DNA of 64,000 nt from the NCBI RefSeq assembly GCF_024223415.1, contig NZ_CP100500.1; one strand, given 5' to 3'. How positions within the stretch are numbered: position 1 is the first letter of the stretch; each line of letters starts with the position of its first letter. Shown piece by piece: positions 1-64,000 of this stretch. The DNA comes from Escherichia coli (lineage in GTDB: Bacteria > Pseudomonadota > Gammaproteobacteria > Enterobacterales > Enterobacteriaceae). The position numbers were made by a program, and so were the translations under genes. The notes under the pieces are model-generated. The model was not told the origin of the DNA. It did not search any database and saw only the letters and a program-made list of their open reading frames with translations.

Positions 1-18
1 GACCAGGAGTCTGTACGA

Positions 19-1071
19 TTGAGTAAAAATAAACTCTCCAAAGGCCAGCAGCGCCGCGTGAACGCCAATCACCAGCGTCGTCTTAAAACGTCTAAGGAGA
101 AGTCCGACTACGACGACAATCTGTTTGGCGAGCCTGATGAAGGTATCGTCATCAGCCGCTTTGGTATGCACGCTGATGTGGAATCCGCCGATGGCGACGT
201 TCACCGCTGCAATATTCGCCGCACCATCCGTTCACTGGTAACCGGCGACCGCGTAGTCTGGCGTCCGGGTAAACCGGCGGCGGAAGGCGTAAATGTCAAA
301 GGCATCGTGGAAGCGGTGCATGAGCGCACCTCGGTGTTAACACGCCCGGATTTCTATGACGGCGTGAAACCCATCGCCGCCAACATCGACCAGATTGTCA
401 TTGTCTCCGCCATTTTGCCGGAGCTGTCACTCAATATTATCGACCGTTACCTGGTGGCCTGCGAAACCTTGCAGATTGAGCCGATTATTGTGCTCAACAA
501 GATAGACCTGCTGGACGACGAAGGTATGGAGTTCGTCAACGAGCAGATGGATATCTACCGCAATATCGGTTATCGCGTATTGATGGTTTCCAGCCATACT
601 CAGGATGGGCTAAAACCGCTGGAAGAGGCGTTGACCGGGCGCATCAGCATTTTTGCCGGGCAGTCTGGCGTTGGTAAATCCAGCCTGCTGAACGCGTTGC
701 TGGGGCTGCAAAAAGAGATCCTGACCAACGATGTCTCTGACAACTCGGGGCTCGGTCAGCACACCACGACCGCCGCTCGGCTGTATCACTTCCCGCACGG
801 CGGTGATGTGATTGATTCCCCTGGTGTGCGTGAGTTCGGCCTCTGGCACCTGGAGCCGGAACAAATCACTCAGGGCTTTGTCGAATTCCATGACTATTTA
901 GGTCTGTGTAAATATCGCGATTGCAAACACGATACCGATCCGGGCTGCGCTATCCGGGAAGCGGTTGAGGAAGGGAAAATCGCGGAAACCCGTTTCGAAA
1001 ACTATCACCGTATTCTGGAAAGCATGGCGCAGGTAAAAACGCGTAAAAACTTTTCTGATACGGATGACTGA
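19..1071 (+). CDS. rsgA: Small-subunit ribosome biogenesis GTPase RsgA (YjeQ)
   Basis: 350-aa ORF with P-loop GQSGVGKSS and C-terminal Cys cluster; matches recalled E. coli RsgA; TTG start as given by ORF track. Confidence 0.93.
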
Positions 1072-1167
1072 CAATTAAGCTAACCGTCGTTAGAATCGTC
1101 CCCTTTTTTTCAGGATCCGGCATGTAGGCCGGATCAGGAACGACAAAACAATGGCCTGGAGGCTACC

Positions 1168-2136
1168 TTGTTAAATTCATTTAAACTTTCGCTACAGTAC
1201 ATTCTGCCGAAACTATGGCTTACTCGCCTGGCGGGTTGGGGCGCAAGCAAGCGGGCAGGATGGCTGACAAAACTGGTTATCGATCTGTTCGTTAAATACT
1301 ACAAGGTCGACATGAAAGAGGCGCAAAAGCCGGACACCGCCAGCTACCGCACCTTTAACGAATTCTTTGTCCGTCCGCTGCGTGACGAAGTACGCCCAAT
1401 CGATACCGATCCGAATGTCCTGGTTATGCCTGCCGATGGCGTTATCAGCCAGTTGGGTAAAATCGAAGAAGATAAAATCCTGCAAGCCAAAGGCCACAAC
1501 TACAGCCTCGAAGCCCTGCTGGCAGGCAACTATCTGATGGCGGACCTGTTCCGCAACGGTACGTTTGTGACCACTTACCTCTCCCCGCGTGACTACCACC
1601 GCGTACACATGCCGTGCAACGGTATTCTGCGTGAGATGATCTACGTGCCGGGCGATCTCTTCTCCGTTAACCATCTCACGGCTCAGAACGTGCCGAATCT
1701 GTTTGCCCGTAACGAACGCGTGATCTGCCTGTTCGATACCGAATTTGGCCCAATGGCGCAGATTCTGGTCGGTGCGACGATTGTAGGCAGCATTGAGACT
1801 GTCTGGGCGGGCACCATTACGCCGCCGCGCGAAGGCATCATCAAGCGCTGGACCTGGCCTGCCGGGGAAAACGACGGTTCTGTGGCACTGCTGAAAGGCC
1901 AGGAAATGGGTCGTTTTAAACTCGGTTCCACCGTTATCAACCTGTTTGCACCGGGTAAAGTGAATCTGGTTGAGCAACTGGAAAGCCTGTCTGTCACGAA
2001 AATTGGCCAGCCGCTGGCAGTATCTACCGAAACCTTTGTTACGCCAGACGCTGAACCAGCTCCACTTCCTGCTGAAGAGATCGAAGCAGAACACGACGCC
2101 AGCCCATTGGTTGACGATAAAAAAGACCAGGTCTAA
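1168..2136 (+). CDS. psd: Phosphatidylserine decarboxylase proenzyme
   Basis: 322-aa ORF, matches recalled E. coli Psd (322 aa); conserved position after rsgA. Confidence 0.93.
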
Positions 2137-2157
2137 TCCATCAAAGGAAACGCTGAC

Positions 2158-5100
2158 GTGCGCCTGATTATCACTTTTCTGATGGCCTGGTGCCTCAGTT
2201 GGGGGGCGTACGCCGCGACGGCCCCCGATAGCAAACAAATCTCACAAGAACTGGAGCAGGCAAAAGCGGCGAAACCCGCACAGCCGGAAGTCGTAGAGGC
2301 GCTCCAGTCTGCCTTAAATGCGCTTGAGGAACGAAAAGGTTCCCTTGAGCGCATCAAGCAATATCAAGAAGTCATTGATAATTATCCGAAACTCTCCGCT
2401 ACTCTGCGCGCACAATTAAACAACATGCGTGACGAGCCGCGCAGCGTGTCGCCGGGGATGTCTACCGACGCGCTGAATCAGGAAATTCTCCAGGTCAGCA
2501 GTCAGTTGCTGGATAAAAGCCGTCAGGCCCAGCAAGAGCAGGAGCGCGCCCGCGAGATTGCCGATTCGCTGAATCAACTGCCGCAACAGCAAACCGACGC
2601 CCGCCGTCAGTTAAACGAGATCGAGCGCCGCCTGGGAACGCTTACCGGCAATACTCCGCTCAATCAGGCACAAAATTTCGCGTTGCAGTCTGACTCCGCA
2701 CGTCTTAAGGCGCTCGTTGATGAACTGGAGCTGGCGCAGCTGTCTGCCAATAACCGCCAGGAATTAGCGCGCTTGCGCTCAGAGCTGGCGGAAAAAGAGA
2801 GCCAGCAACTGGATGCGTATTTGCAGGCCTTGCGTAATCAATTGAACAGCCAACGCCAGCTTGAGGCAGAGCGGGCGCTGGAAAGTACCGAATTACTAGC
2901 AGAAAACAGTGCCGATTTGCCGAAAGATATCGTCGCGCAATTCAAAATTAACCGCGAACTATCGGCGGCTTTGAATCAACAGGCGCAGCGGATGGATCTC
3001 GTTGCCTCGCAACAGCGTCAGGCTGCCAGCCAGACGTTACAGGTCCGGCAGGCGTTGAATACGCTGCGTGAACAGTCGCAATGGCTGGGATCGTCCAATC
3101 TGCTCGGCGAAGCGTTGCGGGCGCAGGTGGCACGGCTGCCGGAAATGCCGAAACCACAACAGCTTGATACCGAAATGGCGCAGTTGCGTGTGCAACGGTT
3201 ACGTTATGAGGATCTGCTTAATAAACAGCCGCTGCTACGGCAAATTCATCAGGCCGACGGTCAGCCGCTGACTGCCGAGCAAAACCGTATTCTGGAAGCA
3301 CAGCTACGCACTCAGCGTGAGTTGCTGAACTCATTGTTGCAGGGTGGCGACACGCTACTGCTGGAACTGACCAAGCTGAAAGTCTCCAACGGGCAACTGG
3401 AAGATGCGCTGAAAGAAGTGAACGAAGCGACGCACCGCTATCTGTTCTGGACCTCTGACGTGCGCCCGATGACCATCGCCTGGCCGCTGGAAATCGCCCA
3501 GGATCTGCGTCGTCTCATTTCGCTGGACACCTTCAGTCAGTTGGGCAAAGCCAGTGTGATGATGCTGACCAGCAAAGAGACGATTTTGCCGCTGTTTGGC
3601 GCGTTGATTCTGGTCGGTTGCAGTATTTACTCGCGCCGCTATTTTACCCGTTTTCTTGAACGTTCGGCGGCGAAAGTCGGTAAAGTGACTCAGGATCACT
3701 TCTGGCTGACGTTACGCACTCTTTTCTGGTCGATTCTCGTCGCGTCACCGCTGCCGGTGCTGTGGATGACGCTGGGTTACGGCTTGCGCGAGGCGTGGCC
3801 TTATCCGCTGGCGGTCGCGATTGGCGATGGTGTAACGGCCACCGTGCCGCTGCTGTGGGTAGTGATGATTTGCGCCACCTTTGCCCGCCCGAACGGCTTG
3901 TTTATCGCTCATTTTGGCTGGCCGCGCGAACGTGTTTCTCGTGGGATGCGCTACTACCTGATGAGCATCGGGCTTATTGTGCCACTGATTATGGCGCTGA
4001 TGATGTTCGATAACCTCGACGACCGCGAATTTTCCGGTTCGCTGGGACGGCTTTGCTTTATCCTCATTTGCGGTGCGCTGGCGGTGGTCACCCTCAGCCT
4101 GAAAAAGGCCGGGATCCCGCTGTATCTCAACAAAGAGGGCAGCGGCGACAACATTACCAACCATATGCTGTGGAACATGATGATTGGCGCGCCACTGGTT
4201 GCCATTCTGGCGTCGGCGGTGGGTTATCTGGCAACGGCGCAGGCACTGTTAGCGAGGCTTGAAACCTCGGTTGCCATCTGGTTCCTGCTACTGGTGGTTT
4301 ATCACGTTATCCGCCGCTGGATGCTGATCCAACGACGCAGGCTGGCGTTTGACCGGGCGAAGCATCGCCGGGCAGAGATGTTAGCGCAACGTGCGCGTGG
4401 CGAAGAGGAAGCACATCATCACAGTAGCCCGGAAGGGGCAATTGAAGTCGATGAAAGCGAAGTCGATCTCGATGCCATCAGTGCGCAGTCCTTGCGGCTG
4501 GTGCGCTCAATTTTGATGTTGATCGCCCTGCTTTCGGTCATTGTGCTGTGGTCAGAAATCCATTCCGCTTTCGGCTTCCTCGAAAATATTTCGCTGTGGG
4601 ATGTCACCTCCACGGTACAGGGCGTAGAAAGTCTGGAGCCGATTACCCTCGGTGCGGTGCTGATTGCCATTCTGGTGTTTATCATCACCACGCAGCTGGT
4701 GCGCAATCTGCCCGCGCTGCTGGAACTGGCGATTTTGCAGCACCTGGATTTAACGCCGGGTACCGGCTACGCCATCACCACCATCACCAAATATCTGCTG
4801 ATGCTGATTGGCGGGCTGGTCGGCTTCTCGATGATTGGTATTGAGTGGTCGAAATTGCAGTGGCTGGTCGCCGCGCTCGGTGTTGGTCTCGGTTTTGGTT
4901 TGCAGGAAATTTTCGCCAACTTTATCTCTGGCCTGATCATCCTGTTCGAAAAACCGATTCGCATTGGCGATACGGTAACGATCCGCGATCTTACTGGTAG
5001 CGTGACAAAAATTAACACCCGCGCCACCACCATCAGCGACTGGGACCGTAAAGAGATAATCGTGCCGAACAAGGCGTTTATTACCGAGCAGTTTATCAAC

Positions 5101-5481
5101 TGGTCGCTCTCTGACTCGGTCACGCGCGTGGTGTTGACGATTCCGGCCCCTGCCGATGCCAACAGTGAAGAAGTGACGGAAATCCTGCTCACCGCAGCGC
5201 GTCGCTGCTCGCTGGTGATCGACAACCCGGCACCGGAAGTCTTCCTGGTGGATCTGCAACAGGGGATTCAGATTTTCGAGCTGCGTATTTACGCCGCTGA
5301 GATGGGTCACCGTATGCCGCTACGCCATGAGATCCACCAGCTGATTCTGGCTGGCTTCCATGCCCACGGTATCGATATGCCATTCCCGCCCTTCCAGATG
5401 CGTCTGGAAAGCCTCAACGGTAAACAAACGGGGAGAACGCTGACGTCTGCGGGCAAAGGTCGTCAGGCGGGAAGTTTGTAA
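2158..5481 (+). CDS. mscM: Miniconductance mechanosensitive channel MscM (YjeP)
   Basis: 1107-aa ORF: signal peptide, long coiled-coil periplasmic region rich in Q/E/R, multiple TM helices and MscS-like C-terminal domain; GTG start. Confidence 0.9.
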   Translation: MRLIITFLMAWCLSWGAYAATAPDSKQISQELEQAKAAKPAQPEVVEALQSALNALEERKGSLERIKQYQEVIDNYPKLSATLRAQLNNMRDEPRSVSPGMSTDALNQEILQVSSQLLDKSRQAQQEQERAREIADSLNQLPQQQTDARRQLNEIERRLGTLTGNTPLNQAQNFALQSDSARLKALVDELELAQLSANNRQELARLRSELAEKESQQLDAYLQALRNQLNSQRQLEAERALESTELLAENSADLPKDIVAQFKINRELSAALNQQAQRMDLVASQQRQAASQTLQVRQALNTLREQSQWLGSSNLLGEALRAQVARLPEMPKPQQLDTEMAQLRVQRLRYEDLLNKQPLLRQIHQADGQPLTAEQNRILEAQLRTQRELLNSLLQGGDTLLLELTKLKVSNGQLEDALKEVNEATHRYLFWTSDVRPMTIAWPLEIAQDLRRLISLDTFSQLGKASVMMLTSKETILPLFGALILVGCSIYSRRYFTRFLERSAAKVGKVTQDHFWLTLRTLFWSILVASPLPVLWMTLGYGLREAWPYPLAVAIGDGVTATVPLLWVVMICATFARPNGLFIAHFGWPRERVSRGMRYYLMSIGLIVPLIMALMMFDNLDDREFSGSLGRLCFILICGALAVVTLSLKKAGIPLYLNKEGSGDNITNHMLWNMMIGAPLVAILASAVGYLATAQALLARLETSVAIWFLLLVVYHVIRRWMLIQRRRLAFDRAKHRRAEMLAQRARGEEEAHHHSSPEGAIEVDESEVDLDAISAQSLRLVRSILMLIALLSVIVLWSEIHSAFGFLENISLWDVTSTVQGVESLEPITLGAVLIAILVFIITTQLVRNLPALLELAILQHLDLTPGTGYAITTITKYLLMLIGGLVGFSMIGIEWSKLQWLVAALGVGLGFGLQEIFANFISGLIILFEKPIRIGDTVTIRDLTGSVTKINTRATTISDWDRKEIIVPNKAFITEQFINWSLSDSVTRVVLTIPAPADANSEEVTEILLTAARRCSLVIDNPAPEVFLVDLQQGIQIFELRIYAAEMGHRMPLRHEIHQLILAGFHAHGIDMPFPPFQMRLESLNGKQTGRTLTSAGKGRQAGSL

Positions 5482-5631
5482 TGCATGAAGCTGCCAAATG
5501 ATGTCAACGTGGCTCATTTAGCAGCTTAACATCATCTTCAGTTATCACCGGCCCTGGAGAGTATCATCCATACGCATTACTTCCTGACAACTCATCGCCG
5601 GAGAGACGATGAGTTGCAGGATTTCATATGA

Positions 5632-7134
5632 TCAGTCGAGAGCTAACTCAGGTTTATTCGCCATGCGACTGCAATAGTTCTGGTAAATCGCCATCGCTAA
5701 CAGCGAGAAGAAGACAGGGCCGCCAATCATCCACAATGTGCTGTCCCAGTCTCCGGCTTCAACCACAGGCTGAATGATGGTGAAGACGTTCGCAAATGTC
5801 ACCACCAGTACGACAACCACTGTCGCAATCATTGCCGACAAATGCGTTTTGAAAATCACAAATGGTCTGTCGAGATCCTGACGTGCTTTAAAGAATGGGA
5901 AAGCCAGCGCGAGGAACAGGTAAGGAAGCGTCATAGACACGTTCGCCATCAGCGTCAGCTTGTTAAAGAACGCCGATGCGGTACCGCCACCAAACGAAAC
6001 CAGCAGGATGAAGACAGTAACCAACCCGCACTGCATCCACATGGCGATAGACGGCATCCCCATCGCATTCAGGCGCGTCATCGGTTCCGGCCACAACGCT
6101 TTCGGCGTCCCCTGGATGATGGCTTTCAGCGGTGAATAGCAAAGCGTAAAGAACGCACCGGTATAAGCGAGGAACATCGAAAGTCCGGTAATACGCGCAA
6201 ACCATACGCCCAGCGACAATGACGCTTCAGGTGACAAATGCAGTGCGTTACCCAGCGTCACCCCGAGGCTCTTCATCAGCACATAGGTAATATTGCCAAG
6301 GTTAACGGAACCATTACTTAATACCTGCTGCCAGTTTGTGCTGACGCCCCATAAAAATATTGCCAGCGAATAACCGATTGAAATAACAATAGCGGCAAAA
6401 ACAATACCTTTGGCAAAGTTCTTTTCTGGATTTTCCGTTTTATCGACCAGACCACCAACCGCTTCAATTCCGCCATAGGCAAAAATAGCAAATACCACAA
6501 ACGATAGCATTGCCAGACCGGACTGATAACCCGGGTTCGGCGATGCAAGGAAATTAATATCCTGCGCGAAATGCCCACCATTTAATAACAAAATAGTAAT
6601 GCTTACTAACAGCAATACTAAATTCAGACACATTACTGCAATACCGCCCACCGCAGTAATGCGGGCAATTTTATTAATCCCCTTAGAAGCAACGACGGTG
6701 ACCAGAATCATCCATGCCACTGCCAGCAGACCAACCACCTGCGTAGGCTCCAGTCCGGCAATACGCCAGTGCTGGGTCATGTCGCTACCATAGAGGAATG
6801 TTGAGAACGGTACCCAAACTTTCGCGGAGGTACTCACCATCCAGATGATATAAGAGGAAAACCACATAAACGTACCAATGAAGGCAAAACGTGGTCCGAC
6901 ACTATTATTCATCCAGGAATAGATACCACCTTCTTCTTTGCGATAAGCAGCTCCCATTTCAGCCATCATTAAGGCGAATGGAATAAAGAATAACAATGCA
7001 GAAAATATATAAAAGGGAATCGCACTATAACCCATTAAGTAATAAGCCGATGGGCTATTGGCAAATCCAAATACGGAAGTAAAGATCATCAATATGAGTC
7101 CTATCAGACTCATCTTTTTTATCGTGTGAGGCAT
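5632..7134 (-). CDS. yjeM: Inner-membrane amino acid/polyamine transporter family protein YjeM
   Basis: ORF 5632..7176 trimmed to internal Met (MPHTIKKMSLIG...) giving 500 aa; polytopic membrane protein; conserved K-12 neighbour. Confidence 0.85.
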   Translation of the reverse strand: MPHTIKKMSLIGLILMIFTSVFGFANSPSAYYLMGYSAIPFYIFSALLFFIPFALMMAEMGAAYRKEEGGIYSWMNNSVGPRFAFIGTFMWFSSYIIWMVSTSAKVWVPFSTFLYGSDMTQHWRIAGLEPTQVVGLLAVAWMILVTVVASKGINKIARITAVGGIAVMCLNLVLLLVSITILLLNGGHFAQDINFLASPNPGYQSGLAMLSFVVFAIFAYGGIEAVGGLVDKTENPEKNFAKGIVFAAIVISIGYSLAIFLWGVSTNWQQVLSNGSVNLGNITYVLMKSLGVTLGNALHLSPEASLSLGVWFARITGLSMFLAYTGAFFTLCYSPLKAIIQGTPKALWPEPMTRLNAMGMPSIAMWMQCGLVTVFILLVSFGGGTASAFFNKLTLMANVSMTLPYLFLALAFPFFKARQDLDRPFVIFKTHLSAMIATVVVVLVVTFANVFTIIQPVVEAGDWDSTLWMIGGPVFFSLLAMAIYQNYCSRMANKPELALD

Positions 7135-7352
7135 GAAACCATCCTTCATTTCAGCGCGTGTATAAAACGCGCCCACTGAACTGCACTGCCCAACATTGAG
7201 CGGGCAGCGTAAAAACCAATACAGAATTGATACCTGGATGATATCAAATATCCAGTCTTAAATTGTGGCCTTTAGCGGAAAAATGAAAACATATGCTACA
7301 GAATGGCGCTTATCACGCCATTCTTCGCTGTTAATTCAGTAATTTTTCAGAA

Positions 7353-8330
7353 TTATGCCCGGTCAACGCTAAAGGCGATGACTTCAGCCAGTGTCTCCGC
7401 ACCCAGCGCCAACATCACCAGACGATCAACACCTAATGCCACGCCGGAACAGTCAGGCATACCGACTTTCAAGGCTTCAATCAGATTCTGGTCAATGGGG
7501 TGCTGCGGCAAACCGCGCGCCGCGCGCTTACGGTTATCTTGTTCAAAGCGTTGTTGCTGCTCACGGGCATCCGTCAATTCATGGAAACCATTCGCCAGCT
7601 CAATACCTTTATAATAAACCTCAAAGCGTTCAGCGACCCGATGATCTTCGGTACTGATTTGCGCCAGTGATGCCTGGCTGGCTGGAAAGTGGTACACAAA
7701 GGTCGGTTTTTCTTTACCAATATTTGGCTCTACGCCAAAGGTAAACAGCAATTGTAGCAACGTGTCGCGGTCTTCTTCGGTATCAGCAACATTGCTCAAA
7801 TCCAGTTTCGCTGCCACTTCCCGCAGTTGCGTTTTGTCGGCAGAGAGTGGGTCAATTTCCAGATAACGCAAGAAAGCTTGTTGATAAGAAAGGCTTTCTG
7901 CTGCCGGGCAGTCCAGCACCTGTTGTAAGAGATCGTCCACCTCGTTCATCAACCGGTACATATCATAGTGCGGTCGATACCACTCCAGCATAGTGAACTC
8001 AGGGTTGTGATAACGCCCCATCTCTTCATTACGGAAACTGCGGCACAGCTGGAATACCGGCCCGCAACCGGCAACCAGCAGGCGTTTCATATGGTATTCC
8101 GGGCTGGTCATTAACCAGAGATTCATCCCCTGCGAATGCCCGGGGCCAACGAAACGTGTCTCAAACGGGACCAAATGAATATCGGTTACCGTCGCCTGGC
8201 TCATACAAGGCGTCTCCACCTCCAGCACTCCACGATCGGCAAAGAAACGACGGATCTCCGCCATAATCGCCGCGCGTTTTAATAAGTTAGGAATGGATGC
8301 GCTCGGCTGCCAGGATGCCGTTTCGCTCAT
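7353..8330 (-). CDS. epmA: Elongation factor P lysine(34) lysyltransferase EpmA (PoxA/GenX)
   Basis: ORF trimmed to Met giving 325 aa starting MSETASWQP; class-II aaRS-like (LysRS paralogue) sequence. Confidence 0.9.
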
Positions 8331-8508
8331 AGTTAAATCTCCAGTTTTTGACAAGGGCACGAAGTCTACTCGCAACGCGACGGCGAGACAAATTTTACGC
8401 AGGAATAAAACAACGGTGGGCAGTGACTAAAAAAAGCACGATCTGATGGTTTAGTAATTAAATTAATCATCTTCAGTGATAATTTAGCCCTCTTGCGCAC
8501 TAAAAAAA

Positions 8509-8522
8509 TCGATCTCGTCAAA
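8509..8522 (+). promoter_or_regulatory. Putative FNR-type dyad in frdA promoter region
   Basis: tcgatctcgtcaaa about 130 bp upstream of frdA start; resembles TTGAT-N4-ATCAA; frd operon is known FNR-activated. Confidence 0.35.
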
Positions 8523-8654
8523 TTTCAGACTTATCCATCAGACTATACTGTTGTACCTATAAAGGAGCAGTGGAATAGCGTTCGCAGACCGTAACTTTCA
8601 GGCACTTACCCTGAAGTACGGGGCTGTGGGATAAAAACAATCTGGAGGAATGTC

Positions 8655-10455
8655 GTGCAAACCTTTCAAGCCGATCTTGCCATTGTAGGCGCCGGTGGCG
8701 CGGGATTACGTGCTGCAATTGCTGCCGCGCAGGCAAATCCAAATGCAAAAATCGCACTAATCTCAAAAGTATACCCGATGCGTAGCCATACCGTTGCTGC
8801 AGAAGGGGGCTCCGCCGCTGTCGCGCAGGATCATGACAGCTTCGAATATCACTTTCACGATACAGTAGCGGGTGGCGACTGGTTGTGTGAGCAGGATGTC
8901 GTGGATTATTTCGTCCACCACTGCCCAACCGAAATGACCCAACTGGAACTGTGGGGATGCCCATGGAGCCGTCGCCCGGATGGTAGCGTCAACGTACGTC
9001 GCTTCGGCGGCATGAAAATCGAGCGTACCTGGTTCGCCGCCGATAAGACCGGCTTCCATATGCTGCACACGCTGTTCCAGACCTCTCTGCAATTCCCGCA
9101 GATCCAGCGTTTTGACGAACATTTCGTGCTGGATATTCTGGTTGATGATGGTCATGTTCGCGGCCTGGTAGCAATGAACATGATGGAAGGCACGCTGGTG
9201 CAGATCCGTGCTAACGCGGTCGTTATGGCTACTGGCGGTGCGGGTCGCGTTTATCGTTACAACACCAACGGCGGCATCGTTACCGGTGACGGTATGGGTA
9301 TGGCGCTAAGCCACGGCGTTCCGCTGCGTGACATGGAGTTCGTTCAGTATCACCCAACCGGTCTGCCAGGTTCCGGTATCCTGATGACCGAAGGTTGCCG
9401 TGGCGAAGGCGGTATTCTGGTCAATAAAAATGGCTACCGTTATCTGCAAGATTACGGCATGGGCCCGGAAACTCCGCTGGGCGAGCCGAAAAACAAATAT
9501 ATGGAACTGGGTCCACGCGACAAAGTCTCTCAGGCCTTCTGGCACGAATGGCGTAAAGGCAACACCATCTCCACGCCGCGTGGCGATGTGGTTTATCTCG
9601 ACCTGCGTCACCTCGGCGAGAAAAAACTGCATGAACGTCTGCCGTTCATCTGCGAACTGGCGAAAGCGTACGTTGGCGTCGATCCGGTTAAAGAACCGAT
9701 TCCGGTACGTCCGACCGCACACTACACCATGGGCGGTATCGAAACCGATCAGAACTGTGAAACCCGCATTAAAGGTCTGTTCGCCGTGGGTGAATGTTCC
9801 TCTGTTGGTCTGCACGGTGCAAACCGTCTGGGTTCTAACTCCCTGGCGGAACTGGTGGTCTTCGGCCGTCTGGCCGGTGAACAAGCGACAGAGCGTGCAG
9901 CAACTGCCGGTAATGGCAACGAAGCGGCAATTGAAGCGCAGGCAGCTGGCGTTGAACAACGTCTGAAAGATCTGGTTAACCAGGATGGCGGCGAAAACTG
10001 GGCGAAGATCCGCGACGAAATGGGCCTGGCTATGGAAGAAGGCTGCGGTATCTACCGTACGCCGGAACTGATGCAGAAAACCATCGACAAGCTGGCAGAG
10101 CTGCAGGAACGCTTCAAGCGCGTGCGCATCACCGACACTTCCAGCGTGTTCAACACCGACCTGCTCTACACCATTGAACTGGGCCACGGTCTGAACGTTG
10201 CTGAATGTATGGCGCACTCCGCAATGGCACGTAAAGAGTCCCGCGGCGCACACCAGCGTCTGGACGAAGGTTGCACCGAGCGTGACGACGTCAACTTCCT
10301 CAAACACACCCTCGCCTTCCGCGATGCTGATGGCACGACTCGCCTGGAGTACAGCGACGTGAAGATTACTACGCTGCCGCCAGCTAAACGCGTTTACGGT
10401 GGCGAAGCGGATGCAGCCGATAAGGCGGAAGCAGCCAATAAGAAGGAGAAGGCGA

Positions 10456-10463
<8 letters not shown>
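8655..10463 (+). CDS. frdA: Fumarate reductase flavoprotein subunit
   Basis: 602 aa, N-terminal FAD-binding GAGGAG motif; matches recalled FrdA. Confidence 0.97.
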
Positions 10464-11596
<1,133 letters not shown>

Positions 11597-11606
11597 GGAG
11601 CCTGAG

Positions 11607-13162
<1,556 letters not shown>

Positions 13163-13250
13163 AATTTCATCGGGTCCGAATTTTCGGACCTTTTCTCCGC
13201 TTTTCCTTGCTGTCATCTACACTTAGAAAAAAACCAGTAAGGAAACATTT

Positions 13251-13784
13251 ATGCGCCTGCTCCCTCTCGTTGCCGCAGCGACAGCTGCATTTCTGGTCGT
13301 TGCCTGCAGTTCTCCTACGCCGCCGCGTGGCGTGACCGTAGTGAATAATTTCGACGCTAAACGCTATCTCGGTACCTGGTATGAGATTGCCCGTTTTGAT
13401 CACCGCTTTGAACGTGGACTGGAAAAAGTCACCGCAACATACAGCCTGAGGGATGATGGCGGCCTGAATGTCATTAATAAAGGCTATAACCCTGACAGAG
13501 AAATGTGGCAGCAGAGTGAAGGGAAAGCGTACTTTACCGGCGCACCAACTCGCGCTGCGCTGAAAGTGTCATTCTTTGGTCCTTTCTATGGCGGTTATAA
13601 CGTTATTGCACTCGATCGGGAATACCGCCATGCGCTGGTTTGCGGCCCGGACCGCGACTACCTGTGGATACTCTCCCGCACGCCAACCATTTCTGACGAA
13701 GTGAAACAGGAGATGCTGGCAGTCGCGACCCGGGAAGGGTTTGATGTCAGTAAGTTTATTTGGGTACAGCAGCCCGGTAGTTAG
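13251..13784 (+). CDS. blc: Outer-membrane lipocalin Blc
   Basis: 177 aa, lipobox LVVAC, lipocalin GTWYEIA motif. Confidence 0.93.
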
Positions 13785-14098
13785 TGAGTGCTGAGTTTCA
13801 GACCAATAATCCCCAATACGATTAACGCCAGACTCGCCAGACGCATCGGGTTAGCGGACTCACCGAGCAGCACAATGCCGGTGATGGCCGCGCCGACTGC
13901 GCCAATACCCGTCCACACGGCATAAGCCGTCCCTACTGGTAACGATTTCATCGCCCAGGCAAGTAGCGCCATACTGACAATCATCGCCGTCACGGTAATA
14001 ACACTCGGCGTCAAACGACTAAAGCCGTGGGTATATTTCAGGCCAACGGCCCATACCACTTCCAGCAGACCAGCAATAACTAAGATAATCCAGGACAT
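13781..14098 (-). CDS. gdx: Guanidinium exporter Gdx (SugE), SMR family
   Basis: ORF trimmed to Met ([14 protein letters not shown]...), 105 aa, four-TM SMR protein. Confidence 0.92.
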
Positions 14099-14116
14099 AT
14101 CAGGCTCCGGAGAATT

Positions 14117-14162
14117 GGGGCCGTCCCCGGTGAAAAGAGGCGTTTGCAGGTCGTCCTGCAAA
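14117..14162 (-). promoter_or_regulatory. Guanidine-II riboswitch (mini-ykkC) in gdx leader
   Basis: On the gdx sense strand two short hairpins uugcagg-ACGA-ccugcaa and ccgggg-ACGG-cccc, each with an ACGR tetraloop, just upstream of the gdx start. Confidence 0.8.
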
Positions 14163-14230
14163 GCTGATGGTTGAACGGATATTTTGCCAGGTGGCAGAGG
14201 AATTTCAACTATTACCTTTGTGACTATCGC

Positions 14231-14267
14231 AAAAAAACAAACGGCACGACACAGCTGTCGTACCGTT
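14231..14267 (-). terminator. Rho-independent terminator after ecnB
   Basis: Near-perfect inverted repeat acggcacgaca-cagctg-tcgtaccgt followed (on minus strand) by U-run. Confidence 0.6.
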
Positions 14268-14278
14268 ATTGCTTATTG

Positions 14279-14425
14279 CTATTGCTGCGCTTTCGTTGCT
14301 GCGCCAGAAATCGCGTTACCGCCATCAGAAATGTCTTCACCAACGCCACGCGTAGTGTTGCAGGCAGTTAATACTGTTGAAAGCACCAGAACAGAAAAGA
14401 TCGCTGCAATTGTCTTCTTCACCAT
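14279..14425 (-). CDS. ecnB: Entericidin B lipoprotein
   Basis: 48-aa [51 protein letters not shown], lipobox LTAC; not in ORF track because short. Confidence 0.85.
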
Positions 14426-14535
14426 AACGTCTTCCTTTTAGGTAATGTTATTTATGTTTGCCTATAGCAAATTAATAATAGACAACATCGCCAAAAATGA
14501 TGGAAATCTGATGATTTTTCGGAAGAGAAGAAAAA

Positions 14536-14661
14536 TTAGCTGGCAGCGCGGGAGATGGAGTTGCCGAGATGTTTGATATCTTCGCCGAAACCGCGAGCGG
14601 TGTTACAGCCCGTGAGCAGCGTGCTGGCAAGCAAAACAAGAACGATAAGGCGTTTCATCAT
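14536..14661 (-). CDS. ecnA: Entericidin A lipoprotein
   Basis: 41-aa [44 protein letters not shown], lipobox LTGC. Confidence 0.85.
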
Positions 14662-14712
14662 CTCTGACCTGAATAAGTGATGGTGCAGCCTGCAGGCCGC
14701 ACCACAACCGCA

Positions 14713-15279
14713 TTACTTCACGCGAGAGACGTATTCACCAGAGCGGGTATCCACTTTGATGACTTCGCCGATTTGTACGAACAGCGGAACTTTAACCACA
14801 GCGCCAGTAGACAGGGTAGCCGGTTTGCCGCCAGTACCTGCGGTATCACCTTTCAGGCCCGGATCGGTATCAACGATTTCCAGTTCAACGAAGTTCGGCG
14901 GAGTAACGGAGATCGGCTGACCATTCCACAGAGTTACGATACACTCTGCCTGATCCAGCAGCCATTTCGCGTTGTCGCCAATTGCTTTTGCATCAGCAGA
15001 CAGCTGCTCGAAAGTTTCGTTGTTCATGAAGTGCCAGAACTCACCGTCGTTGTACAGGTAAGTCAGGTTCATATCGACAACATCAGCGCCTTCAGCGGAG
15101 TCAGTAGATTTGAAGGTTTTTTCTACGCGAGTACCGGTCAGCAGACGACGCAGTTTAACGCGAGCAAATGCCTGGCCTTTACCCGGTTTTACGAATTCAC
15201 TCGCTTCAACCGCGTAAGGTTCGCCGTCTAACATGATTTTAAGACCAGCACGAAAATCGTTGCTATAGTACGTTGCCAT
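14713..15279 (-). CDS. efp: Elongation factor P
   Basis: 188 aa, matches recalled E. coli EF-P including KPGKG loop carrying modified Lys34. Confidence 0.97.
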
Positions 15280-15320
15280 AAGGCCCTCTGAAATTTGTTA
15301 ATTGGTAGCTAAGCCACAAA

Positions 15321-16349
15321 ATGGCGCATATTGTAACCCTAAATACCCCATCCAGAGAAGATTGGTTAACGCAACTTGCCGATGTTGTGACCGATCCTGA
15401 TGAACTTCTGCGTCTTTTGAATATAGACGCGGACGAAAAACTGTTGGCCGGACGCAACGCCAAAAAGCTGTTTGCCCTGCGTGTGCCCCGCTCATTTATC
15501 GAGCGCATGGAGAAAGGCAATCCGGACGATCCGCTTTTGCGTCAGGTACTTACCTCGCAAGATGAGTTTGTCGTCGCGCCCGGATTCTCCACCGACCCGC
15601 TGGAAGAACAGCACAGCGTAGTGCCTGGTTTGTTGCATAAATACCACAACCGGGCGCTTTTGCTGGTCAAAGGCGGCTGCGCGGTAAATTGCCGTTATTG
15701 CTTCCGTCGCCACTTCCCTTATGCCGAAAATCAGGGCAACAAGCGTAACTGGCAAACTGCACTTGAGTATGTTGCTGCGCATCCGGAACTGGACGAGATG
15801 ATTTTCTCCGGCGGCGATCCGCTGATGGCGAAAGATCACGAGCTGGACTGGTTGCTCACACAACTGGAAGCCATCCCGCATATCAAACGTCTGCGGATTC
15901 ACAGTCGTCTGCCGATTGTGATCCCGGCACGCATCACAGATGCGCTGGTTGAACGCTTTTCACATTCTACGCTGCAAATCTTGCTGGTGAATCACATCAA
16001 CCATGCCAATGAGATAGATGAAACATTCCGTCAGGCGATGGCTAAGTTGCGCCGGGCGGGCGTTACTTTGCTGAACCAGAGCGTTCTGTTACGTGGTGTG
16101 AACGATAACGCACAAACGCTGGCAAACCTGAGTAATGCGTTGTTCGATGCAGGCGTGATGCCGTATTACCTGCATGTGCTCGATAAAGTACAGGGCGCGG
16201 CGCATTTTATGGTGAGTGATGACGAAGCACGGCAGATTATGCGTGAGTTGCTGACACTGGTGTCGGGATATCTGGTGCCGAAACTGGCGCGAGAAATTGG
16301 CGGCGAACCCAGCAAAACGCCGCTGGATCTCCAGCTACGCCAGCAGTAA
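15321..16349 (+). CDS. epmB: EF-P beta-lysylation protein EpmB (lysine 2,3-aminomutase-like, YjeK)
   Basis: 342 aa, radical-SAM CxxxCxxC (CAVNCRYCFRRH); divergent from efp. Confidence 0.93.
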   Translation: MAHIVTLNTPSREDWLTQLADVVTDPDELLRLLNIDADEKLLAGRNAKKLFALRVPRSFIERMEKGNPDDPLLRQVLTSQDEFVVAPGFSTDPLEEQHSVVPGLLHKYHNRALLLVKGGCAVNCRYCFRRHFPYAENQGNKRNWQTALEYVAAHPELDEMIFSGGDPLMAKDHELDWLLTQLEAIPHIKRLRIHSRLPIVIPARITDALVERFSHSTLQILLVNHINHANEIDETFRQAMAKLRRAGVTLLNQSVLLRGVNDNAQTLANLSNALFDAGVMPYYLHVLDKVQGAAHFMVSDDEARQIMRELLTLVSGYLVPKLAREIGGEPSKTPLDLQLRQQ

Positions 16350-16400
16350 CTGATTAAACAGGGAAGTTAAACATTAAAATTGAATGGATTTTCAATGAAC

Positions 16401-16436
<36 letters not shown>

Positions 16437-16698
16437 AGAGCAACCAACGCAAGTACAGCAACCTGCCATTAAACAGGGAAGTTTAATCTTTGCCCGTTGC
16501 ATAACCTTTAATTATTCATATACATTGCTGTTGTTACTCTTTATATAGCTAACACCAATAATTAACCTTTCTTTTCTGTTTATATAGAGTGAGCACGGCT
16601 ACTTATGTTATTTTAACAACTATTATTACCAAGCCCATTCATCTGGCTTATAAATTAAAATTAATTATTTAATTGAGAAATGGTTAGGGAGAACCTAC

Positions 16699-17568
16699 AT
16701 GGCCATAAGCATCAAGGGTGTTAATACCGGTGTTATTCGCAAGAGTAATAATTTCATTGCACTGGCGCTGAAAATTAAGGAACCTCGCAATAAAGAATCG
16801 TTGTTCTTTATGTCTGTCATGGAACTGCGCGACCTGCTGATTGCGCTGGAAAGTCGTCTGCATCAAAAGCATAAACTGGATGCTGCTACACGCCTTCAGT
16901 ATGAGCAAGCTCGCGATAAAGTCATTAAGAAAATGGCAGAAAATATCCCAGAAATTCTGGTTGATGAGCTTAAAAATGCCGATATTAATCGTCGGGTTAA
17001 CACGCTGGAACTTACCGATAATCAAGGCGAAAATCTTACCTTCGTATTAACGCTACATGACGGTAGCAAATGTGAGTTAGTCGTCAATGAGTTGCAGATT
17101 GAAATGCTGGCGCGAGCAATCATTCATGCAATTAATAATGCAGAAATGCGCGAACTGGCATTACGTATTACCTCACTGTTAGATTTCCTGCCGTTATACG
17201 ACGTTGACTGCCAGGAAAATGGCAATCTGGAATATGACACCTATTCCCAACCGGAATGGAAACATAACTTGTTCGACCATTATCTGGCGGTGCTTTACCG
17301 CTTTAAAGATGAAAGTGGCAAAGAACAATTTAGCGGCGCAGTGGTGAAAACGCGTGAAGCAACGCCGGGTAAAGAAATAGAGGCGATCACTCGCCGAATG
17401 CTTGATTTCAGCCCACGACTGAAAAAACTCGCGGGTGTGCCATGTCAGGTCTATGTTCGCACCGTAGCGGCGAATAACGCCCAACCGCTAACCCAGGATC
17501 AATGCTTACGCGCGCTGCATCACTTACGTGTTCAATCCACCAGCAAAACTGCACCACAGGCGAAATAA
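16699..17568 (+). CDS. yjeJ: Uncharacterized protein YjeJ
   Basis: 289-aa ORF in conserved position between epmB and yjeI; AT-rich. Confidence 0.75.
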   Translation: MAISIKGVNTGVIRKSNNFIALALKIKEPRNKESLFFMSVMELRDLLIALESRLHQKHKLDAATRLQYEQARDKVIKKMAENIPEILVDELKNADINRRVNTLELTDNQGENLTFVLTLHDGSKCELVVNELQIEMLARAIIHAINNAEMRELALRITSLLDFLPLYDVDCQENGNLEYDTYSQPEWKHNLFDHYLAVLYRFKDESGKEQFSGAVVKTREATPGKEIEAITRRMLDFSPRLKKLAGVPCQVYVRTVAANNAQPLTQDQCLRALHHLRVQSTSKTAPQAK

Positions 17569-17636
17569 TCTCATCTTTGCTAATGCGAGGCTGGAGCCAT
17601 CCAGCCTGAAATGACTGATAACGTGATCGTTGGTCA

Positions 17637-17740
<104 letters not shown>

Positions 17741-17760
17741 ATACGTTTGTCACCATCACA

Positions 17761-18114
17761 TCAGTTCGGGCACTTATATACCTGGCCGATAATCTGGCTA
17801 TCCGTCGGGACAAAACTGGACAACATTCCCTGCGACGGGCTACTGATGCCATAAATCACGTTACCGCCCATTGCAGCCGCCTGGTTGCGCAGATCGTTTG
17901 CTGCGCCGCGCATAGAACCGCCCTCTTCTCCGTGTTGCCCGGAAAGCCAGTTGCTTTGCTTACCTGTCGCAGTACCAATCAGCTGGCACTCTGCGCCTGG
18001 CTGCTCGTCCACAATGCGTACACTCTGACCGGCAGCACTCAATTCGTTGCTGGAGCTACAACCCGCCATCAGTAGCGCGGCACCGACAATCCCTGCTAAG
18101 TATTTTACGTGCAT
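17761..18114 (-). CDS. yjeI: Lipoprotein YjeI (DUF4156-like)
   Basis: ORF trimmed to Met (MHVKYLAGIVGAALLMAGCSSS...), 117 aa with lipobox. Confidence 0.8.
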   Translation of the reverse strand: MHVKYLAGIVGAALLMAGCSSSNELSAAGQSVRIVDEQPGAECQLIGTATGKQSNWLSGQHGEEGGSMRGAANDLRNQAAAMGGNVIYGISSPSQGMLSSFVPTDSQIIGQVYKCPN

Positions 18115-18251
18115 GTTATTCCCCATAATCAATGAGCTGGACGCCACTCGCGTCGTCCGTGTCTGAATCTTATACTAGAAAGATGACCAAAAGAAAAACC
18201 CCCAGACATTTCTGCCCGGGGGTTTGTTTATTTCTGCGAGGTGCAGGGCAA

Positions 18252-19910
<1,659 letters not shown>

Positions 19911-19941
19911 TTAAATTCGTATGTTCAGTGTCGTGCGAGGA

Positions 19942-20286
<345 letters not shown>

Positions 20287-20314
20287 TTACGTGGTTTCCC
20301 GGCTGGTGACCAGA

Positions 20315-20348
20315 GAAATGGGGATGAGGCTTCGCCCCTTCAAGGGGG
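20315..20348 (-). promoter_or_regulatory. Sigma-32 heat-shock promoter of groSL
   Basis: On the groS sense strand cccccttgaa (-35) then 14-15 nt spacer then ccccatttc (-10), matching the sigma-32 consensus CTTGAA / CCCCATNT, about 80 nt upstream of groS. Confidence 0.7.
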
Positions 20349-20510
20349 AAAAAGAAAAAAAATTCTGATCAGCACAAAATCGGGTGAAAACCCTGATTCA
20401 CCTCACATTTCATCGCAATTTCTTCATCGCCGTCATAAGCGAATCTGATTGTGCTACCATCGAAAATCTACGCAGTTGCCCAAAATTTGGGCGCAATCGG
20501 ACATCAACCC

Positions 20511-21767
20511 ATGAGTGGACTCAAACAAGAACTGGGGCTGGCCCAGGGCATTGGCCTGCTATCGACGTCATTATTAGGCACTGGTGTGTTTGCCGTTCCT
20601 GCGTTAGCTGCACTGGTAGCAGGCAATAACAGCCTATGGGCGTGGCCCGTTTTGATTATCTTAGTGTTCCCGATTGCGATTGTGTTTGCGATTCTGGGTC
20701 GCCACTATCCCAGCGCAGGCGGCGTCGCGCACTTCGTCGGTATGGCGTTTGGTTCGCGGCTTGAGCGAGTCACCGGCTGGCTGTTTTTATCAGTCATTCC
20801 CGTGGGTTTGCCTGCCGCGCTACAAATTGCAGCCGGATTCGGCCAGGCGATGTTTGGCTGGCATAGCTGGCAACTGTTGTTGGCAGAACTCGGTACGCTG
20901 GCGTTGGTATGGTATATCGGTACTCGCGGTGCCAGTTCCAGTGCAAATCTACAAACCGTTATTGCCGGACTTATCGTCGCACTGATTGTCGCTATCTGGC
21001 GGGCGGGCGATATCAAACCTGCGAGTATCCCCTTCCCCGCGCCAGGAAATATCGAACTTACCGGGTTATTTGCTGCGTTATCAGTGATGTTCTGGTGTTT
21101 TGTCGGTCTTGAAGCATTTGCCCATCTTGCCTCGGAATTTAAAAATCCAGAACGTGATTTTCCTCGTGCTTTGATGATTGGTCTGCTGCTGGCAGGATTA
21201 GTCTACTGGGGCTGTACGGTAGTCGTCTTACACTTCGACGCCTATGGTGAACAAATGGCCGCGGCAGCATCGCTTCCAAAAATTGTAGTGCAACTGTTCG
21301 GTGTAGGAGCGTTATGGATTGCCTGCGTAATTGGCTATCTGGCCTGCTTTGCCAGTCTCAACATTTATATACAGAGCTTCGCCCGCCTGGTCTGGTCGCA
21401 GGCGCAACATAATCCTGACCACTACCTGGCACGCCTCTCTTCTCGCCATATCCCGAATAATGCCCTCAATGCGGTGCTCGGCTGCTGCGTGGTGAGCACG
21501 TTGGTGATTCATGCTTTAGAGATCAATCTGGACGCTCTTATTATTTATGCCAATGGCATCTTTATTATGATTTATCTGTTATGCATGCTGGCAGGCTGTA
21601 AATTATTGCAAGGTCGTTATCGACTACTGGCGGTGGTTGGCGGGCTGTTATGCGTTCTGTTACTGGCAATGGTCGGCTGGAAAAGTCTCTATGCGCTGAT
21701 CATGCTGGCGGGGTTATGGCTGTTTCTGCCAAAACGAAAAACGCCGGAAAATGGCATAACCACATAA
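20511..21767 (+). CDS. yjeH: L-methionine/branched-chain amino acid exporter YjeH (APC family)
   Basis: ORF trimmed to ATG 20511 (MSGLKQELGLAQGIG...), 418 aa, 12-TM transporter. Confidence 0.88.
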   Translation: MSGLKQELGLAQGIGLLSTSLLGTGVFAVPALAALVAGNNSLWAWPVLIILVFPIAIVFAILGRHYPSAGGVAHFVGMAFGSRLERVTGWLFLSVIPVGLPAALQIAAGFGQAMFGWHSWQLLLAELGTLALVWYIGTRGASSSANLQTVIAGLIVALIVAIWRAGDIKPASIPFPAPGNIELTGLFAALSVMFWCFVGLEAFAHLASEFKNPERDFPRALMIGLLLAGLVYWGCTVVVLHFDAYGEQMAAAASLPKIVVQLFGVGALWIACVIGYLACFASLNIYIQSFARLVWSQAQHNPDHYLARLSSRHIPNNALNAVLGCCVVSTLVIHALEINLDALIIYANGIFIMIYLLCMLAGCKLLQGRYRLLAVVGGLLCVLLLAMVGWKSLYALIMLAGLWLFLPKRKTPENGITT

Positions 21768-21782
21768 TCCGGCGTTTCGACA

Positions 21783-22259
21783 TTAATCCTGGCGATCGTC
21801 TTTATGATCAAGGCGGTCGCGCTCATCATCCTTTCGCTGGTACTCACCATCAAAAGTATTACCGCCACCGGTCCCGGCGCTAAAACCGCCGCCTGGCATG
21901 CGAGAAAAGCGCAAATGTGGCATCAACTTCACTGTCAGATGCTTTTGCACCGGCGGCAATAAAAGCAGAAGACCGAGGAAGTCGGTGAAAAAGCCCGGTA
22001 ATAAAAGCAGCAAACCGGCAATGATCAGCGAAACACTTTTAATCATCTCCGCCGCAGGGTTTTCACCCGCCGCCATTTTTTGCTGCATCAGCACGAAATT
22101 CTTAAAGCCCTGGTTACGTACCAGTGACATACCGATAACTGACGTGAATATAACCAGCACGAGGGTCAACAATACCCCCAATACATGGGCAACCTGAATA
22201 AAGATTGAAATCTCAATATAGACATAAAGGAAAATGACAATAAAAGGTAACCAGCGCAA
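21783..22259 (-). CDS. fxsA: Inner-membrane protein FxsA
   Basis: 158 aa, N-terminal TM helices, acidic/basic C-terminal tail; conserved neighbour of aspA. Confidence 0.9.
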   Translation of the reverse strand: MRWLPFIVIFLYVYIEISIFIQVAHVLGVLLTLVLVIFTSVIGMSLVRNQGFKNFVLMQQKMAAGENPAAEMIKSVSLIIAGLLLLLPGFFTDFLGLLLLLPPVQKHLTVKLMPHLRFSRMPGGGFSAGTGGGNTFDGEYQRKDDERDRLDHKDDRQD

Positions 22260-22595
22260 AGGTTTCTCCTGTAATAGCAGCCGGTTAACCCCGGCTACCT
22301 GAATGGGTTGCGAATCGCGTTCAGCTTATATTGTGGTCATTAGCAAAATTTCAAGATGTTTGCGCAACTATTTTTGGTAGTAATCCCAAAGCGGTGATCT
22401 ATTTCACAAATTAATAATTAAGGGGTAAAAACCGACACTTAAAGTGATCCAGATTACGGTAGAAATCCTCAAGCAGCATATGATCTCGGGTATTCGGTCG
22501 ATGCAGGGGATAATCGTCGGTCGAAAAACATTCGAAACCACATATATTCTGTGTGTTTAAAGCAAATCATTGGCAGCTTGAAAAAGAAGGTTCAC

Positions 22596-24032
22596 ATGTC
22601 AAACAACATTCGTATCGAAGAAGATCTGTTGGGTACCAGGGAAGTTCCAGCTGATGCCTACTATGGTGTTCACACTCTGAGAGCGATTGAAAACTTCTAT
22701 ATCAGCAACAACAAAATCAGTGATATTCCTGAATTTGTTCGCGGTATGGTAATGGTTAAAAAAGCCGCAGCTATGGCAAACAAAGAGCTGCAAACCATTC
22801 CTAAAAGTGTAGCGAATGCCATCATTGCCGCATGTGATGAAGTCCTGAACAACGGAAAATGCATGGATCAGTTCCCGGTAGACGTCTACCAGGGCGGCGC
22901 AGGTACTTCCGTAAACATGAACACCAACGAAGTGCTGGCCAATATCGGTCTGGAACTGATGGGTCACCAGAAAGGTGAATATCAGTACCTGAACCCGAAC
23001 GACCATGTTAACAAATGTCAGTCCACTAACGACGCCTACCCGACCGGTTTCCGTATCGCAGTTTACTCTTCCCTGATTAAGCTGGTAGATGCGATTAACC
23101 AACTGCGTGAAGGCTTTGAACGTAAAGCTGTCGAATTCCAGGACATCCTGAAAATGGGTCGTACCCAGCTGCAGGACGCAGTACCGATGACCCTCGGTCA
23201 GGAATTCCGCGCTTTCAGCATCCTGCTGAAAGAAGAAGTGAAAAACATCCAACGTACCGCTGAACTGCTGCTGGAAGTTAACCTTGGCGCAACAGCAATC
23301 GGTACTGGTCTGAACACGCCGAAAGAGTACTCTCCGCTGGCAGTGAAAAAACTGGCTGAAGTTACTGGCTTCCCATGCGTACCGGCTGAAGACCTGATCG
23401 AAGCGACCTCTGACTGCGGCGCTTATGTTATGGTTCACGGCGCGCTGAAACGCCTGGCTGTGAAGATGTCCAAAATCTGTAACGACCTGCGCTTGCTCTC
23501 TTCTGGTCCACGTGCCGGCCTGAACGAGATCAACCTGCCGGAACTGCAGGCGGGCTCTTCCATCATGCCAGCTAAAGTAAACCCGGTTGTTCCGGAAGTG
23601 GTTAACCAGGTATGCTTCAAAGTCATCGGTAACGACACCACTGTTACCATGGCAGCAGAAGCAGGTCAGCTGCAGTTGAACGTTATGGAGCCGGTCATTG
23701 GCCAGGCCATGTTCGAATCCGTTCACATTCTGACCAACGCTTGCTACAACCTGCTGGAAAAATGCATTAACGGCATCACAGCTAACAAAGAAGTGTGCGA
23801 AGGTTACGTTTACAACTCTATCGGTATCGTTACTTACCTGAACCCGTTCATCGGTCACCACAACGGTGACATCGTGGGTAAAATCTGTGCCGAAACCGGT
23901 AAGAGTGTACGTGAAGTCGTTCTGGAACGCGGTCTGTTGACTGAAGCGGAACTTGACGATATTTTCTCCGTACAGAATCTGATGCACCCGGCTTACAAAG
24001 CAAAACGCTATACTGATGAAAGCGAACAGTAA
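22596..24032 (+). CDS. aspA: Aspartate ammonia-lyase
   Basis: ORF trimmed to ATG 22596 ([18 protein letters not shown]...), 478 aa; fumarase/aspartase family signature [10 protein letters not shown]. Confidence 0.97.
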
Positions 24033-24056
24033 TCGTACAGGGTAGTACAAATAAAG

Positions 24057-24087
24057 AAGGCACGTCAGATGACGTGCCTTTTTTCTT
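24057..24087 (+). terminator. Rho-independent terminator after aspA
   Basis: aaggcacgtcagatgacgtgcctt hairpin followed by tttttt. Confidence 0.75.
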
Positions 24088-24149
24088 GTGAGCAGTAACT
24101 TAAAAATAACAATCTAATATCAACTTGTTAAAAAACAAGGAAGGCTAAT

Positions 24150-25451
24150 ATGCTAGTTGTAGAACTCATCATAGTTTTGCTGGCGATCTTCTTGGGCGCC
24201 AGATTGGGGGGAATAGGTATTGGTTTTGCAGGCGGATTGGGGGTGCTGGTTCTTGCCGCTATTGGCGTTAAACCCGGTAACATCCCGTTCGATGTCATTT
24301 CCATTATCATGGCGGTTATCGCCGCTATTTCTGCCATGCAGGTTGCTGGCGGTCTGGACTATCTGGTTCATCAGACAGAAAAGCTGCTGCGCCGTAACCC
24401 GAAATACATCACGATCCTCGCACCGATCGTGACCTATTTCCTGACTATCTTTGCTGGTACTGGCAACATCTCTCTGGCGACACTGCCAGTTATCGCTGAA
24501 GTTGCGAAGGAACAAGGCGTTAAACCTTGCCGTCCGCTGTCTACTGCAGTGGTATCCGCTCAGATTGCGATCACCGCATCGCCAATCTCAGCGGCAGTGG
24601 TTTACATGTCTTCCGTGATGGAAGGTCATGGCATCAGCTACCTCCATCTGCTCTCCGTGGTCATCCCGTCCACCCTGCTGGCGGTTCTGGTGATGTCCTT
24701 CCTGGTCACTATGCTGTTCAACTCCAAACTCTCTGACGATCCGATTTATCGCAAGCGTCTGGAAGAGGGCCTGGTTGAACTGCGCGGTGAAAAGCAGATT
24801 GAAATCAAATCCGGTGCAAAAACGTCCGTCTGGCTGTTCCTGCTGGGCGTAGTTGGCGTGGTTATCTATGCAATCATCAACAGCCCAAGCATGGGTCTGG
24901 TTGAAAAACCGCTGATGAACACCACCAACGCAATCCTGATCATCATGCTCAGCGTTGCAACTCTGACCACCGTTATCTGTAAAGTCGATACCGACAACAT
25001 CCTCAACTCCAGCACCTTCAAAGCAGGTATGAGCGCCTGTATTTGTATCCTGGGTGTTGCGTGGCTGGGCGATACTTTCGTTTCCAACAACATCGACTGG
25101 ATCAAAGATACCGCTGGTGAAGTGATTCAGGGTCATCCGTGGCTGCTGGCCGTCATCTTCTTCTTTGCTTCTGCTCTGCTGTACTCTCAGGCTGCAACCG
25201 CAAAAGCACTGATGCCGATGGCTCTGGCACTGAACGTTTCTCCGCTGACCGCTGTTGCTTCTTTCGCTGCGGTGTCTGGTCTGTTCATTCTGCCGACCTA
25301 CCCGACGCTGGTTGCTGCGGTACAGATGGATGACACGGGTACTACCCGTATCGGTAAATTCGTCTTCAACCATCCGTTCTTCATCCCGGGTACTCTGGGT
25401 GTTGCCCTGGCCGTTTGCTTCGGCTTCGTGCTGGGTAGCTTCATGCTGTAA
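24150..25451 (+). CDS. dcuA: Anaerobic C4-dicarboxylate transporter DcuA
   Basis: 433 aa polytopic membrane protein MLVVELIIVLLAIFLGARLGGIGIG... Confidence 0.95.
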   Translation: MLVVELIIVLLAIFLGARLGGIGIGFAGGLGVLVLAAIGVKPGNIPFDVISIIMAVIAAISAMQVAGGLDYLVHQTEKLLRRNPKYITILAPIVTYFLTIFAGTGNISLATLPVIAEVAKEQGVKPCRPLSTAVVSAQIAITASPISAAVVYMSSVMEGHGISYLHLLSVVIPSTLLAVLVMSFLVTMLFNSKLSDDPIYRKRLEEGLVELRGEKQIEIKSGAKTSVWLFLLGVVGVVIYAIINSPSMGLVEKPLMNTTNAILIIMLSVATLTTVICKVDTDNILNSSTFKAGMSACICILGVAWLGDTFVSNNIDWIKDTAGEVIQGHPWLLAVIFFFASALLYSQAATAKALMPMALALNVSPLTAVASFAAVSGLFILPTYPTLVAAVQMDDTGTTRIGKFVFNHPFFIPGTLGVALAVCFGFVLGSFML

Positions 25452-25566
25452 TGACCAATCGCGGGGCGTTCACGCCCCGCTTTCTTTCCCGCCGACTAAC
25501 ATCCTTCCCCCGTCCGTTGTATAGTGACCTCTCTCTTGCGGTTCCATCTGTTCTTGCGAGGTGTTT

Positions 25567-25905
25567 ATGCTTGATGAAAAAAGTTCGAATACCGCGTCTG
25601 TCGTGGTGCTATGTACCGCACCGGATGAAGCGACAGCCCAGGATTTAGCCGCCAAAGTGCTGGCGGAAAAACTGGCGGCCTGCGCGACCTTGATCCCCGG
25701 CGCTACCTCTCTCTATTACTGGGAAGGTAAGCTGGAGCAAGAATACGAAGTGCAGATGATTTTAAAAACTACCGTATCTCACCAGCAGGCACTGCTGGAA
25801 TGCCTGAAGTCTCATCATCCATATCAAACCCCGGAACTTCTGGTTTTACCTGTTACACACGGAGACACAGATTACCTCTCATGGCTCAACGCATCTTTAC
25901 GCTGA
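25567..25905 (+). CDS. cutA: Divalent-cation tolerance protein CutA
   Basis: ORF trimmed to ATG 25567 ([21 protein letters not shown]...), 112 aa. Confidence 0.92.
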
Positions 25906-27578
25906 TCCTGCTACTTTGCAGCACTTCCGTTTTTGCCGGATTATTCGACGCGCCGGGACGTTCACAATTTGTCCCCGCGGATCAAGCCTTTGCTTTTGAT
26001 TTTCAGCAAAACCAACATGACCTTAATCTGACCTGGCAGATCAAAGACGGTTACTACCTCTACCGTAAACAGATCCGCATTACGCCGGAACACGCGAAAA
26101 TTGCCGACGTGCAGCTGCCGCAAGGCGTCTGGCATGAAGATGAGTTTTACGGCAAAAGTGAGATTTACCGCGATCGGCTGACGCTTCCCGTAACCATCAA
26201 CCAGGCGAGTGCGGGAGCGACGTTAACTGTCACCTACCAGGGCTGTGCTGATGCCGGTTTCTGTTATCCGCCAGAAACCAAAACCGTTCCGTTAAGCGAA
26301 GTGGTCGCCAACAACGCAGCGTCACAGCCTGTGTCTGTTCCGCAGCAAGAGCAGCACACCGCGCAATTGCCCTTTTCCGCGCTCTGGGCGTTGTTGATCG
26401 GTATTGGTATCGCCTTTACGCCATGCGTGCTGCCAATGTACCCACTGATTTCTGGCATCGTGCTGGGTGGTAAACAGCGGCTCTCCACTGCCAGAGCATT
26501 GTTGCTGACCTTTATTTATGTGCAGGGGATGGCTCTGACTTACACGGCGCTGGGTCTGGTAGTTGCCGCCGCAGGGTTACAGTTCCAGGCGGCGCTACAG
26601 CACCCATACGTGCTCATTGGCCTCGCCATCGTCTTTACCTTGCTGGCGATGTCAATGTTTGGCTTGTTTACTCTACAACTCCCCTCCTCGCTGCAAACGC
26701 GCCTCACGCTGATGAGCAATCGCCAACAGGGCGGCTCACCCGGCGGAGTGTTTATTATGGGGGCGATTGCCGGACTGATCTGTTCACCATGCACCACCGC
26801 ACCGCTTAGCGCGATTCTGCTGTATATCGCCCAAAGCGGGAACATGTGGCTGGGCGGCGGCACGCTTTATCTCTATGCGTTGGGCATGGGCCTGCCGCTG
26901 ATGCTAATTACCGTCTTTGGTAACCGCTTGCTGCCGAAAAGCGGCCCGTGGATGGAACAAGTCAAAACCGCGTTTGGTTTTGTGATCCTCGCACTGCCGG
27001 TCTTCCTGCTGGAGCGAGTGATTGGTGATATATGGGGATTACGCTTGTGGTCGGCGCTTGGTGTCGCATTCTTTGGCTGGGCCTTTATCACCAGCCTACA
27101 GGCCAAACGCGGCTGGATGCGCGTGGTGCAAATAATCCTGCTTGCAGCGGCATTGGTTAGCGTGCGCCCACTTCAGGATTGGGCATTTGGTGCGACGCAT
27201 ACCGCGCAAACTCAGACGCATCTCAACTTTACACAAATCAAAACGGTAGATGAGTTAAATCAGGCGCTCGTTGAAGCCAAAGGCAAACCGGTGATGTTAG
27301 ATCTTTATGCCGACTGGTGCGTCGCCTGTAAAGAGTTTGAGAAATACACCTTCAGCGACCCGCAGGTGCAAAAAGCGTTAGCTGACACGGTCTTACTTCA
27401 GGCCAACGTCACGGCCAACGACGCACAAGATGTGGCGCTGTTAAAGCATCTTAATGTCCTTGGCCTACCGACAATTCTCTTTTTTGACGGACAAGGCCAG
27501 GAGCATCCACAAGCACGCGTCACGGGCTTTATGGATGCTGAAACCTTCAGCGCACATTTGCGCGATCGCCAACCGTGA
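25881..27578 (+). CDS. dsbD: Thiol:disulfide interchange protein DsbD (DipZ)
   Basis: ORF trimmed to ATG 25881 ([19 protein letters not shown]...), 565 aa; signal peptide, central TM domain with CxxC, C-terminal thioredoxin-like domain (WCVACK); overlaps cutA 3' end. Confidence 0.95.
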
Positions 27579-27614
27579 ACGACACTTGCAGTGGGAAAGA
27601 CGGAGGAAAATAGC

Positions 27615-28190
27615 GTGCAACGTGAAGATGTACTGGGAGAAGCCCTGAAATTATTAGAATTACAAGGGATTGCCTACACCACGCTGGAGATGGTTGCTGA
27701 ACGTGTGGATTATCCACTGGACGAGCTGCGCCGCTTCTGGCCAGACAAAGAGGCAATCCTCTACGATGCGCTGCGTTATCTTAGCCAACAGATAGATGTC
27801 TGGCGTCGTCAGCTGATGCTGGACGAAACGCAAACCGCCGAACAAAAGCTGCTGGCACGTTATCAGGCGTTATCGGAGTGCGTTAAAAACAACCGCTATC
27901 CGGGCTGTCTATTTATCGCTGCCTGTACGTTTTATCCCGATCCTGGCCACCCTATTCATCAACTGGCCGATCAGCAAAAAAGCGCGGCCTACGATTTCAC
28001 CCACGAACTGTTAACCACGTTGGAAGTTGACGATCCGGCGATGGTAGCAAAGCAGATGGAACTGGTGCTGGAAGGCTGTTTAAGCCGAATGCTGGTAAAT
28101 CGTAGCCAGGCGGATGTCGACACTGCACATCGGCTGGCGGAAGATATCCTGCGCTTCGCCCGCTGCCGCCAGGGTGGCGCATTGACCTGA
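27615..28190 (+). CDS. yjdC: TetR-family transcriptional regulator YjdC
   Basis: GTG start at 27615 ([28 protein letters not shown]...), 191 aa, N-terminal HTH. Confidence 0.85.
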
Positions 28191-28296
28191 CAGAAACACA
28201 GAAAAGAAGCGATTTGCCGCAATCTTAAGCAGTTGAATCGCTTTTACTGAAATTAGGTTGACGAGATGTGCAGATTACGGTTTAATGCGCCCCGTT

Positions 28297-28372
28297 GCCC
28301 GGATAGCTCAGTCGGTAGAGCAGGGGATTGAAAATCCCCGTGTCCTTGGTTCGATTCCGAGTCCGGGCACCA
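28297..28372 (+). tRNA. pheU: tRNA-Phe (anticodon GAA), pheU-type
   Basis: 76-nt cloverleaf GCCCGGATAGCTCAGTCGGTAGAGCAGGGGATTGAAAATCCCC...GGTTCGATTCCGAGTCCGGGCACCA with encoded CCA; sits where pheU lies relative to yjdC. Confidence 0.97.
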
Positions 28373-28381
28373 AATTCATAT

Positions 28382-28409
28382 AAACGGACCTCCACGGAGG
28401 TCCGTTTTT
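28382..28409 (+). terminator. Rho-independent terminator after tRNA-Phe
   Basis: aaacggacctcc-acgg-aggtccgttttt hairpin with T-run. Confidence 0.8.
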
Positions 28410-28569
28410 CGTTTCAGGACGCCACGATTTAAGCGTCCTGCCGCCAAATCAATTCTACCGAACTCAACCAGACTCCCCCCACATCAACCCCATTGTGTGG
28501 GTATAATTGCGGGTATACCCCAGTTCGACAGAATTTGTACCCTCTTTAACGCATTCAGAAGGCTGAACT

Positions 28570-29832
28570 ATGGCACTGACTGACGCAAAAATCCGGGCTG
28601 CAAAGCACACTGACAAGGCTTATAAACTCACTGACGGGGCTGGCATGTTCCTGCTGGTACATCCTAATGGTTCCCGTTACTGGCGTCTCCGTTATCGCAT
28701 TCTGGGTAAGGAGAAAACTCTGGCACTTGGTGTATACCCGGAGGTTTCTCTCTCCGAAGCTCGTACAAAACGGGATGAGGCCCGAAAACTGATTTCGGAG
28801 GGGATTGACCCTTGCGAACAGAAAAGAGCTAAAAAAGTAGTCCCTGATTTACAACTCTCTTTTGAACATATTGCACGACGCTGGCATGCCAGTAATAAAC
28901 AATGGGCACAATCACACAGCGATAAGGTACTCAAAAGCCTCGAAACACACGTTTTCCCCTTTATCGGCAACCGGAACATCACAACACTCAATACCCCGGA
29001 CCTGCTTATCCCTGTTCGTGCTGCAGAAGCTAAACAAATTTATGAAATCGCCAGTCGTCTGCAGCAAAGAATATCTGCTGTAATGCGTTATGCCGTACAG
29101 TCTGGCATCATCAGATATAATCCTGCTCTGGATATGGCTGGCGCATTGACTACGGTAAAACGCCAGCATCGCCCCGCTCTTGATCTTTCTCGCCTGCCTG
29201 AACTTTTGTCGCGTATTGGCAGTTACAAGGGGCAACCTGTCACCCAGCTTGCCGTTATGCTGAATTTACTGGTTTTTATTCGTTCCAGTGAACTCAGATA
29301 CGCCCGCTGGTCTGAAATTGATATTGACAATGCCATGTGGACTATTCCAGCCGAACGCGAACCCCTGCCAGGCGTAAAATTCTCACACCGGGGCTCCAAG
29401 ATGCGAACACCACATCTTGTGCCACTCAGCAAACAGGCTGTAGCCATACTGACAGAACTACAGACATGGGCTGGTGAAAATGGTCTGATCTTTACGGGAG
29501 CACATGACCCGCGTAAACCAATCAGTGAAAATACTGTAAATAAAGCCCTGAGGGTGATGGGGTATGACACAACCCAGGATGTCTGTGGCCATGGATTCCG
29601 GGCGATGGCGTGCAGTGCATTGATTGAATCAGGTTTGTGGTCCCGCGATGCTGTGGAACGTCAGATGAGCCATCAGGAGCGTAATGGTGTACGTGCTGCG
29701 TATATCCATAAAGCAGAACATCTGGAAGAACGTCGACTGATGCTACAGTGGTGGGCAGATTTTCTGGATGCGAACAGAGATAAGGGTATCAGCCCGTTTG
29801 AATATGCAAAGATTAACAATCCATTAAAATAG
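28570..29832 (+). CDS. int: P4-type tyrosine integrase (island integrase)
   Basis: 420 aa; N-terminal MALTDAKIRAAK...YWRLRYR typical of P4-like integrases; C-terminal catalytic region with R...HGFR...Y; first gene 3' of tRNA-Phe. Confidence 0.9.
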   Translation: MALTDAKIRAAKHTDKAYKLTDGAGMFLLVHPNGSRYWRLRYRILGKEKTLALGVYPEVSLSEARTKRDEARKLISEGIDPCEQKRAKKVVPDLQLSFEHIARRWHASNKQWAQSHSDKVLKSLETHVFPFIGNRNITTLNTPDLLIPVRAAEAKQIYEIASRLQQRISAVMRYAVQSGIIRYNPALDMAGALTTVKRQHRPALDLSRLPELLSRIGSYKGQPVTQLAVMLNLLVFIRSSELRYARWSEIDIDNAMWTIPAEREPLPGVKFSHRGSKMRTPHLVPLSKQAVAILTELQTWAGENGLIFTGAHDPRKPISENTVNKALRVMGYDTTQDVCGHGFRAMACSALIESGLWSRDAVERQMSHQERNGVRAAYIHKAEHLEERRLMLQWWADFLDANRDKGISPFEYAKINNPLK

Positions 29833-30097
29833 TAAGCAGTCCGGGCTGATTGCCCGGACTGCTTTAACTGATTATTTTTCTTTGTAAATGATGACGAAGA
29901 TTGATGTTCTGGCAAGTTACTCCGGCTTCCATTAAAGTCCCTTCGTCATGTTCTTCAGGCTATTTATGACTGTGATTAGCACCAGGAATATCTGGTTTCC
30001 ATGAGAGCAGGTAATAACCCCCGGTGTTTTCGGCTGTTCTGGTATCCTTGTCCAACACAGGCAGTCATTATAAACGGTAAAAAATGTGGATTTGCCC

Positions 30098-31003
30098 CTA
30101 TATTTCCAGACATCTGTTATCACTTAACCCATTACAGGCCCGCTGCCGCAGATATTCCCGTGGCGAGCGATAACCCAACGCACTATGCGGATGCCATTCG
30201 TTATAATGCTCGAACGCCTCTGCAAGGTTCTTTGCTGCCGTTAACCCGTCTGGTTTGGGCATGACACTGATGTAGTCACGCTTTATCGTTTTCACGAAGC
30301 TCTCTGCTATGCCGTTACTCTCCGGACTCCGCACCGCCGTGTTCTTCGGTTCAAGCCCCAACATCCGGGCAAACTGCCGTGTTTCATTAGCCCGGTAGCA
30401 TGAACCATTATCCGTCAGCCACTCTACTGGAGACGCCGGAAGCTCGTTGCCGAAGCGGCGTTCCACCGCTCCTGGCATGACGTCCTGTACTGTTTCACTG
30501 TTGAAGCCGCCCGTAGTGACCGCCCAGTGCAGTGCCTCACGGTCACAGCAGTCCAGCGCGAACGTGACTCGCAGTTTTTCTCCGTTATCACAGCGGAACT
30601 CGAACCCGTCAGAGCACCATCGCTGATTACTTTCTTTCACAGCCACTCTGCCGGTATGTGCCCGTTTCGATGGCGGTACAGCGGTTTTTCGCTCAAGCAA
30701 CAGCGCATTCTGGCGCATGATCCGGTAAATACGTTTGGCATTGATCGCAGGCATACCATCAAGTTCTGTTTGTCTGCGAAGCAGCGCCCATACCCGACAA
30801 TAACCATATGTGGGTAGCTCTCCGATAACATGGTGTATACGGCGAAGCACATCCGTATCATCCGTGTGACGGCTGCGGCGGCCGTCCTTCCAGTCATCGG
30901 CTCGTCTGAGAATGACGTGCAACTGCGCACGCGACACCCGGAGACAACGGCTGACGAAGCTTACTCCCCATCCCCGGGCAATAAGGGCGCGTGCGCTATC
31001 CAC
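30098..31003 (-). CDS. insD: IS2 transposase InsD (OrfB)
   Basis: 301 aa, near-identical to recalled IS2 InsD ([34 protein letters not shown]...). Confidence 0.92.
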
Positions 31004-31326
31004 TTTTTTGCTCGCCCATATTCAACGGCTTCTTTAAGGAGTTCATTTTCCATCGTTTTTTTGCCGAGCAGACGCTGGAGTTCTTTAATCTGCTTCATGG
31101 CGGCAGCAAGTTCAGAGGCAGGAACGACCTGTTCTCCGGCAGCCACAGCAGTAAGACTTCCCTCCTGGTATTGCTTACGCCAGAGAAATAGCTGGCTGGC
31201 TGCCACACCATGTTGCCGGGCAACAAGGGAGACCGTCATTCCCGGTTCAAAGCTCTGCTGAACGATAGCGATCTTTTCCTGTGTAGTACGCCGTCTGCGT
31301 TTCTCCGGCCCTAAGACATCAATCAT
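30961..31326 (-). CDS. insC: IS2 InsC (OrfA, HTH regulator)
   Basis: ORF trimmed to Met ([26 protein letters not shown]...), 121 aa; overlaps insD as expected for frameshift fusion. Confidence 0.9.
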
Positions 31327-31543
31327 CTGTTCTCCAATGACTAGTCTAAAAACTAGTATTAAGACTATCACTTATTTAAGTGATATTGGTTGTCTGGAGA
31401 TTCAGGGGGCCAGTCTAAAATGTATTCACTGTTATGAAATCAATAGTTCTGACGTACTGTTGAATGTGCTTGCGTTCTGAACCTTGTACAACCAGTACAT
31501 TTGATACCGAATTATAAACAAAACATTGCATCCAACTTTTTCA

Positions 31544-31566
31544 ATATGGACAATAGTTGTCCATAT
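31544..31566. promoter_or_regulatory. Perfect 10-3-10 palindrome (operator-like) in leader of helicase-nuclease gene
   Basis: atatggacaa-tag-ttgtccatat, perfect inverted repeat 54 bp upstream of the ATG at 31620. Confidence 0.4.
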
Positions 31567-31619
31567 GGTGGTTTTATATTCGATAAATCAATGGATTTCA
31601 TTGAGTCATAGGACTGGTA

Positions 31620-34600
31620 ATGGATGAAAATGCTTTAGGGTTTGCCTCATACTGGCGCAACTCGCTTGCGGATGCTGAGTCAGGAAAGGGCAGTTTTGAA
31701 CGGAAAGACGCCAAAAATTTCACTCATTGGCATGGGATAGCGGCGGGACGTCTTGACGAAGCGATTGTCAGTAAATTTTTTAAGGGAGAAAAAGACGATG
31801 TCGAAACGGTCGATGTCATCTTGCGCCCAAAAGTTTATTTCCGGTTACTGCAGCATGGTAAGGACCGTTCTGCAGGTGCGCCTGATATTGTTACCCCGAT
31901 AGTGACGCCAGCCTTGCTAAGCCGTGAGGGTTTTTTATATCCGACGCCAGCGACCTCCATTCCCAGAGACCTGCTTGAACCTTTGCCAAAAGGAGCATTT
32001 TCGATTGGTGAGATTGGGCAGTATGACAAATACAAGACGACCCATACCACGTTCTCTATCAACTTTGATGACAGCGTTGATAAGACTGCCGAAACGCATG
32101 AAGAACGGGAAGCACGATATGCCGCCTTGCAGCAGGAGTGGCGTCAATATCTGTATGACTCAGAGAGGCTACTGAAGAGCGTTGCCAGCGACTGGATTGA
32201 AAAACCTGAGCAATATGAACTCGCTGAGCACGGTTATATTGTTAAAACGGCGCAATCTGGCGGTGCCAGTTTCCATATCCTTTCTCTTTATGATCACCTG
32301 CTTGTTTGCAATAAGGATGTGCCGCTCTTCAATCGATTCGCCTCGCGAGAGGTTCATGCTGCAGAGTCTTTGCTGGCCCCTGGAGCAAAATTCAGCGACA
32401 GGCTTGGACACTCCGGAGATAAGTTTCCGCTGGCAAAGGCTCAGCGCGATGCCTTAAGCCATTTTCTGGATGCTAAACATGGCGATATCCTTGCTGTTAA
32501 TGGCCCTCCTGGAACCGGAAAAACCACGCTGGTGCTTTCTATCATCGCCACGCAGTGGGCCAGAGCGGCTCTCGAAAAATCTGAGCCTCCGGTTATTATC
32601 GCGACTTCAACGAATAACCAGGCTGTAACGAACATTATTGAGGCATTCGGGAAAGACTTTTCGCAAGGTTCAGGTGCGATGGCCGGGCGATGGTTGCCAG
32701 AGCTGAAAAGCTTCGGCGCTTATTTTCCCTCAAGCAGCCGTAAAGCTGAAGCAGCCAAAAAATATCAAACTGAAGATTTCTTCAACCAGGTTGAGTCAAA
32801 AGAGTATGTAGAAGATGCACTGCTGTTTTATCTGGAAAAGGCTAAGGCAGCCTTTCCTGAAAAAGAGTGTTCATCCCCTGAAAAGGTCATTGAACTCCTG
32901 CATGGTCAGTTGGCAGCAAAATCCGAGCAACTGATAAGACTGAACGCAACATGGCAAACGTTAAGCCAGATTCGGGCTGCGCGTGAGCTTATTGCTAATG
33001 ATATTGAGCAATATCTCAATAATTTAAATAAATTACTTTCCGGACAAGAACAAAAAATCACTCTACTGAAGAGTGCTAAAACGGAATGGAAAAAATATCG
33101 CGCCGGTGAATCACTGATCTATTCATTATTTTCCTGGCTTCCGGCGGTTCGCAGTAAGCGACAGTACCAAATACAGCTGTTTCTCGAAGATAAATTAGGT
33201 GCGCTGATTGCAGGAAATCAATGGTCTGATCCTGAAACTATCGAAAGTAATATTGATGGGCTGCTCAATTCCGCTGAGCGCGAGCAAACAACATACCGGC
33301 AGCAGATTGACTCCGCCCATGAAATCATTCTTAAAGAACAGCAGGCGGTTCAGGAGTGGCAGAGACTGGCTCTTGATTTAGGGTATGAGGGCGACGAGGA
33401 ACTGAGCTTCTCACAGGCCGATGAACTGGCTGATACGCAGATTCGCTTCCCTGCATTTTTACTGACGACTCACTACTGGGAAGGTCGTTGGCTGATGGAT
33501 ATGGCCAGCATTGATGATCTGCAGGAAGAGAAGAAGAAAAAAGGCGCTAAAGGGGTAACCGCCCGTTGGCAACGTCGAATGAAACTCACTCCATGTGTGG
33601 TGATGACATGCTATATGCTGCCCGGCAATATGCAGATAAGTGAGCACAAAGGACAGCGTAAATTCGAGAAAAGTTATTTGTATGATTTTGCCGATTTACT
33701 CATTGTCGATGAAGCCGGGCAGGTGCTTCCTGAAGTGGCTGCTGCCTCGTTTGCATTAGCTAAGAAGGCATTAGTGATTGGCGATACGGAGCAGATCCCG
33801 CCAATATGGAGTATTGCTCCTGCGATTGATATCGGTAACATGCTGGCGGAAAAAATTCTGTCTGGCAGTACGCAAGAAGAGATTACCGAGAAATATACGG
33901 CAATCGCAGACCTTGGTAAAAGTGCCGCATCTGGCAGCGTTATGAAAATAGCGCAGTTTGCTTCGCGCTATCAATATGATCCCGAACTGGCTCGTGGTAT
34001 GTACCTATATGAACACCGCCGGTGCTACGACAATATTATTGGATACTGTAATACGCTCTGCTATCACGGTAAGTTGTTGCCTAAAAGAGGGCGTGAAGAG
34101 AGCAATTTAATGCCCGCAATGGGGTATCTCCATATTGATGGTAAAGGAGAGCTGGCAAGTAGTGGAAGTCGATATAATTTGCTTGAGGCTGAAACGATAG
34201 CGGTCTGGTTGGCAGAGAACCAGCAAAATATTGAAGCGCATTACGGTAAATCGCTTCATGAAGTTGTCGGTATTGTGACGCCTTTTAGCGCTCAGGTATC
34301 CACTATCAAACAGGTGCTGGGCAAACAAGGTATCAGTACAGGCACGAATGAAAAGTCGCTCACAGTGGGCACCGTGCACTCTCTTCAGGGAGCGGAAAGA
34401 GCGATTGTGATATTCTCGCCAGTCTATTCAAAACATGAAGACGGCGGGTTTATTGATAGCGATAACAGCATGCTGAATGTTGCAGTCTCCCGTGCGAAGG
34501 ACAGTTTTCTGGTCTTCGGCGATATGGACCTGTTTGAGGTCCAGCCAGCCTCATCGCCACGGGGATTACTGGCAAAATACCTCTTTGAGTCAGAGAAGAA

Positions 34601-35135
34601 TGCGCTCTCTTTTGATTATAAAGAGCGTAAGGATTTAAAAACCGCCGGGACCAAAATCTACACACTTCATGGTGTGGAGCAACATGATAATTTCCTGAAT
34701 CAGACATTTGAAAATACCAGTAAACACATCACGATAGTTTCTCCATGGCTGACCTGGCAAAGGCTGGAGCAAACCGGTTTTCTTGATTCCATGATTGCGG
34801 CGTGTTCACGTGGAATTAACGTCACGATAGTCACTGACAGAAGCTACAACACTGAACATAATGATTTTGAGAAGCGAAAAGAGAAGCAGCAGAACTTTAA
34901 AGCGGCGCTGGAGAAACTGAATGCGCTGGGTATTGCTACAAAGCTGGTAAACCGTGTTCATAGCAAAATTGTTATTGGTGATGATGGTTTGCTGTGCGTG
35001 GGATCGTTCAACTGGTTTAGTGCGACACGGGAAGCGCGATATGAACGATACGATACATCAATGGTTTATTGCGGTGATAACCTGAAGGGTGAGATTGAGG
35101 CTATTTATAATAGTCTTGAGAGGCGGCAGGTTTAG
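31620..35135 (+). CDS. Superfamily-1 (Upf1/DNA2-like) helicase fused to C-terminal PLD-family (HKD) nuclease domain; candidate single-gene defence protein
   Basis: 1171 aa. Walker [10 protein letters not shown] (nt 32502-32528, aa 295-303); Walker B/motif II DEAGQ (nt 33708-33722, aa 697-701); SF1 motifs [18 protein letters not shown] and [16 protein letters not shown]; C-terminal HSKIVIGDD...GSFNWF = HxK(x4)D(x6)GSxN PLD signature (nt 34959-35030). About 290-aa N-terminal region and about 390-aa insert between Walker A and B have no motif I recognise. Confidence 0.75.
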
Positions 35136-35243
35136 AGCAGGAATGGTGAGTAGCCATCTTACCGATCGTTTTCGAGCGTAAGATGGCTGAATGGAATGGC
35201 TATTATTGCACAGTCCTTAATTATAACATTCATACCGACATGA

Positions 35244-36743
35244 TTATCTTCTGTCCGGAAGAATCAGAGGCTGTGGTTTCAGACTGTCTGCCGGTACATT
35301 CCTGTCTCCGTTAAAAACAATAACGGGTTCATTATCTTCGTCTGTCAGCGGATTGAATGGCGGTATATTTTCAGTACGAATGCCGGTCAGCCACTGAAAA
35401 ATACCTGCGAAATGACGGGCACTGATTTTTCTGCTGACGGACTGATGAGACGTGATGTCACTGGCGGTAATAATCAGGGGAACGCTGTAGCCTCCTTGTA
35501 TATGGCCATCATGATGAACAGGATTAGCACTGTCGCTGACCGACAGACCATGGTCAGAAAAGTAAAGCATGGCAAAATGACGGGAGTGCCGGCGAAGGAT
35601 ACCATCAAGCTGACCGAGAAAGTTATCCAGTTTACTGATGCTGGCGAGGTAACAGGCAATCTTTCGGGGATACTGCTCCAGGTAATGATTCGGCCAGGAG
35701 TTAAGTCGGTCACACGGATTCGGATGAGAGCCAATCATGTGCAGGAATATCACCTTCGGAGAGGATTTATCCGCCAGTGCACGTTCTGTTTCCTGTAACA
35801 ACAACATGTCATCCGTTTTACGGGAAGCAAAGCTGCCTTTCTTGAGGAAAACGGTATGCTCCGCATCAGAAGCAATAACAGAGATGCGTGTATCATGCTC
35901 CCCCAGTTTTCCCTGATTGGATATCCACCATGTGCTGTATCCTGCTTTTGCTGCCAGCGCCACCACGTTGTTGCCGGAGTCAGGGTTCTGCTCATAGTCA
36001 TAAATCAATGTCCGGCTCAGGGAAGGTACGGTACTGGCTGCTGCCGATGTATAGCCGTCAATAAATAAACCGGGAGCCGTATTCAGCCATGGTGTGGTTG
36101 GCACGGGATAGCCATATACCGACATATAATCCCTGCGCACACTCTCACCAGTAACGATAACAATCGTGTCATACAACGGTGTTCCCGGCAGGATTTTCCA
36201 GTTGTCAGCCCCGTGCTGACTCAGTTGTTTATAACGCTGCATTTCACGCAATGTGTCAGTTGTTCCCACAACAATTCCTTTAACCATCCGCAACGGCCAG
36301 CTGTTTACAGAGCATAATACGAACAGCAGCAGTGCCAGCCAGTTACGGTGACCGCGGTGGTGTGTCCGCCAGAAAATCACCATGAATACCAGAATCGCGG
36401 CACTGACCAGAAAATGATAAACAGGAATCATCCCGGTAAACTCTGCAGCCTCATCAGCCGTGGTCTGCAGCAACGCGACAATAAAACTGTTGTTGATTTT
36501 ACCGTACGTCATACCCGCAGGCGCATACAGTGCACAACAGAACAGAAATAACAGCGTTGTAATGGATGTGAGGGTATTTCTGTGTGCAAGGAGCAGAAGG
36601 AGAAACAGAAGCAGCACATTTCCTGTGGCATTCTTCTCAGTGTATCCGCATGCAATTGTGATTATCACAGAAATAACAAAAAAGAATAAAAACAATAAAA
36701 TCCGGGGTGTGTCGCCCGGACAAAACAGTTTTCTGATATTCAT
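35244..36743 (-). CDS. Sulfatase-family inner-membrane protein, probable phosphoethanolamine transferase (YhbX/YbiP/OpgE-like)
   Basis: 499 aa; N-terminal multi-TM region then periplasmic domain with alkaline-phosphatase-superfamily motifs (VTGESVRRDY, HMIGSHPNPCD, YFSDHG); AT-rich flanks. Confidence 0.6.
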   Translation of the reverse strand: MNIRKLFCPGDTPRILLFLFFFVISVIITIACGYTEKNATGNVLLLFLLLLLAHRNTLTSITTLLFLFCCALYAPAGMTYGKINNSFIVALLQTTADEAAEFTGMIPVYHFLVSAAILVFMVIFWRTHHRGHRNWLALLLFVLCSVNSWPLRMVKGIVVGTTDTLREMQRYKQLSQHGADNWKILPGTPLYDTIVIVTGESVRRDYMSVYGYPVPTTPWLNTAPGLFIDGYTSAAASTVPSLSRTLIYDYEQNPDSGNNVVALAAKAGYSTWWISNQGKLGEHDTRISVIASDAEHTVFLKKGSFASRKTDDMLLLQETERALADKSSPKVIFLHMIGSHPNPCDRLNSWPNHYLEQYPRKIACYLASISKLDNFLGQLDGILRRHSRHFAMLYFSDHGLSVSDSANPVHHDGHIQGGYSVPLIITASDITSHQSVSRKISARHFAGIFQWLTGIRTENIPPFNPLTDEDNEPVIVFNGDRNVPADSLKPQPLILPDRR

Positions 36744-36924
36744 CGGAGTATATCGACAACATTATTATGAAGAGAACAGGATAATAAAAATCAGAAATTA
36801 TCTGTAAAACAGATAACAGACAACCCTGCAGCAATAGACTGCAGGGTGTTTCTGTTTAATTGCAGAAGATATACAATTATATTAATTACAGAATATTCGT
36901 GATTATCTCTCAGGAACAGTGTTG

Positions 36925-37665
36925 TCAGAAGTTATAAGTCACACCAAGCATGATGTCATGACTTTTAACATCAACTTCTGACTTATATTTATCGCCCCAC
37001 TCGTCCTTGTAACTCACACTGCTGTCACCTGCATCAAGATAGCGATAGCTGAGGTCCAGAGCGATATCCGGGGTTACGTCATAGCGGACACCCGCGCCAA
37101 GGTTCCATGCGAAGTTGTCAGCAGAGCCTGAACGTGACAACGATTCGCGACCACTGCTTCCGTACTCATAATCCCAGGTACTGATACCGGTTGTTTTCTG
37201 GTGAATTCTGGCGTAGCCAATCCCTGCAGATATCCAAGGTGTGAATGCGCTGTCATTCCGGAAGTCATAGTACGCATTCAGCATTAGTGTGTTGACTGAC
37301 ACCTCATTCTTCAGGTCATCACGCCAGTAACCACCTGACCAACTGTCTTTATCTACGTTATACTTCGAATCAGCTTTTCCACGAGCGTAAAACTCCAGTT
37401 CTGTACGAACCGGAATACTGAACTGCGGATAAAAATCATAACCAGCCGCGATACCACCACTGAATACCGTATCATGGTCATCGCCGCCTTTATACTTTGA
37501 CGTTTCTTCCTCATCTCCTGACAGGAAACGCTGGTCTGAAAGTGACACCACAGAGGTACCGGCTTTACCGGTCAGATAAAAACCGCTTTTACCTTCCTCA
37601 GCACCTGCATTTGCTGCAAATACACAGGCTGCGGCCACCACTGAAACAGCAAAAACCTTTTTCAT
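36925..37665 (-). CDS. Outer-membrane beta-barrel protein, MipA/OmpV-like
   Basis: 246 aa; signal peptide MKKVFAVSVVAAACVFAANA, alternating amphipathic strands, C-terminal ...GVTYNF with terminal Phe; resembles MipA family but unverified. Confidence 0.5.
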   Translation of the reverse strand: MKKVFAVSVVAAACVFAANAGAEEGKSGFYLTGKAGTSVVSLSDQRFLSGDEEETSKYKGGDDHDTVFSGGIAAGYDFYPQFSIPVRTELEFYARGKADSKYNVDKDSWSGGYWRDDLKNEVSVNTLMLNAYYDFRNDSAFTPWISAGIGYARIHQKTTGISTWDYEYGSSGRESLSRSGSADNFAWNLGAGVRYDVTPDIALDLSYRYLDAGDSSVSYKDEWGDKYKSEVDVKSHDIMLGVTYNF

Positions 37666-37741
37666 TTCAATTATCTCCGTTATTGCTCCGTTGCTGCAAG
37701 CAGTACTCAGTGCATTTTAAAACCCGCCATGCGATAGCCTC

Positions 37742-37782
37742 AATCGAATAAAATCGATCGAATCGATCGATGATATCGATCG
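37742..37782. repeat. Short tandem/palindromic ATCGATCG repeat tract
   Basis: caatcgaataaaatcgatcgaatcgatcgatgatatcgatcg: three or four copies of atcgatcg immediately upstream of the MipA-like gene. Confidence 0.6.
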
Positions 37783-38152
37783 TCATTAACCAGAAATTTT
37801 TATCGTATTCAGTCAGCACAGACACAACAAATGCATGCCATGCAGGCAGCCATGCCCCGTCGCGACAGATGGTAGCAGTGGGCTGGCGAAGAGCAGAATT
37901 AATAAAATTTGTTTATTCTGTCAGGAGATAAGGTGTCACCTGTTCATGAACACAATTAAGGAAGAGACATACATGAGCTGACTGGCAGTCCAGAGTGCAT
38001 GCGGTTACAAGCCGGAAAGGTGAACCGGTATAACCAGTGAGCAGAGTTTGTGAAGGGGGGATATAAAAAAGCCCACTGCATGGCAGCGGGTAAAGAGTCA
38101 GTTATTTCCGGCGTTTTTCAAGGTAGTTGTCGCCTGATGTAATAAAATTACG

Positions 38153-38524
38153 TTATGCCGCTTCTTTTTCTGGATTCAGATAAACTGCCTGAATGAGTTC
38201 CCAGTCACGCAACTGTTTGCTCCAGCGCTCAGGATGACGCTTGCGAGCTTCGCGATAAACTTTTTTTCTGGCTTCCAGTATTTGTGCATCAATTCCGCGA
38301 TGGCGTTCATCCGGAGTAACATACTTAATACCGCTGTGCTTGTGTTCCAGGTTGTACCATTGCGTGAACTTGCTTAACCAACTTCTGGCTTCATCTATGG
38401 TTCGAAAACCATTCTCCGGCCACCATGAACAATACTTAATCGTCCGGAAGAGCGATTCGGAATAAAGAAGTGTTACTGGCAGTTCTTTCATCGCATCAGT
38501 GAAAACCAGCAGGGCACTGCTCAC
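38153..38524 (-). pseudogene. Transposase C-terminal fragment (DDE integrase core, IS3/IS481-like)
   Basis: 123-aa ORF with ...WYNLEHKHSGIKYVTPDERHRG... typical of transposase C-termini; lacks N-terminal domain. Confidence 0.45.
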
Positions 38525-38942
38525 CAGAGCAACACAGGAAAGTGAACCCGAACAAAAGTTCCTGTACCATTTTCTCCCAGCAGACGTGAGGCTTGTTCCA
38601 GTGACTCTGGTATACGTCCCAGCCGGACATCAAGTGCGCCGATGGCTATTGCCTGAAATCGCATCGTACAGCAAATCACCAACAGGACACCGACAGACAT
38701 TAAAGGTAACCCCCTGTAATCCAGTAGTTCCGACAGCCAGCGGTCATTTAGGGAGTCAGAAAACCAATCGCCAGAATCGTGCCCGGAAAGGCATAACCCA
38801 GCGACGCCACTCTCATCACACCGCGCCTGAACAGTGGCATAGCGTTGAGGAATTCCGGGCATTCCAGACTACGAGCAGACTGACAAAAATTACGACAAAG
38901 CGTTGAAGGAAGCCAGCGCGCGGACTGACAGGACTTTACCAT
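38521..38942 (-). pseudogene. ABC-transporter permease fragment (ThiP/FbpB-like), frameshifted
   Basis: Two overlapping short ORFs containing permease-like segments LGYAFPGTILAIGFLTP and ...IPESLEQASRLLGENGTGTFVRVHFPVL; far too short for an intact permease. Confidence 0.35.
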
Positions 38943-38991
38943 AAAAACACAGGCTAACCGCGCCTGCGTTTTTAATGACGGATAAACAGAA

Positions 38992-40971
38992 TCAGGTGCC
39001 GATTATGCCGCCGTCGGCTTTTACGATAACGACAGTTGAGGAGCGCGGACGACCAGCCTTATCGCCGTCAGGCCAGCTTGATACTGCCGTCGGATGCTGC
39101 GGATCGCTAAGCCCTTCGCTTGGCTCGCCAGGGTGCTGGATGTTAATAAACAGCGTCCGGTTATCCGGAGTGAACGCGATGCCGGTGATTTCGCAGCCGC
39201 GCGGGCCGGTCAGGAAGCGGCGGAACTCATTGGTACCGGGGATCGTCGCCACCATCTGGTTGTTGCCCATGCCTTTGTAATCTTTAATATTTATGGTTGA
39301 TGACGACACGTCGGTCTGGATCCATAGCACGCCGCGGTGATCGAAGCTCAGGCCATCGGCGCTGCCGAATTCCGCACCCTTCATGCTGCCTTTGGTTTCC
39401 GGTTTGTCTGTATCGGTGCGACCGCCCATCACAAGAATATCCCAGGCAAACTGCAGCGCGGTCGGGTCACCGTTATGCTCCAACCAGTGAATGATGTGGC
39501 CGTAAACGTTTTTGGCGCGCGGGTTGGCCGCATCCACTGGCGCTTTTCCTTCCGTACCGCGATCGCTGTTGTTGGTGAGCGTGCAGTAAACGCTGCCGGC
39601 GTGATATGGATCGACCGCAATCCACTCCGGGCGGTCCATTTTAGTGGCCCCCACGGCGTCTGCCGCCAGACGGGTTTTAATCAACAGGTCGCCCTGGTTT
39701 TCAAACCCTTTACTGGCGTCGAGCCCATTTTGTCCGAACACCAGCGGTAGCCACTCGCCTTTGCCGTCGTCGTTAAATTTCGCCACGTACAGAGTGCCTT
39801 TTTCCAGCAGGTGCATGTTGGCTTTGCGATCCTGCGGGTTGAATTTTCCTTCCGAGACAAATTTATATATGTATTCGAATTTCTGGTCATCGCCCATATA
39901 GACCACAACGCGGTTATCCGGGGCAATTGTCACCGCTGCGCCTTCGTGTTTGATGCGACCAAGCGCGGTGTGCTTGCGCGGCACTGAATGCGGATCGTAT
40001 GGATCGATTTCCACCACCCAGCCGAAGCGGTTCGGCTCGTTCGGCGTGGCGTCGACGCTGAACCTTTTATCCACTTCGTTCCAGCGGTAAGAGTCGTCGC
40101 TCCCGCTGATACCGTAACGTTTTTCCAGCGGGTTCATCTCTGCTTTTTTTACGAAAATATCGGACCAGTTCTCTTCACACGTCAGATAGGTGCCCCACGG
40201 CGTAAATCCGTTGGCACAGTTCTGCATGGTGCCGAGAATGATTTCGCCTTTCGGATCGTCAACTGTTTGCATCAGTGGGTTATGCAGCGCCGGACCGGTG
40301 ATTTTCATCGGCGTGTTAACGGTGATGCGGCGTGCGAACGATGACGGGCGCACCACTTCCCAGCCCAGGGGCACTTTTTTTACTTCAATGACCGACACGC
40401 CCATCGCGTTCTGGCCTTTAAGAGCTTTATCGGCGCTCCAGTTGGCATCGCCATCTTTAAACAGTAGACCGTTATCGATGTATTCATGGTTTATGGCAAG
40501 CAGGCCGTGATCGGAGCTGTTCCCGCCCTGCGGCAGGCTAAACCACGCCATGCCGTCGTGGTGCATCCCGGCCTGCGCCGCCTGTTCTTCCGTGGTGTTG
40601 CTACCGTCGGTTTTAAAAACCGGCAGATTTCCGGCAATCCCGGTGGCGTCGCCCCATTTGTAGAAGGGCTTCGCGATGTATCCTTCCGGCACGATAACGG
40701 TATCTTCCGTGGAAACCGGCAGGCTGGTGAAACCGAGCGTCGTCGCTTTGCCGAGGTTACCGCTTGCTTTGGAGACCACTTTCGCCAGCGCGTTTTCCTG
40801 TTTCAGCAGAAATGGGAACGCTGCCGCGGCACCGGCGACCGTGCCTGCCTGTAACAGACGGCGGCGTGACAAATAGACTTCCGCCACCTGCGAAAACGCG
40901 CGGTTATCGCTCGGGTTACTGATTTCTTCACTATGCTCACGTTTGAATAAAGTTTTTAACGGTCTGCCCAT
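38992..40971 (-). CDS. Tat-exported PhoX-family alkaline phosphatase (DUF839-like)
   Basis: 659 aa; twin-arginine signal SRRRLLQAGTVAGAAAAFPFL; length and composition as recalled for PhoX family; not part of K-12 core. Confidence 0.6.
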   Translation of the reverse strand: MGRPLKTLFKREHSEEISNPSDNRAFSQVAEVYLSRRRLLQAGTVAGAAAAFPFLLKQENALAKVVSKASGNLGKATTLGFTSLPVSTEDTVIVPEGYIAKPFYKWGDATGIAGNLPVFKTDGSNTTEEQAAQAGMHHDGMAWFSLPQGGNSSDHGLLAINHEYIDNGLLFKDGDANWSADKALKGQNAMGVSVIEVKKVPLGWEVVRPSSFARRITVNTPMKITGPALHNPLMQTVDDPKGEIILGTMQNCANGFTPWGTYLTCEENWSDIFVKKAEMNPLEKRYGISGSDDSYRWNEVDKRFSVDATPNEPNRFGWVVEIDPYDPHSVPRKHTALGRIKHEGAAVTIAPDNRVVVYMGDDQKFEYIYKFVSEGKFNPQDRKANMHLLEKGTLYVAKFNDDGKGEWLPLVFGQNGLDASKGFENQGDLLIKTRLAADAVGATKMDRPEWIAVDPYHAGSVYCTLTNNSDRGTEGKAPVDAANPRAKNVYGHIIHWLEHNGDPTALQFAWDILVMGGRTDTDKPETKGSMKGAEFGSADGLSFDHRGVLWIQTDVSSSTINIKDYKGMGNNQMVATIPGTNEFRRFLTGPRGCEITGIAFTPDNRTLFINIQHPGEPSEGLSDPQHPTAVSSWPDGDKAGRPRSSTVVIVKADGGIIGT

Positions 40972-41393
40972 TGCGGTTTCCTTTCAAAAAATCGATTTCA
41001 AGGGGAATCATTTTTATGCACGTGAGTCTACGGAAAGATTGTTACGGAAATATAACAATTGTCATAAAAAACCGGCGATAAAATCATCTATGGTCGGGAC
41101 GCGGTTTCAGGTATGATGTGAGGCTAGAATTCTGAACGCTCTCTTTTGTTGAGCATATATGGACGTCCCGGGTGAGGCAAGTACTGGTTCGATGCGGTTT
41201 GCGACCATATATCCGGCGTCGTTAGTAGGTTCAATGACCTGCGCCATGATGTTATCCGGGCCCTATTTCCTAATCACTACACCGGTATTTGATTACCCAG
41301 GTCAACTTCAGACTGTTACAGGGGCGGTAGCCGTTATCTCATCAGTGAATGTAAACTCAGTTAAAAATATTTTCTATAACTTACTGTTTTTAT

Positions 41394-41603
41394 TTAATTC
41401 ATCACAACGGCCTTCTGCATATTAAAATCAATACTATCGCTCAAAACACGCCAGATGATTCTTGTCAGCTTGTTCGCCAGCGCACCAGTGGTTTTCAGGA
41501 ACCCTCGACGGGCTTCCATCCTTTGCAGACAAATACTCAGACTGTCAGTGAGCTTTTTCACACAGCGCATTACAGACTGAAATGGCACACTGAATTTGGT
41601 CAC
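41394..41603 (-). pseudogene. Transposase C-terminal fragment (IS110-family-like)
   Basis: 69-aa ORF ending ...ALANKLTRIIWRVLSD..., resembling IS110-family transposase C-termini. Confidence 0.3.
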
Positions 41604-41649
41604 CTGAACAGAGGTGATATGCTCACCTCAGAACAAGACTGGTGCCCTA

Positions 41650-42350
<701 letters not shown>

Positions 42351-42356
42351 CTAGCT

Positions 42357-42393
<37 letters not shown>

Positions 42394-42732
42394 TAATTAC
42401 ACTGTGGGTTGACGCCGGAAGAATCAGAGAACAGATACCGTTCTTACTGTAAAACGTGGCTAATATTAATTGAGCACTGCAGTGTTCAGAGCACAAAGAA
42501 GAAAAAAGATGTGTGCGAATGCCTGTAATGTGTTAAAAGAATGTTCCGCGTTTCCGGTACGCTTTTCGTAACTAACAATGCAGGGTGACGTAACGCTGGT
42601 TGTGCCGGAAACGCGTCCCTCCCCCTATCTTTCCTGTTTGGATTTGCCCCTATATTTCTGGATTATCCGACAAAACCGGCGTGAAGTATTACTCTCGTCG
42701 CCCAGCACCATAAGGATAACGCCCATAAAATC

Positions 42733-43098
42733 ATGAAACTTTTCTTCCAGATTGGATACAATCAGGCCGTATCCCGTATTACAGGCTTATCACGTGTGAC
42801 AGTCAGTCTCTGGGTGTGTTCAGGAACATTCCCTGAAATGTCAACCCGGCCTCCAGAGCGAGGACTTCTGGACCCATGGAGGGAGTGGTTAAAAGAGCAA
42901 CGAGAAAGTGGTAACTTCGGCGCGTGGCTGCAAGGATGGCAGCTGATGCTGCGGCTATATGTGAGGCAATCAGCAGTCGCTGGAATAATGGGGGTTGTCG
43001 AAAGTCATGTAAATCGACTAAAAATGCTGAAAGGCCAGATGTATGGTCGAGCCGGATTTGAACTACTCAGGCAGAGGGTCATGAGTCCACTGGCATGA
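42733..43098 (+). CDS. Hypothetical protein with AlpA-like HTH N-terminus
   Basis: 121-aa ORF; N-terminal ...AVSRITGLSRVTVSLWVCSGTFPE resembles AlpA-family phage/ICE regulators; weak. Confidence 0.3.
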   Translation: MKLFFQIGYNQAVSRITGLSRVTVSLWVCSGTFPEMSTRPPERGLLDPWREWLKEQRESGNFGAWLQGWQLMLRLYVRQSAVAGIMGVVESHVNRLKMLKGQMYGRAGFELLRQRVMSPLA

Positions 43099-43306
43099 AA
43101 ATCTCCATCCAGGTTGCGTAAGAGCCACTTTTCATCCGTCGTCGATATCTGGGATAGCCATAGTGAAATAAAAAGCTGTCTGAATTAAATTATTTTGCAC
43201 ATATATTTTAATCCTGCACTGAATTAAGAATGGGTAATCAGTGACCGCTTGGACGGTCACTTTTAAGAGAAGGCATTAACAGAGAATGGTAAACAGGCTC
43301 AATATA

Positions 43307-43757
43307 TTATGTTGTTGGCACTACAGATGAATGATGGGATGATATTTTCCAATCCTTTCCATCCCACTCATAAGCGAAACTATAGCGTGCTGAAACTTGT
43401 TTTTTATCTTCAAAAGTAAACGTGTAATTCCCTGTATCAAGAGCCATATTGCATCCAATGCGAATAGTTCTGAAGTTTATTTCTCCAACAGTTTTTTTTT
43501 CAAAAAATGCTCAAAATAGTCAACTCTTTCTGCATCTGTAATCCTAATTTTTTTTGATACTGTGGGCAGTAAGATCGCATCACTTAAATAGTTATCAGCA
43601 ACCTTCTTGGCATCACCTGTTTTTAATGATTCATTCCAGCGATCGAATAACCTTTCAATGTCTTTACTATCTACCCGAATACACTTAACATTATCTACGT
43701 CACTTGCCCACGACGCTCCAGAAAACAGACACAGAATTAAAATATTTATTTTTTCAT
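43307..43757 (-). pseudogene. Small secreted NTF2-like (SnoaL/DUF4440-like) protein gene interrupted at two homopolymer tracts
   Basis: AGGAGG then ATG at 43755-43757 followed by A6 and immediate stop; +1 frame encodes signal peptide KINILILCLFSGASWASD...; second shift at A9 tract (plus-strand T9, 43492-43500); restoring A7 and A10 gives about 150-aa ORF ending ...WDGKDWKISSHHSSVVPTT. Confidence 0.5.
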
Positions 43758-43991
43758 AACTCCTCCTGATCAGCCTGAAACTTTTTTAAAGTTTAATCAT
43801 ATTAATACAGTGCAACTATTTGATAGTAAAAACGATGTTCTCTATTTTGTTAATAGATACTTCCTATTGTGTATATATTATGAGATTATTAAGAATAATA
43901 CTCTCTGGGTCGTAGAGACAGGGTATAAGTCACAGGCTGGTGTGGTTCGGATGTTCTTGCCCCCTCAATATCAGACTGCTATTGTATCTTA

Positions 43992-44370
43992 AGTTAACGT
44001 TATCCGCTGACGTCGATATTCCCGTGGTGAGAGATAACCTAACGCACTATGCGGATGGTTTTCATTGTAATGCTCGAACGCCTCTGCAAGGTTATGCAAT
44101 GCCGTTATTACATTCAGTTTCGGCATGAACGCGATGTAGTCTTCATTCACGTTTTCACGAACCTTTCTGCCATTCTATTGCTCTGAGGGCTACTGACTGC
44201 CGTCGTGCAGGGCTCCAGATTCAACTCTCTGGCGAATTGCCGTGTTTCATGAGCCGTATAAGCCGAACCGTTATCCGTCCGCCACTGGATTGCTCGTTCC
44301 GGTCCTTTATCGCCAAAGCGTTTTTCTATCGCTCCTAACATCACATCCTGCACTGTCGGCTTTATCGTAA
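43992..44370 (-). pseudogene. Diverged IS2-group 3' fragment (partial InsD-like orfB plus terminal repeat)
   Basis: About 80% nucleotide similarity to the IS2 3' region at 30120-30520; encodes ...[45 protein letters not shown] similar to InsD. Confidence 0.7.
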
Positions 44371-44655
44371 CCTCCCGTACTGGTCACGGGCAGACTGTTC
44401 ATCATGTTAAACCCAGCCGCTGTCAGATCATGCACCGGCCGGATGGCGGGCTGACCTGCCCCGCCGCGCTGCTGCCCGCCAATCCATTTCTTACCTTCCT
44501 TCCCGGTGGCCTGACGTCCGGCCTCGTCCCCTTTCACCGCATCACCGTCACCGCTGTTCACCACCTTCTTGTACTCTTCCAGCATCGCTGGCCTGCGTCC
44601 ATTTGCTGCGATCAGAAAAGTCCATCATCCGTTTTGCCATGTTCTGGCAGTTCAG

Positions 44656-45117
44656 TTACGCCTTGTCGAAAGCCACATTCGCCTGCAGCACACCGTTGGT
44701 GATCATGTCGTACAGGCCGGGGTTGGCACGCTGTATCACCATCGCCGGCAGACTGGCAGCGGCGCCGGTCGCCCCCTGAATCACATCCCCCATCAGATTT
44801 TTAAAGCCGTCGGTCAATCCGTTAAGATGATTACCCACCGTGGTCTTCAGGTCAAAGTTGCCGCACATCAGATCGCTGCTCCAGCCCAGGTCCATACCCA
44901 GCTTCTGCATGTTGCTGCGCGTGGCCAACTGTGAGATCACCGAGCCGCCACCCAGCGTATAGAACAGTTTGTCGGATACGGCGCCATCCACGGATTTCCC
45001 GTAACCGAACGTGCTGTCATTCAGTTTCGGCAGGGAAAGAAGATCAGCCATCGCCGGAATACTGCAGTACAGCATCACACTCAGTGCCACCATACCTGTT
45101 TTCATCTTCATCATCAT
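44656..45117 (-). pseudogene. Conjugative-element transfer protein fragment (TraH-like?), 3'-truncated
   Basis: 153-aa ORF with signal peptide MMMKMKTGMVALSVMLYCSIPAMA; reading frame breaks downstream and abuts the IS2-like fragment; family assignment tentative. Confidence 0.3.
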
Positions 45118-45123
45118 GGTTCC

Positions 45124-46098
45124 TTAAAAATTCGTACTGCCAAGGAATCGCTGCCCGCGCTTTTCGAAGCAGCTGTAAGGCTGCCACAGTGCAAAGGCTG
45201 CATTACCGTTCTCCGCTGCCTGGTGTTCACCATCCGGGAAAACGGCACAGGAACGCGACACTGACGGCGTCAGTCGCTGCCATTTGTGATTGCGGGTGCC
45301 GGTGTTTTCCTCCACCGCCTCCGGGGGCCACTAGCCGTCACGTTTCACGCCCTTAACCTCCCTGTAGACATGCGACTCCCCCATCCGCGTGATAATGTCG
45401 GCCACCCGCTGAGCCCCCACCGCCGCGGCCCGGTCATCATCGGTCTGCATCACAAAACCACTCCGGTGATAAACGCTCCCCCACATGTTTTTATCGGCCT
45501 AGCTGCCAATCTCGCGTTTGCCGGGAACCTGTGCCTCTGGATACAGGGATTCAGGTAATCCCGTTCGCTAGACGATGCTGTCCAGGGTACTGAGGAAATA
45601 GGCCATGGCCGGTGTCACCGGTGAATCACAGCTGAATCCGGGTACCATCCCGCCGATAAGCTGTGTGGCCGGATGACCCAGCGCATCTGCGTATTTGAAA
45701 CGAATGGCTGAACGGCGCTTCCCCTGTATTTTCATATCCGCCGGATTTCCCCCGCCGGCACTCAGCCCGGACAGGCCGTCAGTGATGGCATTCTCCGGGC
45801 CACCTGCGGTCCGGCTGACCAGCGACATCTCTTTCCAGGGATTACCACCCGGTGCCGTATAGGTGGAAATAACCACTTCCGGGATGAAATGTGTCACCTT
45901 CACGGAAATTCTGACCGTACAGCCAGACGCGCTGCAGTAAAGCCAGTAACAAATCCCGCTGACACGCCAGCTGATATAGTCCGGTGCCGCAGTACTGGCG
46001 ATAATGCTGGCGGTGTTCAGTGATACAGACGCCAGGGGCAGTGATGCCACACTCAGTAACAGCACGCCGGTACGCAGACGACATTTCAGGGACATCAT
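45124..46098 (-). pseudogene. Conjugative-element transfer protein (TraU-like?) split by frameshifts/stops
   Basis: 176-aa N-terminal ORF with signal peptide and Cys-rich segment (ICYWLYCSASGC), continued in other frames to about 45124; total about TraU size. Confidence 0.3.
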
Positions 46099-46211
46099 GG
46101 CTGCACTCCTCCCTCAGCACGGATTTTCCCGGCCATCACCACATCCATGGTGCCGTAAACCACCTCACTGTCATCAAACACCACGGCAGGGTATTTCTTC
46201 ACGCCCAGCGA

Positions 46212-46490
46212 CTAGGCATGTGCCACATCGCGGTAATGACCGGCCAGTTCCGCCTGCATCGTCTGCCATTCGGGAGACTTCATACGTACCCTGACCACCG
46301 ATTCAGCCTCACCCGCATCAGCAGGCAACAGGCCCCAAAAGCGGCTCTGAAGCTGCTCAGGCGCATCCAGCAGAACCACCCTGACACCATCAGGAGGATT
46401 AACGGGAAGATGCTGAGAATCGGTATAAATTGTTGTGCCGGCAGACGCTGCCAGCGGCAGGAAAAACAGGGAACAGAAAATCCGGTACAT
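46212..46490 (-). CDS. Small secreted protein of conjugative-element remnant
   Basis: 92-aa ORF with signal peptide MYRIFCSLFFLPLAASA; upstream of the TraU-like fragment on same strand. Confidence 0.3.
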   Translation of the reverse strand: MYRIFCSLFFLPLAASAGTTIYTDSQHLPVNPPDGVRVVLLDAPEQLQSRFWGLLPADAGEAESVVRVRMKSPEWQTMQAELAGHYRDVAHA

Positions 46491-46686
46491 CGCACGCTGT
46501 CAGTCAGATATTATCTGACTGACAGCGTGCGAAGAAAGCGCTCATTTATCAGCAATAAATTAAAAACGGGATTAAAAAATTACGGTGGGATCCGGGGAAG
46601 TGTATCTGCCAAGCATAACAGACAGTCTGTGATTATACCCGGCCTTTCACAAAGCCGGGGAACTGATTCATACCAAGTGGTGATTT

Positions 46687-46938
46687 TCAACAATAAGTAT
46701 AATGAGGTTGTCCCGGCACCGGTGGCAGTGGTTCGAGATAGACGTCATCAACAAAAACACAGGGGAATTTTTCAACTGCACATCCAGCACGCTCAGACAT
46801 TACCTTCAGACTGATACCATGTTTCTCAGCATCAATAAAGAGGACATCTGCCCCTGTTTCATCCCGGAGATTTGTCGCATGATGCATGATCCGGTGTACT
46901 GAAGGACATGTTTTGTAACCAAAAACACATATACGCAT
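46687..46938 (-). CDS. Small thioredoxin-fold/glutaredoxin-like protein (monothiol CPS motif)
   Basis: ORF trimmed to Met (MRICVFGYKTCPSVHRIMHH...), 83 aa; beta-alpha-beta start with CP motif; weak. Confidence 0.3.
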   Translation of the reverse strand: MRICVFGYKTCPSVHRIMHHATNLRDETGADVLFIDAEKHGISLKVMSERAGCAVEKFPCVFVDDVYLEPLPPVPGQPHYTYC

Positions 46939-47424
46939 GTTGCACCTCCTGATCACTGGTTGACGCCGATAATAAAACAATAATGTGAGCGTAAAAAATG
47001 CACCTCATACCACATTTCTGTAAAAGGCTCTGGCTATCACTGCAAAAAGCAAAATCTTAATTCCAGCATCACTTGTTACTCTCATTCCGTCACTTATATT
47101 TACCCACATGGCGATGTATTTAATTACTGCCCATAAGAATAAAAGCCGCTGGCGGATTATTTCTTTATTACCCGGATGCGGTCACAAGCCCACACATCGT
47201 CAACTACCTGCCGGTAATATTAACTGTCAGAAGAACGCATACATCCGGATGTTTACAGAGTCGCGCGCCTGGTCACAGGTGACAACAGAAGTATGCCATA
47301 CTAAAGGAGTAAACGGCGGGTCACTGGTGATCAAACACCTGCATCGTGTGTTGCTGCCACTGCCCTCAGGTGACAGAGGCAGCATCTTTACGTATTATAA
47401 TGCGTTATATCGGGTTTGTTGTTA

Positions 47425-49512
47425 TCAGAACTGATAGTTCAGCGACATCCAGTAATTTCTCTCAGGTATCACATAACCCGTTGTCGATGCCCCCGTCTGG
47501 AAGTAATCACCCGCATAAAGCGTACCACTGCCGGCACGATACAGACTTACGTCACTGTAATCCTTGTTAAGCACATTATTCACCGCTGCATTCAGCATCA
47601 GTGCATCCGTCACTTTCCACGACATGCCCGCATCCAGTACCGTCCAGGCTTTCAGATATTCACCTTTCTCATCATACACTTTCTTCTGTACAGCTGAGAG
47701 TGACGAATAATTCTGGGTGAAACGTGGCGTTTTCCCGCGGTAACGGGCACCCAGCCATGATGTCACCTCTTCAGTAATCTGCCAGTTCAGTTTCGCATTC
47801 ACCATATGCTCAGGGGTGTAACTCAGTGGTGCACCTTTATTATCCCCATCCCGTTGTTCACTCTGCGTCCAGGTATAATTCAGAGACAGAGTCACATCCT
47901 CTGACAACAGAGGCAGTGTGCCGGCAAATTCCACGCCCTGAGTCCTGGCCTTTCCGCTGTTTGTGTAGCTGCGGGTATTATCATCAATGGAATAAGATAC
48001 GATCTTGTTGGAGAATTCTGTCATAAAGCCCGTGATATTGGCGTTCAGACCGGCATGATTATCGTAATACACGCCCGCTTCATAACTGACACTCTCCTCC
48101 GGCTTCAGGTCCGGGTTACCGAGAAGATTCGTACGCCCCTGACCGGACACACCGCTGATCCCCTTATGTAACTGCCCCATGCTGGGCGCCTTATATCCCG
48201 TGGTCACCCCACCTTTCAGCGTCCACGCATCAGTCACATCCCAGACCATATATGCCCGGGGACTGAAGTGTCCTCCGAACACCTCATAGCGTTCATAGCG
48301 GCTACCCGCAGTCAGTGCAAATGCATCCGTGATATACCACTCATCCTCAACAAATGCCGACCAGCTTTTCTGACGGAAGGTTTCACCAGTACTGGCGAGA
48401 ACAACCCCGTCTTTCATGGAGGAGTTCTGATACTCACCACCGACGGTAACCTTGTGTGATTCCCCCAGAGGTGCAAACAGTAATGAGCTCAGGATAAGAT
48501 TCGACTCCTTAAGCTCCCTCGGCTGGCCGGCAAGCCCCCATTTATCACGCTGCAGTACGCTACGTACAAGCTGACGGCCTTTATTTTCCGTCTCATTCCA
48601 GTTCAGGGATGACTTCCAGGCTCCGAAGGTGAATGTATGATCATAGCCTGCTGAAATTTTATTACGCTCATAGCGCAGGGTGCGATCATAACCGCCCGTC
48701 AGACTGCCCAGCTGGCCATCTCGGTTATCATAACGCTGCCGGGCGATATCCATATCAATCCAGAGTACATCCTTGTCCGTCGCTTTCCAGTCAAGACGAC
48801 CACCTGCATTATAATTCTGTGATTCCGTGGGATAAGGGATACGCGTAGCTGAGGTGTCGCTCAGTGATGTGACCGATGAGCCCTGACGCTGCTGTGTGCT
48901 GCCACGTACCTGAAGGCTGAGTGAATCATCCACAAGGGGACCGCTGCTCCAGAAATTAAACTGGCTGCTGTTCCCCCATTTGTTACTTTCCTGCAGGTTC
49001 AGCCCGGCATTAACCGAAGAGCGCCATTTGTCTGCATTCTTTTTGGTGATGATATTCACCACGCCCCCCATGGCATCAGAGCCGTACAGAGTGGACATGG
49101 GGCCCCTGATAATCTCAATACGTTCGATGGCGGCCAGAGGTGGCATAAAACCCGTATTCATGGCAGCATAACCGTTTGGGGTTACGTCACTGCTCCCGCC
49201 CTGACGGACACCATCGATCAGTATCAGCGTATAACTGGCAGGCATTCCGCGGATGCTGATTTCCAGCCCACCTGTTTTACCCGTACCGCTTTCAACATCC
49301 ACCCCCTCTACGGATCTCAGTGCCTCCCCCAGATCATGATACTGGCTGGATCGCAAATCCTCCTGGCTGATCACTGAAACACTCGCAGCTGCACTGGTTA
49401 ATTTTTTTTCATAGCCAGACGCCGTGACTACCATCACATCTTCCGCAGCCATACTGCTGACTGAAAACCCGAGACAAGGGATGGCTACTGAAGCCAGAGT
49501 GGTTACTCGCAT
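47425..49512 (-). CDS. iha: TonB-dependent outer-membrane siderophore receptor/adhesin, IrgA homologue (Iha-like)
   Basis: 695 aa; signal peptide, TonB box region (DVMVVTAS), plug motif IERIEIIRGPMSTLYGSDAMGGVVNIITKK, C-terminal ...WMSLNYQF; closely resembles recalled IrgA/Iha. Confidence 0.7.
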   Translation of the reverse strand: MRVTTLASVAIPCLGFSVSSMAAEDVMVVTASGYEKKLTSAAASVSVISQEDLRSSQYHDLGEALRSVEGVDVESGTGKTGGLEISIRGMPASYTLILIDGVRQGGSSDVTPNGYAAMNTGFMPPLAAIERIEIIRGPMSTLYGSDAMGGVVNIITKKNADKWRSSVNAGLNLQESNKWGNSSQFNFWSSGPLVDDSLSLQVRGSTQQRQGSSVTSLSDTSATRIPYPTESQNYNAGGRLDWKATDKDVLWIDMDIARQRYDNRDGQLGSLTGGYDRTLRYERNKISAGYDHTFTFGAWKSSLNWNETENKGRQLVRSVLQRDKWGLAGQPRELKESNLILSSLLFAPLGESHKVTVGGEYQNSSMKDGVVLASTGETFRQKSWSAFVEDEWYITDAFALTAGSRYERYEVFGGHFSPRAYMVWDVTDAWTLKGGVTTGYKAPSMGQLHKGISGVSGQGRTNLLGNPDLKPEESVSYEAGVYYDNHAGLNANITGFMTEFSNKIVSYSIDDNTRSYTNSGKARTQGVEFAGTLPLLSEDVTLSLNYTWTQSEQRDGDNKGAPLSYTPEHMVNAKLNWQITEEVTSWLGARYRGKTPRFTQNYSSLSAVQKKVYDEKGEYLKAWTVLDAGMSWKVTDALMLNAAVNNVLNKDYSDVSLYRAGSGTLYAGDYFQTGASTTGYVIPERNYWMSLNYQF

Positions 49513-49561
49513 ATCTTCTCTCCGATTATATTAATCAGAGAGAAGATAAACAAACGCAAGA

Positions 49562-49580
49562 GATAATGAGAATGATTTGC
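49562..49580. promoter_or_regulatory. Fur box upstream of iha-like receptor
   Basis: gataatgagaatgatttgc, 15/19 match to Fur consensus GATAATGATAATCATTATC, about 50 bp upstream of the receptor start. Confidence 0.65.
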
Positions 49581-49824
49581 TTTTGGTTTTTACATAAAAA
49601 AGTAAAAAATTACAAAATATTACATAAGGTTCTACTATACCCCGAATTTCAGTTGAGGACGTTCTTTTCTCTAGGGGAAAGTAACGGATAGCAATCGTTG
49701 ACGATCCATATCGGATTTTTGCACTATGGGTATTTATCCAATCTTTATCAGTTTCTTGTCCTTGGATATGTTAATCATACACTATCGGATATTTCGTACA
49801 TCAGACAGGTGAATATAATTAATA

Positions 49825-50109
49825 ATGAGGAGTTTTATGGACAATAGAACAATTACTCTGCAGGAATTACTCGAGTACATGTCAATGCTTCGAGACGACA
49901 TGAATGCTCTCACGGTTGCATTTTCATATCTGGCTTCATCGCTTCCTAAGGAACAGATGATACAAATACTGGCATTCATTCATTTTGAATCAAATAATTC
50001 CAGATGGTCTTCAGAACAGCAGAAATCTTTCAAATGGCTAGCATCACTACTGGAGGGCTGTTATACAGTTCACACAAACATTTTTGATATACCATCAAAG
50101 AACCACTAG
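49825..50109 (+). CDS. Hypothetical small protein (AT-rich, island cargo)
   Basis: 94-aa ORF with ATG start, divergent from iha-like gene; no recognisable motif. Confidence 0.3.
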   Translation: MRSFMDNRTITLQELLEYMSMLRDDMNALTVAFSYLASSLPKEQMIQILAFIHFESNNSRWSSEQQKSFKWLASLLEGCYTVHTNIFDIPSKNH

Positions 50110-50432
50110 TACATTATGATACATTCCCTCTGAAATATATTTCTACTTTGAGCGCCTCTGACTTTATGAGGCGCTTTGTCCAGCAAACCAAACATACTCG
50201 CTGGAAACAGAGTAAAGTATTATTATCCCCGATACATCTATATTTTACAACAGCGCATCCATATATTAATTAACGATGCAGTTAAGTTCCCCATTCTACC
50301 CAATTTACTGTTTTTGTTGTTTGAAAGAAGACTCTCATTAAGTGAGAGCCATCTGTAAGTATCCCGCATAATCGCTCCATTCATATTTAGAGATCATCCG
50401 GAATAATCAATCTGATAACGAAGAAAATCGCT

Positions 50433-50558
50433 ATGCGTAAAGCCCGTATTACTGAGTATTAGATCATCGCTGTAATTAAATCGGTTGAAACCGGACGAAC
50501 AATTAAAGATGTTTGTCGGGAAGCCGGTATTTCTGAAGCCACTTACTACATCTATTGA
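50433..50558 (+). pseudogene. IS3-family orfA fragment with in-frame stops
   Basis: MRKARITEY*IIAVIKSVETGRTIKDVCREAGISEATYY - HTH region typical of IS3-family OrfA. Confidence 0.5.
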
Positions 50559-50773
50559 CTACCTCAGTTTTGCAAGCACTGATTCTGGTTTTGGATTGTT
50601 GCTTACATCTATCCGGCATCAGGAAAACCTGTGCCCAAATAGGGAATCCACACACAATCGCCTCTACAACTGGACGACCTCTGAGGCCAGTACAAAAATC
50701 AGGTTCCGATTGTGCAGGTGCAACCCGTCACCATTTCTCAGTACGCTGCAACTTTTGCTGAAAGAGATTAACT

Positions 50774-51250
50774 TCACACTGCCTGATATTCTGTATCATT
50801 TATCAGCATCGACCAGATTATTCTCGCGTATTTGTTAGCAATCTCCACAGTAGTTTTATTAAATTCGCGACTCTCCTTTAACTGCTTAACCCACTGATTT
50901 AGGTATACATCATTATTATTCGTAGCAACTCTAACGACAGCACGGACGCCATGAATAAAAAGTGTTTGCAGATGCTTGTCGCCTTTTTTCGTTATATTCA
51001 TGAGAACTTACCTGCAGCAACTCTAGTGCAGGCATGGAAGCAGACCAAGCCATGCAGCACAGTGACGATCATTCTTAAATTCAGTGCCTTTGCCAATAAT
51101 AACAGCAACAACGCTCGTGACAATTTCAGGACCAATGCCTTTAGCTTTTGCAATACGCTGACAGCATTCAGATTACCTGGACAGGTCTCTATTTATTTAT
51201 CAAAAAAGTTTATACTACGACCGAGATCGTTAAAGAGATCATCTAAATAG
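50774..51250 (-). pseudogene. IS110-family transposase C-terminal fragment with internal stop
   Basis: ...AKAKGIGPEIVTSVVAVIIGKGTEFKNDRHCAAWLGLLP... then ...KKGDKHLQTLFIHGVRAVVRV...ANKYARIIWSMLIND. Confidence 0.55.
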
Positions 51251-52380
51251 CTGCGCCTAATACCACTACACTTTTGCCAGCCCATGTTTGCCTCCGGGGA
51301 ACGGGCTGATGGTTTCCATAAAATGGCGAATTTTTTTCAACAGTTGCCACATTGAGCGGCACTGATGATTACGCGTTATTGTGTCGTGAAGTGCCTGCCA
51401 TAGCCGTTCAACATGATTCACCCATGGCAAGTAAACCGGCTGATAAATGACCCTGAACTTCGGGTTCTCCTTCAACCAGCGCTGTGTTTCCCGGCTTTTG
51501 TGGATAATGTAGTTGTCCACGATCAGTGTGATGGTTTTCACCCGAAGGTATGTCGCTTTAAGCCGCTTCAGCAGGCTGATGAACAGCGCCGAACTTTTGC
51601 TGTTGCCGCCCACATAGCTGACTTTACCTGTCCCGCTGTGCAGCGCTCCGGCCAGATCATATTTTTCATTCTGTCCCGGCGTGACCACCCGTTTTTGCTG
51701 TCCGCGCAGTTGCCAGTCCGCACCGATTTTGGGATTAAGATGGATATCCACTTCATCTTCATAAAAGACCGGATGCTCTGTGCTGCATTCGTCCAGTGCT
51801 TTATGGATTGCTGCCATCTTTTCATCTTTATGCGGGTCACGGATACGCAGAGTTGGCGCAGCCCTTCGCCACACAATCCCCGCAGACGGCAACCAGCGGC
51901 GAACGGTTCCGGCATTTAACTGGCAATCGGTTATCTCATTGATTTTTATTGCCAGCAGTTCTGTACTCCAGCGTGAACGCTGGTAGCCAAAGTCGCCGGG
52001 AGAATGTTTTACCAGCTCACGTAACAGTGTGCAGATATGCTCAAACGACCAGAGACGGGCTCGCCCGGCAGGTAATGATTTCAGTCCCTCAACACCCGAC
52101 TGCGTGAACCAGTTAATCCAACATCCAACAGAGGAACGGGCGCAGCAGAGCGTTCTGGCAACGTCGCTGACACGGTCGCCCCGGTGCAGCATCAGCATGG
52201 CAGTCAGTCTGCGGGCATAATTTTTATCGTGTGTTTTATGGATGGCTTTCTGCATCAGGCGTCGTTCGTCACGGGAAATTGGTGCTATGATCGGCATTGC
52301 TCAGTCCGGTTGGTGATTTGTTTTGATTTGGCGATTGATCAGATCGCACAATCCAGGCTGAGCTCCCTCAAAGTGATCTA
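51230..52380 (-). mobile_element. IS630 copy (boundaries approximate)
   Basis: Contains intact 343-aa transposase matching recalled IS630; element is about 1.15 kb; exact ends and TA duplication not resolved. Confidence 0.7.
51266..52297 (-). CDS. IS630 transposase
   Basis: 343 aa MPIIAPISRDERRLMQKAIHKTHDKNYARRL...HGLAKV. Confidence 0.9.
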   Translation of the reverse strand: MPIIAPISRDERRLMQKAIHKTHDKNYARRLTAMLMLHRGDRVSDVARTLCCARSSVGCWINWFTQSGVEGLKSLPAGRARLWSFEHICTLLRELVKHSPGDFGYQRSRWSTELLAIKINEITDCQLNAGTVRRWLPSAGIVWRRAAPTLRIRDPHKDEKMAAIHKALDECSTEHPVFYEDEVDIHLNPKIGADWQLRGQQKRVVTPGQNEKYDLAGALHSGTGKVSYVGGNSKSSALFISLLKRLKATYLRVKTITLIVDNYIIHKSRETQRWLKENPKFRVIYQPVYLPWVNHVERLWQALHDTITRNHQCRSMWQLLKKIRHFMETISPFPGGKHGLAKV

Positions 52381-52639
52381 CTATTCCGCGCAGCTATTTA
52401 GTTCCGCTATCGTTCTGCACATACAAGCTCTTAACTCGTTTATGCATCCTCAAGGCTCAGCAGAATAGCTGTCAGCGCCAATGATATAAGACAGTAATGG
52501 GGATGCGGACGATTTCCTGGACTCTCAGGAGATGAAACATGTTTACTGAAGAAGAAAAAATCCGCGCCATTGAGCTTTATTTCAAATATGTGACCCGTCC
52601 TGAATAGCGTTGACACGTTCCTACTTAAATCCGGAGAAC

Positions 52640-53870
52640 GTAATGATGACTTAGCTCAAACGCACCCAACGTGATTATCCTCTATCCTTTAAAATAGCTG
52701 TTGTTGAGCAGGTTGAAAAAGGCGAGATGACTTATAAACAGGCCCAGCAGCGGTATGGCATTCAGGGGCGCTCCACCGTTCTTGTCTGGTTACGTAAATA
52801 TCCTGGACTTCCTGAGCTGGTGAAGAGGAAACTGCCTGTGACTCAGACAACTATCCCGCTCACACCCGAGCAAAGAATCAGGGAACTTGAAACGTAGCTT
52901 GAGCTGGCGAACCAGAAAGCTACGTTTTTTGAGTCAGTTATCAATGTCCTGAAAAATGATTACGGGGTGAGTATCGTAAAAAGCGGCCCGGCAAGTCCTC
53001 GCGCAAAGTCCGGTCCCCAAAATAACTGTGACGCGTGCAGTCTGTTCCTGGGACACAGCAGACAGGCATGGTATCAGGACAATGCAAGGCGCAGAAAACG
53101 GCAGGAACATCATGCTCAGGTTCTTGATTTTGTTGCCCGTGTCAGATGTCGTCAGCCCCGAATCGGTGCGCGTAAGCTGCACTATCTGCTGAACACTCAG
53201 GCCGATAAAAGGCTGAATATCGGGCGAGACCGCCTGTTTAACCTGCCCGATGAATACCGACTCCTGGTGCCAGTAAAACGGTCATATCACAAAACTACCA
53301 ACAGCCATCATCGCTTCTACCGACATCCAAACCTGCTTAAACCAGGCCCTGAACAGGTTACTGCTCTTGAACCAGAACAGGTCCGGGTCGCCGATATTAC
53401 TTACCTTCCACTGCGCAATAGTTCGGCCTATCTGAGTCTGGTCACCGATGCCTGCTCCAGAAAAATTATGGGCTACCATGTTGGGGAAAACCTGCAGACA
53501 GAAAATGTGGTAAAAGCGTTCAGACAGGTGCTGAAGCTGAGAAAAACGACGAGTCCCCTGGTGCATCATTCTGGCAGGGGCTGCAATACTGTTCAGCGCT
53601 CTATCAGTCAGTTCATGAAAGAAATGAAATAACCTGTTCAATGACTGATGGTTATGACTGCTACCAGCATTGGCTGAGTGAATAAATGGTACCCTGAAAA
53701 ATGAGTTTTTACTCTCGCGTCCTGCAGACCTGGCTCAGGCCCGGGAAATGGTCCAAGAGTCCGTGGCAATTTATAACCATGAGCGGCCACACCTGGCTCT
53801 GAAATACAAAACGCCCTATGACGTTCATCAGGCGTTTTACAGACAGAAAAGTGTCAACTTATACCAAGAC
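52640..53870 (+). pseudogene. IS3-family element, orfA/orfB broken by stops and frameshifts
   Basis: Segments ...RDYPLSFKIAVVEQVEKGEMTYKQAQQRYGIQGRSTVLVWLRKY..., ...RIGARKLHYLL..., ...VAIYNHERPHLALKYKTPYDVHQAF... Confidence 0.6.
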
Positions 53871-53876
53871 TAGTCA

Positions 53877-54493
53877 ATGGTAAGAAGCTGGCTCCCGTCG
53901 TACGCGAACTGGGCTACCCTTCGAAAAGAAATCTGCGGCGTTGGATCCGTTCATAGGAATCAGGTGGCGGAGCAAAAGAATCCATTCGCCATAAGCCCCG
54001 TTACACAGATGAGCAAAAACAAGTTGCCGTTGAACATTATCTTAACCACGGCTGCTGCCTAGCGTTTACCAGTAGAACTCTGGGTTATCCCTGTACCGAT
54101 GTGCTCGCTCGCTGGGTTAATGAACGTTACCCCGGCAGACGACGTATATTTACCAGTAAGACCAGTCCGGTTGCGCCCTTTGAACCAGAAGTCAAACGTC
54201 AGGCTGTCATGGCATTCTGTACACGACAAATATCAGCCAGTGAAATCTCTAGGCGTATTGGTGTCAGTCGTGCGGTATTGTATAAATGGAAAGATGAAAT
54301 TATCGGCAACAGTGCTTACCAGACTATGCGTAAACATAACGAACCTTCCCTGGAGGCAGAACGCGATGCGTTGCGGGAGGAAGTCGCCCGACTGAATCAG
54401 GAAATACGCCGCCGGCAGATGGAACTGGATATTCTGAAAAAAGCGGAGGAAATCATAAAAAATCTATGGTCACCCCCGTTTTTGCTACACTGA
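53877..54493 (+). pseudogene. IS3-family orfA (HTH + leucine-zipper), one internal stop, truncated at slippery site
   Basis: ...VAPFEPEVKRQAVMAFCTRQISASEISRRIGVSRAVLYKWKDEI...EVARLNQEIRRRQMELDILKKAEEII then non-IS sequence. Confidence 0.6.
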
Positions 54494-54895
54494 TTTTTGA
54501 TTAATGGTGGGCTTGCTTAAATCTATCCGGCGTCTCTGTGGACAAGGAGACCCGCGCCTCGATGAGTTCCGCACCTGATAATCCTAAAAAGACCCTCGGC
54601 TTCAGTGAGCCATTTTTTCTGTCAGGTTTTTAATCAGGTCTATTTGCCGTTCATGTCATCAATAATCAGTCTTCGCAAAACCAGACAGGTAACTTGTATC
54701 TTATTTTTTAAAATAAGCTAATTGAGTTTTGTCAGTATCTATATCAGGCCTGATATTCTTTGTGCAGAGCAGTGATTGCCCAGGCTATTCGGGCCAGTTT
54801 ATTTGCCAGAGCGCAGGCGACAATATTTGAATGCTTATTGTCGAGTTGCTTTTGAACCCATTCAGCAACTCTGCCCTATTGATGCTCCAGCCGCA

Positions 54896-55740
54896 TCATG
54901 AACGAGCGGGCGTACAGAACAAGTAACCGACTCGTTTGCTGATCCCCAGCAGCATTGATTTACCACCGGTACTGTATTGTCGGGGAACAAGTCCTGTGGA
55001 TGCTGCAAAATCCCTACTGCACGAAAATTGTTTACCATCACCAAGCTGGGATGATAGCAGGCTGGCCGTCATCGGCCCAACACCGGGGATTGTCATGATT
55101 CGTTGCACAGTAGCGTCAGCTTTGATTGACTGGTTTAACTCTGATTCCAGTTCTGTTATTTGCTCAATACGATAAAGATAGTGAGCATGTAATTTCATCA
55201 GCAAGCGACTCAGATATTCAGGTATTTCGTGTTCAGCTAACGCCAGAGACAACCATTTTATTGCGGCATCCCCTGTCGGCAGTCTGATTCCAAATTCCAG
55301 CAAGAAACCGTGGATCTGGTTGGTTTTTTTCACCTTATCTCTGATGAGCGATTCTCTGACCCGGTGTAATGCCCTCATTGCCTGCTGGGTTTCTGTTCTG
55401 GGCTGGACAAAACGCATTGATGGTCGTGAAGCCGCTTTGCATATGGCTTCTGCATCAATAAAATCATTCTTATTACCTTTGACAAACGGACGCACGAATT
55501 ACGGAGAGATAAGTTTTTCTTCATGACCGATGTCGCTGATACGCCGGGCCATAAAATGCGTACCAGCGCAGGCTTCCATAACAACTACTGAGGATGGACA
55601 TGTTGCCAGAAACTGCATCAGCTTCGTACGCGTAAACTTTTTACGCAAAAGCGCATTGCCAGATTTATCTTGACAATGAATATGGAAAGAATGTTTACCG
55701 AGATCGATACCAATAAGCGCAACGTTTTACATGATGGTGC
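54896..55740 (-). pseudogene. IS110-family transposase (N-terminal and central parts), frameshifted and 3'-truncated; inserted between orfA and orfB of an IS3-family element
   Basis: 199-aa ORF with ...MTIPGVGPMTASLLSSQLGDGKQFSCSRDFAASTGLVPRQYSTGGKSMLLGISKR... plus upstream N-terminal piece in another frame. Confidence 0.6.
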
Positions 55741-55780
55741 CCTCTAAAATAACCCACCCTGTCAGCGTACCGCTCACAGG

Positions 55781-56689
55781 GTGGGGGTGACCATCTCATT
55801 AGACCCGGGCATCAGTATCAGTCACCTAAACAACAGAGAAAAAACAAATATCGCTGATGCCCTGAGACAAACATATCCCCTGACAGAATTACTGCATGTT
55901 CTGGGCCTTGCCCGTAGCAGTTATTTTTATCACCGGGCTGCACTGAAAGCCGGTGATAAATACGCCACGATACGTACGATGCTGACAGATATAGTTAACA
56001 GTAATTACCAGTGTTATGGCTATCGTCGCCTGCATGCGATGCTCAGGCATGAGGGGGTCAGCTATCAGAAAAGGTTGTAAGCAGACTTATGGTGAAGGAA
56101 CAGCTTGTCGTCAGCCGTAACCGTCGTCGCCGCTACAGCTCATATTGCGGAGAAATCGGACCGGATCCGGATAACCTTATCGCCAGAGATTTTAAGGAGG
56201 ACCAACCTAATCAGAAATGGCTGACAGATATAACGGAGTTCCAGCTTCCTGCAGGAAAAGTCTGGCTGTCACAGGTGGTGGACTGCTTCGATGGAAAAGT
56301 TGTGAGCTGGTCTCTCAGTACACGCCCCGACGCAGAACTGGTTAACGCTATGCTGGATAACGCTGTCAAAACGTTAAATGCTGGCGAACGACCGATGATA
56401 CACAGTGGCAGAGGTGGGCATTATCGCTGGCCAGGCTGGCTGGCTGGAAAGAGTTAATGCCGCAGGTCTTATTCACTCAATGTCCCGTAAGGATGATGCC
56501 GCATGCGAAGGCTTTTTCGGCAGACTGAAAACGGAAATGTATTATGGGCGTAAATGGTCGGGCATCATGCCGGAAAAGTTCATGCAGCATGTGGATGCTT
56601 ACATCAGAGGGTATAACGAGCGGCGTATAAAATTATCGCTGGGTGAAGACAGCCCTGAAATGTACCGCCAACAATGTAGGCTGGCATAA
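55781..56689 (+). pseudogene. IS3-family orfB split into three frames
   Basis: ORFs 55781-56080, 56089-56457, 56405-56689 together give a DDE transposase (...WLTDITEF..., ...SMSRKDDAACEGFFGRLKTEMYYGRKW..., ...YIRGYNERRIKLSLGEDSPEMYRQQ). Confidence 0.65.
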
Positions 56690-57279
56690 TAAAGAAGTCC
56701 AGGAAATCGTCCGCATCCCCAAAACGGCCAATAATCTTGGCGTTGACATAGCACGACGATCTCTTGAAACTACCGCGCCGATAGTTATTCCCCAATCAAG
56801 CAACAGTCCCCTGATTTGACAAACGGTCACATTAACAATATGCTGCCTTGCCCGGTGCAAAGCGTAGATATCCTGTTGTTCCGAGCTTTTTGGAGGCATG
56901 AACAGCATTGTCGGTTACATCAGAAGCACTGCGATGGCCTGTGCATCATTACCGTCATTTTTTGCCCACAGACAAAGGGAGTTACATACTGTGGGTTGAG
57001 GACCTTTACGTTATGCCCCAGTTTTTTAAATTCACTCTGCCAGTAAAATTCCCATGTGGATGCCCTACATCAATTAGGAAGGCCGGAATATTCGCCACTA
57101 TTTGGAGTAATTCTTTTCGGCCAATACGTTTTGAATAAACCGGATTACCGACCTAATTTAACCCGCAGAGCTGAAAGATATTTTTATCCAGATCAACACC
57201 CAGGAATACGATATTCATTGTGATTCCCCTGCTGAGTGAGTGCATTTCGTACAGTTAACCGCAGAAGGAGGGGGTACTC

Positions 57280-57980
57280 CATTCCATGAACTGGAAGCCC
57301 AGATACGATGCATAGAGTCACCTGATATTAAAAAGAACGAGGATCTTGAGGACGAGAACCGACGTCCAAAACAGATGCTTGCCGACCTTAGCCTAGAGAA
57401 CCGGCATTGAAAGACATTATCGAAAAAAGCTTTAAAACCAGCCTGTAAGCGTGAGCTTGTTACTCATCAGATAACGACATTTGGACTCAGTGTCCATCAG
57501 GCCTGCCGGAGTCTGAACCAGAGCAGAACGGTTTCCCATTACCGTCCGGATACCACGTGGTACGACCCCGTTATTGTGGTGGTGCAGGCAGTGGACGAGC
57601 GATATCCTCGATACGGTTTTTCAAAACTTTTTCAGGTTCTGAGGCAGCAGGTTCGCGGCAAATCGCAGTTATCCGGTCATGCTGCGCATAGATAATGGTT
57701 CGGAATTTATCTCTCTAACGCTGGCTGAATGGGCTGATATACACGCAGTAAAACGGGAGTTTATCCAGCCGGGTAAGCTGACGTAGAACGCTTTTATTGG
57801 GCGTTTTAACAGGACACACCGTACAGAAATACTCGATTTTTATCTGTTCAGAACGCTGAATGAAGTTCTAGAAATTACGGAGAAATGGTTATCAGAATAT
57901 AGCTATGAACGCACACATGAATCACTGAACAATAAGACGCTGGAAGAATATCGACGACACCATTATTTGACCAAGATATA
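57280..57980 (+). pseudogene. IS3-family transposase remnants (heavily degraded)
   Basis: Fragments ...LTLAEWADIHAVKREFIQPGKLT.NAFIGRFNRTHRTEILDFYLFRTLNEVLEITEKWLSEYSYERTHESLNNKTLEEY... across several frames. Confidence 0.5.
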
Positions 57981-58140
57981 AAAATGCATGGAATTAAAAC
58001 GGGGCATATTTATATATGAATAACACAACTATATCGCTAAGGTAAAGGTGTATCCAAACGGAAAATACAGCACTAACAGCATATATTCATCCAAATTAAT
58101 AAAATATGACCGAGAACATAGAATATTAAACATTTTTAAA

Positions 58141-59400
58141 TTATGCTTTTCTCGCTAACGCTTCTATATCCGAAAAATACTCTTTAATTCCCTCTAGGAT
58201 AGATTCTGCCACTTGTTGTTGGAATCTTGCCGTTTTCAGTTTGCGCTCTTCCTCAACGTTACTGATAAACGCCGTTTCGACCAGAATGGAGGGAATATCA
58301 GGTGCTTTCAGCACGGCAAACCCGGCCTGTTCAACCTGATTTTTATGCAGCTTGTTGATTTTACCGAGCTTATTCAGCACCGCTTTACCCAACTTCAGGC
58401 TGTCGGCAATGGTCAGAGACTGCACCATATCGAACATGGTGTGGTCGACATAGCGGTCACCGCTTTTGCTCACGCCGCCAATCAAGTCCGAGGCGTTCTG
58501 GGTTTGTGCCAGATATTTTGCCGCAGTACTTGTCGCGCCTTTGGTCGAAAGCGCAAACACGGAAGAACCGCTCGGCTGGCGACTGGTAAAGGCATCAGCA
58601 TGGATAGAAACAAAAAGGTCAGCACGTTGTTTCTGTGCTTTTGCTACACGCACTTGCAACGGAATGAAGATGTCTTCATTGCGCGTCATGTACACCTTCA
58701 TATTACCCTCTTTTTCGATCAGAGAGCGCAGACGGCGAGCTATTTGCAATACCACGTCTTTTTCGCGTGTTTTGTATTTCCCCACCGCACCGGGGTCTTC
58801 GCCACCGTGGCCGGGGTCAAGCATAATGACAATCGGACGATCACGCCCTGCTTTACCCGGTTGTGGACCACTTTGTGCTGGCGGCACCTGCTTTTCGAGG
58901 TCGCCTTTGTTGTAATCCTCCAGCAGCGCCAGCAGCGGGTCCTGCATATCCTGTGCATTGGCCGGATAGAGGTCCATCACCAGACGCTCTTTAAACCCGG
59001 CGACCGGCGCAAGGGCAAACAGCTGCGGTTTTACGTTTTGCTTTAATTCAAAAACCATGCGTACGGTTTGCGGGTCAAATTGCCCGACGCGCGCCGACTT
59101 GATGAACGGGTCGTCTGCACGAATTTGTGCCGCCATCCCCTTGAGTACCGAGTTCAGGTTTACATCTTCGATATCCACCACCACACGTTCAGGGTTACTT
59201 AACGCGAACTGCTTATATTGCAGCTGACGATTTGATTCTACCGTCACGCGGGTGTAGCTGGACGCAGGCCAGACGCGTACCGCCACGACCTGGCTGACCG
59301 CAGCCAGGCTGACCTGACTTACGCTCAATAGCCACATGGCGCCCGCACCTTGCAGTAAACGACGACGGCTGATTACATAATTATAGTTAGATACCAGCAT
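58141..59400 (-). CDS. amiC: AmiC-family N-acetylmuramoyl-L-alanine amidase (Tat signal, AMIN domain, Amidase_3 domain)
   Basis: 419 aa; twin-arginine motif [24 protein letters not shown]; catalytic-domain segments [18 protein letters not shown] and SIHADAF; close to recalled AmiC but N-terminal residues differ; ATG at 59398-59400. Confidence 0.75.
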
Positions 59401-60054
59401 ACCTTACCTAAGCAATACAATGTTCAATAATATAACTATGCTCTAATAAATTTTTACAGGTGTTTAAAGAAATAATCACACGTATTCTTATCTTTGCAAT
59501 CTAATCTAATTTTAAATAAAGGTCAATATCTTATTTTTTTGATATAAGTTTTCTTAAATACCACGATATAAAAACATTTTATTTAAGTGATTTCTTTTAG
59601 TTTGCTTTTCAAATAAAAGGGATGTACTCATGACATTTTAAATATGTACATCATGCACAGCAATATTATAGTTTTTTATCTGATTACTGAGAAGTATCTA
59701 TCAATAGAACAATGTTTTTTAGTTTGTATAGGGAAGAGTTGGGTTGAATTGAGAATAAAAACTAGAGATTACTGGGGAAGGAACTTTTCAAATCCGAAAT
59801 CATGGTCTACAATGAAAAAATGATGTTCTAAGTATTCCTATCATGAATAAGAATGCACCATATTTTGAATAGTATAATTTTATATTTATATATCCTTTAC
59901 TGTACGATGATGATATTTTATACCTGAATGACAAGGGTGTTATTTTATACCACATATAAATTTGCAGAAAATATAAAATGAGAAGCACTGAATAATCGCG
60001 GCTTCTGGCTATGATTTAAATGCTTTTACATTTTTTCAAAGTAAATTCAGTTCA

Positions 60055-60265
<211 letters not shown>

Positions 60266-61342
60266 TCAAGCAGTTATCGGGGTGCTGTTGATCTGCCTGT
60301 TTTGATTACGCAGTAATGTATAAACTTCGTGTGAGATATAGCGCTTCAGGCTGCGTATTGTTTCCATTTTTGTATGCCCTTCCGCTACTCGTCTGGCGAC
60401 ATATTCCTTCGTTTTATCGTCAGTTCGCAAACGTCCGATGGAAATGATGTGAAGTGCACTATTTGCAGCACGATCTCCACCCCGGTTAAGTCGATAACGA
60501 TTCGTTTTTCCTGAAGATACGGGAACAGGGCTGACACCACACAGTGCCGCAAAACCTGATTCTGATCTTAATCGTTGGGGATTGTCTCCGGCAGTGATCA
60601 GCAACTGTGAAGCGCTTTCGTATCCAATAGCATTACGTTTAATCAGTGCAGGTGCCAGCTCATCCACAATTGCCGCAATCATAACATCCAAATCAGCGAT
60701 TTCGTCATGTAACTCGAGATAGCGTCGGGCAAGGGACTTTAATGAAATACGATAAACGTTGGTAACATTGAGCTATTCACTGGCATCAGGCCGCCAGGAT
60801 CTCAGAGTCCTGATGAGCTGCATGCGCGTCATATTTCTGAGCTGTTCACGTAATTCATCCGGGGCAGAGATAATATTGGAATGGTTAATCTGGAGAGCGA
60901 CTCAGCGGGCTGATATTGCTGTTTTTCGGCAAGTTTTTAATACCCGCAGAGACTCAATCATACCATTGCGCGTTTTGGGTGTGACAGTTCTTATTCCGGA
61001 GCATGCGGCGTGAGCGGCACATTCAGCATCAATCGTGTCACTTTTACCCCGTTTGCGTCGCTCCATCCGATCTGGCACAGCCACCTCAAGAACTTCTAAC
61101 CCGGCATTCTGTAAATAGCGAAGCAGACCTGATCCATAGGTGCCTGTACACTCAACACCAATTCGCTTTAATGCCCCAAACGAAGCCATCCATGCCAGCA
61201 TCTGCCGGTAACCTTGCCGTGTTGTGGAGAAAAACGGGGTCCCCAGAACTTTATTGTTCTGATCTACGACAGCGGCAACGTGCAGATCTTTATGTATATC
61301 CACGCCACCCACAACAGCGGTTTCCGTAACTTTACCTGCCAT
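60266..61342 (-). pseudogene. IS110-family transposase in two pieces (frameshift in 60692-60901)
   Basis: N-terminal ORF 60902-61342 (MAGKVTETAVVGGVDIHKDLHVAAVV...) and C-terminal ORF 60266-60691 (...LCGVSPVPVSSGKTNRYRLNRGGDRAANSALH...). Confidence 0.6.
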
Positions 61343-62010
61343 AACAGAGCTCCTGTGAGGAAACAGAGTTGAATCTCCAGACAGATAACCCGGACAGGAC
61401 AGTAACGAGACAAGCCGTCAGGCCCTTCTTGAGTCACGCGCATCGGTGAGGAGACGCCTCGCATGAAGGCGTTTCCGACATCCTCTCTGTTCATCGGCAG
61501 ATAGCCTATTTCATCCAGGATCAACACCCGGGCATAACTCAGTTGCTGTAGCTGACGCTCCAGCCGGTTTTCCTGTTTCGCTTTCATCAGTGTCGCGATC
61601 AGTCTGTCCAGTGGCATAAACAGTACCCGATGTCCCGCATCCACCGCTTTCACGCCAAGAGCTATGGCCAGATGAGTTTTTCCGACACCAGGAGGTCCCA
61701 GCAGGATCACGTTTTCGCTGCGCTCCACGAACGCCAGACCAGCCAGTTCCCGGACAACCTTACGGTAGATGCCCGGCTGGAAGGTAAAGTCGAACTGCTC
61801 CAGCGTTTTGACCCACGGCAGACGAGCCTGCTTCAGCCTGGACTCCATACCGCGCTGATGCCTGCCGTTCCATTCCTGCTGTAGCGCCATGCACAGGAAC
61901 TCCCGGTAGTTCAGCTCTTTTTTAGCTGCCTGTTCCAGCAGGCTTTCAACGTGATAACTCAGATGCTCCATTTTCAGGCGACTCAGCAGGACTTCCAGCT
62001 CATGCATCAC
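61264..62010 (-). pseudogene. istB: IS100 (IS21 family) IstB ATP-binding helper, C-terminus replaced after DEIGYLPMNRE
   Basis: N-terminal 170 aa match recalled IS100 IstB incl. Walker A GPPGVGKTH; downstream sequence unrelated, coinciding with the adjacent IS110-family element. Confidence 0.7.
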
Positions 62011-63179
62011 AACAGCTCCTCATAGGCACTCAGTAGTCGATGTTCCACCTGACTGACCTGCTGCCAGAGCGGGGTGTGATGCTCCGGCACTGTCTGCCAG
62101 CCAGACGATGCCGAACAGAGGCGATGTGAGGCCACCAGTTTCTCATTACTGTAGATCCGCAACTCGTCATCCAGCGATATTCGTATCGATACCGGCTGAC
62201 CACACAGCGCTTCGGGAACGCTGTAACGATTACCACCAACCTCGATATAGCTGTCCCAGGACACATGGCGGATGTCAAAGTAACTGGTATCGAAGTCCGT
62301 ATCCGGTAACGGCTGCAGATATTCCTGCTCCAGCGCGAAGCGCTGTTCCGGCGTTTCTTTGAACTGACGAAGCTCCCGTTTGTCAGCCACATCGGCTATC
62401 CATTGCTCCAGTTGTTGATTGACATGAGTGAAGCTGTCGAACCTGCGGTACCGGACGAAGAAGTTCTCCTTGAGGTATTTCACCATCCGCTCAACCTTAC
62501 CTTTTGTTCTGGCCCTGCGTGGACGGCATGCCCGTGGCAGGAAGTTATAGTGGTCAGCCAGCAACAGAAATCCGGAGTTGAACACGACTTTCCCGTTGTT
62601 ATTCTTCAGCACCGCAGCCTTCTGGTTATCAACCAGCACCGTTTTCACACAACCACCGAAGTAGCGGAAGGCGCGAACCAGTGATTCGTAGGTATTCTCA
62701 GCATCCTGTTTTGGGGCAGCGAAGACATGAAAGCGGCGGGAGAACCCCAGCGCATTAACCGCAAAGTTAACTTTGCACGGTTGCCCGGCAACTTCCACCT
62801 CAACTTCGCCCCAGTCGTGCTGGAGCTGGTATCCAGGCTGAGTTTCGAAGCGAACTGTTCTTTTTGACGGACGCATTTTACGTTTGGGCTGGATGTAGTA
62901 ACGCAGCATGGAACGTCCGCCCGTATAGCCCATTGCCTTAATCTCCGCGAAGATAACCGCGCTATTCCAGACATTCTCTGCCAGGCGCATGTCGATGTAA
63001 TCCATAAACGGTTTCAGCTTAACCATTTTGTGGCGGGTCCTTCTGGCTGGCGGTTCAGGGTATTTGAGGTAGCGTCTGACCGTTCGTTCAGAGCAACCAA
63101 TCTGAGTCACAATATCGACAATGTACGCGCCCTGCTGGCGCATTTGCTTTATCATGTAAAAGTCCTCTCTGCTCAGCAT
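62007..63179 (-). CDS. istA: IS100 (IS21 family) transposase IstA
   Basis: 390 aa MLSREDFYMIKQMRQQGAYIVDI...; near-identical to recalled IS100 IstA. Confidence 0.9.
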   Translation of the reverse strand: MLSREDFYMIKQMRQQGAYIVDIVTQIGCSERTVRRYLKYPEPPARRTRHKMVKLKPFMDYIDMRLAENVWNSAVIFAEIKAMGYTGGRSMLRYYIQPKRKMRPSKRTVRFETQPGYQLQHDWGEVEVEVAGQPCKVNFAVNALGFSRRFHVFAAPKQDAENTYESLVRAFRYFGGCVKTVLVDNQKAAVLKNNNGKVVFNSGFLLLADHYNFLPRACRPRRARTKGKVERMVKYLKENFFVRYRRFDSFTHVNQQLEQWIADVADKRELRQFKETPEQRFALEQEYLQPLPDTDFDTSYFDIRHVSWDSYIEVGGNRYSVPEALCGQPVSIRISLDDELRIYSNEKLVASHRLCSASSGWQTVPEHHTPLWQQVSQVEHRLLSAYEELL

Positions 63180-63226
63180 GTTGATGTCCTTTCTGGTGTG
63201 AGAACCTTAAGGAAACAACATGTTGG

Positions 63227-63565
63227 GTGGAGCGGACAATCCAAATGGTGAATTACCGTCTTATATCACTGGCGCTGACAGGCTTTAACGGCCTGTCCTC
63301 AAAAGTTCAGAACGTCCTGAAGGATGACCCGTTCTCCGGGCATATCTTCGTCTTCCGGGGCCGCAGTGGCAAAATGGTGAAAATACTGTGGGCCGATCGT
63401 GATGGGTTATGCCTGTTCGCCAAACGCCTGGAACGGGGCCGCTTCATCTGGCCGGTGACCCGGGAAGGGAAAGTGCACCTGACGCCAGCTCAGTTATCCA
63501 TGCTACTGGAGGGGATCGCGTGGCAACATCCCAAACGGACAGAACGGCCTGGCATCCGGATATAA
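63227..63565 (+). pseudogene. IS66-family TnpB (orf2), probably 5'-truncated by IS100
   Basis: ...FNGLSSKVQNVLKDDPFSGHIFVFRGRSGKMVKILWADRDGLCLFAKRLERGRFIWP... matches IS66 TnpB core; N-terminal residues do not. Confidence 0.65.
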
Positions 63566-63584
63566 CCCGTTGCAAAGCGAGTAT

Positions 63585-64000
63585 ATGGACACCTCACTTG
63601 CTCATGAGAATCCCCGCCTGCGGGCACTGTTGCAGACGCAACAGGACACCATCCGCCAGATGGCTGAATACAACCGCCTGCTCTCACAGAGGGTGGCGGC
63701 TTATGCTTCTGAAATCAACCGGCTGAAGGCGCTGGTTGCGAAACTGCAACGTATGCATTTCGGTAAAAGCTCAGAAAAACTTCGCGCAAAAACCGAACGA
63801 CAGATACAGGAAGCACAGGAGAGAATCAGCACACTTCAGGAAGAAATGGCGGAAACGCTGGGTGAGCAATATGACCCGGTACTGCCATCCGCCGCCCTGC
63901 GTCAGTCTTCAGCCTGTAAACAGTTACCGGCCTCACTTCCCCGTGAAACCCGGGTTATCCGGCCAGAAGAGGAATGCTGTCCTGCCTGTGGTGGTGAACT
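63585..64000 (+). CDS. IS66-family transposase TnpC, 5' part (runs off window)
   Basis: MDTSLAHENPRLRALLQTQQDTIRQMAEYNRL...leucine-zipper-like N-terminus then CPACGGE zinc-finger start, typical of IS66 transposase; ORF open to window end. Confidence 0.75.
   Translation, partial: MDTSLAHENPRLRALLQTQQDTIRQMAEYNRLLSQRVAAYASEINRLKALVAKLQRMHFGKSSEKLRAKTERQIQEAQERISTLQEEMAETLGEQYDPVLPSAALRQSSACKQLPASLPRETRVIRPEEECCPACGGE

Follow-up and report, generated by a model that had tools for sequence, protein, structure and literature searches.

The window analysed here, a 64,000-nucleotide stretch of Escherichia coli DNA (contig NZ_CP100500.1), is an E. coli pheV genomic island. The tRNA-Phe and integrase end carries the same annotation in loci L001 and L054. 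Two co-oriented genes had been placed at 35244-37665 by an earlier sequence-only reading; both open reading frames are real, the coordinates were exact and the PGAP annotation agrees, being the same for both in hundreds of E. coli genomes. The features used below are as follows.

28297-28372, plus strand: tRNA-Phe gene (pheV), found with ARAGORN; marks the integration end of the island.
28570-29832, plus strand: P4-type tyrosine integrase, recognized by its NCBIfam integrase domain; marks the same end.
31620-35135, plus strand: MkoC, single-gene Mokosh type II (SF1 helicase with a C-terminal PLD-like domain), identified with PADLOC.
35244-36743, minus strand: predicted YjgX/OpgE-like phosphoethanolamine (pEtN) transferase, 499 aa (Pfam, alignment to OpgE, AF2 model).
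36781-36808, minus strand: promoter-like site upstream of the transferase gene, TTTACA, 16 nt spacer, TATTAT (10/12; consensus scan).
36823-36847, minus strand: hairpin rich in G+C (ACCCTGCAG...CTGCAGGGT) with a T-rich run after it, in the hek-transferase intergenic region (terminator scan).
36925-37665, minus strand: hek-type gene for an Hra-family outer-membrane adhesin/invasin/autoagglutinin, 246 aa (open reading frame, Pfam, nucleotide identity).
37714-37743, minus strand: promoter-like site for hek, TTGAGG, 18 nt spacer, TAAAAT, abutting the box (consensus scan).
37744-37781, minus strand: conserved three-GATC box, reading G-ATCGATATCATCGAT-CGATTCG-ATCGATTTTATTCGA on this strand (GATC density, conservation, match to OxyR half-sites).

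The 246-aa product has a signal-peptide-like N-terminus (MKKVFAVSVVAAACVFAANAGA) and a C-terminal TYNF, with Phe as the last residue. It was matched over its full length by Pfam OMP_b-brl (E = 7.6e-22) and also by OmpA_membrane, in agreement with the outer-membrane β-barrel proposed earlier; the MipA/OmpV identity given to that barrel was rejected, as MipA (PF06629) was absent from the 11 Pfam matches listed down to E = 10. At the nucleotide level the gene is about 97% identical to hek of the neonatal-meningitis E. coli strain RS218, 92% to hra1, 90% to hes, 78% to tia and 77% to hra2, the references being machine-read text from the supplement of PMC5539235 that carries small errors. Identity to other hek/hra1-type alleles is 90-94%, and the amino-acid identity to a PGAP-annotated Tia is 63%.

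The protein is identified by its sequence as Hek, of the Hra family (Hek/Hra1/Hes/Tia/Hra2), among the relatives of which Salmonella PagN is counted. It also shares with RS218 Hek the length class, the signal-peptide-like N-terminus, the TYNF end, the OMP_b-brl fold family and a tRNA-linked island, but the window gene is another allele and its sequence is not identical. In place of the upstream ATG annotated for RS218 hek the window has ACG, and the start was therefore placed at the MKK codon. Hek is already known as a characterized ExPEC adhesin and is described in the literature as an eight-stranded outer-membrane barrel (eight spans). Hek, Hra1, Hes and Tia are adhesin, invasin and autoaggregation proteins associated with heat-resistant haemagglutination and heparan-sulfate-dependent adhesion. 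From this literature, haemagglutination, autoaggregation, adhesion and invasion would follow from the surface loops of the window protein, which would self-associate and bind heparan-sulfate proteoglycan. Because the barrel is Hek, one of the two genes described as envelope-modification cargo encodes a virulence adhesin.

In the 499-aa protein an N-terminal helical membrane domain (residues ~12-177) is followed by a periplasmic sulfatase-fold catalytic domain. Pfam Sulfatase was matched at residues 193-446 (E = 1.6e-36) and EptA_B_N weakly (9.6e-5), consistent with the membrane-anchored pEtN transferase of the sulfatase superfamily that had been proposed. The AF2 model (pLDDT 85) places helices at residues 12-31, 39-55, 57-80, 85-93, 96-104, 108-127, 135-146 and 149-177, and hydropathy peaks are found there too. 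Residues E200, T238, H340, D397, H398 and H411 are invariant in 14 homologues including OpgE and YhbX. In a HMMER alignment to MCR-1 the GE, S-T, G-x-H and S-D-H-G motifs match E200, T238, H340 and D397/H398, and the first five of the six residues also align with the EptC motifs. The MCR-1 equivalents of these five we take to be E246, T285, H395, D465 and H466, with H478 for H411. T238 is the predicted nucleophile and the other five are predicted metal or acid-base residues. The sequence-only reading had missed the EptA/MCR motifs; all six catalytic residues are in fact present, and that statement survives only in the scores, which fall far under the EptA, EptB, CptA and MCR cut-offs given below.

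The top PDB folds retrieved with Foldseek were EcEptC (1.5e-18), full-length MCR-1 and NmEptA, and full-length MCR-1 and EptA aligned structurally over 545-562 columns. The Pfam family is named 'Sulfatase' and arylsulfatases occur among the fold matches (~1e-9), so that a true sulfatase or an unrelated hydrolase had to be considered; its probability is negligible. In the fold search the pEtN transferases stand nine orders of magnitude ahead of the true sulfatases, the C/S-x-P-x-R formylglycine motif is missing, an invariant Thr occupies the nucleophile position (AAS-T238-VPS) and a multi-helix membrane domain at the N-terminus is a usual feature of pEtN transferases. A true sulfatase was rejected on the nucleophile, the missing motif and the fold ranking. 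The gene is under purifying selection (dN/dS 0.12-0.17). Fold and catalytic residues identify the product as an intact pEtN transferase, the chemistry of which we infer from EptA, MCR-1 and EptC. As an inner-membrane enzyme, it would load pEtN from phosphatidylethanolamine onto Thr238 of its periplasmic domain, with a zinc site comprising E200, D397 and H398 together with H340 and H411, and would then hand the pEtN to a periplasmic or envelope glycan.

The closest characterized relative is OpgE (YbiP), the K-12 pEtN transferase of osmoregulated periplasmic glucans (31% identity over residues 20-478, 239 bits, E = 7e-77). It has the same catalytic residues, and no other characterized protein aligns over membrane and catalytic domains alike; YhbX (105 bits) aligns over the catalytic domain only. 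OpgE differs in length (527 versus 499 aa), and the window transferase is island-borne. Orthology was rejected on the 31% identity and on the location in a pheV island rather than at the ompX-linked core locus; on alignment and location the two proteins are paralogues or homologues, not orthologues. In K-12 opgE also adjoins the gene of a small eight-stranded outer-membrane protein, ompX, but ompX and opgE are convergent while hek and the transferase gene are co-oriented. A shared origin of the two arrangements was rejected, Hek and OmpX having in common only a short (25-residue) barrel motif.

The acceptor cannot be read from sequence alone. Since OpgE is the only full-length characterized relative, a glucan of the osmoregulated-periplasmic-glucan type may be named, tentatively, as the most likely one, and the earlier mention of 'LPS or glucans' was fair in that the best characterized relative is a glucan enzyme. 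LPS core or lipid A is the next likeliest acceptor, at an only slightly lower probability. The corresponding reading, which we regard as doubtful, is that the transferase is an LPS modifier placing pEtN on lipid A, Kdo or heptose like EptA/MCR, EptB or EptC/CptA; the surface would then be less negatively charged and the cell less susceptible to polymyxin, cationic peptides or phage. It is favoured by the NCBIfam search, in which CptA was the best model (107.8 bits, E = 5.2e-31) and the lipid A pEtN transferase model also matched (E = 5.7e-20), and by the periplasmic domain of EcEptC, which is the best solved structure by both sequence and fold. NCBI gives some homologues the name 'lipid A phosphoethanolamine transferase', but such names are automatic. 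LPS is reported in the literature to mask Hra-family adhesins (PagN), and an LPS editor beside an adhesin would therefore make sense. Against it, the scores are 4- to 60-fold under the curated cut-offs: 404 for CptA, 56.3 versus 561 and 37.9 versus 660 for the EptA models, 49.4 versus 493 for EptB and 18-34 versus 1075-1250 for the MCR families. These matches cover the catalytic domain only, and the membrane domain, which helps to form the substrate site in EptA-type enzymes, aligns only with OpgE. EptC/CptA, EptA, EptB and MCR-1 to MCR-13 share with the window protein the multi-helix membrane domain, the sulfatase-type domain, the Thr nucleophile and the zinc ligands, but are longer (540-577 versus 499 aa) and only 15-22% identical in structural alignments. 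Orthology to EptA, EptB, CptA or MCR was rejected, as every curated whole-protein cut-off was missed by a wide margin.

K-12 yjgX, in the KpLE2 element at leuX, is a truncated copy of the transferase gene (91% nucleotide identity over the 3' 1.19 kb). It likewise lies just inside a P4-type integrase, but its N-terminus is missing, it is frameshifted and it has no adhesin neighbour, whereas the window copy is intact and under selection. Deletion of yjgX in K-12 gave no defensin phenotype (PMC4808223), which says little against an LPS-modifying enzyme because that copy is a pseudogene. In the literature searched, no biochemical study of YjgX-type enzymes was found, and absence there is not proof.

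The order of adhesin and then transferase gene recurs in E. coli and Salmonella, beside P4-type integrases at pheV, pheU and elsewhere. Loci of the hek, tia and hra1 types have the pair, as do LAA, Salmonella and metagenome loci; in all Hra-family loci examined the two genes are co-oriented and ~150-215 bp apart. Order and orientation persist down to 56-58% transferase and 48-54% adhesin identity in at least four flanking contexts, and in some strains a single box and promoter head a three-gene unit that begins with a 122-aa gene. Both observations could be read as signs of a dedicated adhesin partner, an enzyme that adds pEtN to Hek or to the surrounding LPS and is needed for display or function. 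Pilin modification by PptA in Neisseria and FlgG modification by EptC in C. jejuni are examples of protein-modifying pEtN transferases.

Such a partnership is nevertheless improbable. Hek, Hes, Hra1 and PagN are fully functional alone in K-12 strains, the yjgX of which is a truncated pseudogene. Homologues of the transferase at or below 52% identity (on an IncI-type plasmid and in Erwinia, Enterobacter lignolyticus, Pantoea and Aquitalea) never adjoin an adhesin, for which reason a deep conservation of the pairing was rejected. The transferase gene is often decayed, being truncated in K-12 and S88 and frameshifted in strain 03_3503, also in strains with an intact adhesin; it is therefore dispensable. 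Synonymous divergence from locus L002 is 1.36 in the adhesin gene and 0.11 in the transferase gene of the window, and the two genes thus recombine independently. The published activity of Hes alone was obtained in HB101 (PMC5539235). The genes travel together yet are separable: their coupling is genetic and not obligatory, because distant homologues lack the adhesin and Hra-family adhesins work alone in K-12.

The gene next to the transferase had been described as a defence gene, and this is correct: MkoC was matched by PADLOC model PDLC03924 essentially end to end (1693.5 bits, residues 1-1169 of 1171, profile positions 1-1135 of 1136). It is convergent with the transferase gene at a distance of 108 bp. 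Defence genes are known to accumulate in the integrase-proximal arms of islands, and this proximity might suggest that the pair is defence-island cargo tied functionally to the Mokosh gene and alters phage receptors as part of an anti-phage locus. We consider this very improbable, and a joint role in phage defence is unsupported. Neither the adhesin nor the transferase matched any PADLOC model. At pheU the pair lies directly beside the integrase and lacks MkoC, in LAA-type islands SisA takes its place, in Salmonella the neighbour is a GTPase and elsewhere there are pap gene neighbours. A functional link to Mokosh was rejected because pheU, LAA-type islands and Salmonella have the pair but no MkoC beside it, and for the same reason MkoC appears to have been inserted independently between the integrase and the pair.

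The hairpin between hek and the transferase gene is kept in E. coli hek, tia and hra1 loci and is likely to be a partial terminator. The promoter-like site at 36781-36808 is the top promoter match in the region, but the number of such sites there does not exceed the shuffle expectation, and it is weak evidence. Together, the hairpin and this site count against assuming co-transcription of the two genes.

What is new at this locus is the conserved three-GATC box upstream of hek, which looks like a DNA-methylation on/off switch. A short repeat tract had been noticed here earlier; the ATCGATCG tract exists at 37753-37782 and is identified with the box, but it is not a slippery simple-sequence tract. 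Three occurrences of TCGATCGAT were counted, whereas shuffled sequences averaged 0.61, with three reached in 7 of 100; taken alone this is only weakly above chance. The tract is nevertheless not a chance product, because it is conserved across loci. Counted from the hek ATG, the GATC sites are at -116, -103 and -94 (plus-strand starts 37778, 37765 and 37756), and they form the densest GATC cluster in the window. Their spacing of 13 and 9 bp is the same in 13 loci from six enterobacterial genera. Simple-sequence slippage was rejected, as length and spacing are fixed in all 13 loci examined. The box abuts the -35 element of the hek promoter from upstream, and in the -10 element T-A---T is invariant across the aligned alleles.

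The box has the structure of Dam/LysR-type switches, namely at least two GATC sites in half-sites beside a promoter, conserved among relatives. It aligns with the agn43 OxyR region. In agn43 (GATC-2/3) and P22/LT2 gtr, 13-bp GATC pairs likewise bracket a 15-bp ATCG-N7-CGAT half-site, and the HdfR-bound UAS of Salmonella std, compared by spacing only, also has three GATC sites at 13 and 9 bp. The genes controlled in agn43, gtr, opvAB (OxyR) and std encode surface adhesins or envelope modifiers. The hek box differs in having only two half-sites, the second of them weak; it also lies upstream of the -35 element, whereas the OxyR site of agn43 lies downstream of the transcription start. On this comparison the box is predicted to be a Dam-sensitive site for a LysR-type regulator (OxyR or HdfR). 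The literature searched yielded neither work on how Dam, OxyR or HdfR might control hek, hra or tia nor any methylation, binding or expression data for such a switch, and absence there is not proof.

The promoter abutting the box would drive hek or, where present, the three-gene unit, and competition between Dam methylation and OxyR or HdfR would make hek expression bistable. The transferase would be co-expressed by read-through of the weak terminator, in addition to its own promoter. More broadly, the box may be a portable epigenetic switch that makes Hra-family adhesins, and by read-through the OpgE-like transferase, phase-variable; we put this forward tentatively, at somewhat less than an even chance. 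The same box would then drive unrelated small secreted proteins in islands of Citrobacter, Yokenella, Pseudocitrobacter and Rahnella, and alleles with one GATC changed to the consensus base would be locked variants.

There is nearly an even chance that the box is something else: a non-epigenetic binding site or UP-like element, a site bound by HdfR and not OxyR, or the product of common descent of a promoter cassette. Half-site A agrees with the OxyR consensus at 7-8 of 10 positions but half-site B at only 4-7 of 10, and a two-half-site score of this order is reached by chance at 16 places in the window. In the std UAS, which has the same 13/9 spacing, HdfR is the regulator and GATC-1 can be dispensed with. 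The box loci are all similar in their flanks as well (an ACGATAA motif and the -10 element), and part of the conservation is therefore explained by common descent. These points are opposed by the alignment of the upstream region, in which the GATC sites are the best-conserved columns while identity is otherwise 61%, and by the persistence of these sites where the downstream cargo differs. In addition, both natural GATC-destroying variants (ATCG to ATAG and CGAT to CTAT) change to the OxyR consensus base, an outcome with a probability of ~1/144 for random GATC-destroying substitutions, counted post hoc.

The explanation that best accounts for the locus as a whole, to which we assign a probability of about 0.72, is a pheV surface module of Hek and an OpgE-like pEtN transferase, a separable pair with candidate regulation by the GATC box; hek followed by the yjgX-type gene would form the integrase-proximal part of the island. 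The pair is common and already annotated, the transferase in thousands of genomes, and the latter has been noted in papers on pheV, pheU and selC islands. For resistance screening it is useful that this intact, selected, very common and island-borne transferase is not mcr-like by any curated model. A published 'hes-sisA' deletion also removed the transferase gene (PMC13340028), and phenotypes ascribed to the adhesin could for that reason partly stem from the enzyme. Should the box act as a Dam/LysR-type switch, cells of one population would differ in their expression of Hra-family adhesins, and natural GATC-loss alleles would fix the expression state, which would affect the scoring of hek, hra and tia as virulence markers. 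Such GATC-loss alleles are common among the avian-pathogenic and bovine strains sampled.

The pair consists of a known adhesin gene and an already annotated transferase gene, with a predicted methylation switch upstream. Both genes lie on the minus strand at exactly the coordinates proposed in the sequence-only reading, the interpretation of which was half right: an outer-membrane protein and a phosphoethanolamine (pEtN) transferase were recovered, a MipA-type identity was not. The features used below are as follows.

28297-28372, pheV, tRNA-Phe
28570-29832, P4-type integrase
30098-31371, minus strand, IS3-family (IS2-like) element between the pheV integrase and mkoC
31620-35135, plus strand, MkoC, full-length Mokosh type II defence gene (PADLOC, 1693 bits)
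35244-36743, minus strand, pEtN transferase gene (ORF, 499 aa)
36823-36847, conserved G+C-rich hairpin with T-rich tail, 3' of hek
36925-37665, minus strand, hek-type gene (ORF, 246 aa)
37753-37782, 'ATCGATCG repeat' tract upstream of hek
38992-40971, minus strand, PhoX-family phosphatase gene
47425-49512, minus strand, Iha-type TonB-dependent siderophore receptor/adhesin (NCBIfam PRK13486, 1539 bits, above cut-off)

In the 499-residue protein a Sulfatase domain was identified with Pfam (residues 193-446, 1.6e-36), and EptA_B_N matched the N-terminal region weakly. The NCBIfam models for CptA, lipid A pEtN transferase, EptA, EptB and nine MCR families matched the catalytic domain far under their cut-offs, the best curated model being CptA (108 bits versus a cut-off of 404); an mcr-like enzyme was ruled out by its scores against the MCR models. 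K-12 OpgE, a pEtN transferase acting on osmoregulated periplasmic glucans, aligned over residues 20-478 with 31% identity (239 bits, E 7e-77), and K-12 YhbX over the catalytic domain only (105 bits). Across 14 aligned homologues, OpgE and YhbX among them, the invariant positions include E200, T238, H340, D397, H398 and H411. In HMMER alignments to MCR-1 and EptC, the first five of these fall on the GE, S-T, G-x-H and S-D-H-G motifs. The EptA/MCR motifs, which had been reported as missing, are thus present by both alignments. In an AlphaFold2 model (pLDDT 85, pTM 0.78), an alpha/beta domain comes after a helical membrane domain that contains two short bridging helices. The top PDB matches of the model were the periplasmic domain of EcEptC (1.5e-18) and the full-length structures of MCR-1 and Neisseria EptA; true sulfatases matched about nine orders of magnitude more poorly. 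Judged by sequence, the protein is a pEtN transferase of the OpgE/YjgX branch, with predicted activity.

Purifying selection acts on the transferase gene, with a dN/dS of 0.12-0.17. The K-12 yjgX pseudogene, just inside the leuX integrase, is 91% identical to it, N-terminally truncated and frameshifted. Deletion of yjgX in K-12 was a false positive of a defensin screen (PMC4808223), a result that says little because the K-12 gene is a pseudogene. No functional study of a YjgX-type transferase was found in the literature searched.

The 246-residue protein matched OMP_b-brl over its full length (Pfam, 7.6e-22), OmpA-membrane, Opacity and OmpW more weakly, and MipA not at all; the closest solved structure by sequence was Neisseria Opa60. 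Other E. coli genomes carry, in the slot adjoining this transferase, a gene annotated 'invasion outer membrane protein Tia', and the window adhesin is 63% identical to that protein. The Hra family has been defined as Hra1, Hra2, Tia, Hek and Hes, with gene sequences given (PMC5539235, on the LAA island). Against these printed references, which were taken from machine-read and slightly noisy text, the window gene was about 97% identical to RS218 hek, 92% to hra1, 90% to hes and 77-78% to tia and hra2. Of the beta-barrel proposed for the MipA/OmpV family, the fold class therefore stood and the family did not, given the missing MipA match and the identity to RS218 hek. The outer-membrane protein of the window is Hek by these comparisons, a known Hra-family adhesin. 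Hek binds heparan-sulfate proteoglycan and, expressed alone in K-12, confers heat-resistant haemagglutination and autoaggregation (PMC2553418).

The hek and transferase ORFs are separated by 181 bp. The same co-oriented order, adhesin then transferase, was found at pheV and pheU for alleles of hek, hra1 and tia. It also occurs next to pap genes, in LAA-type islands behind SisA, and next to a GTPase in Salmonella. The pair was also present on metagenome contigs, down to 56-58% transferase and 48-54% adhesin identity. An adhesin neighbour was never seen at transferase homologues of 52% identity or less (IncI-type plasmid, Erwinia, Enterobacter lignolyticus, Pantoea, Aquitalea). Several strains that retain the adhesin have a truncated or frameshifted transferase gene, and Hek, Hes, Hra1 and PagN work alone in K-12 (PMC5539235, PMC2553418). 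Because of these varied settings, distant homologues lacking the adhesin, decayed transferases and adhesins active alone, the pair is a mobile genetic module and not an obligatory functional unit. Compared with a tia locus (L002 6245-8665), the window transferase gene has a synonymous divergence of 0.11 and the adhesin gene one of 1.36. The adhesin cassette was therefore swapped beside a near-constant transferase; the divergence values imply a putative recombination breakpoint within the spacer or close to it, with adhesin alleles exchanged like cassettes.

In STEC UC4224 the published 5,485-bp 'hes-sisA' deletion, in the LAA-island counterpart of 35244-37665, took out the pEtN transferase gene and part of atoS as well (PMC13340028); attributing its reduced virulence and biofilm phenotypes to the adhesin alone is not possible. 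K-12 opgE, whose product is the transferase's nearest characterised relative, likewise adjoins the gene of a small eight-stranded outer-membrane protein, ompX (L005 4451-6598), but the two are convergent, unlike hek and the transferase gene; the resemblance is probably a coincidence, since Hek and OmpX share just a short barrel motif. The homologue on IncI-type conjugative-plasmid DNA (47-52% identical; L006 5001-6536, L007, L017) has a DUF2569 gene and hok/gef loci as neighbours and no adjacent adhesin gene. Its cluster of 1,955 sequences carries the NCBI name 'lipid A phosphoethanolamine transferase' and belongs to no recognised mcr family.

The 3-kb region was partially matched in 3,073 of 5,426 complete E. 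coli genomes and over at least 80% of its length in 1,032. In annotated relatives the order at pheV is yqgA, pheV, P4-type integrase, 'AAA domain-containing protein' and then the pair, with PhoX, IS remnants and iha beyond the genes annotated 'phosphoethanolamine transferase' and 'outer membrane protein'. In the window, IS debris and decayed ICE genes separate the Iha-type gene from the PhoX-family gene. The neighbour had been read as a defence gene, and MkoC (SF1 helicase, PLD-like C-terminus) is indeed full-length; a joint role with the pair is unsupported, because the pair frequently occurs without MkoC. PGAP names mkoC merely 'AAA domain-containing protein'. The IS2-like insertion is present at the same site in E41 (L054) and missing in Ecol_AZ159 (L001).

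Besides the hairpin 3' of hek, the best promoter-like match in the region (10/12) lies upstream of the transferase gene; from these signals we infer predicted partial termination after hek and a separate transferase promoter.

The repeat tract upstream of hek is the densest GATC cluster of the window. Taken alone it is only weakly above chance. Its three sites lie at -116, -103 and -94 from the ATG (plus-strand positions 37778, 37765 and 37756). The coding strand of this three-GATC box reads G, ATCGATATCATCGAT, CGATTCG and ATCGATTTTATTCGA; a -35-like TTGAGG adjoins it, and a conserved -10 comes next. Of the 10 consensus positions of the OxyR half-site, ATAGnTnnnAnCTAT, the first 15-mer has 8, and both mismatches create GATC; the second agrees weakly (4-7/10). 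Three GATC sites with 13 and 9 bp spacing were found upstream in all Hra-family loci examined, kept while the surrounding sequence is about 61% conserved. Two strains seemingly lacking the box, ATCC 8739 and 03_3503, carry it upstream of an extra 122-aa gene that lies between box and promoter and the hek-type gene (L055 3695-4063, plus strand; L019 5137-5505, minus strand). Its product has one hydrophobic segment, and the arrangement suggests a putative three-gene unit of this gene, adhesin and transferase behind the box.

Among 5,426 E. coli genomes, 1,523 contain a related box region. When about 100,000 species genomes were scanned for the pattern, the box turned up in Rahnella, Yokenella, Pseudocitrobacter and two species of Citrobacter, with the same flanks and -10 element and with unrelated small secreted proteins downstream. 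These are homologous proteins of 151-154 aa with the motif WxSGWGQGVSEF (L048 4469-4924 and L044 4181-4645, both minus strand; also L039, L050 and L028), without an NCBIfam match. The Citrobacter locus lies just 3' of a YeeP-like GTPase gene, the slot of agn43 in K-12 CP4-44.

The agn43 regulatory region has the same GATC, 13 bp, GATC arrangement around a half-site, which has also been described for the gtr operon, itself under OxyR/Dam control (PMC2909390). In the std UAS of Salmonella, three GATC sites (-242, -229, -220) are spaced by exactly 13 and 9 bp, and the LysR-type factor HdfR binds this DNA only when it is unmethylated (PMC6735912). The box is predicted to be a Dam-sensitive site for a LysR-type regulator, and expression downstream of it is predicted to be bistable. 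No report of Dam, OxyR or HdfR control of hek, hra or tia was found in the literature searched, which did not include the original Hek, Hra1 and std papers.

All three GATC sites are kept in the window, in E41 and in one ST38 strain. Variant alleles were found at L001 22740-22790, L057, L058 and L059. GATC-2 is changed to TATC (CGAT to CTAT) in one strain, WP8-S18-CRE-02 (L059), and GATC-3 to GATA (ATCG to ATAG) in three sampled close relatives of the window. Each change would remove one Dam site, and both yield OxyR consensus bases (CTAT, ATAG). The three GATC-3 variants are from the bovine-mastitis strain 26561, APEC E18005 and Ecol_AZ159.

Follow-up and report, generated by a model that had tools for sequence, protein, structure and literature searches.

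The phoX gene of the Escherichia coli window analysed here (the window being the whole 64,000-nucleotide stretch of contig NZ_CP100500.1) is very probably an intact, horizontally acquired gene of Cronobacter type that lies in a self-contained 2.2-kb patch of promoter, gene and terminator within a mosaic, IS-riddled tRNA-Phe island. It would encode a PhoB-induced and Tat-exported phosphatase, and the permease and transposase debris around it would be unrelated wreckage of island assembly. The features on which this reading is built are collected in Table 1.

Table 1. Coordinates, strand and supporting evidence of features in and around the phoX patch
Feature	Position	Strand	Evidence
tRNA-Phe gene, integration site of the phoX island	28297..28372	+	ARAGORN
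Tyrosine recombinase gene after tRNA-Phe	~28570-29832		annotation of the identical E41 island
IS3-family integrase-core (rve) remnant truncating the permease fragment	38153..38524	-	Pfam rve_3 and NCBIfam transpos_IS3 (C-terminal end), RefSeq
FbpB/AfuB/PhnU2-type two-domain ABC permease pseudogene fragment	38438..38896	-	RefSeq, three-frame reading
Cronobacter-like patch, 2,175 bp (promoter, phoX, terminator)	38897..41071	-	blastn against L003, junction sequences, GC
Terminator-like hairpin CAGGC-gcggtta-GCCTG followed by TGTTTTTAT	38941..38966	-	sequence reading, hairpin scan
phoX CDS, predicted PhoX-family (PF05787) alkaline phosphatase precursor, 659 aa	38992..40971	-	ORF list, Pfam, PDB, fold, dN/dS
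Predicted Tat signal peptide, residues 1-63	40783..40971	-	TIGR01409, orthologue conservation, hydropathy, AF2 disorder
Shine-Dalgarno AGGA, 7 nt before ATG	40979..40982	-	direct reading; AGGAA invariant in orthologue alignment
Predicted -10 hexamer TAGACT, separated by 10 bp from the candidate Pho box upstream	41025..41030	-	TAnACT kept in five of five orthologous promoters
Pho-box-like putative PhoB site TTGTTATATTTCCGTAAC	41041..41058	-	consensus score, orthologue conservation, rarity
Non-coding DNA and transposase debris upstream of phoX	41072..43098	.	Pfam, RefSeq transposase pseudogenes

Family, fold and predicted export of the phosphatase

What kind of protein does the gene encode? The list of open reading frames gives an ATG-started frame of 659 amino acids with exact boundaries at 38992 and 40971 on the minus strand, and RefSeq names the gene "PhoX family protein". 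The profile search for PhoX/DUF839 that had been proposed as a check places the product well above threshold in PF05787 (formerly DUF839; E=1e-165; 553 bits, cutoff 24), with positions 2-515 of the 515-position profile aligned to residues 80-615 and thus the whole domain covered. In addition, the crystallised PhoX of P. fluorescens (PDB 3zwu) is matched across residues 70-658 with E=2.4e-167, and an AF2 model of the product (pTM 0.83, mean pLDDT 75.8) finds 4a9v and 3zwu as its top Foldseek matches with a target-normalised TM of 0.93-0.94 and an rmsd of 1.9-2.1 Å, the remaining PDB matches having a TM of about 0.3 or less relative to the query. The Pseudomonas enzyme (3ZWU, 4A9V, 4A9X, 4ALF, 4AMF) aligns along the full length of the mature window protein, at 49% identity over 569 aligned columns and across a genus boundary.

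Conservation at the level of single residues points in the same direction. An alignment of 17 PhoX sequences, drawn from Enterobacteriaceae and Neisseriaceae and including the crystallised enzyme of Pseudomonas, contains 317 columns that are conserved in at least 16 of the 17, and the window protein does not depart from the consensus at a single one of them, the TCEEN, MDRPEW and IQHPGE blocks included. C252, E343 and D362 correspond to, and are identical with, Cys179, Glu273 and Asp292 of P. fluorescens PhoX, which we take to be active-site or Fe3+/Ca2+ cofactor ligand residues of PhoX, the comparison here being one of conservation alone. As a measure of selection, dN/dS is 0.066 at a dS of 0.32 in comparison with the Cronobacter orthologue. 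The product is, as judged from sequence and modelled fold, a PhoX-family alkaline phosphatase, for which phosphomonoesterase activity would be expected. The sequence-only reading had recognised PhoX-like architecture, which profile, structure match and fold bear out, and it had named an assignment to an unrelated beta-propeller family lacking phosphatase residues as the outcome that would speak against it; PhoX is the best match and its conserved columns are all kept.

The same reading had seen a clear twin-arginine signal, and this too stands. After a long n-region, the motif S35-R-R-R-L-L-Q41 (SRRRLLQ, nt 40849-40869) is followed by the h-region AGTVAGAAAAFPFLL, which is moderately hydrophobic with a hydropathy of 1.67, and the AxA rule suggests cleavage at A-L-A63|K64. 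The NCBIfam model TIGR01409 passes (17.8 against a cutoff of 16.7) and the Pfam TAT_signal profile remains below its gathering threshold (16.7 versus 22.7). M1 and SRRR[L/F]LQ are invariant across five PhoX orthologues, and the AF2 model leaves residues 1-70 disordered. The n-region preceding the arginine motif is, with 33 residues, longer than that of P. fluorescens PhoX. The motif and the Tat dependence of PhoX homologues suggest that the window protein is exported via Tat.

Predicted regulatory signals and the Cronobacter-like patch

A Pho box upstream of the gene had been put forward as something to look for. A candidate is found at 41058-41041 and is conserved in orthologues, but it is degenerate: TTGTTATATTTCCGTAAC agrees with the Pho-box consensus CTGTCATAWAWCTGTCAY at 13 of 18 positions, where five orthologous promoters reach 14-15, and it is a single box with both half-sites imperfect. 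Nevertheless, out of the roughly 128,000 positions in the window just 22 reach such a score. Its core TGTTATA-N5-GTAAC is invariant in the five orthologous phoX promoters and occurs once in the window, with 0 occurrences expected by chance. In the orthologue alignment the candidate Pho box, the -10 hexamer and the Shine-Dalgarno sequence are the only strongly conserved blocks of the promoter. The distance of 10 bp between box and -10 hexamer is the one known from the promoters of phoA and pstS in E. coli. A sigma-70-like element, ATGACA-16-AACAAT, overlaps the candidate Pho box and could allow Pho-independent expression of phoX, and in a generic sigma-70 scan the number of promoters did not differ significantly from chance (4 versus 2.6 expected). 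At the other end, the terminator-like hairpin begins 26 nt past the phoX stop codon and is preserved both in Cronobacter and in the plasmid copies; the hairpin scan reports it on the plus strand. An Rfam search of 36000-44000 yielded no matches. Since phoX comes with a candidate Pho box, a predicted -10 hexamer, a Shine-Dalgarno sequence and a terminator, all its own, it forms a stand-alone unit.

Where does this unit come from? The nearest relatives are the PhoX proteins of Cronobacter, with 94-96% amino acid and about 92% nucleotide identity. Those of C. universalis, C. sakazakii, C. malonaticus, C. turicensis and C. dublinensis have the same length of 659 residues, and the PhoX of five Cronobacter species falls into one 90% protein cluster with the window protein. 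Blastn against a Cronobacter-type locus (L003) gives 91.9% identity over 41071-38897 and no match beyond, which leaves this patch of about 2.2 kb as the sole DNA here that is common to native phoX loci. Its GC content is 55-56%, compared with 44-49% for the flanking DNA. The Cronobacter and the window gene have the candidate Pho box, the -10 hexamer, the Shine-Dalgarno sequence and the terminator in common, yet Cronobacter phoX sits in a stable chromosomal context, whereas the window gene lies on 2,175 bp transplanted into an E. coli island. With a nucleotide identity of 92% no sampled Cronobacter is the direct donor. As the Cronobacter-like DNA stops 13 bp upstream of the candidate Pho box, any activating sites further upstream have been lost.

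Island setting, distribution and competing explanations

The patch is part of an island with the hallmarks of tRNA integration (P4-type integrase, pheU/pheV), namely a position immediately 3' of a tRNA gene, an adjacent tyrosine recombinase gene, an accessory distribution and a shift in GC, so that the earlier description of phoX as island cargo holds. Compared with strain E41 the window matches only from 28249 rightward: the same island is integrated at pheV in E41 and here at the tRNA-Phe gene on the dcuA/dsbD side (left flank dcuA/dsbD). The permease fragment and transposase debris that had been said to flank the gene are present as well, at about 38438-38896, 38153-38524 and 41614-43098. 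On the upstream side IS3-type HTH_Tnp_1 and HTH_21 fragments occupy 41614-42329 and another fragment follows at 42769-43098, RefSeq transposase pseudogenes falling within 41614-43098. The segment 41072-41620 was found solely alongside this phoX patch, in 94 genomes; within it, an ORF at 41394-41603 is suspected to be an IS110-family remnant, and the segment travels with the patch.

Among 5426 complete E. coli genomes, 98 (1.8%) carry a full-length phoX, in agreement with the earlier statement that it lies outside the K-12 core; BEN2908, E41 and an APEC O78:H51 strain are examples of carriers. With an identity of at least 99% among the island copies, their intactness says little about selection within E. 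coli. A 112-nt phoX relic occurs in about 360 further E. coli genomes and may mark a third capture of the gene. Moreover, an intact 659-residue PhoX of Cronobacter type is encoded on the plasmids pJNE25-005_2 and pRM14721 and two others, flanked by IS remnants, one of which, of the IS3 type, cuts 3 nt off the start of the candidate Pho box. This plasmid copy has 93.5% nucleotide identity to the window copy and 94.4% over 2,320 bp to Cronobacter; being closer to Cronobacter and having different boundaries, it represents an independent capture. About half of the chromosomal carriers listed come from chickens or other birds, APEC strains included, some records being resequenced versions of the same strain. 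Literature searches returned no paper on PhoX in an E. coli island.

The claim of the sequence-only reading that did not survive is that of a decayed phosphate-scavenging module, according to which phoX would be the last survivor of a phosphatase and an organophosphorus ABC importer that were acquired together and then decayed; we regard this history as very unlikely. It draws on the position of the permease fragment, co-directional with and directly downstream of phoX and labelled 'iron ABC transporter permease' pseudogene by RefSeq. This fragment is frameshifted and has lost its N-terminus at the junction with the phoX patch and its C-terminus to the IS3 remnant, and its longest ORF has no match in Pfam and NCBIfam. 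A protein stitched from a three-frame reading retrieved short or partial proteins only, one of which supplied genomic context. The closest intact relative (83% amino acid identity) resides in a chromosomal context of mtfA-SBP-permease-ATPase-ldt-cob without phoX, and a 70%-identical intact ABC system of strain CX08 was used for context in addition. The best NCBIfam similarities of the intact homologous system are to the 2-aminoethylphosphonate transporters PhnS2/U2/T2, which would suit such a module, though all of its matches are far below the cutoffs. Also compatible with a module is a less decayed version of the permease (L008), with 51 genomes continuing into an ATPase pseudogene and a ugpB-like relic. 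The ugpB-like piece (strain SCU-115) was considered as a duplicate of native ugpB and rejected: being about 90% identical to native ugpB and internally deleted, it is foreign. Similarly, on the plasmids PhoX is accompanied by a phytase-like esterase (PF13449), so that, with the ugpB-like relic of the islands, phosphorus-acquisition genes turn up repeatedly near phoX in the mobile DNA of E. coli. Nevertheless, the native loci, obtained by exact-protein look-ups, have different phoX neighbours in each genus examined: an inositol/MFS cluster on one side and a MetNIQ-like transporter on the other in Cronobacter, whereas Klebsiella and Enterobacter have an integrase and a ZnuA/ABC-3 transporter there, so that in these two genera at least a metal ABC transporter adjoins the gene. 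Among the loci examined, native phoX loci are without the permease and native permease loci without phoX. The Cronobacter-like homology ends at 38897, exactly where the permease fragment starts without its N-terminus and without a binding-protein gene, and the junction 38896/38897 is thus a rearrangement breakpoint that falls within an ORF rather than between operons. As phoX furthermore has its own predicted promoter and a hairpin separates it from the permease, the two do not form a phosphate-scavenging operon, and on junction and context evidence the permease was rejected as an ancestral partner of phoX.

If the patch arrived by itself, is its gene of any use to the host? It could be an inert passenger that is intact by virtue of recent island spread, poorly expressed, unexported or devoid of cofactor, and of no fitness value. 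The decay of the surrounding genes, with heavy pseudogenisation of both phoX flanks, and the low prevalence mean that phoX may simply be hitch-hiking; the near-identity of the island copies has left little time for decay, the 112-nt relic suggests that phoX decay is a common fate in E. coli, and the promoter DNA is cut short just beyond the candidate Pho box. Against this stands the intactness of promoter, Shine-Dalgarno sequence, signal peptide, conserved residues and terminator where every neighbour within 2 kb is broken. The gene is also intact in at least two island arrangements, at two integration sites and in many strains, and the independently captured plasmid copy is likewise intact. 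In addition, the machinery that the protein would need, TatABC and PhoBR, is present in E. coli. We thus consider an inert passenger unlikely. Alternatively, a functional PhoX could have a narrower or different main activity, such as hydrolysis of nucleotides or phosphodiesters or oxidation of phosphite, or a role in host interaction and colonisation in poultry. P. fluorescens PhoX oxidises phosphite weakly besides its monoesterase activity (PMC12704751), a C. jejuni phoX mutant shows altered polyphosphate and biofilm and a small defect in chick colonisation (PMC3197622), and birds are well represented among the carriers. However, sequence and fold place the window protein with the broad-specificity PhoX monoesterases and no active-site column diverges, and the share of birds is a raw listing in which a strain may recur in several records through resequencing, so that such a different role appears highly doubtful. 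The preferred reading remains that of an intact, self-contained Cronobacter-type phosphatase unit.

Proposed working and significance in E. coli

The gene product is likely a PhoB-induced, Tat-exported, zinc-independent periplasmic phosphatase, and the following course of events could be imagined. Upon phosphate starvation phosphorylated PhoB would bind to the candidate box and activate transcription from TAGACT 10 bp downstream, with a transcript predicted to start near 41018. The 659-residue precursor, for whose translation from the ATG at 40971 the sequence and the conservation of the N-terminus speak, would be exported by TatABC via SRRRLLQ and cleaved after Ala63. The mature beta-propeller, carrying the Fe3+/Ca2+ cofactor typical of PhoX, would then hydrolyse phosphomonoesters in the periplasm and free phosphate, which would give the host a second, zinc-independent alkaline phosphatase beside its own PhoA.

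PhoA and the window protein would be of one physiological type, periplasmic phosphomonoesterases of the Pho regulon, yet they are unrelated in fold and superfamily. PhoA is a Zn/Mg enzyme that is exported unfolded through the Sec pathway and requires DsbA. In contrast, members of the PhoX family are Fe/Ca beta-propellers with a Tat signal (PMC5454538; PMC12704751). The PhoX of C. jejuni, a distant orthologue in the same family, is an experimentally demonstrated Tat substrate induced by a phosphate-sensing two-component system (PMC3197622), but differs in that its host has no other alkaline phosphatase and in that it stands under PhosSR rather than PhoBR.

PhoX of this type is well known, ordinary and already named in RefSeq, and the finding as such matters little past correct annotation. 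It could be speculated that Cronobacter-type phoX has been captured more than once by E. coli mobile elements because a zinc-independent phosphatase wired to PhoB is positively selected, making it a fitness factor of avian and extraintestinal pathogenic lineages. We hold this to be quite unlikely; if true, the captured gene would pay off under zinc withholding or with a rich supply of organic phosphate or phytate, as in the poultry gut or in extraintestinal infection. What the sequence does suggest is that a small minority of E. coli, with many poultry-associated or APEC strains among them, possess a second alkaline phosphatase of a class unlike PhoA, Fe/Ca-dependent and Tat-exported. This is of relevance for alkaline phosphatase phenotypes and phoA fusions in wild strains and for studies of APEC and ExPEC under limiting phosphate or zinc. 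The gene came as a plug-and-play unit whose candidate Pho box the PhoB of the host should read, a tidy small case of one gene transplanted together with its regulatory site between enterobacterial genera.

Identity and export signal of the island PhoX

The phoX open reading frame lies where the sequence-only reading had placed it, starts with ATG and encodes 659 residues, and an HMM search bears out its assignment to PhoX, covering the whole Pfam profile PF05787 (E=1e-165). Residues 70-658 align over 569 columns, at 49% identity, with the crystallised PhoX of P. fluorescens (3zwu/4a9v; E=2.4e-167). These two entries are also the only close structures to an AlphaFold2 model of the protein (pTM 0.83, low confidence only in the signal peptide and two short loops), with a target-normalised TM of 0.93-0.94 and an rmsd of about 2 Å, the remaining matches having a TM of about 0.3 each. 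In an alignment of 17 PhoX proteins, taken from Enterobacteriaceae and Neisseriaceae and including the crystal sequence, the window protein never departs from the majority residue in the 317 columns where 16 or more sequences agree, and the blocks TCEEN, MDRPEW, SxDGL and IQHPGE are invariant. C252, E343 and D362 align with Cys179, Glu273 and Asp292 of the P. fluorescens enzyme, residues that the 2014 paper on the PhoX structure reportedly assigns to the Fe3+/Ca2+ active site. An unrelated propeller family without phosphatase residues, which the sequence-only reading had named as the finding that would refute it, does not describe this protein. The gene is an orthodox member of the PhoX family, and its RefSeq name is already correct. 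The family is widespread and well characterised, with members in 22% of bacterial genomes (PMC12704751), and its cofactor contains iron instead of zinc (PMC5454538). A literature search found no paper on this gene in E. coli.

At the N-terminus, SRRRLLQ (residues 35-41) is followed by AGTVAGAAAAFPFLL, a stretch of mean hydropathy 1.67, then by one lysine and A-L-A63. NCBIfam TIGR01409 matches marginally over its cutoff and Pfam TAT_signal under its own. Orthologues of Cronobacter, Franconibacter, Klebsiella and Enterobacter share without variation the Met start, an n-region of the same unusual length and SRRR[L/F]LQ, which validates start codon and motif. By analogy with a PhoX family member of C. 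jejuni, for which Tat dependence was proven by experiment (PMC3197622), the E. coli protein is predicted to be Tat-dependent.

Coordinates of phoX, its flanks and related loci (window positions unless a locus is named)
Feature	Position	Strand	Remarks
phoX	38992-40971	-	
Putative Pho box	41058-41041	-	TTGTTATATTTCCGTAAC
Sigma-70-like hexamers	41038-41065	-	ATGACA-16 nt-AACAAT
Terminator-like hairpin	38966-38941	-	CAGGC-gcggtta-GCCTG and T-run, past the phoX stop codon
ABC permease fragment	~38438-38896		frameshifted; flank of phoX
IS3-type integrase-core remnant	38153-38524		flank of phoX
Transposase pseudogenes	41614-43098		flank of phoX
tRNA-Phe gene	28297-28372		start of island shared with strain E41
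1171-aa protein	31620-35135	+	AAA_11 and AAA_12 (SF1-helicase-like), C-terminal PLDc_2 nuclease domain
499-aa phosphoethanolamine transferase	35244-36743	-	sulfatase domain, EptA/B N-terminal domain
246-aa outer-membrane beta-barrel protein	36925-37665	-	adjoins the transferase
Additional pieces in SCU-115	L008 4083-5884		missing in window, left of 38456
Plasmid phoX regions	L009 (pJNE25-005_2) 7481-11163; L010 (pRM14721) 7482-11163		four E. coli plasmids; intact, 93.5% nucleotide identity to window
112-nt phoX relic	L002 (AMSCJX02 chromosome) 4001-4112		corresponds to window 39998-40109; "alkaline phosphatase" pseudogene
K. pneumoniae phoX locus	L005 3560-9826		
Enterobacter sp. phoX locus	L006 5001-9827		

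A transplanted gene with predicted promoter and terminator

Where does the gene come from? GC content is 55-56% across phoX versus 44-49% on both sides. The closest proteins, at 94-96% identity and within one 90% cluster with the window protein, belong to Cronobacter species; next come those of Franconibacter (about 81%) and then of Enterobacter, Klebsiella and Kosakonia (76-78%). Homology to the Cronobacter-type locus at the DNA level is confined to a patch (window 38897-41071, 91.9% identity) consisting of the open reading frame with 100 bp before it and 95 bp after it. With 92% nucleotide identity, the sampled Cronobacter do not include the direct donor, and a dN/dS of 0.066 (dS 0.32) between the window and Cronobacter genes indicates that phoX evolved as a functional gene.

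Alignment of the upstream regions of five phoX orthologues revealed three strongly conserved blocks only, TGTTATA-N5-GTAACA, TAnACT at a distance of 10 bp downstream, and the Shine-Dalgarno sequence AGGAA. The sequence-only reading had proposed to look for a Pho box; the first block agrees with the consensus for such boxes in E. coli, CTGTCATAWAWCTGTCAY, at 13 of 18 positions in the window and at 14-15 in the orthologous promoters. Scores of at least 13 occur at only 22 of about 128,000 window positions, and the window has a single occurrence of the invariant core pattern, where chance would give none. In the phoA and pstS promoters the distance to the -10 hexamer is also 10 bp. The terminator-like hairpin downstream is also kept in the Cronobacter and plasmid copies and, together with the conserved promoter blocks, suggests that the 2.2 kb that moved constitute promoter, gene and terminator.

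Sigma-70-like hexamers with 9 of 12 matches overlap the Pho box; their Cronobacter counterpart reads GTGTCC / AACACA and is not conserved, and the promoter scan overall gave no significant excess over shuffles. If this promoter were active, phosphate-independent expression would be possible, peculiar to the E. coli copy. Past the window junction, 3' of the phoX terminator, the Cronobacter and plasmid copies read ...GGTTTAGAATCATCTGTTATATA (about 10085-10110 in the Cronobacter-type locus L003 and 8975-9000 in L009), of which CTGTTATATA, upstream of MetNIQ-like transporter genes, looks similar to half of a Pho box.

The permease fragment and the island

Is phoX what remains of a decayed phosphate-scavenging module, as had been suggested? 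The flanks are as described, a permease fragment and transposase debris. Read in three frames, the fragment represents the C-terminal portion of a permease of the two-domain FbpB/AfuB/PhnU2 type. In 51 genomes including E. coli SCU-115 it is continued by the remains of an ATPase gene and by a ugpB-like relic, which has an internal deletion and shares about 90% identity with the native gene; in the window an IS3 remnant stands in place of this part. The ATPase gene of SCU-115 is frameshifted, and the ugpB-like relic, from a second gene of Pho-regulon type, keeps its signal-peptide end. The SCU-115 permease is also without its N-terminus and without a binding-protein gene. An NCBIfam search with the ABC system gave 2-aminoethylphosphonate, thiamine and ferric systems as best matches, all far under their cutoffs. 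The following observations speak against the module. The Cronobacter-like DNA ends exactly at the N-terminal break of the permease (…CAACGCTTTGTCG up to the junction, TAATTTT beyond it), phoX is absent from the mtfA-SBP-permease-ATPase-ldt(-cob) loci where intact permease relatives occur, and the native neighbours of phoX differ from genus to genus. They argue for a joining of phoX and permease by rearrangement during island assembly, and we conclude from these sequence comparisons that the two would not have arrived together in a single operon. Genes related to phosphorus do recur near phoX in mobile DNA of E. coli (the ugpB relic, a phytase-like esterase on plasmids), which could be coincidence.

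The island is 99.9% identical over 32.7 kb to that of E. coli E41 (at the tRNA-Phe end, window 28249-28372 against L001 9258-9381), which contains an integrase, IS3, the 1171-aa helicase/PLD protein, the phosphoethanolamine transferase, the outer membrane protein, phoX, ICE remnants and iha. Since the E41 island sits at pheV beside yqgA, whereas the left flank in the window is dcuA/dsbD, the other tRNA-Phe locus, the island has used both tRNA-Phe genes. The complete patch is found in 98 of 5426 complete E. coli genomes, 94 times on chromosomes (at least 99% identity) and four times on plasmids (about 93.5%), always annotated as "PhoX family protein/phosphatase". Among 57 chromosomal carriers listed, about half have an avian source, chickens or other birds (BEN2908 and APEC O78:H51 are examples), and about a third a human one, raw counts in which some records are one strain resequenced. 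The 1171-aa protein, directly after integrase and IS3 and named only "AAA domain-containing protein" in RefSeq, may have a role in defence or against mobile elements. The 499-aa transferase is most like CptA, yet far under every CptA, EptA and MCR cutoff.

Other phoX lineages in E. coli and its relatives

The plasmid copies have 2,320 bp in common with Cronobacter at 94.4% identity, and their boundaries differ from those of the island copy, so they were captured independently. On the plasmids phoX is convergent with a gene for a 447-aa "esterase-like activity of phytase" protein (PF13449, E=1e-60) between IS remnants, and an IS3 fragment removes the first 3 nt of the Pho box. About 360 further E. 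coli genomes and plasmids, phoX-less and including the B-strain derivative C41(DE3), have only the 112-nt relic, next to IS elements or fragments and an autotransporter gene. Being nearer to Cronobacter and the plasmid copy (94.6% each) than to the window (92.9%), the relic may be the remnant of a separate, older acquisition. Among the proteins labelled E. coli, some (P0035, P0042, P0047) belong with PhoX of the Klebsiella type, with 76% identity. In Klebsiella and Enterobacter the genes after phoX (76-78%) encode a metal transporter of ABC_tran / ABC-3 / ZnuA type and a protein of 416 aa without a Pfam match. The K. pneumoniae gene stands directly after a phage-type integrase and so looks like island cargo there too.

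In sequence, fold, signal and promoter the window gene shows no departure from the PhoX family. It was correctly identified and is an ordinary accessory gene, the sole correction being that the adjoining debris is no former operon partner. PhoBR and TatABC of E. coli should be able to run the transplanted unit.

Follow-up and report, generated by a model that had tools for sequence, protein, structure and literature searches.

Two single-nucleotide frameshifts at poly-A runs of an SgcJ/EcaC-family gene in an Escherichia coli island

The locus, its island and the encoded protein family

The window analysed here is a stretch of 64,000 nucleotides of Escherichia coli DNA (contig NZ_CP100500.1, assembly GCF_024223415.1), in which the core genes groSL, aspA, dcuA and dsbD extend to a tRNA-Phe gene at 28297-28372, followed by a P4-type integrase and then by an island that continues up to the end of the window. 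The island boundary lies at 28297-29832, where the tRNA-Phe, which follows dsbD and dicD and occupies the pheU position, precedes the integrase of 420 aa. The gene under study is located between IS fragments, downstream of iha and of decayed ICE genes and upstream of PhoX, and its setting (iha, ICE remnants, IS debris, the gene, IS debris, PhoX) is the same in RefSeq E. coli genomes. The locus is carried by 51 of the 5,426 complete E. coli genomes, always on the chromosome, and a 100% match to the locus of the window is found in none (0/5,426) of the complete RefSeq E. coli genomes. A plasmid origin was rejected, as the PLSDB plasmids gave no match to the locus. The gene is a rare, horizontally acquired accessory gene of E. 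coli, for a putatively periplasmic or secreted protein, in a decayed island at tRNA-Phe (pheU). The core of the window is 99.94-99.97% identical to the relatives L034 and L029, and in exact-protein look-ups the Iha, DsbD and 1171-aa MkoC-like proteins of the window are common E. coli alleles.

Beside the integrase, the plus strand of the island encodes at 31620-35135 this 1171-aa helicase and PLD-nuclease protein, with a full-length match to MkoC in PADLOC (E=0, 1693 bits); MkoC is part of the Mokosh type II anti-phage defence, and the 1171-aa gene is intact here as well as in many E. coli pheU islands. A 1.33-kb IS insertion at 30087-31417, containing a 301-aa rve ORF (30098-31003), is present in L048, L051, L054 and L055 and missing in L26. 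The decayed ICE genes at 44656-46814, TraU/TIGR03756 and DUF1525/TIGR03757, have internal stops, and since their defects are annotated alike in RefSeq E. coli genomes they are inherited pseudogenes. At 46493-46499, a cluster of substitutions with a 1-nt indel distinguishes two island haplotypes.

An initial annotation of the window had described, between the IS fragments, an AGGAGG Shine-Dalgarno sequence and an ATG followed by A6 and an immediate stop; all these elements are present on the minus strand, and their coordinates were correct (Table 1). Apart from two 1-nt deletions, the DNA of this locus is that of the annotated E. coli gene for WP_029400372.1, a match far above chance. The start frame reads Met-Lys-Lys-stop (ATG, A6, TAA). 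The next frame, for which a signal peptide had been claimed and which does have this layout (INILILCLFSGASWA|SDVDNVKC..., with a hydrophobic core and an A-x-A-like motif), is open for 90 codons and ends at a TAA shortly after the A9 run, where the second frame change had been placed. The third frame continues as ...VGEINFRTIRIGC...HHSSVVPTT up to a stop codon at 43309-43307. With Met-Lys-Lys-stop at its beginning and a second frameshift at codon 90, the copy in the window has no intact, translatable ORF of the family, and its middle segment lacks an ATG or GTG start, so that nothing substantial would be translatable from this allele. Adding one A to each tract restores a 150-aa ORF, as had been stated, and the product is exactly the P0022 (P90T) protein of public E. 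coli assemblies.

Table 1. Features of the interrupted gene, in coordinates of the window
Feature	Position	Strand	Remarks
Whole pseudogene	43307..43757	minus	451 nt vs 453 nt in the intact allele (150 aa, SgcJ/EcaC-family NTF2-like, putatively secreted)
Shine-Dalgarno sequence AGGAGG	43762..43767	minus	4 nt upstream of the ATG; direct sequence reading
ATG start codon	43755..43757	minus	start shared with the RefSeq CDS of WP_029400372.1
Tract 1, A6 (A7 in the intact allele)	43749..43754	minus	lesion 1: -1 frameshift after codon 3
Premature TAA resulting from lesion 1	43746..43748	minus	product would be M-K-K
Remainder of the putative signal peptide, I4-A18, INILILCLFSGASWA	43705..43749	minus	out of frame with the ATG
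Tract 2, A8 (codons S-K-K-I)	43548..43555	minus	unaltered in the window; +1 and -1 alleles elsewhere
Tract 3, A9 (43500-43492) and a single C (43491)	43491..43500	minus	lesion 2: -1 frameshift, codon 90
Second premature TAA (...FLKKKLLEK-stop), from lesion 2	43477..43479	minus	sequence reading
C-terminal 60 codons (VGEINF...VVPTT-stop), third frame	43307..43490	minus	contains the 46-aa ORF predicted by gene callers in broken alleles

In a scan of 43100-44100, no convincing minus-strand promoter was detected upstream of the gene and no terminator was found, the counts being at shuffle level, and an Rfam search of both strands of 40000-47000 gave no match. On the plus strand, at 43240-43264, a perfect 8-bp hairpin (AGTGACCG-N6-CGGTCACT) followed by TTT lies 45 nt past the stop codon of the gene; it was not called by the consensus scan, and since its T-tail is on the plus strand it would terminate transcription of that strand and not of the gene strand.

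The repaired protein matches TIGR02246 over residues 30-148 with 42.8 bits, above the curated NCBIfam cutoff of 33.95, and in Pfam it matches CaMKII_AD (6.2e-13), SnoaL_3 (2e-7) and DUF4440. By sequence it also matches the PDB entry 3H51 (E=1.1e-30). An AF2 model built with 18 homologues as input (pLDDT 82.1) has an NTF2-like alpha+beta cone, whose top match in Foldseek is again 3H51 (TM 0.77/0.81, rmsd 1.9), followed by ketosteroid isomerases, SgcJ (4OVM) and the hub domains of CaMKII. Profile and fold agree, and the gene is a pseudogene of the SgcJ/EcaC (TIGR02246) NTF2-like family; "oxidoreductase" is an inherited family label, for what would be a putative activity of this clade. The N-terminus (MKK, then INILILCLF, then SWA|S) has the layout of a putative Sec signal peptide, that is a hydrophobic core and then an A-x-A-like cleavage motif, with a hydropathy (mean/peak) of 2.2-3.0 at residues 3-7, as judged by motif reading. 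The profile score, the structural match and the modelled cone fold are all consistent with the initial designation as an NTF2-like gene, and the N-terminal layout agrees with a putatively secreted product. Homologues, ~150 aa long, are frequently found in Enterobacterales, several of them with the annotation "signal peptide protein". Cys26 and Cys103 are invariant among them, the HHSS motif is also common to them, and Pro90 is invariant in the 18 homologues and in 3H51.

Allele states and variation in run length

The common intact allele has the configuration A7...A8...A9-CC, vs A6...A8...A9-C in the window. Lesion 1 is a true shortening of the poly-A run, from A7 to A6, and the initial claim of two missing As is correct in this half. 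For lesion 2, the claim depends on the ancestor: since the common intact allele is A9-CC and Pro90 is invariant, lesion 2 corresponds, relative to the canonical gene, to the loss of a C beside the run, and it would be a missing A only if the ancestor had been A10-C. The A10-C (P90T) allele is natural and in frame (L036-L042), and it is carried by the nearest relatives of the window by flanking SNPs, namely L042, with 0 differences in 1.2 kb, and L039, with 2 in 10.6 kb. With these haplotypes, an A10 to A9 slip from an A10-C ancestor would be a plausible alternative route to lesion 2; a missing A in the A9 run, at first rejected on the A9-CC alignment, was partly reinstated by the presence of A10-C on the window's own haplotype. 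More in general, a repair made by adding one base to a run can rebuild an allele that is real but non-ancestral, here with P90T at an invariant proline. The A10-C allele (P90T, at the equivalent of position 43491 of the window) is present on both island haplotypes, which would imply a recurrent C to A change beside the run (possibly by misalignment mutagenesis), a compensatory +1 slippage after the deletion of the C, or recombination.

Each lesion is found separately elsewhere. A6 occurs in the complete genome of GF60 and in the metagenome contig L009, and A9-C, together with A7, in GCA_002080505.1 and GCA_002080535.1, with contigs that recur in 2 and 4 samples. No other assembly surveyed combines A6 with A9-C as the window does. 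Over the 453-nt coding sequence, all the surveyed loci together show 0 substitutions and 1-nt deletions at four sites, and five allele states coexist within a clade whose divergence from the window does not exceed 0.06%. A comparison of tract lengths across isolates, as had been suggested with the initial annotation, gave A6, A8+1, A8-1, A9-2, A9-1, A9+1, A9-C and A10-C. In the exact-product look-up, the intact protein is found in 3159 index blocks, and the variants are A9-1 (A8CC; 90 contigs), A8+1 (71-aa product; 14 contigs), A8-1 (85-aa product; 9 contigs), A10-C (7-10 contigs), A9-2 (A7CC; 4 contigs), A9+1 (A10CC; 3 contigs) and A9-C (2 contigs). The A8 and A9 runs thus vary in both directions, and at the A7 run only A6 was found, an A8 at this place giving a 19-aa product that is outside the look-up. 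Overall, a single intact allele dominates, accompanied by several independent broken alleles of low frequency.

The gene has a GC content of 35%, vs 50% for the window, and it holds the only run of 9 or more in the window and two of the four runs of 8 or more; with 75% AAA usage, its runs are about as composition predicts. Similar runs of the neighbouring genes were used as controls, with percentages that are approximate and, for iha and for the gene itself, relate contigs to index blocks: the A8 run of iha, an adhesin/siderophore-receptor gene, varies in about 12 contigs vs 4263 blocks (~0.3%), the A7 runs of PhoX vary in 6 and 4 contigs vs 314 (1-2%), and for the gene the figures are 23 vs 3159 blocks at A8 (~0.7%) and 97 vs 3159 at A9 (~3%). 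Within the limits of these mixed units, no variation above that of comparable runs in iha and PhoX was seen, and an exceptional hypervariability of the gene was rejected after this control. The A8 run of iha (49402-49409, minus strand, codons 35-37) is near the 5' end of its gene and is intact here, and products of its -1 and +1 frameshifts (37 aa and 59 aa) are found in public assemblies, including that of E. coli TA008. Among the homologues of the gene, those of Providencia and Enterobacter that have KKKP encode it as AAA-AAG-AAA or AAG-AAA-AAA, which interrupts the run, and other genera have SNK or SNQ at the position of the A8, and no A8 run; the tracts are therefore not maintained features. 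It is also established that the rate of indels rises exponentially with the length of a run (PMC8510543), and the frequencies at A8 and A9 fit this rule, so that no special mechanism is needed.

Phase variation was among the initial proposals. In this case, the poly-A runs would be a contingency switch for frequent ON/OFF changes of a secreted protein, of which the window would have captured the OFF phase. Several observations are in line with such a switch, namely homopolymers both at the 5' end (A7/A6, codons 2-4) and inside the coding sequence (A8, A9), whose length sets the frame; variants of both signs at A8 and A9, with A6 vs A7 at the first run; the occurrence at least twice of A9-C (OFF) and A10-C (ON) on near-identical haplotypes; and the five states within the clade divergent by 0.06% or less. 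However, two simultaneous +1 events would be required to turn the window copy ON, the intact allele prevails by 3159 blocks vs tens of contigs per variant, the runs of iha and PhoX of similar length vary about equally, and the tracts, which are about as expected from composition, are not conserved, with AAG in the KKKP homologues and no A8 run. Classical contingency tracts are much more mutable than A runs of 7-10 nt in mismatch-repair-proficient E. coli. Strict phase variation is hence improbable, with two lesions to be reverted, unconserved tracts and a polymorphism no greater than that of the iha and PhoX runs. Even more improbable, by a little, is a genuine contingency-type locus formed by the A7, A8 and A9/A10 runs, in which slippage would toggle A9-C/A10-C and A6/A7 on very short evolutionary time scales and RNA-polymerase slippage would allow leaky expression of the OFF alleles; if true, this would be an uncommon case, in an enterobacterium proficient in mismatch repair, of a secreted protein that is phase-variable through poly-A runs.

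Comparison with related assemblies

A homopolymer under-call in the assembly, which would cast doubt on other pseudogenes too, had also been proposed, and the alignments with close relatives bear directly on it. In the comparison with L052 (16.8 kb, 99.935% identity, 8 SNPs), which has an intact allele, the two lesions are the only internal indels, in addition to one gap at the edge of the alignment, and the same two are the only indels over the 23.5 kb compared with L051. There are 0 indels over 20.4 kb with L054 and over 12.5 kb with the core of L034 and L029. Over 35 kb, two indels separate the window from L26 and neither frameshifts a core gene; one of them affects one base of the sugE-ecnB spacer, and the other, bordering ecnB at ~14274, a 6-bp repeat unit. 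Over 25.4 kb, SCU-115 differs by 6 indels, and the window has the extra bases in 3 of them, including an A-run longer by one base. As to the sequences concerned, 14231-14237 in the sugE-ecnB spacer reads GCA-A7 and not GCAG-A6 as in L26, and ~14262-14290, at the ecnB edge, has one extra TATTGC unit (6 bp, ~14274). With respect to SCU-115 as the one comparator, an extra CAGC repeat unit is found at 56437 and T7 instead of T6 at 59534-59540, both in IS or non-coding debris.

The window contains 82 runs of 6 or more and 17 of 7 or more. Alignment of ~58 kb to close relatives revealed no further homopolymer deletion private to the window; the only runs that are shortened with respect to the relatives, in the stretches compared, are those of the gene itself, and in the sole private run-length difference, at 59534, the window is one base longer than its single comparator, SCU-115. 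At the other runs of 8 (20355, 43548 and 49402), all relatives with coverage have the same length as the window. A systematic under-call of homopolymers throughout the assembly is refuted by the lack of any excess of 1-nt homopolymer deletions and by the separate occurrence of each lesion elsewhere.

An error limited to the two runs has to be considered apart. The true allele of the strain would then be in frame, most probably the A7 and A10-C combination of L042 and L039, and one or both runs would have been under-called by one base. Both deficits are at or next to homopolymers, and one of these would be an A10, the longest run of the window; one A per run recreates an allele that exists in nature, with a 1.2-kb flank that does not differ from that of the window; and some public assemblies plainly contain homopolymer artefacts. 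The two lesions are located at the most error-prone sites of the window, which counts against their being genuine mutations, and the nearest relatives, L042 and L039, are what an under-call at the two sites would be expected to resemble. On the other hand, a general under-call is absent from the ~58 kb, including the 59534 run, the remaining runs of 8 match all the relatives, and each lesion recurs in independent assemblies, so that a local error requires a coincidence of two errors in one 453-nt gene and nowhere else. Taken together, these data make a local error unlikely.

Some of the tract variants in public assemblies are probably artefacts. In L017, L023 and L050, all three of which resemble error-prone long-read assemblies, homopolymer gaps are numerous and scattered, and the private variants of L017 (A8 to A7) and L023 (deletion of a G in the SD) were discounted on this ground; in TA008, homopolymer-type truncations affect both iha and the SgcJ/EcaC gene. 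The nearby pseudogenes of the window (ICE remnants and IS debris), which the initial annotation had called into question, can be taken at face value because they are common to RefSeq E. coli genomes. The main value of these comparisons is one of quality control, since the two frameshifts are not a sign of a poor assembly.

Interpretation and comparison with known systems

Among the initial proposals, decay by slipped-strand mutation is the one that fits best. With a probability of about 0.65, the two lesions would be genuine slipped-strand mutations that have turned a dispensable, AT-rich island gene into a double-hit pseudogene. With 35% GC and Lys-Lys(-Lys) spelled as AAA repeats, the gene has runs of A7, A8 and A9, and they are mutational hot spots, because the rate of indels increases exponentially with run length. 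We infer that slipped-strand mispairing shortened A7 to A6, which would stop translation after Met-Lys-Lys, and that a change from A9-CC, or from A10-C, to A9-C, at or beside the run, would shift the frame again at codon 90. Whichever the order of the two events, one frameshift would abolish the function, and the second would have no cost and would accumulate neutrally, if the gene is indeed dispensable; reversion would be possible in principle, only by two independent +1 events. A decay of this kind fits the surroundings, an island full of IS debris and of shared pseudogenes. As an AT-rich, horizontally acquired gene with Lys-Lys-Lys spelled by AAA, it is a tidy example of a frameshift hot spot, and new biology would be implied only if switching or rescue were shown experimentally.

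As for rescue, it is known that transcriptional slippage can restore disrupted ORFs of E. coli (PMC1088944), and a useful expression of the window copy by recoding can be envisaged. RNA-polymerase slippage would make an A10 mRNA from A9, which corresponds to the P90T allele, and a -1 slip of the P-site tRNA-Lys on AAA-AAA, before the TAA, would lead to the authentic N-terminus, M-K-K-I-N-I-L. In many bacteria, transcriptional slippage becomes significant once a run reaches A9 (PMC1088944), and the ATG-AAA-AAA-TAA geometry would allow a perfect re-pairing after the -1 slip. Nevertheless, two independent events of low probability would have to coincide on one message and ribosome, RNA polymerase would not slip efficiently on a run as short as A6, and the rescued product would have Thr at the invariant Pro90. 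In addition, the broken arrangement is not conserved, the intact allele being dominant (3159 blocks) and the broken forms heterogeneous. A recoding rescue appears extremely improbable, and the double-hit pseudogene is the reading retained for the comparisons below.

In contingency loci that vary by slipped-strand mispairing, poly-G/C or poly-A tracts are found, for example, in surface genes of Neisseria, Haemophilus, Campylobacter and Helicobacter. The gene is similar to them in having a homopolymer in the 5' coding region of what would be an exported protein, with a tract length that differs between isolates, but its tracts are short, unconserved in the homologues and no more variable than the runs of its neighbours, the intact allele is dominant, and the copy in the window has two lesions. 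Poly-A frameshift pseudogenes of E. coli that are partly rescued by slippage have been described by Baranov et al. 2005 (PMC1088944), as have the A9 of Thermus dnaX and, as cited there, Shigella mxiE. The gene shares with the slippage-rescued pseudogenes an A9 run exactly at the frame break, where a +1 slippage would restore the frame, whereas in the window an upstream break at the short A6 would block translation first, and the broken form is not conserved.

The nearest solved structure is 3H51, from Xanthomonas campestris, a structural genomics entry with no assigned function, which has the NTF2-like cone fold in common with the model of the repaired protein. The closest gene is that of WP_029400372.1, with the same island setting and, except for the two 1-nt deletions, the same DNA; this gene is intact, whereas in the window copy a stop follows the first 3 codons and the frame changes a second time at codon 90. 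Features of this kind are already known, as PGAP annotates frameshifted copies in other E. coli genomes: in the flagged SgcJ/EcaC pseudogenes of E. coli PK8276 and 23CRST013 (A9 to A8), as in the A6 allele of GF60, this gene is likewise disrupted by a -1 change within these poly-A runs. Each of these three alleles has one lesion, whereas the allele of the window joins A6 with A9-C.

Follow-up and report, generated by a model that had tools for sequence, protein, structure and literature searches.

Three co-oriented pseudogenes occupy positions 44375-46490 on the minus strand of the window (the whole 64-kb stretch of E. coli DNA that was analyzed). In 5′ to 3′ order they represent TIGR03757/DUF1525, TIGR03756/TraU-like, and the 5′ half of TIGR03755 (Table 1). 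An IS fragment adjoins them on the left, and a leader, a spacer, and an intact iha cassette lie to their right. The GC content was 55-57% over the remnant, compared to 36% and 50% in the flanking kilobases. A preliminary description had reported three co-oriented signal-peptide ORFs at this locus, and we recovered them as the minus-strand frames 46212-46490, 45568-46098 and 44656-45117. Each has a hydrophobic, signal-peptide-like N-terminus, starting with MYRIFCSLFFLPLAASA, MMSLKCRLRTGVLLLSVASLPLASVS and MMMKMKTGMVALSVMLYCSIPAMA, respectively. The orthologues in ICEclc, orf57827, orf56883 (iceU) and orf55476, are all reported to have SPI signal peptides (Daveri et al. 2023, PMC10018362).

Table 1. 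Features and lesions at the iha-proximal remnant (window coordinates).
Feature	Position	Strand	Description or basis
IS3-family, IS2-group 3′ fragment (ISEc48-like)	43952..44374	-	~423 bp including right end
TIGR03755 5′ stump	44375..45117	-	~247 of ~472 codons; TIGR03755 matches, alignment to intact MS15052 orthologue
TIGR03755 frameshift	44589	-	+1 A insertion
TIGR03755 nonsense	44656-44658	-	CAA>TAA
TIGR03756/TraU-like pseudogene	45124..46098	-	Full-length, 324 codons; TIGR03756 and Pfam TraU PF06834
TIGR03756 nonsense	45331-45333	-	TAC>TAG (amber)
TIGR03756 nonsense	45499-45501	-	CAG>TAG (amber)
TIGR03756 nonsense	45568-45570	-	TGG>TAG (amber)
TIGR03757/DUF1525 (thioredoxin-like) pseudogene	46095..46490	-	Full-length, 131 codons; TIGR03757 and DUF1525
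TIGR03757 nonsense	46212-46214	-	TGG>TAG (amber)
Perfect palindrome, 21-nt arms	46490..46532	.	Inverted repeat 100% complementary; abuts TIGR03757 start codon
ICE-derived leader upstream of TIGR03757	46491..46571	-	Right-hand end of ICE-gene homology block; blastn 44375-46571
Spacer iha-TIGR03757	46572..47351	-	780 bp; without counterpart in intact ICEs
iha cassette	47352..49626	-	CDS 47425-49512, 695 aa, intact, promoter and terminator flanks; PGAP

The pseudogenes belong to ICE mating-pair-formation families

Among the ORF pieces of the locus, NCBIfam gave a match to TIGR03757 and split matches, each in two pieces, to TIGR03756 and TIGR03755. Pfam added DUF1525 for the TIGR03757 gene and TraU (PF06834) for the TIGR03756 gene. 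HMM scoring was performed on read-through translations, in which internal stops were read through and the single frameshift was repaired, and the scores were compared to the NCBIfam curated cut-offs. The TIGR03757 translation scored 115.2 bits (cut-off 73.2); its longest ORF alone scored 62 bits, under the cut-off. TIGR03756 scored 369.5 bits (cut-off 188.35) over profile positions 1-297 of 298, and the frameshift-repaired TIGR03755 stump scored 283.1 bits (cut-off 270.45) over profile positions 1-201 of 419 only. Intact orthologues of the three genes scored 126-547 bits. E-values for the three families ranged from 1e-33 to 1e-110, and the family assignments are therefore far beyond chance. 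These scores bear out the preliminary reading of the locus as a run of ICE mating-pair-formation genes.

The proposal that the second gene is TraU-like also held. Pfam TraU matched the TIGR03756 fragments (E = 3.3e-16 and 2.7e-8), and it matched the intact orthologue over positions 7-305 of 306 (E = 1.4e-54). The third gene had been called TraH-like. Neither the stump nor the intact 472-aa orthologue matched Pfam TraH (PF06122) at E ≤ 1, and a PDB sequence search gave no relative, so this label was dropped and the gene was assigned to TIGR03755.

The co-oriented order TIGR03757, TIGR03756, TIGR03755 was common to the window, the ICEs of MS15052, E19035 and G8, ICEEc8, and ICEclc. Gene spacing was also as in the intact E. 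coli ICEs and ICEclc. In ICEclc, the DUF1525 gene (orf57827) is thioredoxin-like and contributes partially to transfer, whereas both the TraU-like iceU (orf56883), whose product is in the cell envelope, and the TIGR03755 gene (orf55476), which has no structural match, are essential for transfer (PMC10018362). There, the three families are ordered as in the window, and a small ORF and TraG_N come next. ICEclc is nevertheless a Pseudomonas element that is distant in sequence, and the slot between its VirB4 and DUF1525 genes holds dsbA-like and radC-like genes, not iha.

The PGAP annotation of the copy of this island in strain E41 lists TIGR03756 and TIGR03757 as ICE-family pseudogenes with an 'internal stop'. 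Residues 1-152 of the TIGR03755 stump are called a 'hypothetical protein' (WP_001354606.1, from a 153-aa ORF).

All three genes are inactivated

Lesions and ancestral codons were read from the alignment to the intact orthologues. We observed five in-frame nonsense substitutions, one +1 frameshift, the loss of a ribosome-binding site, and a truncation at 44374/44375, so that the reading of TIGR03755 is cut at 44375 (Table 1). The genes had previously been described as broken by frameshifts. The interruption is real, but its cause is mostly nonsense substitution.

The lost ribosome-binding site is that of TIGR03757. The corresponding sequence in intact ICEs is only a quasi-palindrome, with imperfect pairing of its arms and GGAGG in the right one (the window was compared with MS15052, E19035, G8 and SMS-3-5). 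The window differs in that its right arm has become the exact complement of the left arm, and the Shine-Dalgarno sequence is gone.

Outgroup-polarized changes on the window lineage comprised 11 synonymous, 7 nonsynonymous and 4 nonsense substitutions. The nonsynonymous to synonymous ratio was only mildly raised, and these counts, while suggestive of relaxed selection, are too small to decide. The share of nonsense changes was above the 3% neutral expectation (P ~0.004-0.04 depending on the denominator), in a post-hoc comparison of small counts; the apparent excess amounts to five stops where ~1-2 would be expected. The excess might reflect selection silencing the leftover envelope proteins.

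The left junction joins two truncated elements

ICE homology stopped at 44375, and IS homology began at 44374 and continued down to ~43952. Over 43952-44374, the IS fragment was ~90% identical in nucleotide sequence to ISEc48-family elements (megablast). It matched the NCBIfam model of IS2 TnpB (OrfB) at positions 172-289 of 301 only, in addition to Pfam rve/rve_3, and the ORFs at 43989-44353 matched the C-terminal part of IS2-type OrfB. PGAP describes the fragment as 'integrase core domain, frameshifted, missing N-terminus'. From these matches it appears to be a piece of an IS2-group element, neither IS2 itself nor a complete IS. The preliminary description was thus right that an IS fragment marks the cut end of the run, at 44374/44375, but the fragment it called IS2-like is ISEc48-like within the IS2 group. 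Because the fragment keeps its right end, lacks the 5′ two-thirds, and has a frameshift of its own, the left edge of the ICE remnant is a contact between two truncated elements and not the mark of a simple IS insertion.

The spacer on the right had no homology to the corresponding intergenic region of MS15052 or E19035 and occurred only in the 59 remnant-bearing genomes. It contains an orphan glutaredoxin-like ORF of 83 aa (ATG at 46938, stop at 46687) with a good ribosome-binding site. Homologues of this ORF were found in E. coli only, including a 69% paralogue in an unrelated small island, and it had no plasmid match. No link of the spacer to ICEs was found. Since the spacer is without counterpart in any intact ICE examined, the direct ancestor of the remnant is not among the sampled ICEs.

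We also searched the 64-kb window for further ICE genes. tblastn with the 771 ORFs of an intact ICE matched the three genes, iha, and a short tRNA-Phe/att segment, and nothing else. A VirB4/TraC ATPase, a coupling protein, a MOBH relaxase and an ICE integrase were all absent from the window by tblastn, and from the PGAP annotation of the identical island. A 14-mer search found no second tRNA-Phe repeat in the window. Because the partner genes are absent, the window can support no transfer.

Intact relatives carry iha at the same position

The closest sequence relative found was a 78-kb ICE at pheV in strain MS15052 (NZ_CP082097, ~3314514-3392580), with sister copies in GPEC172, GPEC102 and FDN-4. 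Its identity to the window was 95.1% across 44375-46571 and 93.5% across 47352-49626. Gene order and orientation relative to tRNA-Phe were the same as in the window, and iha occupied the same place beside the run. None of the three genes is disrupted in MS15052, and its 535-bp spacer between iha and TIGR03757 is unrelated to that of the window. This ICE encodes a XerC-type integrase, TraI, a UvrD-like helicase, a type IVB pilus, TraG_N, the TIGR03755/56/57 set, iha, the 128-aa ORF, a VirB4-type ATPase, the TIGR03745-03752 set, and TraD. SPI-7-type DnaB, ParAB and STY4528/4534-type proteins represent replication and partition. Its transfer genes have no annotated pseudogene flags, and the element is apparently intact. 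The FDN-4 sister copy, with an IS21 insertion in its TIGR03755 gene, shows such decay at an early stage.

Sister ICEs without iha were 93.8% (E19035) and 80% (G8) identical to the window. In both, the site between the 128-aa ORF and TIGR03757 is empty. In MS15052, a 77-nt direct repeat lies on each side of the iha cassette, and these repeats are duplicates of the end of the 128-aa ORF.

The same linkage has been published for ICEEc8, described as a complete 86-kb ICE and integrated at pheV in the STEC O117:H7 strain FHI72 (Montero et al. 2019, PMC6455142). ICEEc8 has a type IV pilus and type-G transfer genes, and its Table S7 lists the 128-aa ORF, Iha (ORF52), TIGR03757 (ORF53) and TIGR03756 (ORF54) in this order (PMC6455142). 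Its Iha has 696 aa (99% to WP_001223350.1), compared to 695 aa for the Iha of the window. By comparison with ICEEc8, the window has kept only 2.2 kb of dead transfer genes, and its spacer between iha and TIGR03757 is different.

The iha allele of the window is divergent

The iha product is an adhesin and siderophore receptor. The iha of the window was 93.5-93.6% identical to the ICE-borne iha of MS15052 (blastn), an allele found in 20 records, compared to 85.7-85.9% for classical iha, which is found in ~1536 records. An identity of 93.6% to the ICE-borne allele as against ~86% to the classical one suggests that the window carries a divergent allele tied to the ICE lineage.

The classical iha loci and the ICE version had in common only the CDS and ~10-100 bp of flank. 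When we searched for the ICE 5′ flank and the 128-aa ORF, only the ~100-bp promoter was common, so the idea that classical iha loci are decayed ICEs found no support. It is improbable that pheU/pheV ICEs with an iha hotspot in their transfer operon seeded iha into E. coli pathogenicity islands generally, with the stump in the window as a surviving intermediate. The search for ICE scraps at classical iha loci found none, which counts against such a role.

The remnant is shared among tRNA-Phe islands

From 28249 to 64000, the window was 99.9% identical to the tRNA-Phe island of strain E41, and collinearity with E41 began only at 28249. The island of the window lies at pheU, with a groL-aspA-dcuA-dsbD flank; the E41 and SMS-3-5 islands lie at pheV. 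The module from 43560 to at least 55695 was 99.8-99.9% identical in SMS-3-5, behind a different tRNA-proximal module. In SMS-3-5, both pseudogenes already carry 'internal stop' flags. The shared module and flags indicate that decay happened once, in an ancestor, and that the dead stump and iha later spread within mosaic tRNA-Phe islands.

Among 5426 complete E. coli genomes, 59 had a copy of the remnant with ≥99% identity. Diverged versions were present in ~190 further records (18 at 95-99%, 8 at 90-95%, 14 at 80-90% and 148 at 60-80% identity). Four diverged copies were inspected, and all were in ICE contexts; three were intact and one had an IS21 insertion.

Discussion

Our data indicate, with high confidence, that 44375-46571 is the non-functional remnant of a type-G ICE mating-pair-formation operon, and that the ancestral ICE carried iha and then decayed. 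The operon belongs to the ICEHin1056/ICEclc/PFGI-1/SPI-7 class, represented in E. coli by the ICEEc2/ICEEc8-like group that integrates at pheU and pheV. ICEEc2, attributed to Roche et al. 2010, is said to be an E. coli ICE of the pKLC102/PAGI-2/SPI-7 family. The HMM scores, the synteny, and the 95.1% identical MS15052 ICE with iha adjacent give good support to the original suggestion that part of this island derives from an ICE and has lost the ability to transfer.

In an intact element, the three genes would encode exported envelope proteins of a conjugative type IV secretion system, namely a DUF1525 thioredoxin-like protein, the TraU-like IceU, and the TIGR03755 protein. The ancestral ICE, probably present at full length in this island lineage at one time, would have carried iha as cargo at a variable site flanked by TIGR03757 and the VirB4/TraC ATPase region. 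A deletion would then have removed all of the element past mid-TIGR03755, up to the junction with an IS2-group element that was itself truncated by then. The part upstream of iha would have gone as well, and with it the genes for the ATPase, coupling protein, relaxase, integrase and pilus and those for replication and partition. The three leftover genes would subsequently have gathered the five nonsense mutations, the frameshift, and the loss of the ribosome-binding site, while iha was kept intact, presumably by selection. The dead stump and iha would now be a passive passenger, a module of a mosaic tRNA-Phe island.

A possible but less likely explanation is that this island lineage never had a complete ICE. 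Recombination or IS-mediated movement would instead have copied iha and its ICE flank from an ICE into a tRNA-Phe island that was already there, with decay before or after this event. IS debris on both sides of the block is consistent with such an import, as is the lack of any other ICE scrap or att repeat in the window. The module also lies behind different tRNA-proximal modules in SMS-3-5 and E41, which shows that it moves as a unit. However, with respect to tRNA-Phe it is ordered and oriented like the intact ICE, as expected if a resident ICE decayed in place; otherwise this agreement would occur half of the time. E. coli ICEs of the type attributed to ICEEc2 do integrate at pheU and pheV (PMC13127887; cited in PMC11537424), and tandem arrays of an ICE and a P4-integrase island exist at pheV. 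We therefore moderately favor in-situ decay over the import of a fragment, as one window hardly separates the two.

We also weighed a source in a conjugative plasmid with a type-G transfer system, as homologous runs occur on Citrobacter, Pantoea, Klebsiella and Erwinia plasmids. These plasmid matches were only 66-73% identical (best ~71-73%), whereas chromosomal E. coli ICEs at pheV were 94-95% identical and had the iha linkage. Type-G systems, named after ICEHin1056, are moreover nearly confined to ICEs that have MOBH relaxases (PMC3158045). A plasmid origin is thus very unlikely. Continued function of the frames, through read-through of the stops or through domestication as short proteins, for which the 153-aa N-terminal ORF of TIGR03755 would be a candidate, is scarcely credible: the lesion pattern is kept at ≥99% identity in 59 genomes and nonsense mutations outnumber indels, but recent common ancestry explains the high conservation, there are five stops and a frameshift, half of TIGR03755 and the ribosome-binding site of TIGR03757 are gone, and the window has no partner type IV secretion genes.

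Much of this picture is already known, since RefSeq lists two of the three as pseudogenes of ICE families and the layout of an intact counterpart has been published. A small annotation error concerns the TIGR03755 stump, whose entry WP_001354606.1 treats it as a genuine protein. The decay of an iha-carrying ICE is a textbook case of pathogenicity islands arising from ICEs, by ordinary mobile-element decay and with no new mechanism. On this reading, the remnant records how one divergent iha allele entered tRNA-Phe islands, as cargo in the transfer operon of a conjugative element, before that element decayed.

Lesions in the remnant of the type-G ICE

We observed that the remnant of the decayed type-G ICE (window 44375-46490) carries five premature stop codons and only one indel over ~700 codons. 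Among the substitutions, nonsense changes made up a larger share than the ~3% expected under neutrality (P ~0.004-0.04; small counts, post hoc). RefSeq/PGAP presents the TIGR03755 stump as a genuine 152-aa 'hypothetical protein'; the correct annotation would be a fragment of a pseudogene. The IS21-family insertion of E. coli FDN-4 lies in a sister ICE that carries iha, and it is a separate, independent first lesion in TIGR03755, of which the window has a truncated copy.

We also assessed the palindrome at the TIGR03757 start. Its counterpart in three intact ICEs is imperfect and has the sequence GGAGG on its right arm. Changes in the window are clustered, and every one matches the right arm to the complement of the left arm. 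By this pattern they look like a template-switch mutation (quasi-palindrome correction). The changes that perfected the palindrome removed the TIGR03757 ribosome-binding site.

Features of the island and of related ICEs. L002 and L004 are sequences from E. coli MS15052, which has an intact 78-kb ICE at pheV; L013 is from E. coli FDN-4.
Feature	Sequence	Position	Strand	Details
tRNA-Phe island	window	28249-64000		tRNA-Phe at 28297-28372
TIGR03755 N-terminal stump	window	44656-45117	-	WP_001354606.1 (RefSeq/PGAP)
Perfect palindrome	window	46490-46532		21-nt arms; adjoins TIGR03757 start codon
Orphan glutaredoxin-like ORF	window	46687-46938	-	83 aa; CPSV motif; good ribosome-binding site
iha, divergent allele	window	47425-49512	-	
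Palindrome	window	49512-49548		17-nt arms, 94% complementary; over iha ribosome-binding site and start codon
Direct repeats	L002	22488-22564 and 24892-24968		77 nt, 91% identical; bracket iha cassette
'tRNA-Ser' (PGAP)	L004	18583-18660		78 nt; far end of ICE
IS21-family insertion	L013	6461-8768		inside TIGR03755

The iha cassette and the adjoining spacer

The window iha showed ~86% nucleotide identity to the classical O157/CFT073-type iha (~1536 records). Its identity to the allele borne by ICEs (20 records) was 93.6%, and copies at least 99% identical to the window iha were found in 59 genomes only. Immediately upstream of the palindrome at the iha start, at ~49560-49580, lies a putative Fur box, judged by its appearance. 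The ICE-borne copy keeps both the palindrome and the Fur-box-like sequence.

The repeats that flank iha in MS15052 are the duplicated 3' end of a 128-aa ORF, and E19035, a sister ICE without iha, has a single copy of the sequence. Their length exceeds that of a target duplication made by a transposase. The spacer with the glutaredoxin-like ORF was present, among 5426 complete E. coli genomes, in the 59 with the remnant and in no others. Every homologue of this ORF was an E. coli sequence; one paralogue, at 69%, sits next to BON, DoxX and ZnuA genes in a small, unrelated island.

Island site

The 'tRNA-Ser' of MS15052 matches tRNA-Phe in its 3' part, and after it comes a P4-type integrase that shares 94% identity with the one in the window. 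This 'tRNA-Ser' is apparently a hybrid tRNA-like gene, located where ICE and island meet in a tandem array. The island of the window is at pheU (flank groL-aspA-dcuA-dsbD), and E. coli strain E41 has a 99.9%-identical island at pheV. These data indicate that one island occupies either tRNA-Phe site, depending on the strain.

Follow-up and report, generated by a model that had tools for sequence, protein, structure and literature searches.

The window analysed here, the whole 64-kb stretch of Escherichia coli DNA, carries a rare, old side-branch of iha, which was brought in by a now-decayed conjugative element. The explanation which we favor as a whole, with a probability of roughly 0.88, is that of a functional iha copy encoding a Fur-controlled catecholate receptor, and belonging to an old lineage delivered by an ICE. 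The gene and its type of regulation are already known, and on the mechanistic side nothing new is gained from a copy that is intact and apparently under Fur control. The features on which this account is based are listed in Table 1.

Table 1. Features of the iha locus and of the adjoining ICE remnant, with positions in the window
Feature	Coordinates	Strand	Basis and remarks
iha coding sequence, 695 residues plus stop; divergent SMS-3-5/E41-type allele	47425..49512	-	ORF list, RefSeq, NF010012
Shine-Dalgarno sequence GGAGAG	49518..49523	-	Sequence reading; 5 nt ahead of the iha ATG; the same in all aligned alleles
Predicted signal peptide, residues ~1-22/23	49444..49512	-	Hydrophobic MRVTTLASVAIPCLGFSVSSMAA followed by an A-x-A-like site; inferred
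Putative TonB box EDVMVVTA, residues 24-31	49420..49443	-	Sequence reading; directly after MRVTTLASVAIPCLGFSVSSMAA
Plug (cork) domain PF07715, residues 39-151	49060..49398	-	Pfam, E 2.5e-27; AF2 model confident there
Predicted 22-stranded β-barrel with 11 extracellular loops, residues 164-695	47428..49023	-	PF00593, AF2, DSSP
Conserved 114-bp upstream block (promoter region, TGTAAAA motif, Fur box, Shine-Dalgarno sequence)	49513..49626	-	Alignments
Predicted Fur box, 15/19 to GATAATGATAATCATTATC	49562..49580		-50 to -68 from the iha ATG; + strand reads GATAATGAGAATGATTTGC
Hairpin without U tract, 41-73 nt past the iha stop	47352..47384	-	RNA fold; right edge of the cassette
SPI-7/PFGI-1-type ICE remnant: TIGR03757 and TIGR03756 pseudogenes plus start of the next ICE gene	44375..46571	-	Homology, annotation

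Integrity and identity of the gene

The open reading frame begins with ATG and runs without internal stop codons to a product of 695 amino acid residues, in which Pfam recognizes both a Plug and a barrel domain; the intact TonB-dependent receptor of the original prediction is therefore present. RefSeq holds the identical protein as WP_001266790.1, named “bifunctional siderophore receptor/adhesin Iha.” The NCBIfam equivalog NF010012 (PRK13486) was matched at 1538.7 bits, far above its cutoff of 924, with residues 1-695 aligned to positions 1-696 of the model. The runner-up among the NCBIfam models was CfrA, at 483.8 bits against a cutoff of 1200. As family assignments CfrA and FepA, both under their NCBIfam cutoffs, were rejected, as were IreA (398.5 bits; cutoff 1197) and CirA (330.7 bits; cutoff 745). 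A comparison of homologues had been suggested as a check and it comes out for Iha, the IreA model staying under its cutoff. Judged by its sequence, the locus is an intact copy of an already known E. coli gene. Tarr et al. are said to have named Iha in 2000 for its likeness to IrgA of Vibrio cholerae.

Protein architecture

A model calculated with AlphaFold2 from an alignment of 131 sequences reached a pLDDT of 91.3 and a pTM of 0.90, and possesses 22 strands with long loops and short turns in alternation; residues 1-22 have pLDDT values below 50. An earlier AlphaFold model, from 14 sequences, was set aside (pLDDT 58.6). Loops and turns were assigned by DSSP on the predicted model together with the standard long-loop/short-turn alternation, rather than from coordinates. 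Pfam places the TonB-dependent receptor barrel (PF00593) at residues 221-647 with an E value of 6.2e-65. The octapeptide EDVMVVTA resembles what we take to be the xTxVVTA TonB box of CirA, BtuB, and FepA, and the protein terminates in ...NYQF, the usual aromatic residue. Val29, Ala31, and Phe695 are conserved over 14 to 131 homologues, the first two being invariant or nearly so. Plug, 22-stranded barrel, TonB box, and C-terminal aromatic residue are thus all found, and by its predicted fold the protein is a TonB-dependent outer-membrane transporter, the uptake activity of which would depend upon TonB.

Among solved structures CirA is the best match by sequence (E 7e-79), and a Foldseek comparison of the model with solved structures likewise places Cir on top (E 2e-52, TM 0.81-0.89), with PirA, PfeA, and FepA at a TM of approximately 0.78. 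These four receptors have in common with Iha the plug-plus-22-strand-barrel, TonB-dependent mechanism, but share only 24-30% identity with it, and we know of no adhesin role attributed to any of them. IreA and the IrgA-type proteins, which are iron-regulated TonB-dependent receptors of pathogens, belong to the same broad clade as Iha.

Divergence from classical iha and selection

Classical Iha (O157:H7 EDL933; UPEC CFT073/UCB34) has the same architecture, and is 696 residues long compared to 695 here; the one indel lies in the signal peptide. Identity to the O157:H7/UPEC gene is 86.5% at the nucleotide level, and the proteins are 90.4% identical (90.2% for UPEC), with a dS of 0.61 and a dN/dS of 0.083. 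The locus had been described as closely resembling Iha; as to family this is correct, since both the RefSeq name and NF010012 identify it as iha, but the wording masks a deep side-branch. The published iha subtypes EDL933, LAA, and pO113 are 91-94% identical to one another (PMC6920203), so that this allele lies further from the classical gene than those subtypes do from each other. The two also differ in their linkage, which is to an ICE here and to the tellurite-resistance island, PAI-CFT073-pheV, LAA, or pO113 in the case of classical iha. Like this copy, classical iha is found within a tRNA-associated genomic island adjoining IS debris. Our search of the literature on iha variants found no account of the present lineage, the subtype scheme containing only EDL933, LAA, and pO113. 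Each of the two classical iha PCR primers has a mismatch to this allele at its 3′-end.

Many receptors exposed to phages or the immune system have hypervariable surface loops, and the same had been expected here; the predicted extracellular loops are instead depleted in substitutions. Ten of their 189 residues (5.3%) differ from classical Iha, compared to 35 of 303 (11.6%) in the strands (Fisher p 0.026), 8/40 in the predicted periplasmic turns, and 10/140 in the plug, and loops L1, L3, L5, L8, L9, and L10 are identical. Since substitutions are sparser in the predicted loops than elsewhere in the protein, the function has probably remained that of classical Iha. The dN/dS versus the allele of AR_0089, the nearest relative, is 0.14, and the two comparisons together (0.08-0.14) show purifying selection, under which iha has stayed intact.

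Upstream region and 3′-end

Both strands of the window, approximately 128,000 positions, were scanned with the Fur consensus GATAATGATAATCATTATC. The box listed in Table 1 is the only site with at least 15/19 matches, and 14/19 is reached at just two other loci. When the 200 bp upstream of iha (32.5% G+C) were shuffled 5,000 times, the chance of a best match of at least 15 was 0.0028. The core AAT(C/T)ATTCTCATTAT stands at an unchanged position in the O157, 83972, NCTC86, and AR_0089 alleles, where the flanks have diverged, and the Citrobacter koseri orthologue (61% identical) possesses a 16/19 Fur box at the equivalent place. The Fur box that had been proposed at 15/19 is thus the best in the window, unlikely to have arisen by chance, and phylogenetically conserved. 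Classical iha has a homologous upstream block with the Fur core and Shine-Dalgarno sequence positioned as here, but its match to the consensus is 13/19, so that the box of the present allele is the nearer of the two. The stretch first singled out for this locus ends at coordinate 49580, which is the exact end of the Fur box.

PMC6313751 cites Rashid 2006 for the repression of classical iha by iron via Fur. From its position and conservation we surmise that the predicted box corresponds to the experimentally defined site of the classical gene; by analogy, this allele would likewise be repressed by Fur.

In alignments with classical iha loci and with the ICE of AR_0089, similarity ceases approximately 114 bp upstream of the ATG, which marks the left edge of the cassette common to all of the genomic contexts. 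A consensus scan of the gene’s own strand upstream of iha passed no sigma-70 promoter, nor did the consensus scan locate a canonical terminator for the gene; an Rfam search gave no match. Beyond the stop codon, the folding of nucleotides 47330-47430 gave a minimum free energy of -26.4 kcal/mol (z -2.1), and homology to AR_0089 stops at 47352. The hairpin at that position is a possible end of the transcript.

Genomic context and ICE origin

The original prediction placed the gene between ICE debris and an IS graveyard, which is what is found. To one side lie the TIGR03756 and TIGR03757 pseudogenes, both with internal stops (approximately 45124-46490), and to the other, from approximately 50460, broken transposase genes of IS3, IS110, IS630, and IS66 type. 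The further claim, that iha is among the few cargo genes still intact, is true only of the island’s right-hand part; the left part has other intact genes, namely those for MkoC, a phosphoethanolamine transferase, an outer-membrane protein, and PhoX.

The nearest relative, the AR_0089 iha (WP_024210527.1; 95% amino acid and 94.9% nucleotide identity), resides inside an intact SPI-7/PFGI-1-type ICE. This element is complete, with conjugation genes, TraD, an ATPase, and an integrase, and its insert is bounded by a direct repeat of approximately 80 bp. There iha lies between a conjugative ATPase/hypothetical gene and TIGR03757, followed by TIGR03756, the same downstream order as in the window, and the limits of the cassette are also the same (-114 to approximately +73 after the stop). 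The remnant in the window shares 95.1% identity with the genes that immediately follow iha in AR_0089. Compared to AR_0089 the upstream half of the ICE is gone, both remaining ICE genes contain stop codons, and a different spacer, of 780 bp, separates them from iha. VTB97420v possesses the same ICE backbone without iha, having just 373 bp at that position. Based upon these alignments, the adjoining debris is judged to be no coincidence, but what is left of iha’s former vehicle. The locus shows cleanly how a cassette of promoter plus gene has outlived the conjugative element that delivered it.

Occurrence of the allele

A set of 5,426 complete E. coli genomes yielded 59 records with this allele, compared to approximately 1,536 with a classical-type iha. 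About half of the 59 derive from poultry (chickens or chicken meat). All 59 show an identity of at least 99.9% along the full 2,088 nt; each is annotated as iha and none as disrupted. Eight have a second iha-like match, scored at match level only, in the same chromosome. Strain E41 (pig liver, China), from which the annotation was drawn, matches the window over 30000-54900. SMS-3-5 is a 100% match over 47000-50200, though not a collinear one, and there an additional IS66 separates the ICE remnant from iha.

A search for a donor among the GTDB representatives returned just a “Collinsella” MAG contig and C. koseri, the latter at 61%; the contig carries a 90%-identical iha of classical type and is probably contaminated. 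In a protein search, all relatives with a named source and at least 89% identity came from E. coli, the next being Citrobacter at 73%. A search of plasmids found this allele on none of them, with a best match of 85%.

Discussion

The distance from classical iha raises the question of whether this is a functionally diverged paralogue, with a ligand, or a host or phage partner, other than that of classical Iha. The identity values and the dS would be in keeping with this, as would the second iha-like matches in eight records (again at match level only), the ICE as vehicle, and a host spectrum, about half of it poultry, which is unlike that of the classical gene. The pattern of change nevertheless argues the other way: the protein scores far above the equivalog cutoff, the plug is little altered, the predicted loops are depleted in substitutions, with six of them identical, and a dN/dS of 0.08 indicates conservation rather than adaptation. 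We consider this reading improbable.

Less probable still is that iha is silent cargo, left behind in an island undergoing decay, and that, though it looks intact, it is either unexpressed or becoming a pseudogene. The surrounding pseudogenes and IS fragments would suit such an end, as would a consensus scan lacking both promoter and canonical terminator, but the adjoining ICE genes have acquired stops while the iha frame is still full length and its upstream block of 114 bp, Shine-Dalgarno sequence and Fur box included, has been preserved in its entirety, the 59 records are nearly uniform with none annotated as disrupted, and dN/dS is 0.08-0.14. The Fur box itself might be a by-product of AT-rich intergenic DNA, with iha controlled in some other way; the low G+C content upstream, the imperfect 15/19 match, and the mere 13/19 of the classical allele at the same place could be so explained. 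This would be hard to reconcile with a site unique at that level among 128,000 positions and seldom equaled in shuffled sequence, with a core which is invariant across lineages having diverged flanks, with a 16/19 box in another genus, or with the reported Fur repression of classical iha, and it appears very unlikely.

For the favored explanation, a functional and Fur-controlled iha copy, the following course of events is proposed. With iron plentiful, Fe2+-Fur would bind the box within the promoter region and turn iha transcription off; with iron scarce, the gene would be expressed. The receptor would then take up ferric catecholate siderophores, namely enterobactin and the products of its breakdown, with energy supplied by TonB-ExbBD, and its surface loops may promote adherence to epithelial cells. 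Catecholate specificity and adhesion, like Fur repression and TonB dependence, are here carried over from the 90%-identical classical protein. That protein is described as a catecholate siderophore (enterobactin/DHBS) receptor by Leveille 2006, as cited in PMC12200846, and as mediating adherence to epithelial cells in a small number of studies, Tarr 2000 and Johnson 2005, as cited in PMC7545054 and PMC6313751. The structural likeness of the model to Cir, PfeA, and FepA, together with the conserved loops, is consistent with catecholate uptake by this allele; adhesion would follow by analogy. The lineage came into E. coli within a SPI-7/PFGI-1-type ICE, as a 2.3-kb cassette of promoter plus gene; at the present locus the ICE has decayed inside a pheV-tRNA genomic island while iha was retained under purifying selection.

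In EHEC and uropathogenic E. coli, Iha is recognized as contributing to virulence and fitness, and virulence typing routinely includes it among its markers. We offer as a speculation, and a rather doubtful one, that the present allele and its AR_0089-type sibling constitute a separate ancient iha lineage spreading on SPI-7/PFGI-1-type ICEs, perhaps beside classical iha in a few strains, and perhaps systematically missed by classical PCR and by typing at a threshold of at least 90% nucleotide identity. If this is true, iha would be under-counted in poultry-associated and some human ExPEC, and in a stronger form of the proposal the two lineages would be functionally non-redundant. The practical point is a modest one: because of the approximately 13.5% DNA divergence, the 3′ primer mismatches, and an identity below the 90% threshold, surveys of iha may score carriers of this lineage as negative, and so miss them.

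Gene product and fold

The original prediction described an intact 695-aa TonB-dependent receptor resembling IrgA/Iha, and this description is borne out by an uninterrupted reading frame, by the Plug and barrel domains found with Pfam, and by a full-length match to the NCBIfam profile NF010012 at 1538.7 bits (cutoff 924). CfrA, IreA, CirA and the FepA family were rejected as identities, their scores being well under the respective NCBIfam cutoffs. The protein is named "bifunctional siderophore receptor/adhesin Iha" in RefSeq, and the identical entry (WP_001266790.1) carries the annotation iha in several complete E. coli genomes, to which a 3.2-kb stretch surrounding the gene is 100% identical as well. 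Neither the iha gene nor the Iha family or its regulation by iron is new, and this exact protein already has its name in RefSeq.

Features of the iha locus and its product (nucleotide positions refer to the window)
Feature	Position	Strand	Remarks
iha ORF	47425-49512	minus	695 codons, ATG start, uninterrupted
GGAGAG ribosome-binding site	49518-49523	minus	precedes the iha ORF
Fur box	49562-49580	plus	GATAATGAGAATGATTTGC, 15/19 match
Upstream limit of shared iha unit	49626		~114 bp before the ATG; common to all contexts
Hairpin, other limit of shared iha unit	47352-47384		41-73 nt past the stop codon
Hydrophobic leader	N-terminus of Iha		seen in the product sequence
EDVMVVTA motif	residues 24-31
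Plug domain	residues 39-151		Pfam
TonB-dependent-receptor barrel	residues 221-647		Pfam
...NYQF	C-terminus of Iha

Iha was modeled with AlphaFold from an alignment of 131 homologues. The model is confident (pLDDT 91.3, pTM 0.90) and reveals a plug followed by 22 strands, in which long loops alternate with short turns. Its best match among solved structures is Cir (E 2e-52, TM 0.81-0.89), with PirA, PfeA and FepA also recovered; all are catecholate siderophore receptors, and by sequence, too, CirA is the nearest among solved proteins. Passages in PMC12200846 and PMC6313751 present classical Iha, the type found in O157:H7 and UPEC strains, as a catecholate siderophore receptor, and reviews, as represented in PMC7545054 and PMC6313751, describe it as an adhesin as well and count it among urovirulence factors. 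Taken together, the fold matches, the kinship with CirA and these reports make a Fur-repressed catecholate receptor the best-supported mechanism for the window gene. Under iron sufficiency, Fe2+-Fur would occupy the box and block transcription; under iron limitation, the receptor would be produced and exported to the outer membrane, where it would import ferric catecholates with energy supplied by TonB-ExbBD via a TonB box. The exposed loops may also mediate adherence.

Divergence and distribution of the allele

The window gene is other than the common iha allele. Among 5,426 complete E. coli genomes, 59 records carry it at no less than 99% identity and another 20 carry relatives at 90-95%, as against 1,536 with classical-type iha at 80-90% (about 86.5%) nucleotide identity. 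Chickens or chicken meat account for about half of the 59 records, humans for roughly one quarter; eight of the records show a second iha-like match on the same chromosome, and the allele was not found on any plasmid in PLSDB. In a large protein collection, all relatives of at least 89% identity with a named source are assigned to E. coli, followed by Citrobacter proteins at 73%. One contig from a "Collinsella sp." MAG (L009; JAIJJM010000249.1, 4.4 kb) contains a classical-type iha, its product 90% identical to the window Iha, together with an E. coli upstream region that equals those of strains 83972 and NCTC86 over the aligned stretch and is one base off that of O157; it is almost certainly an E. 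coli contig mis-binned into an actinobacterial MAG.

The window and O157 Iha proteins share 90.4% of their residues, the differences being evenly spread along the protein, and the values of dS (0.61) and dN/dS (0.083) indicate lineages that separated long ago and have been under strong purifying selection. The published subtypes EDL933, LAA and pO113 are only 6-9% apart (PMC6920203), and we found no literature description of the fourth, deeper branch to which the window allele belongs.

The 67 substitutions separating the two proteins were assigned to regions inferred from DSSP on the AlphaFold model and standard transporter topology. Substitutions were found at 10 of 140 plug residues (7.1%), 35 of 303 in the barrel strands (11.6%), 8 of 40 in the periplasmic turns (20.0%) and 10 of 189 in the extracellular loops (5.3%), which are substitution-poor relative to the remainder of the mature protein (Fisher p 0.026); loops L1, L3, L5, L8, L9 and L10 are unchanged. 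The same depletion is seen against the allele of E. coli strain AR_0089. Diversifying selection at the surface would be expected to produce the reverse; the pattern argues, on the modeled topology, that ligand and partner recognition are unchanged.

Upstream region and predicted regulation

Both strands of the whole window were scanned with the Fur-box consensus GATAATGATAATCATTATC. The box originally predicted before iha is the sole site with 15 or more matches among ~128,000 positions, 14 being reached at two other loci only, and in 5,000 shuffles of the 200 bp upstream of iha (32.5% G+C) a best match of at least 15 occurred at a frequency of 0.0028. It is located 50-68 nt before the ATG, within the ~114 bp to which similarity is limited when the region is compared with classical iha of O157:H7 strain 2159, 83972 and NCTC86 and with the AR_0089 allele. 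The core AAT(C/T)ATTCTCATTAT occupies the same position in all four, where the box scores 13-14/19, and the upstream region of the Citrobacter koseri orthologue (61% identical) contains a 16/19 box in the corresponding position, with the TGTAAAA motif again lying before it. No sigma-70 promoter was detected on the iha strand in a consensus scan. Classical iha is reportedly subject to Fur- and iron-dependent repression (Rashid et al. 2006, as cited in PMC6313751), and the window allele is presumably regulated likewise. The observation behind the original prediction is confirmed and its interpretation supported.

A 324-bp intergenic region is common to iha and a divergent 90-aa gene (49837-50109, plus strand), which is not part of the conserved iha cassette; it matches phage family phrog_2411 (E 5.6e-34), of unknown function, and has no NCBIfam match.

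Genomic context and mobility

Strain E41 (pig liver, China) is 100% identical to the window over positions 30000-54900, and the E41 annotation was used for context. The island containing iha has its start at a tRNA-Phe, downstream of yqgA; the corresponding tRNA of SMS-3-5 is pheV (PMC11537424). The predicted setting between ICE debris and an IS graveyard proved accurate, with TIGR03757 and TIGR03756 pseudogenes on one flank and, on the other, the 90-aa gene and an extended series of disrupted transposase genes (IS3, IS110, IS630 and IS66).

In AR_0089, iha has 94.9% nucleotide identity to the window gene and resides in an intact-looking ICE with an STY4534-type replication protein, TraD, many TIGR037xx genes and a conjugative ATPase. 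It is flanked there by the ATPase and a small hypothetical gene on one side and by TIGR03757 and TIGR03756 on the other. The window retains the minus-strand order iha, TIGR03757, TIGR03756; its ICE genes are 95.1% identical to their AR_0089 counterparts but have become pseudogenes, and the element has lost its upstream half. Strain VTB97420v carries an iha-less version of the same backbone, with only 373 bp between the hypothetical gene and TIGR03757. The ~2.4-kb AR_0089 insert is bracketed by a ~80-bp direct repeat (90% identical; 19787-19868 and 22191-22270 of L007, the AR_0089 sequence) that represents the 3′ end of the upstream hypothetical gene. Since this repeat exceeds the size of a transposon target duplication, capture by recombination is suggested. 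The limits of the shared unit are common to all contexts, from which it follows that iha moves as a promoter-plus-gene cassette of ~2.3 kb, which was taken up by the ICE and in the window has survived the loss of that vehicle.

The ICE remnant and iha are separated by a 780-bp spacer that is without counterpart in the AR_0089 ICE and holds an unannotated 97-aa ORF (46687-46980, minus strand) with a weak, below-cutoff match to GrxA-family glutaredoxins (E 6e-8). Equating the window with SMS-3-5 was rejected, as direct comparison is not collinear: SMS-3-5 has an extra IS66 (tnpA, tnpB, tnpC; ~2.7 kb; 13910-16528 of its sequence L001) between the TIGR03757 pseudogene and iha, which is absent from the window at the corresponding point (about 46552-46563). 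The ~16.4-kb module (about 38457-54900) is otherwise common to most carriers of the allele at 99.8%.

The same tRNA-Phe island encodes an intact 1171-aa protein (31620-35135, plus strand), annotated only as "AAA domain-containing protein", which matches the PADLOC model MkoC, listed there as a Mokosh anti-phage defence protein, at 1693.5 bits over its full length (residues 1-1169). An intact, CptA-like 499-aa phosphoethanolamine transferase (35244-36743, minus strand; 107.8 bits) scores far under every curated cutoff, the MCR families included. It adjoins a 246-aa outer-membrane protein (36925-37665, minus strand) whose resemblance to the rickettsial adhesin Adr reaches 97.8 bits, short of the cutoff. 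A phosphoethanolamine transferase also neighbours a truncated iha-like fragment in one further genome, OkiPb01685. An intact amiC, encoding N-acetylmuramoyl-L-alanine amidase (about 58136-59395, minus strand), stands alone amid IS110, IS3 and IS21 fragments within the island.

Detection and significance

The primer pair that we take to be the classical iha PCR primers (Johnson et al. 2000) matches O157, 83972 and NCTC86 perfectly and spans 827 bp. Against the window allele the primers have three and two mismatches, including the 3′-terminal base of each. Given these mismatches and a nucleotide identity of 86.5%, strains with the allele may be recorded as iha-negative by PCR or by typing schemes that require 90% identity. 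The added value of these results is descriptive: they define a rare, old, ICE-borne iha lineage with a conserved surface and a conserved promoter block under predicted Fur control, one that, judging from these sequence comparisons, is likely to be a blind spot in detection.
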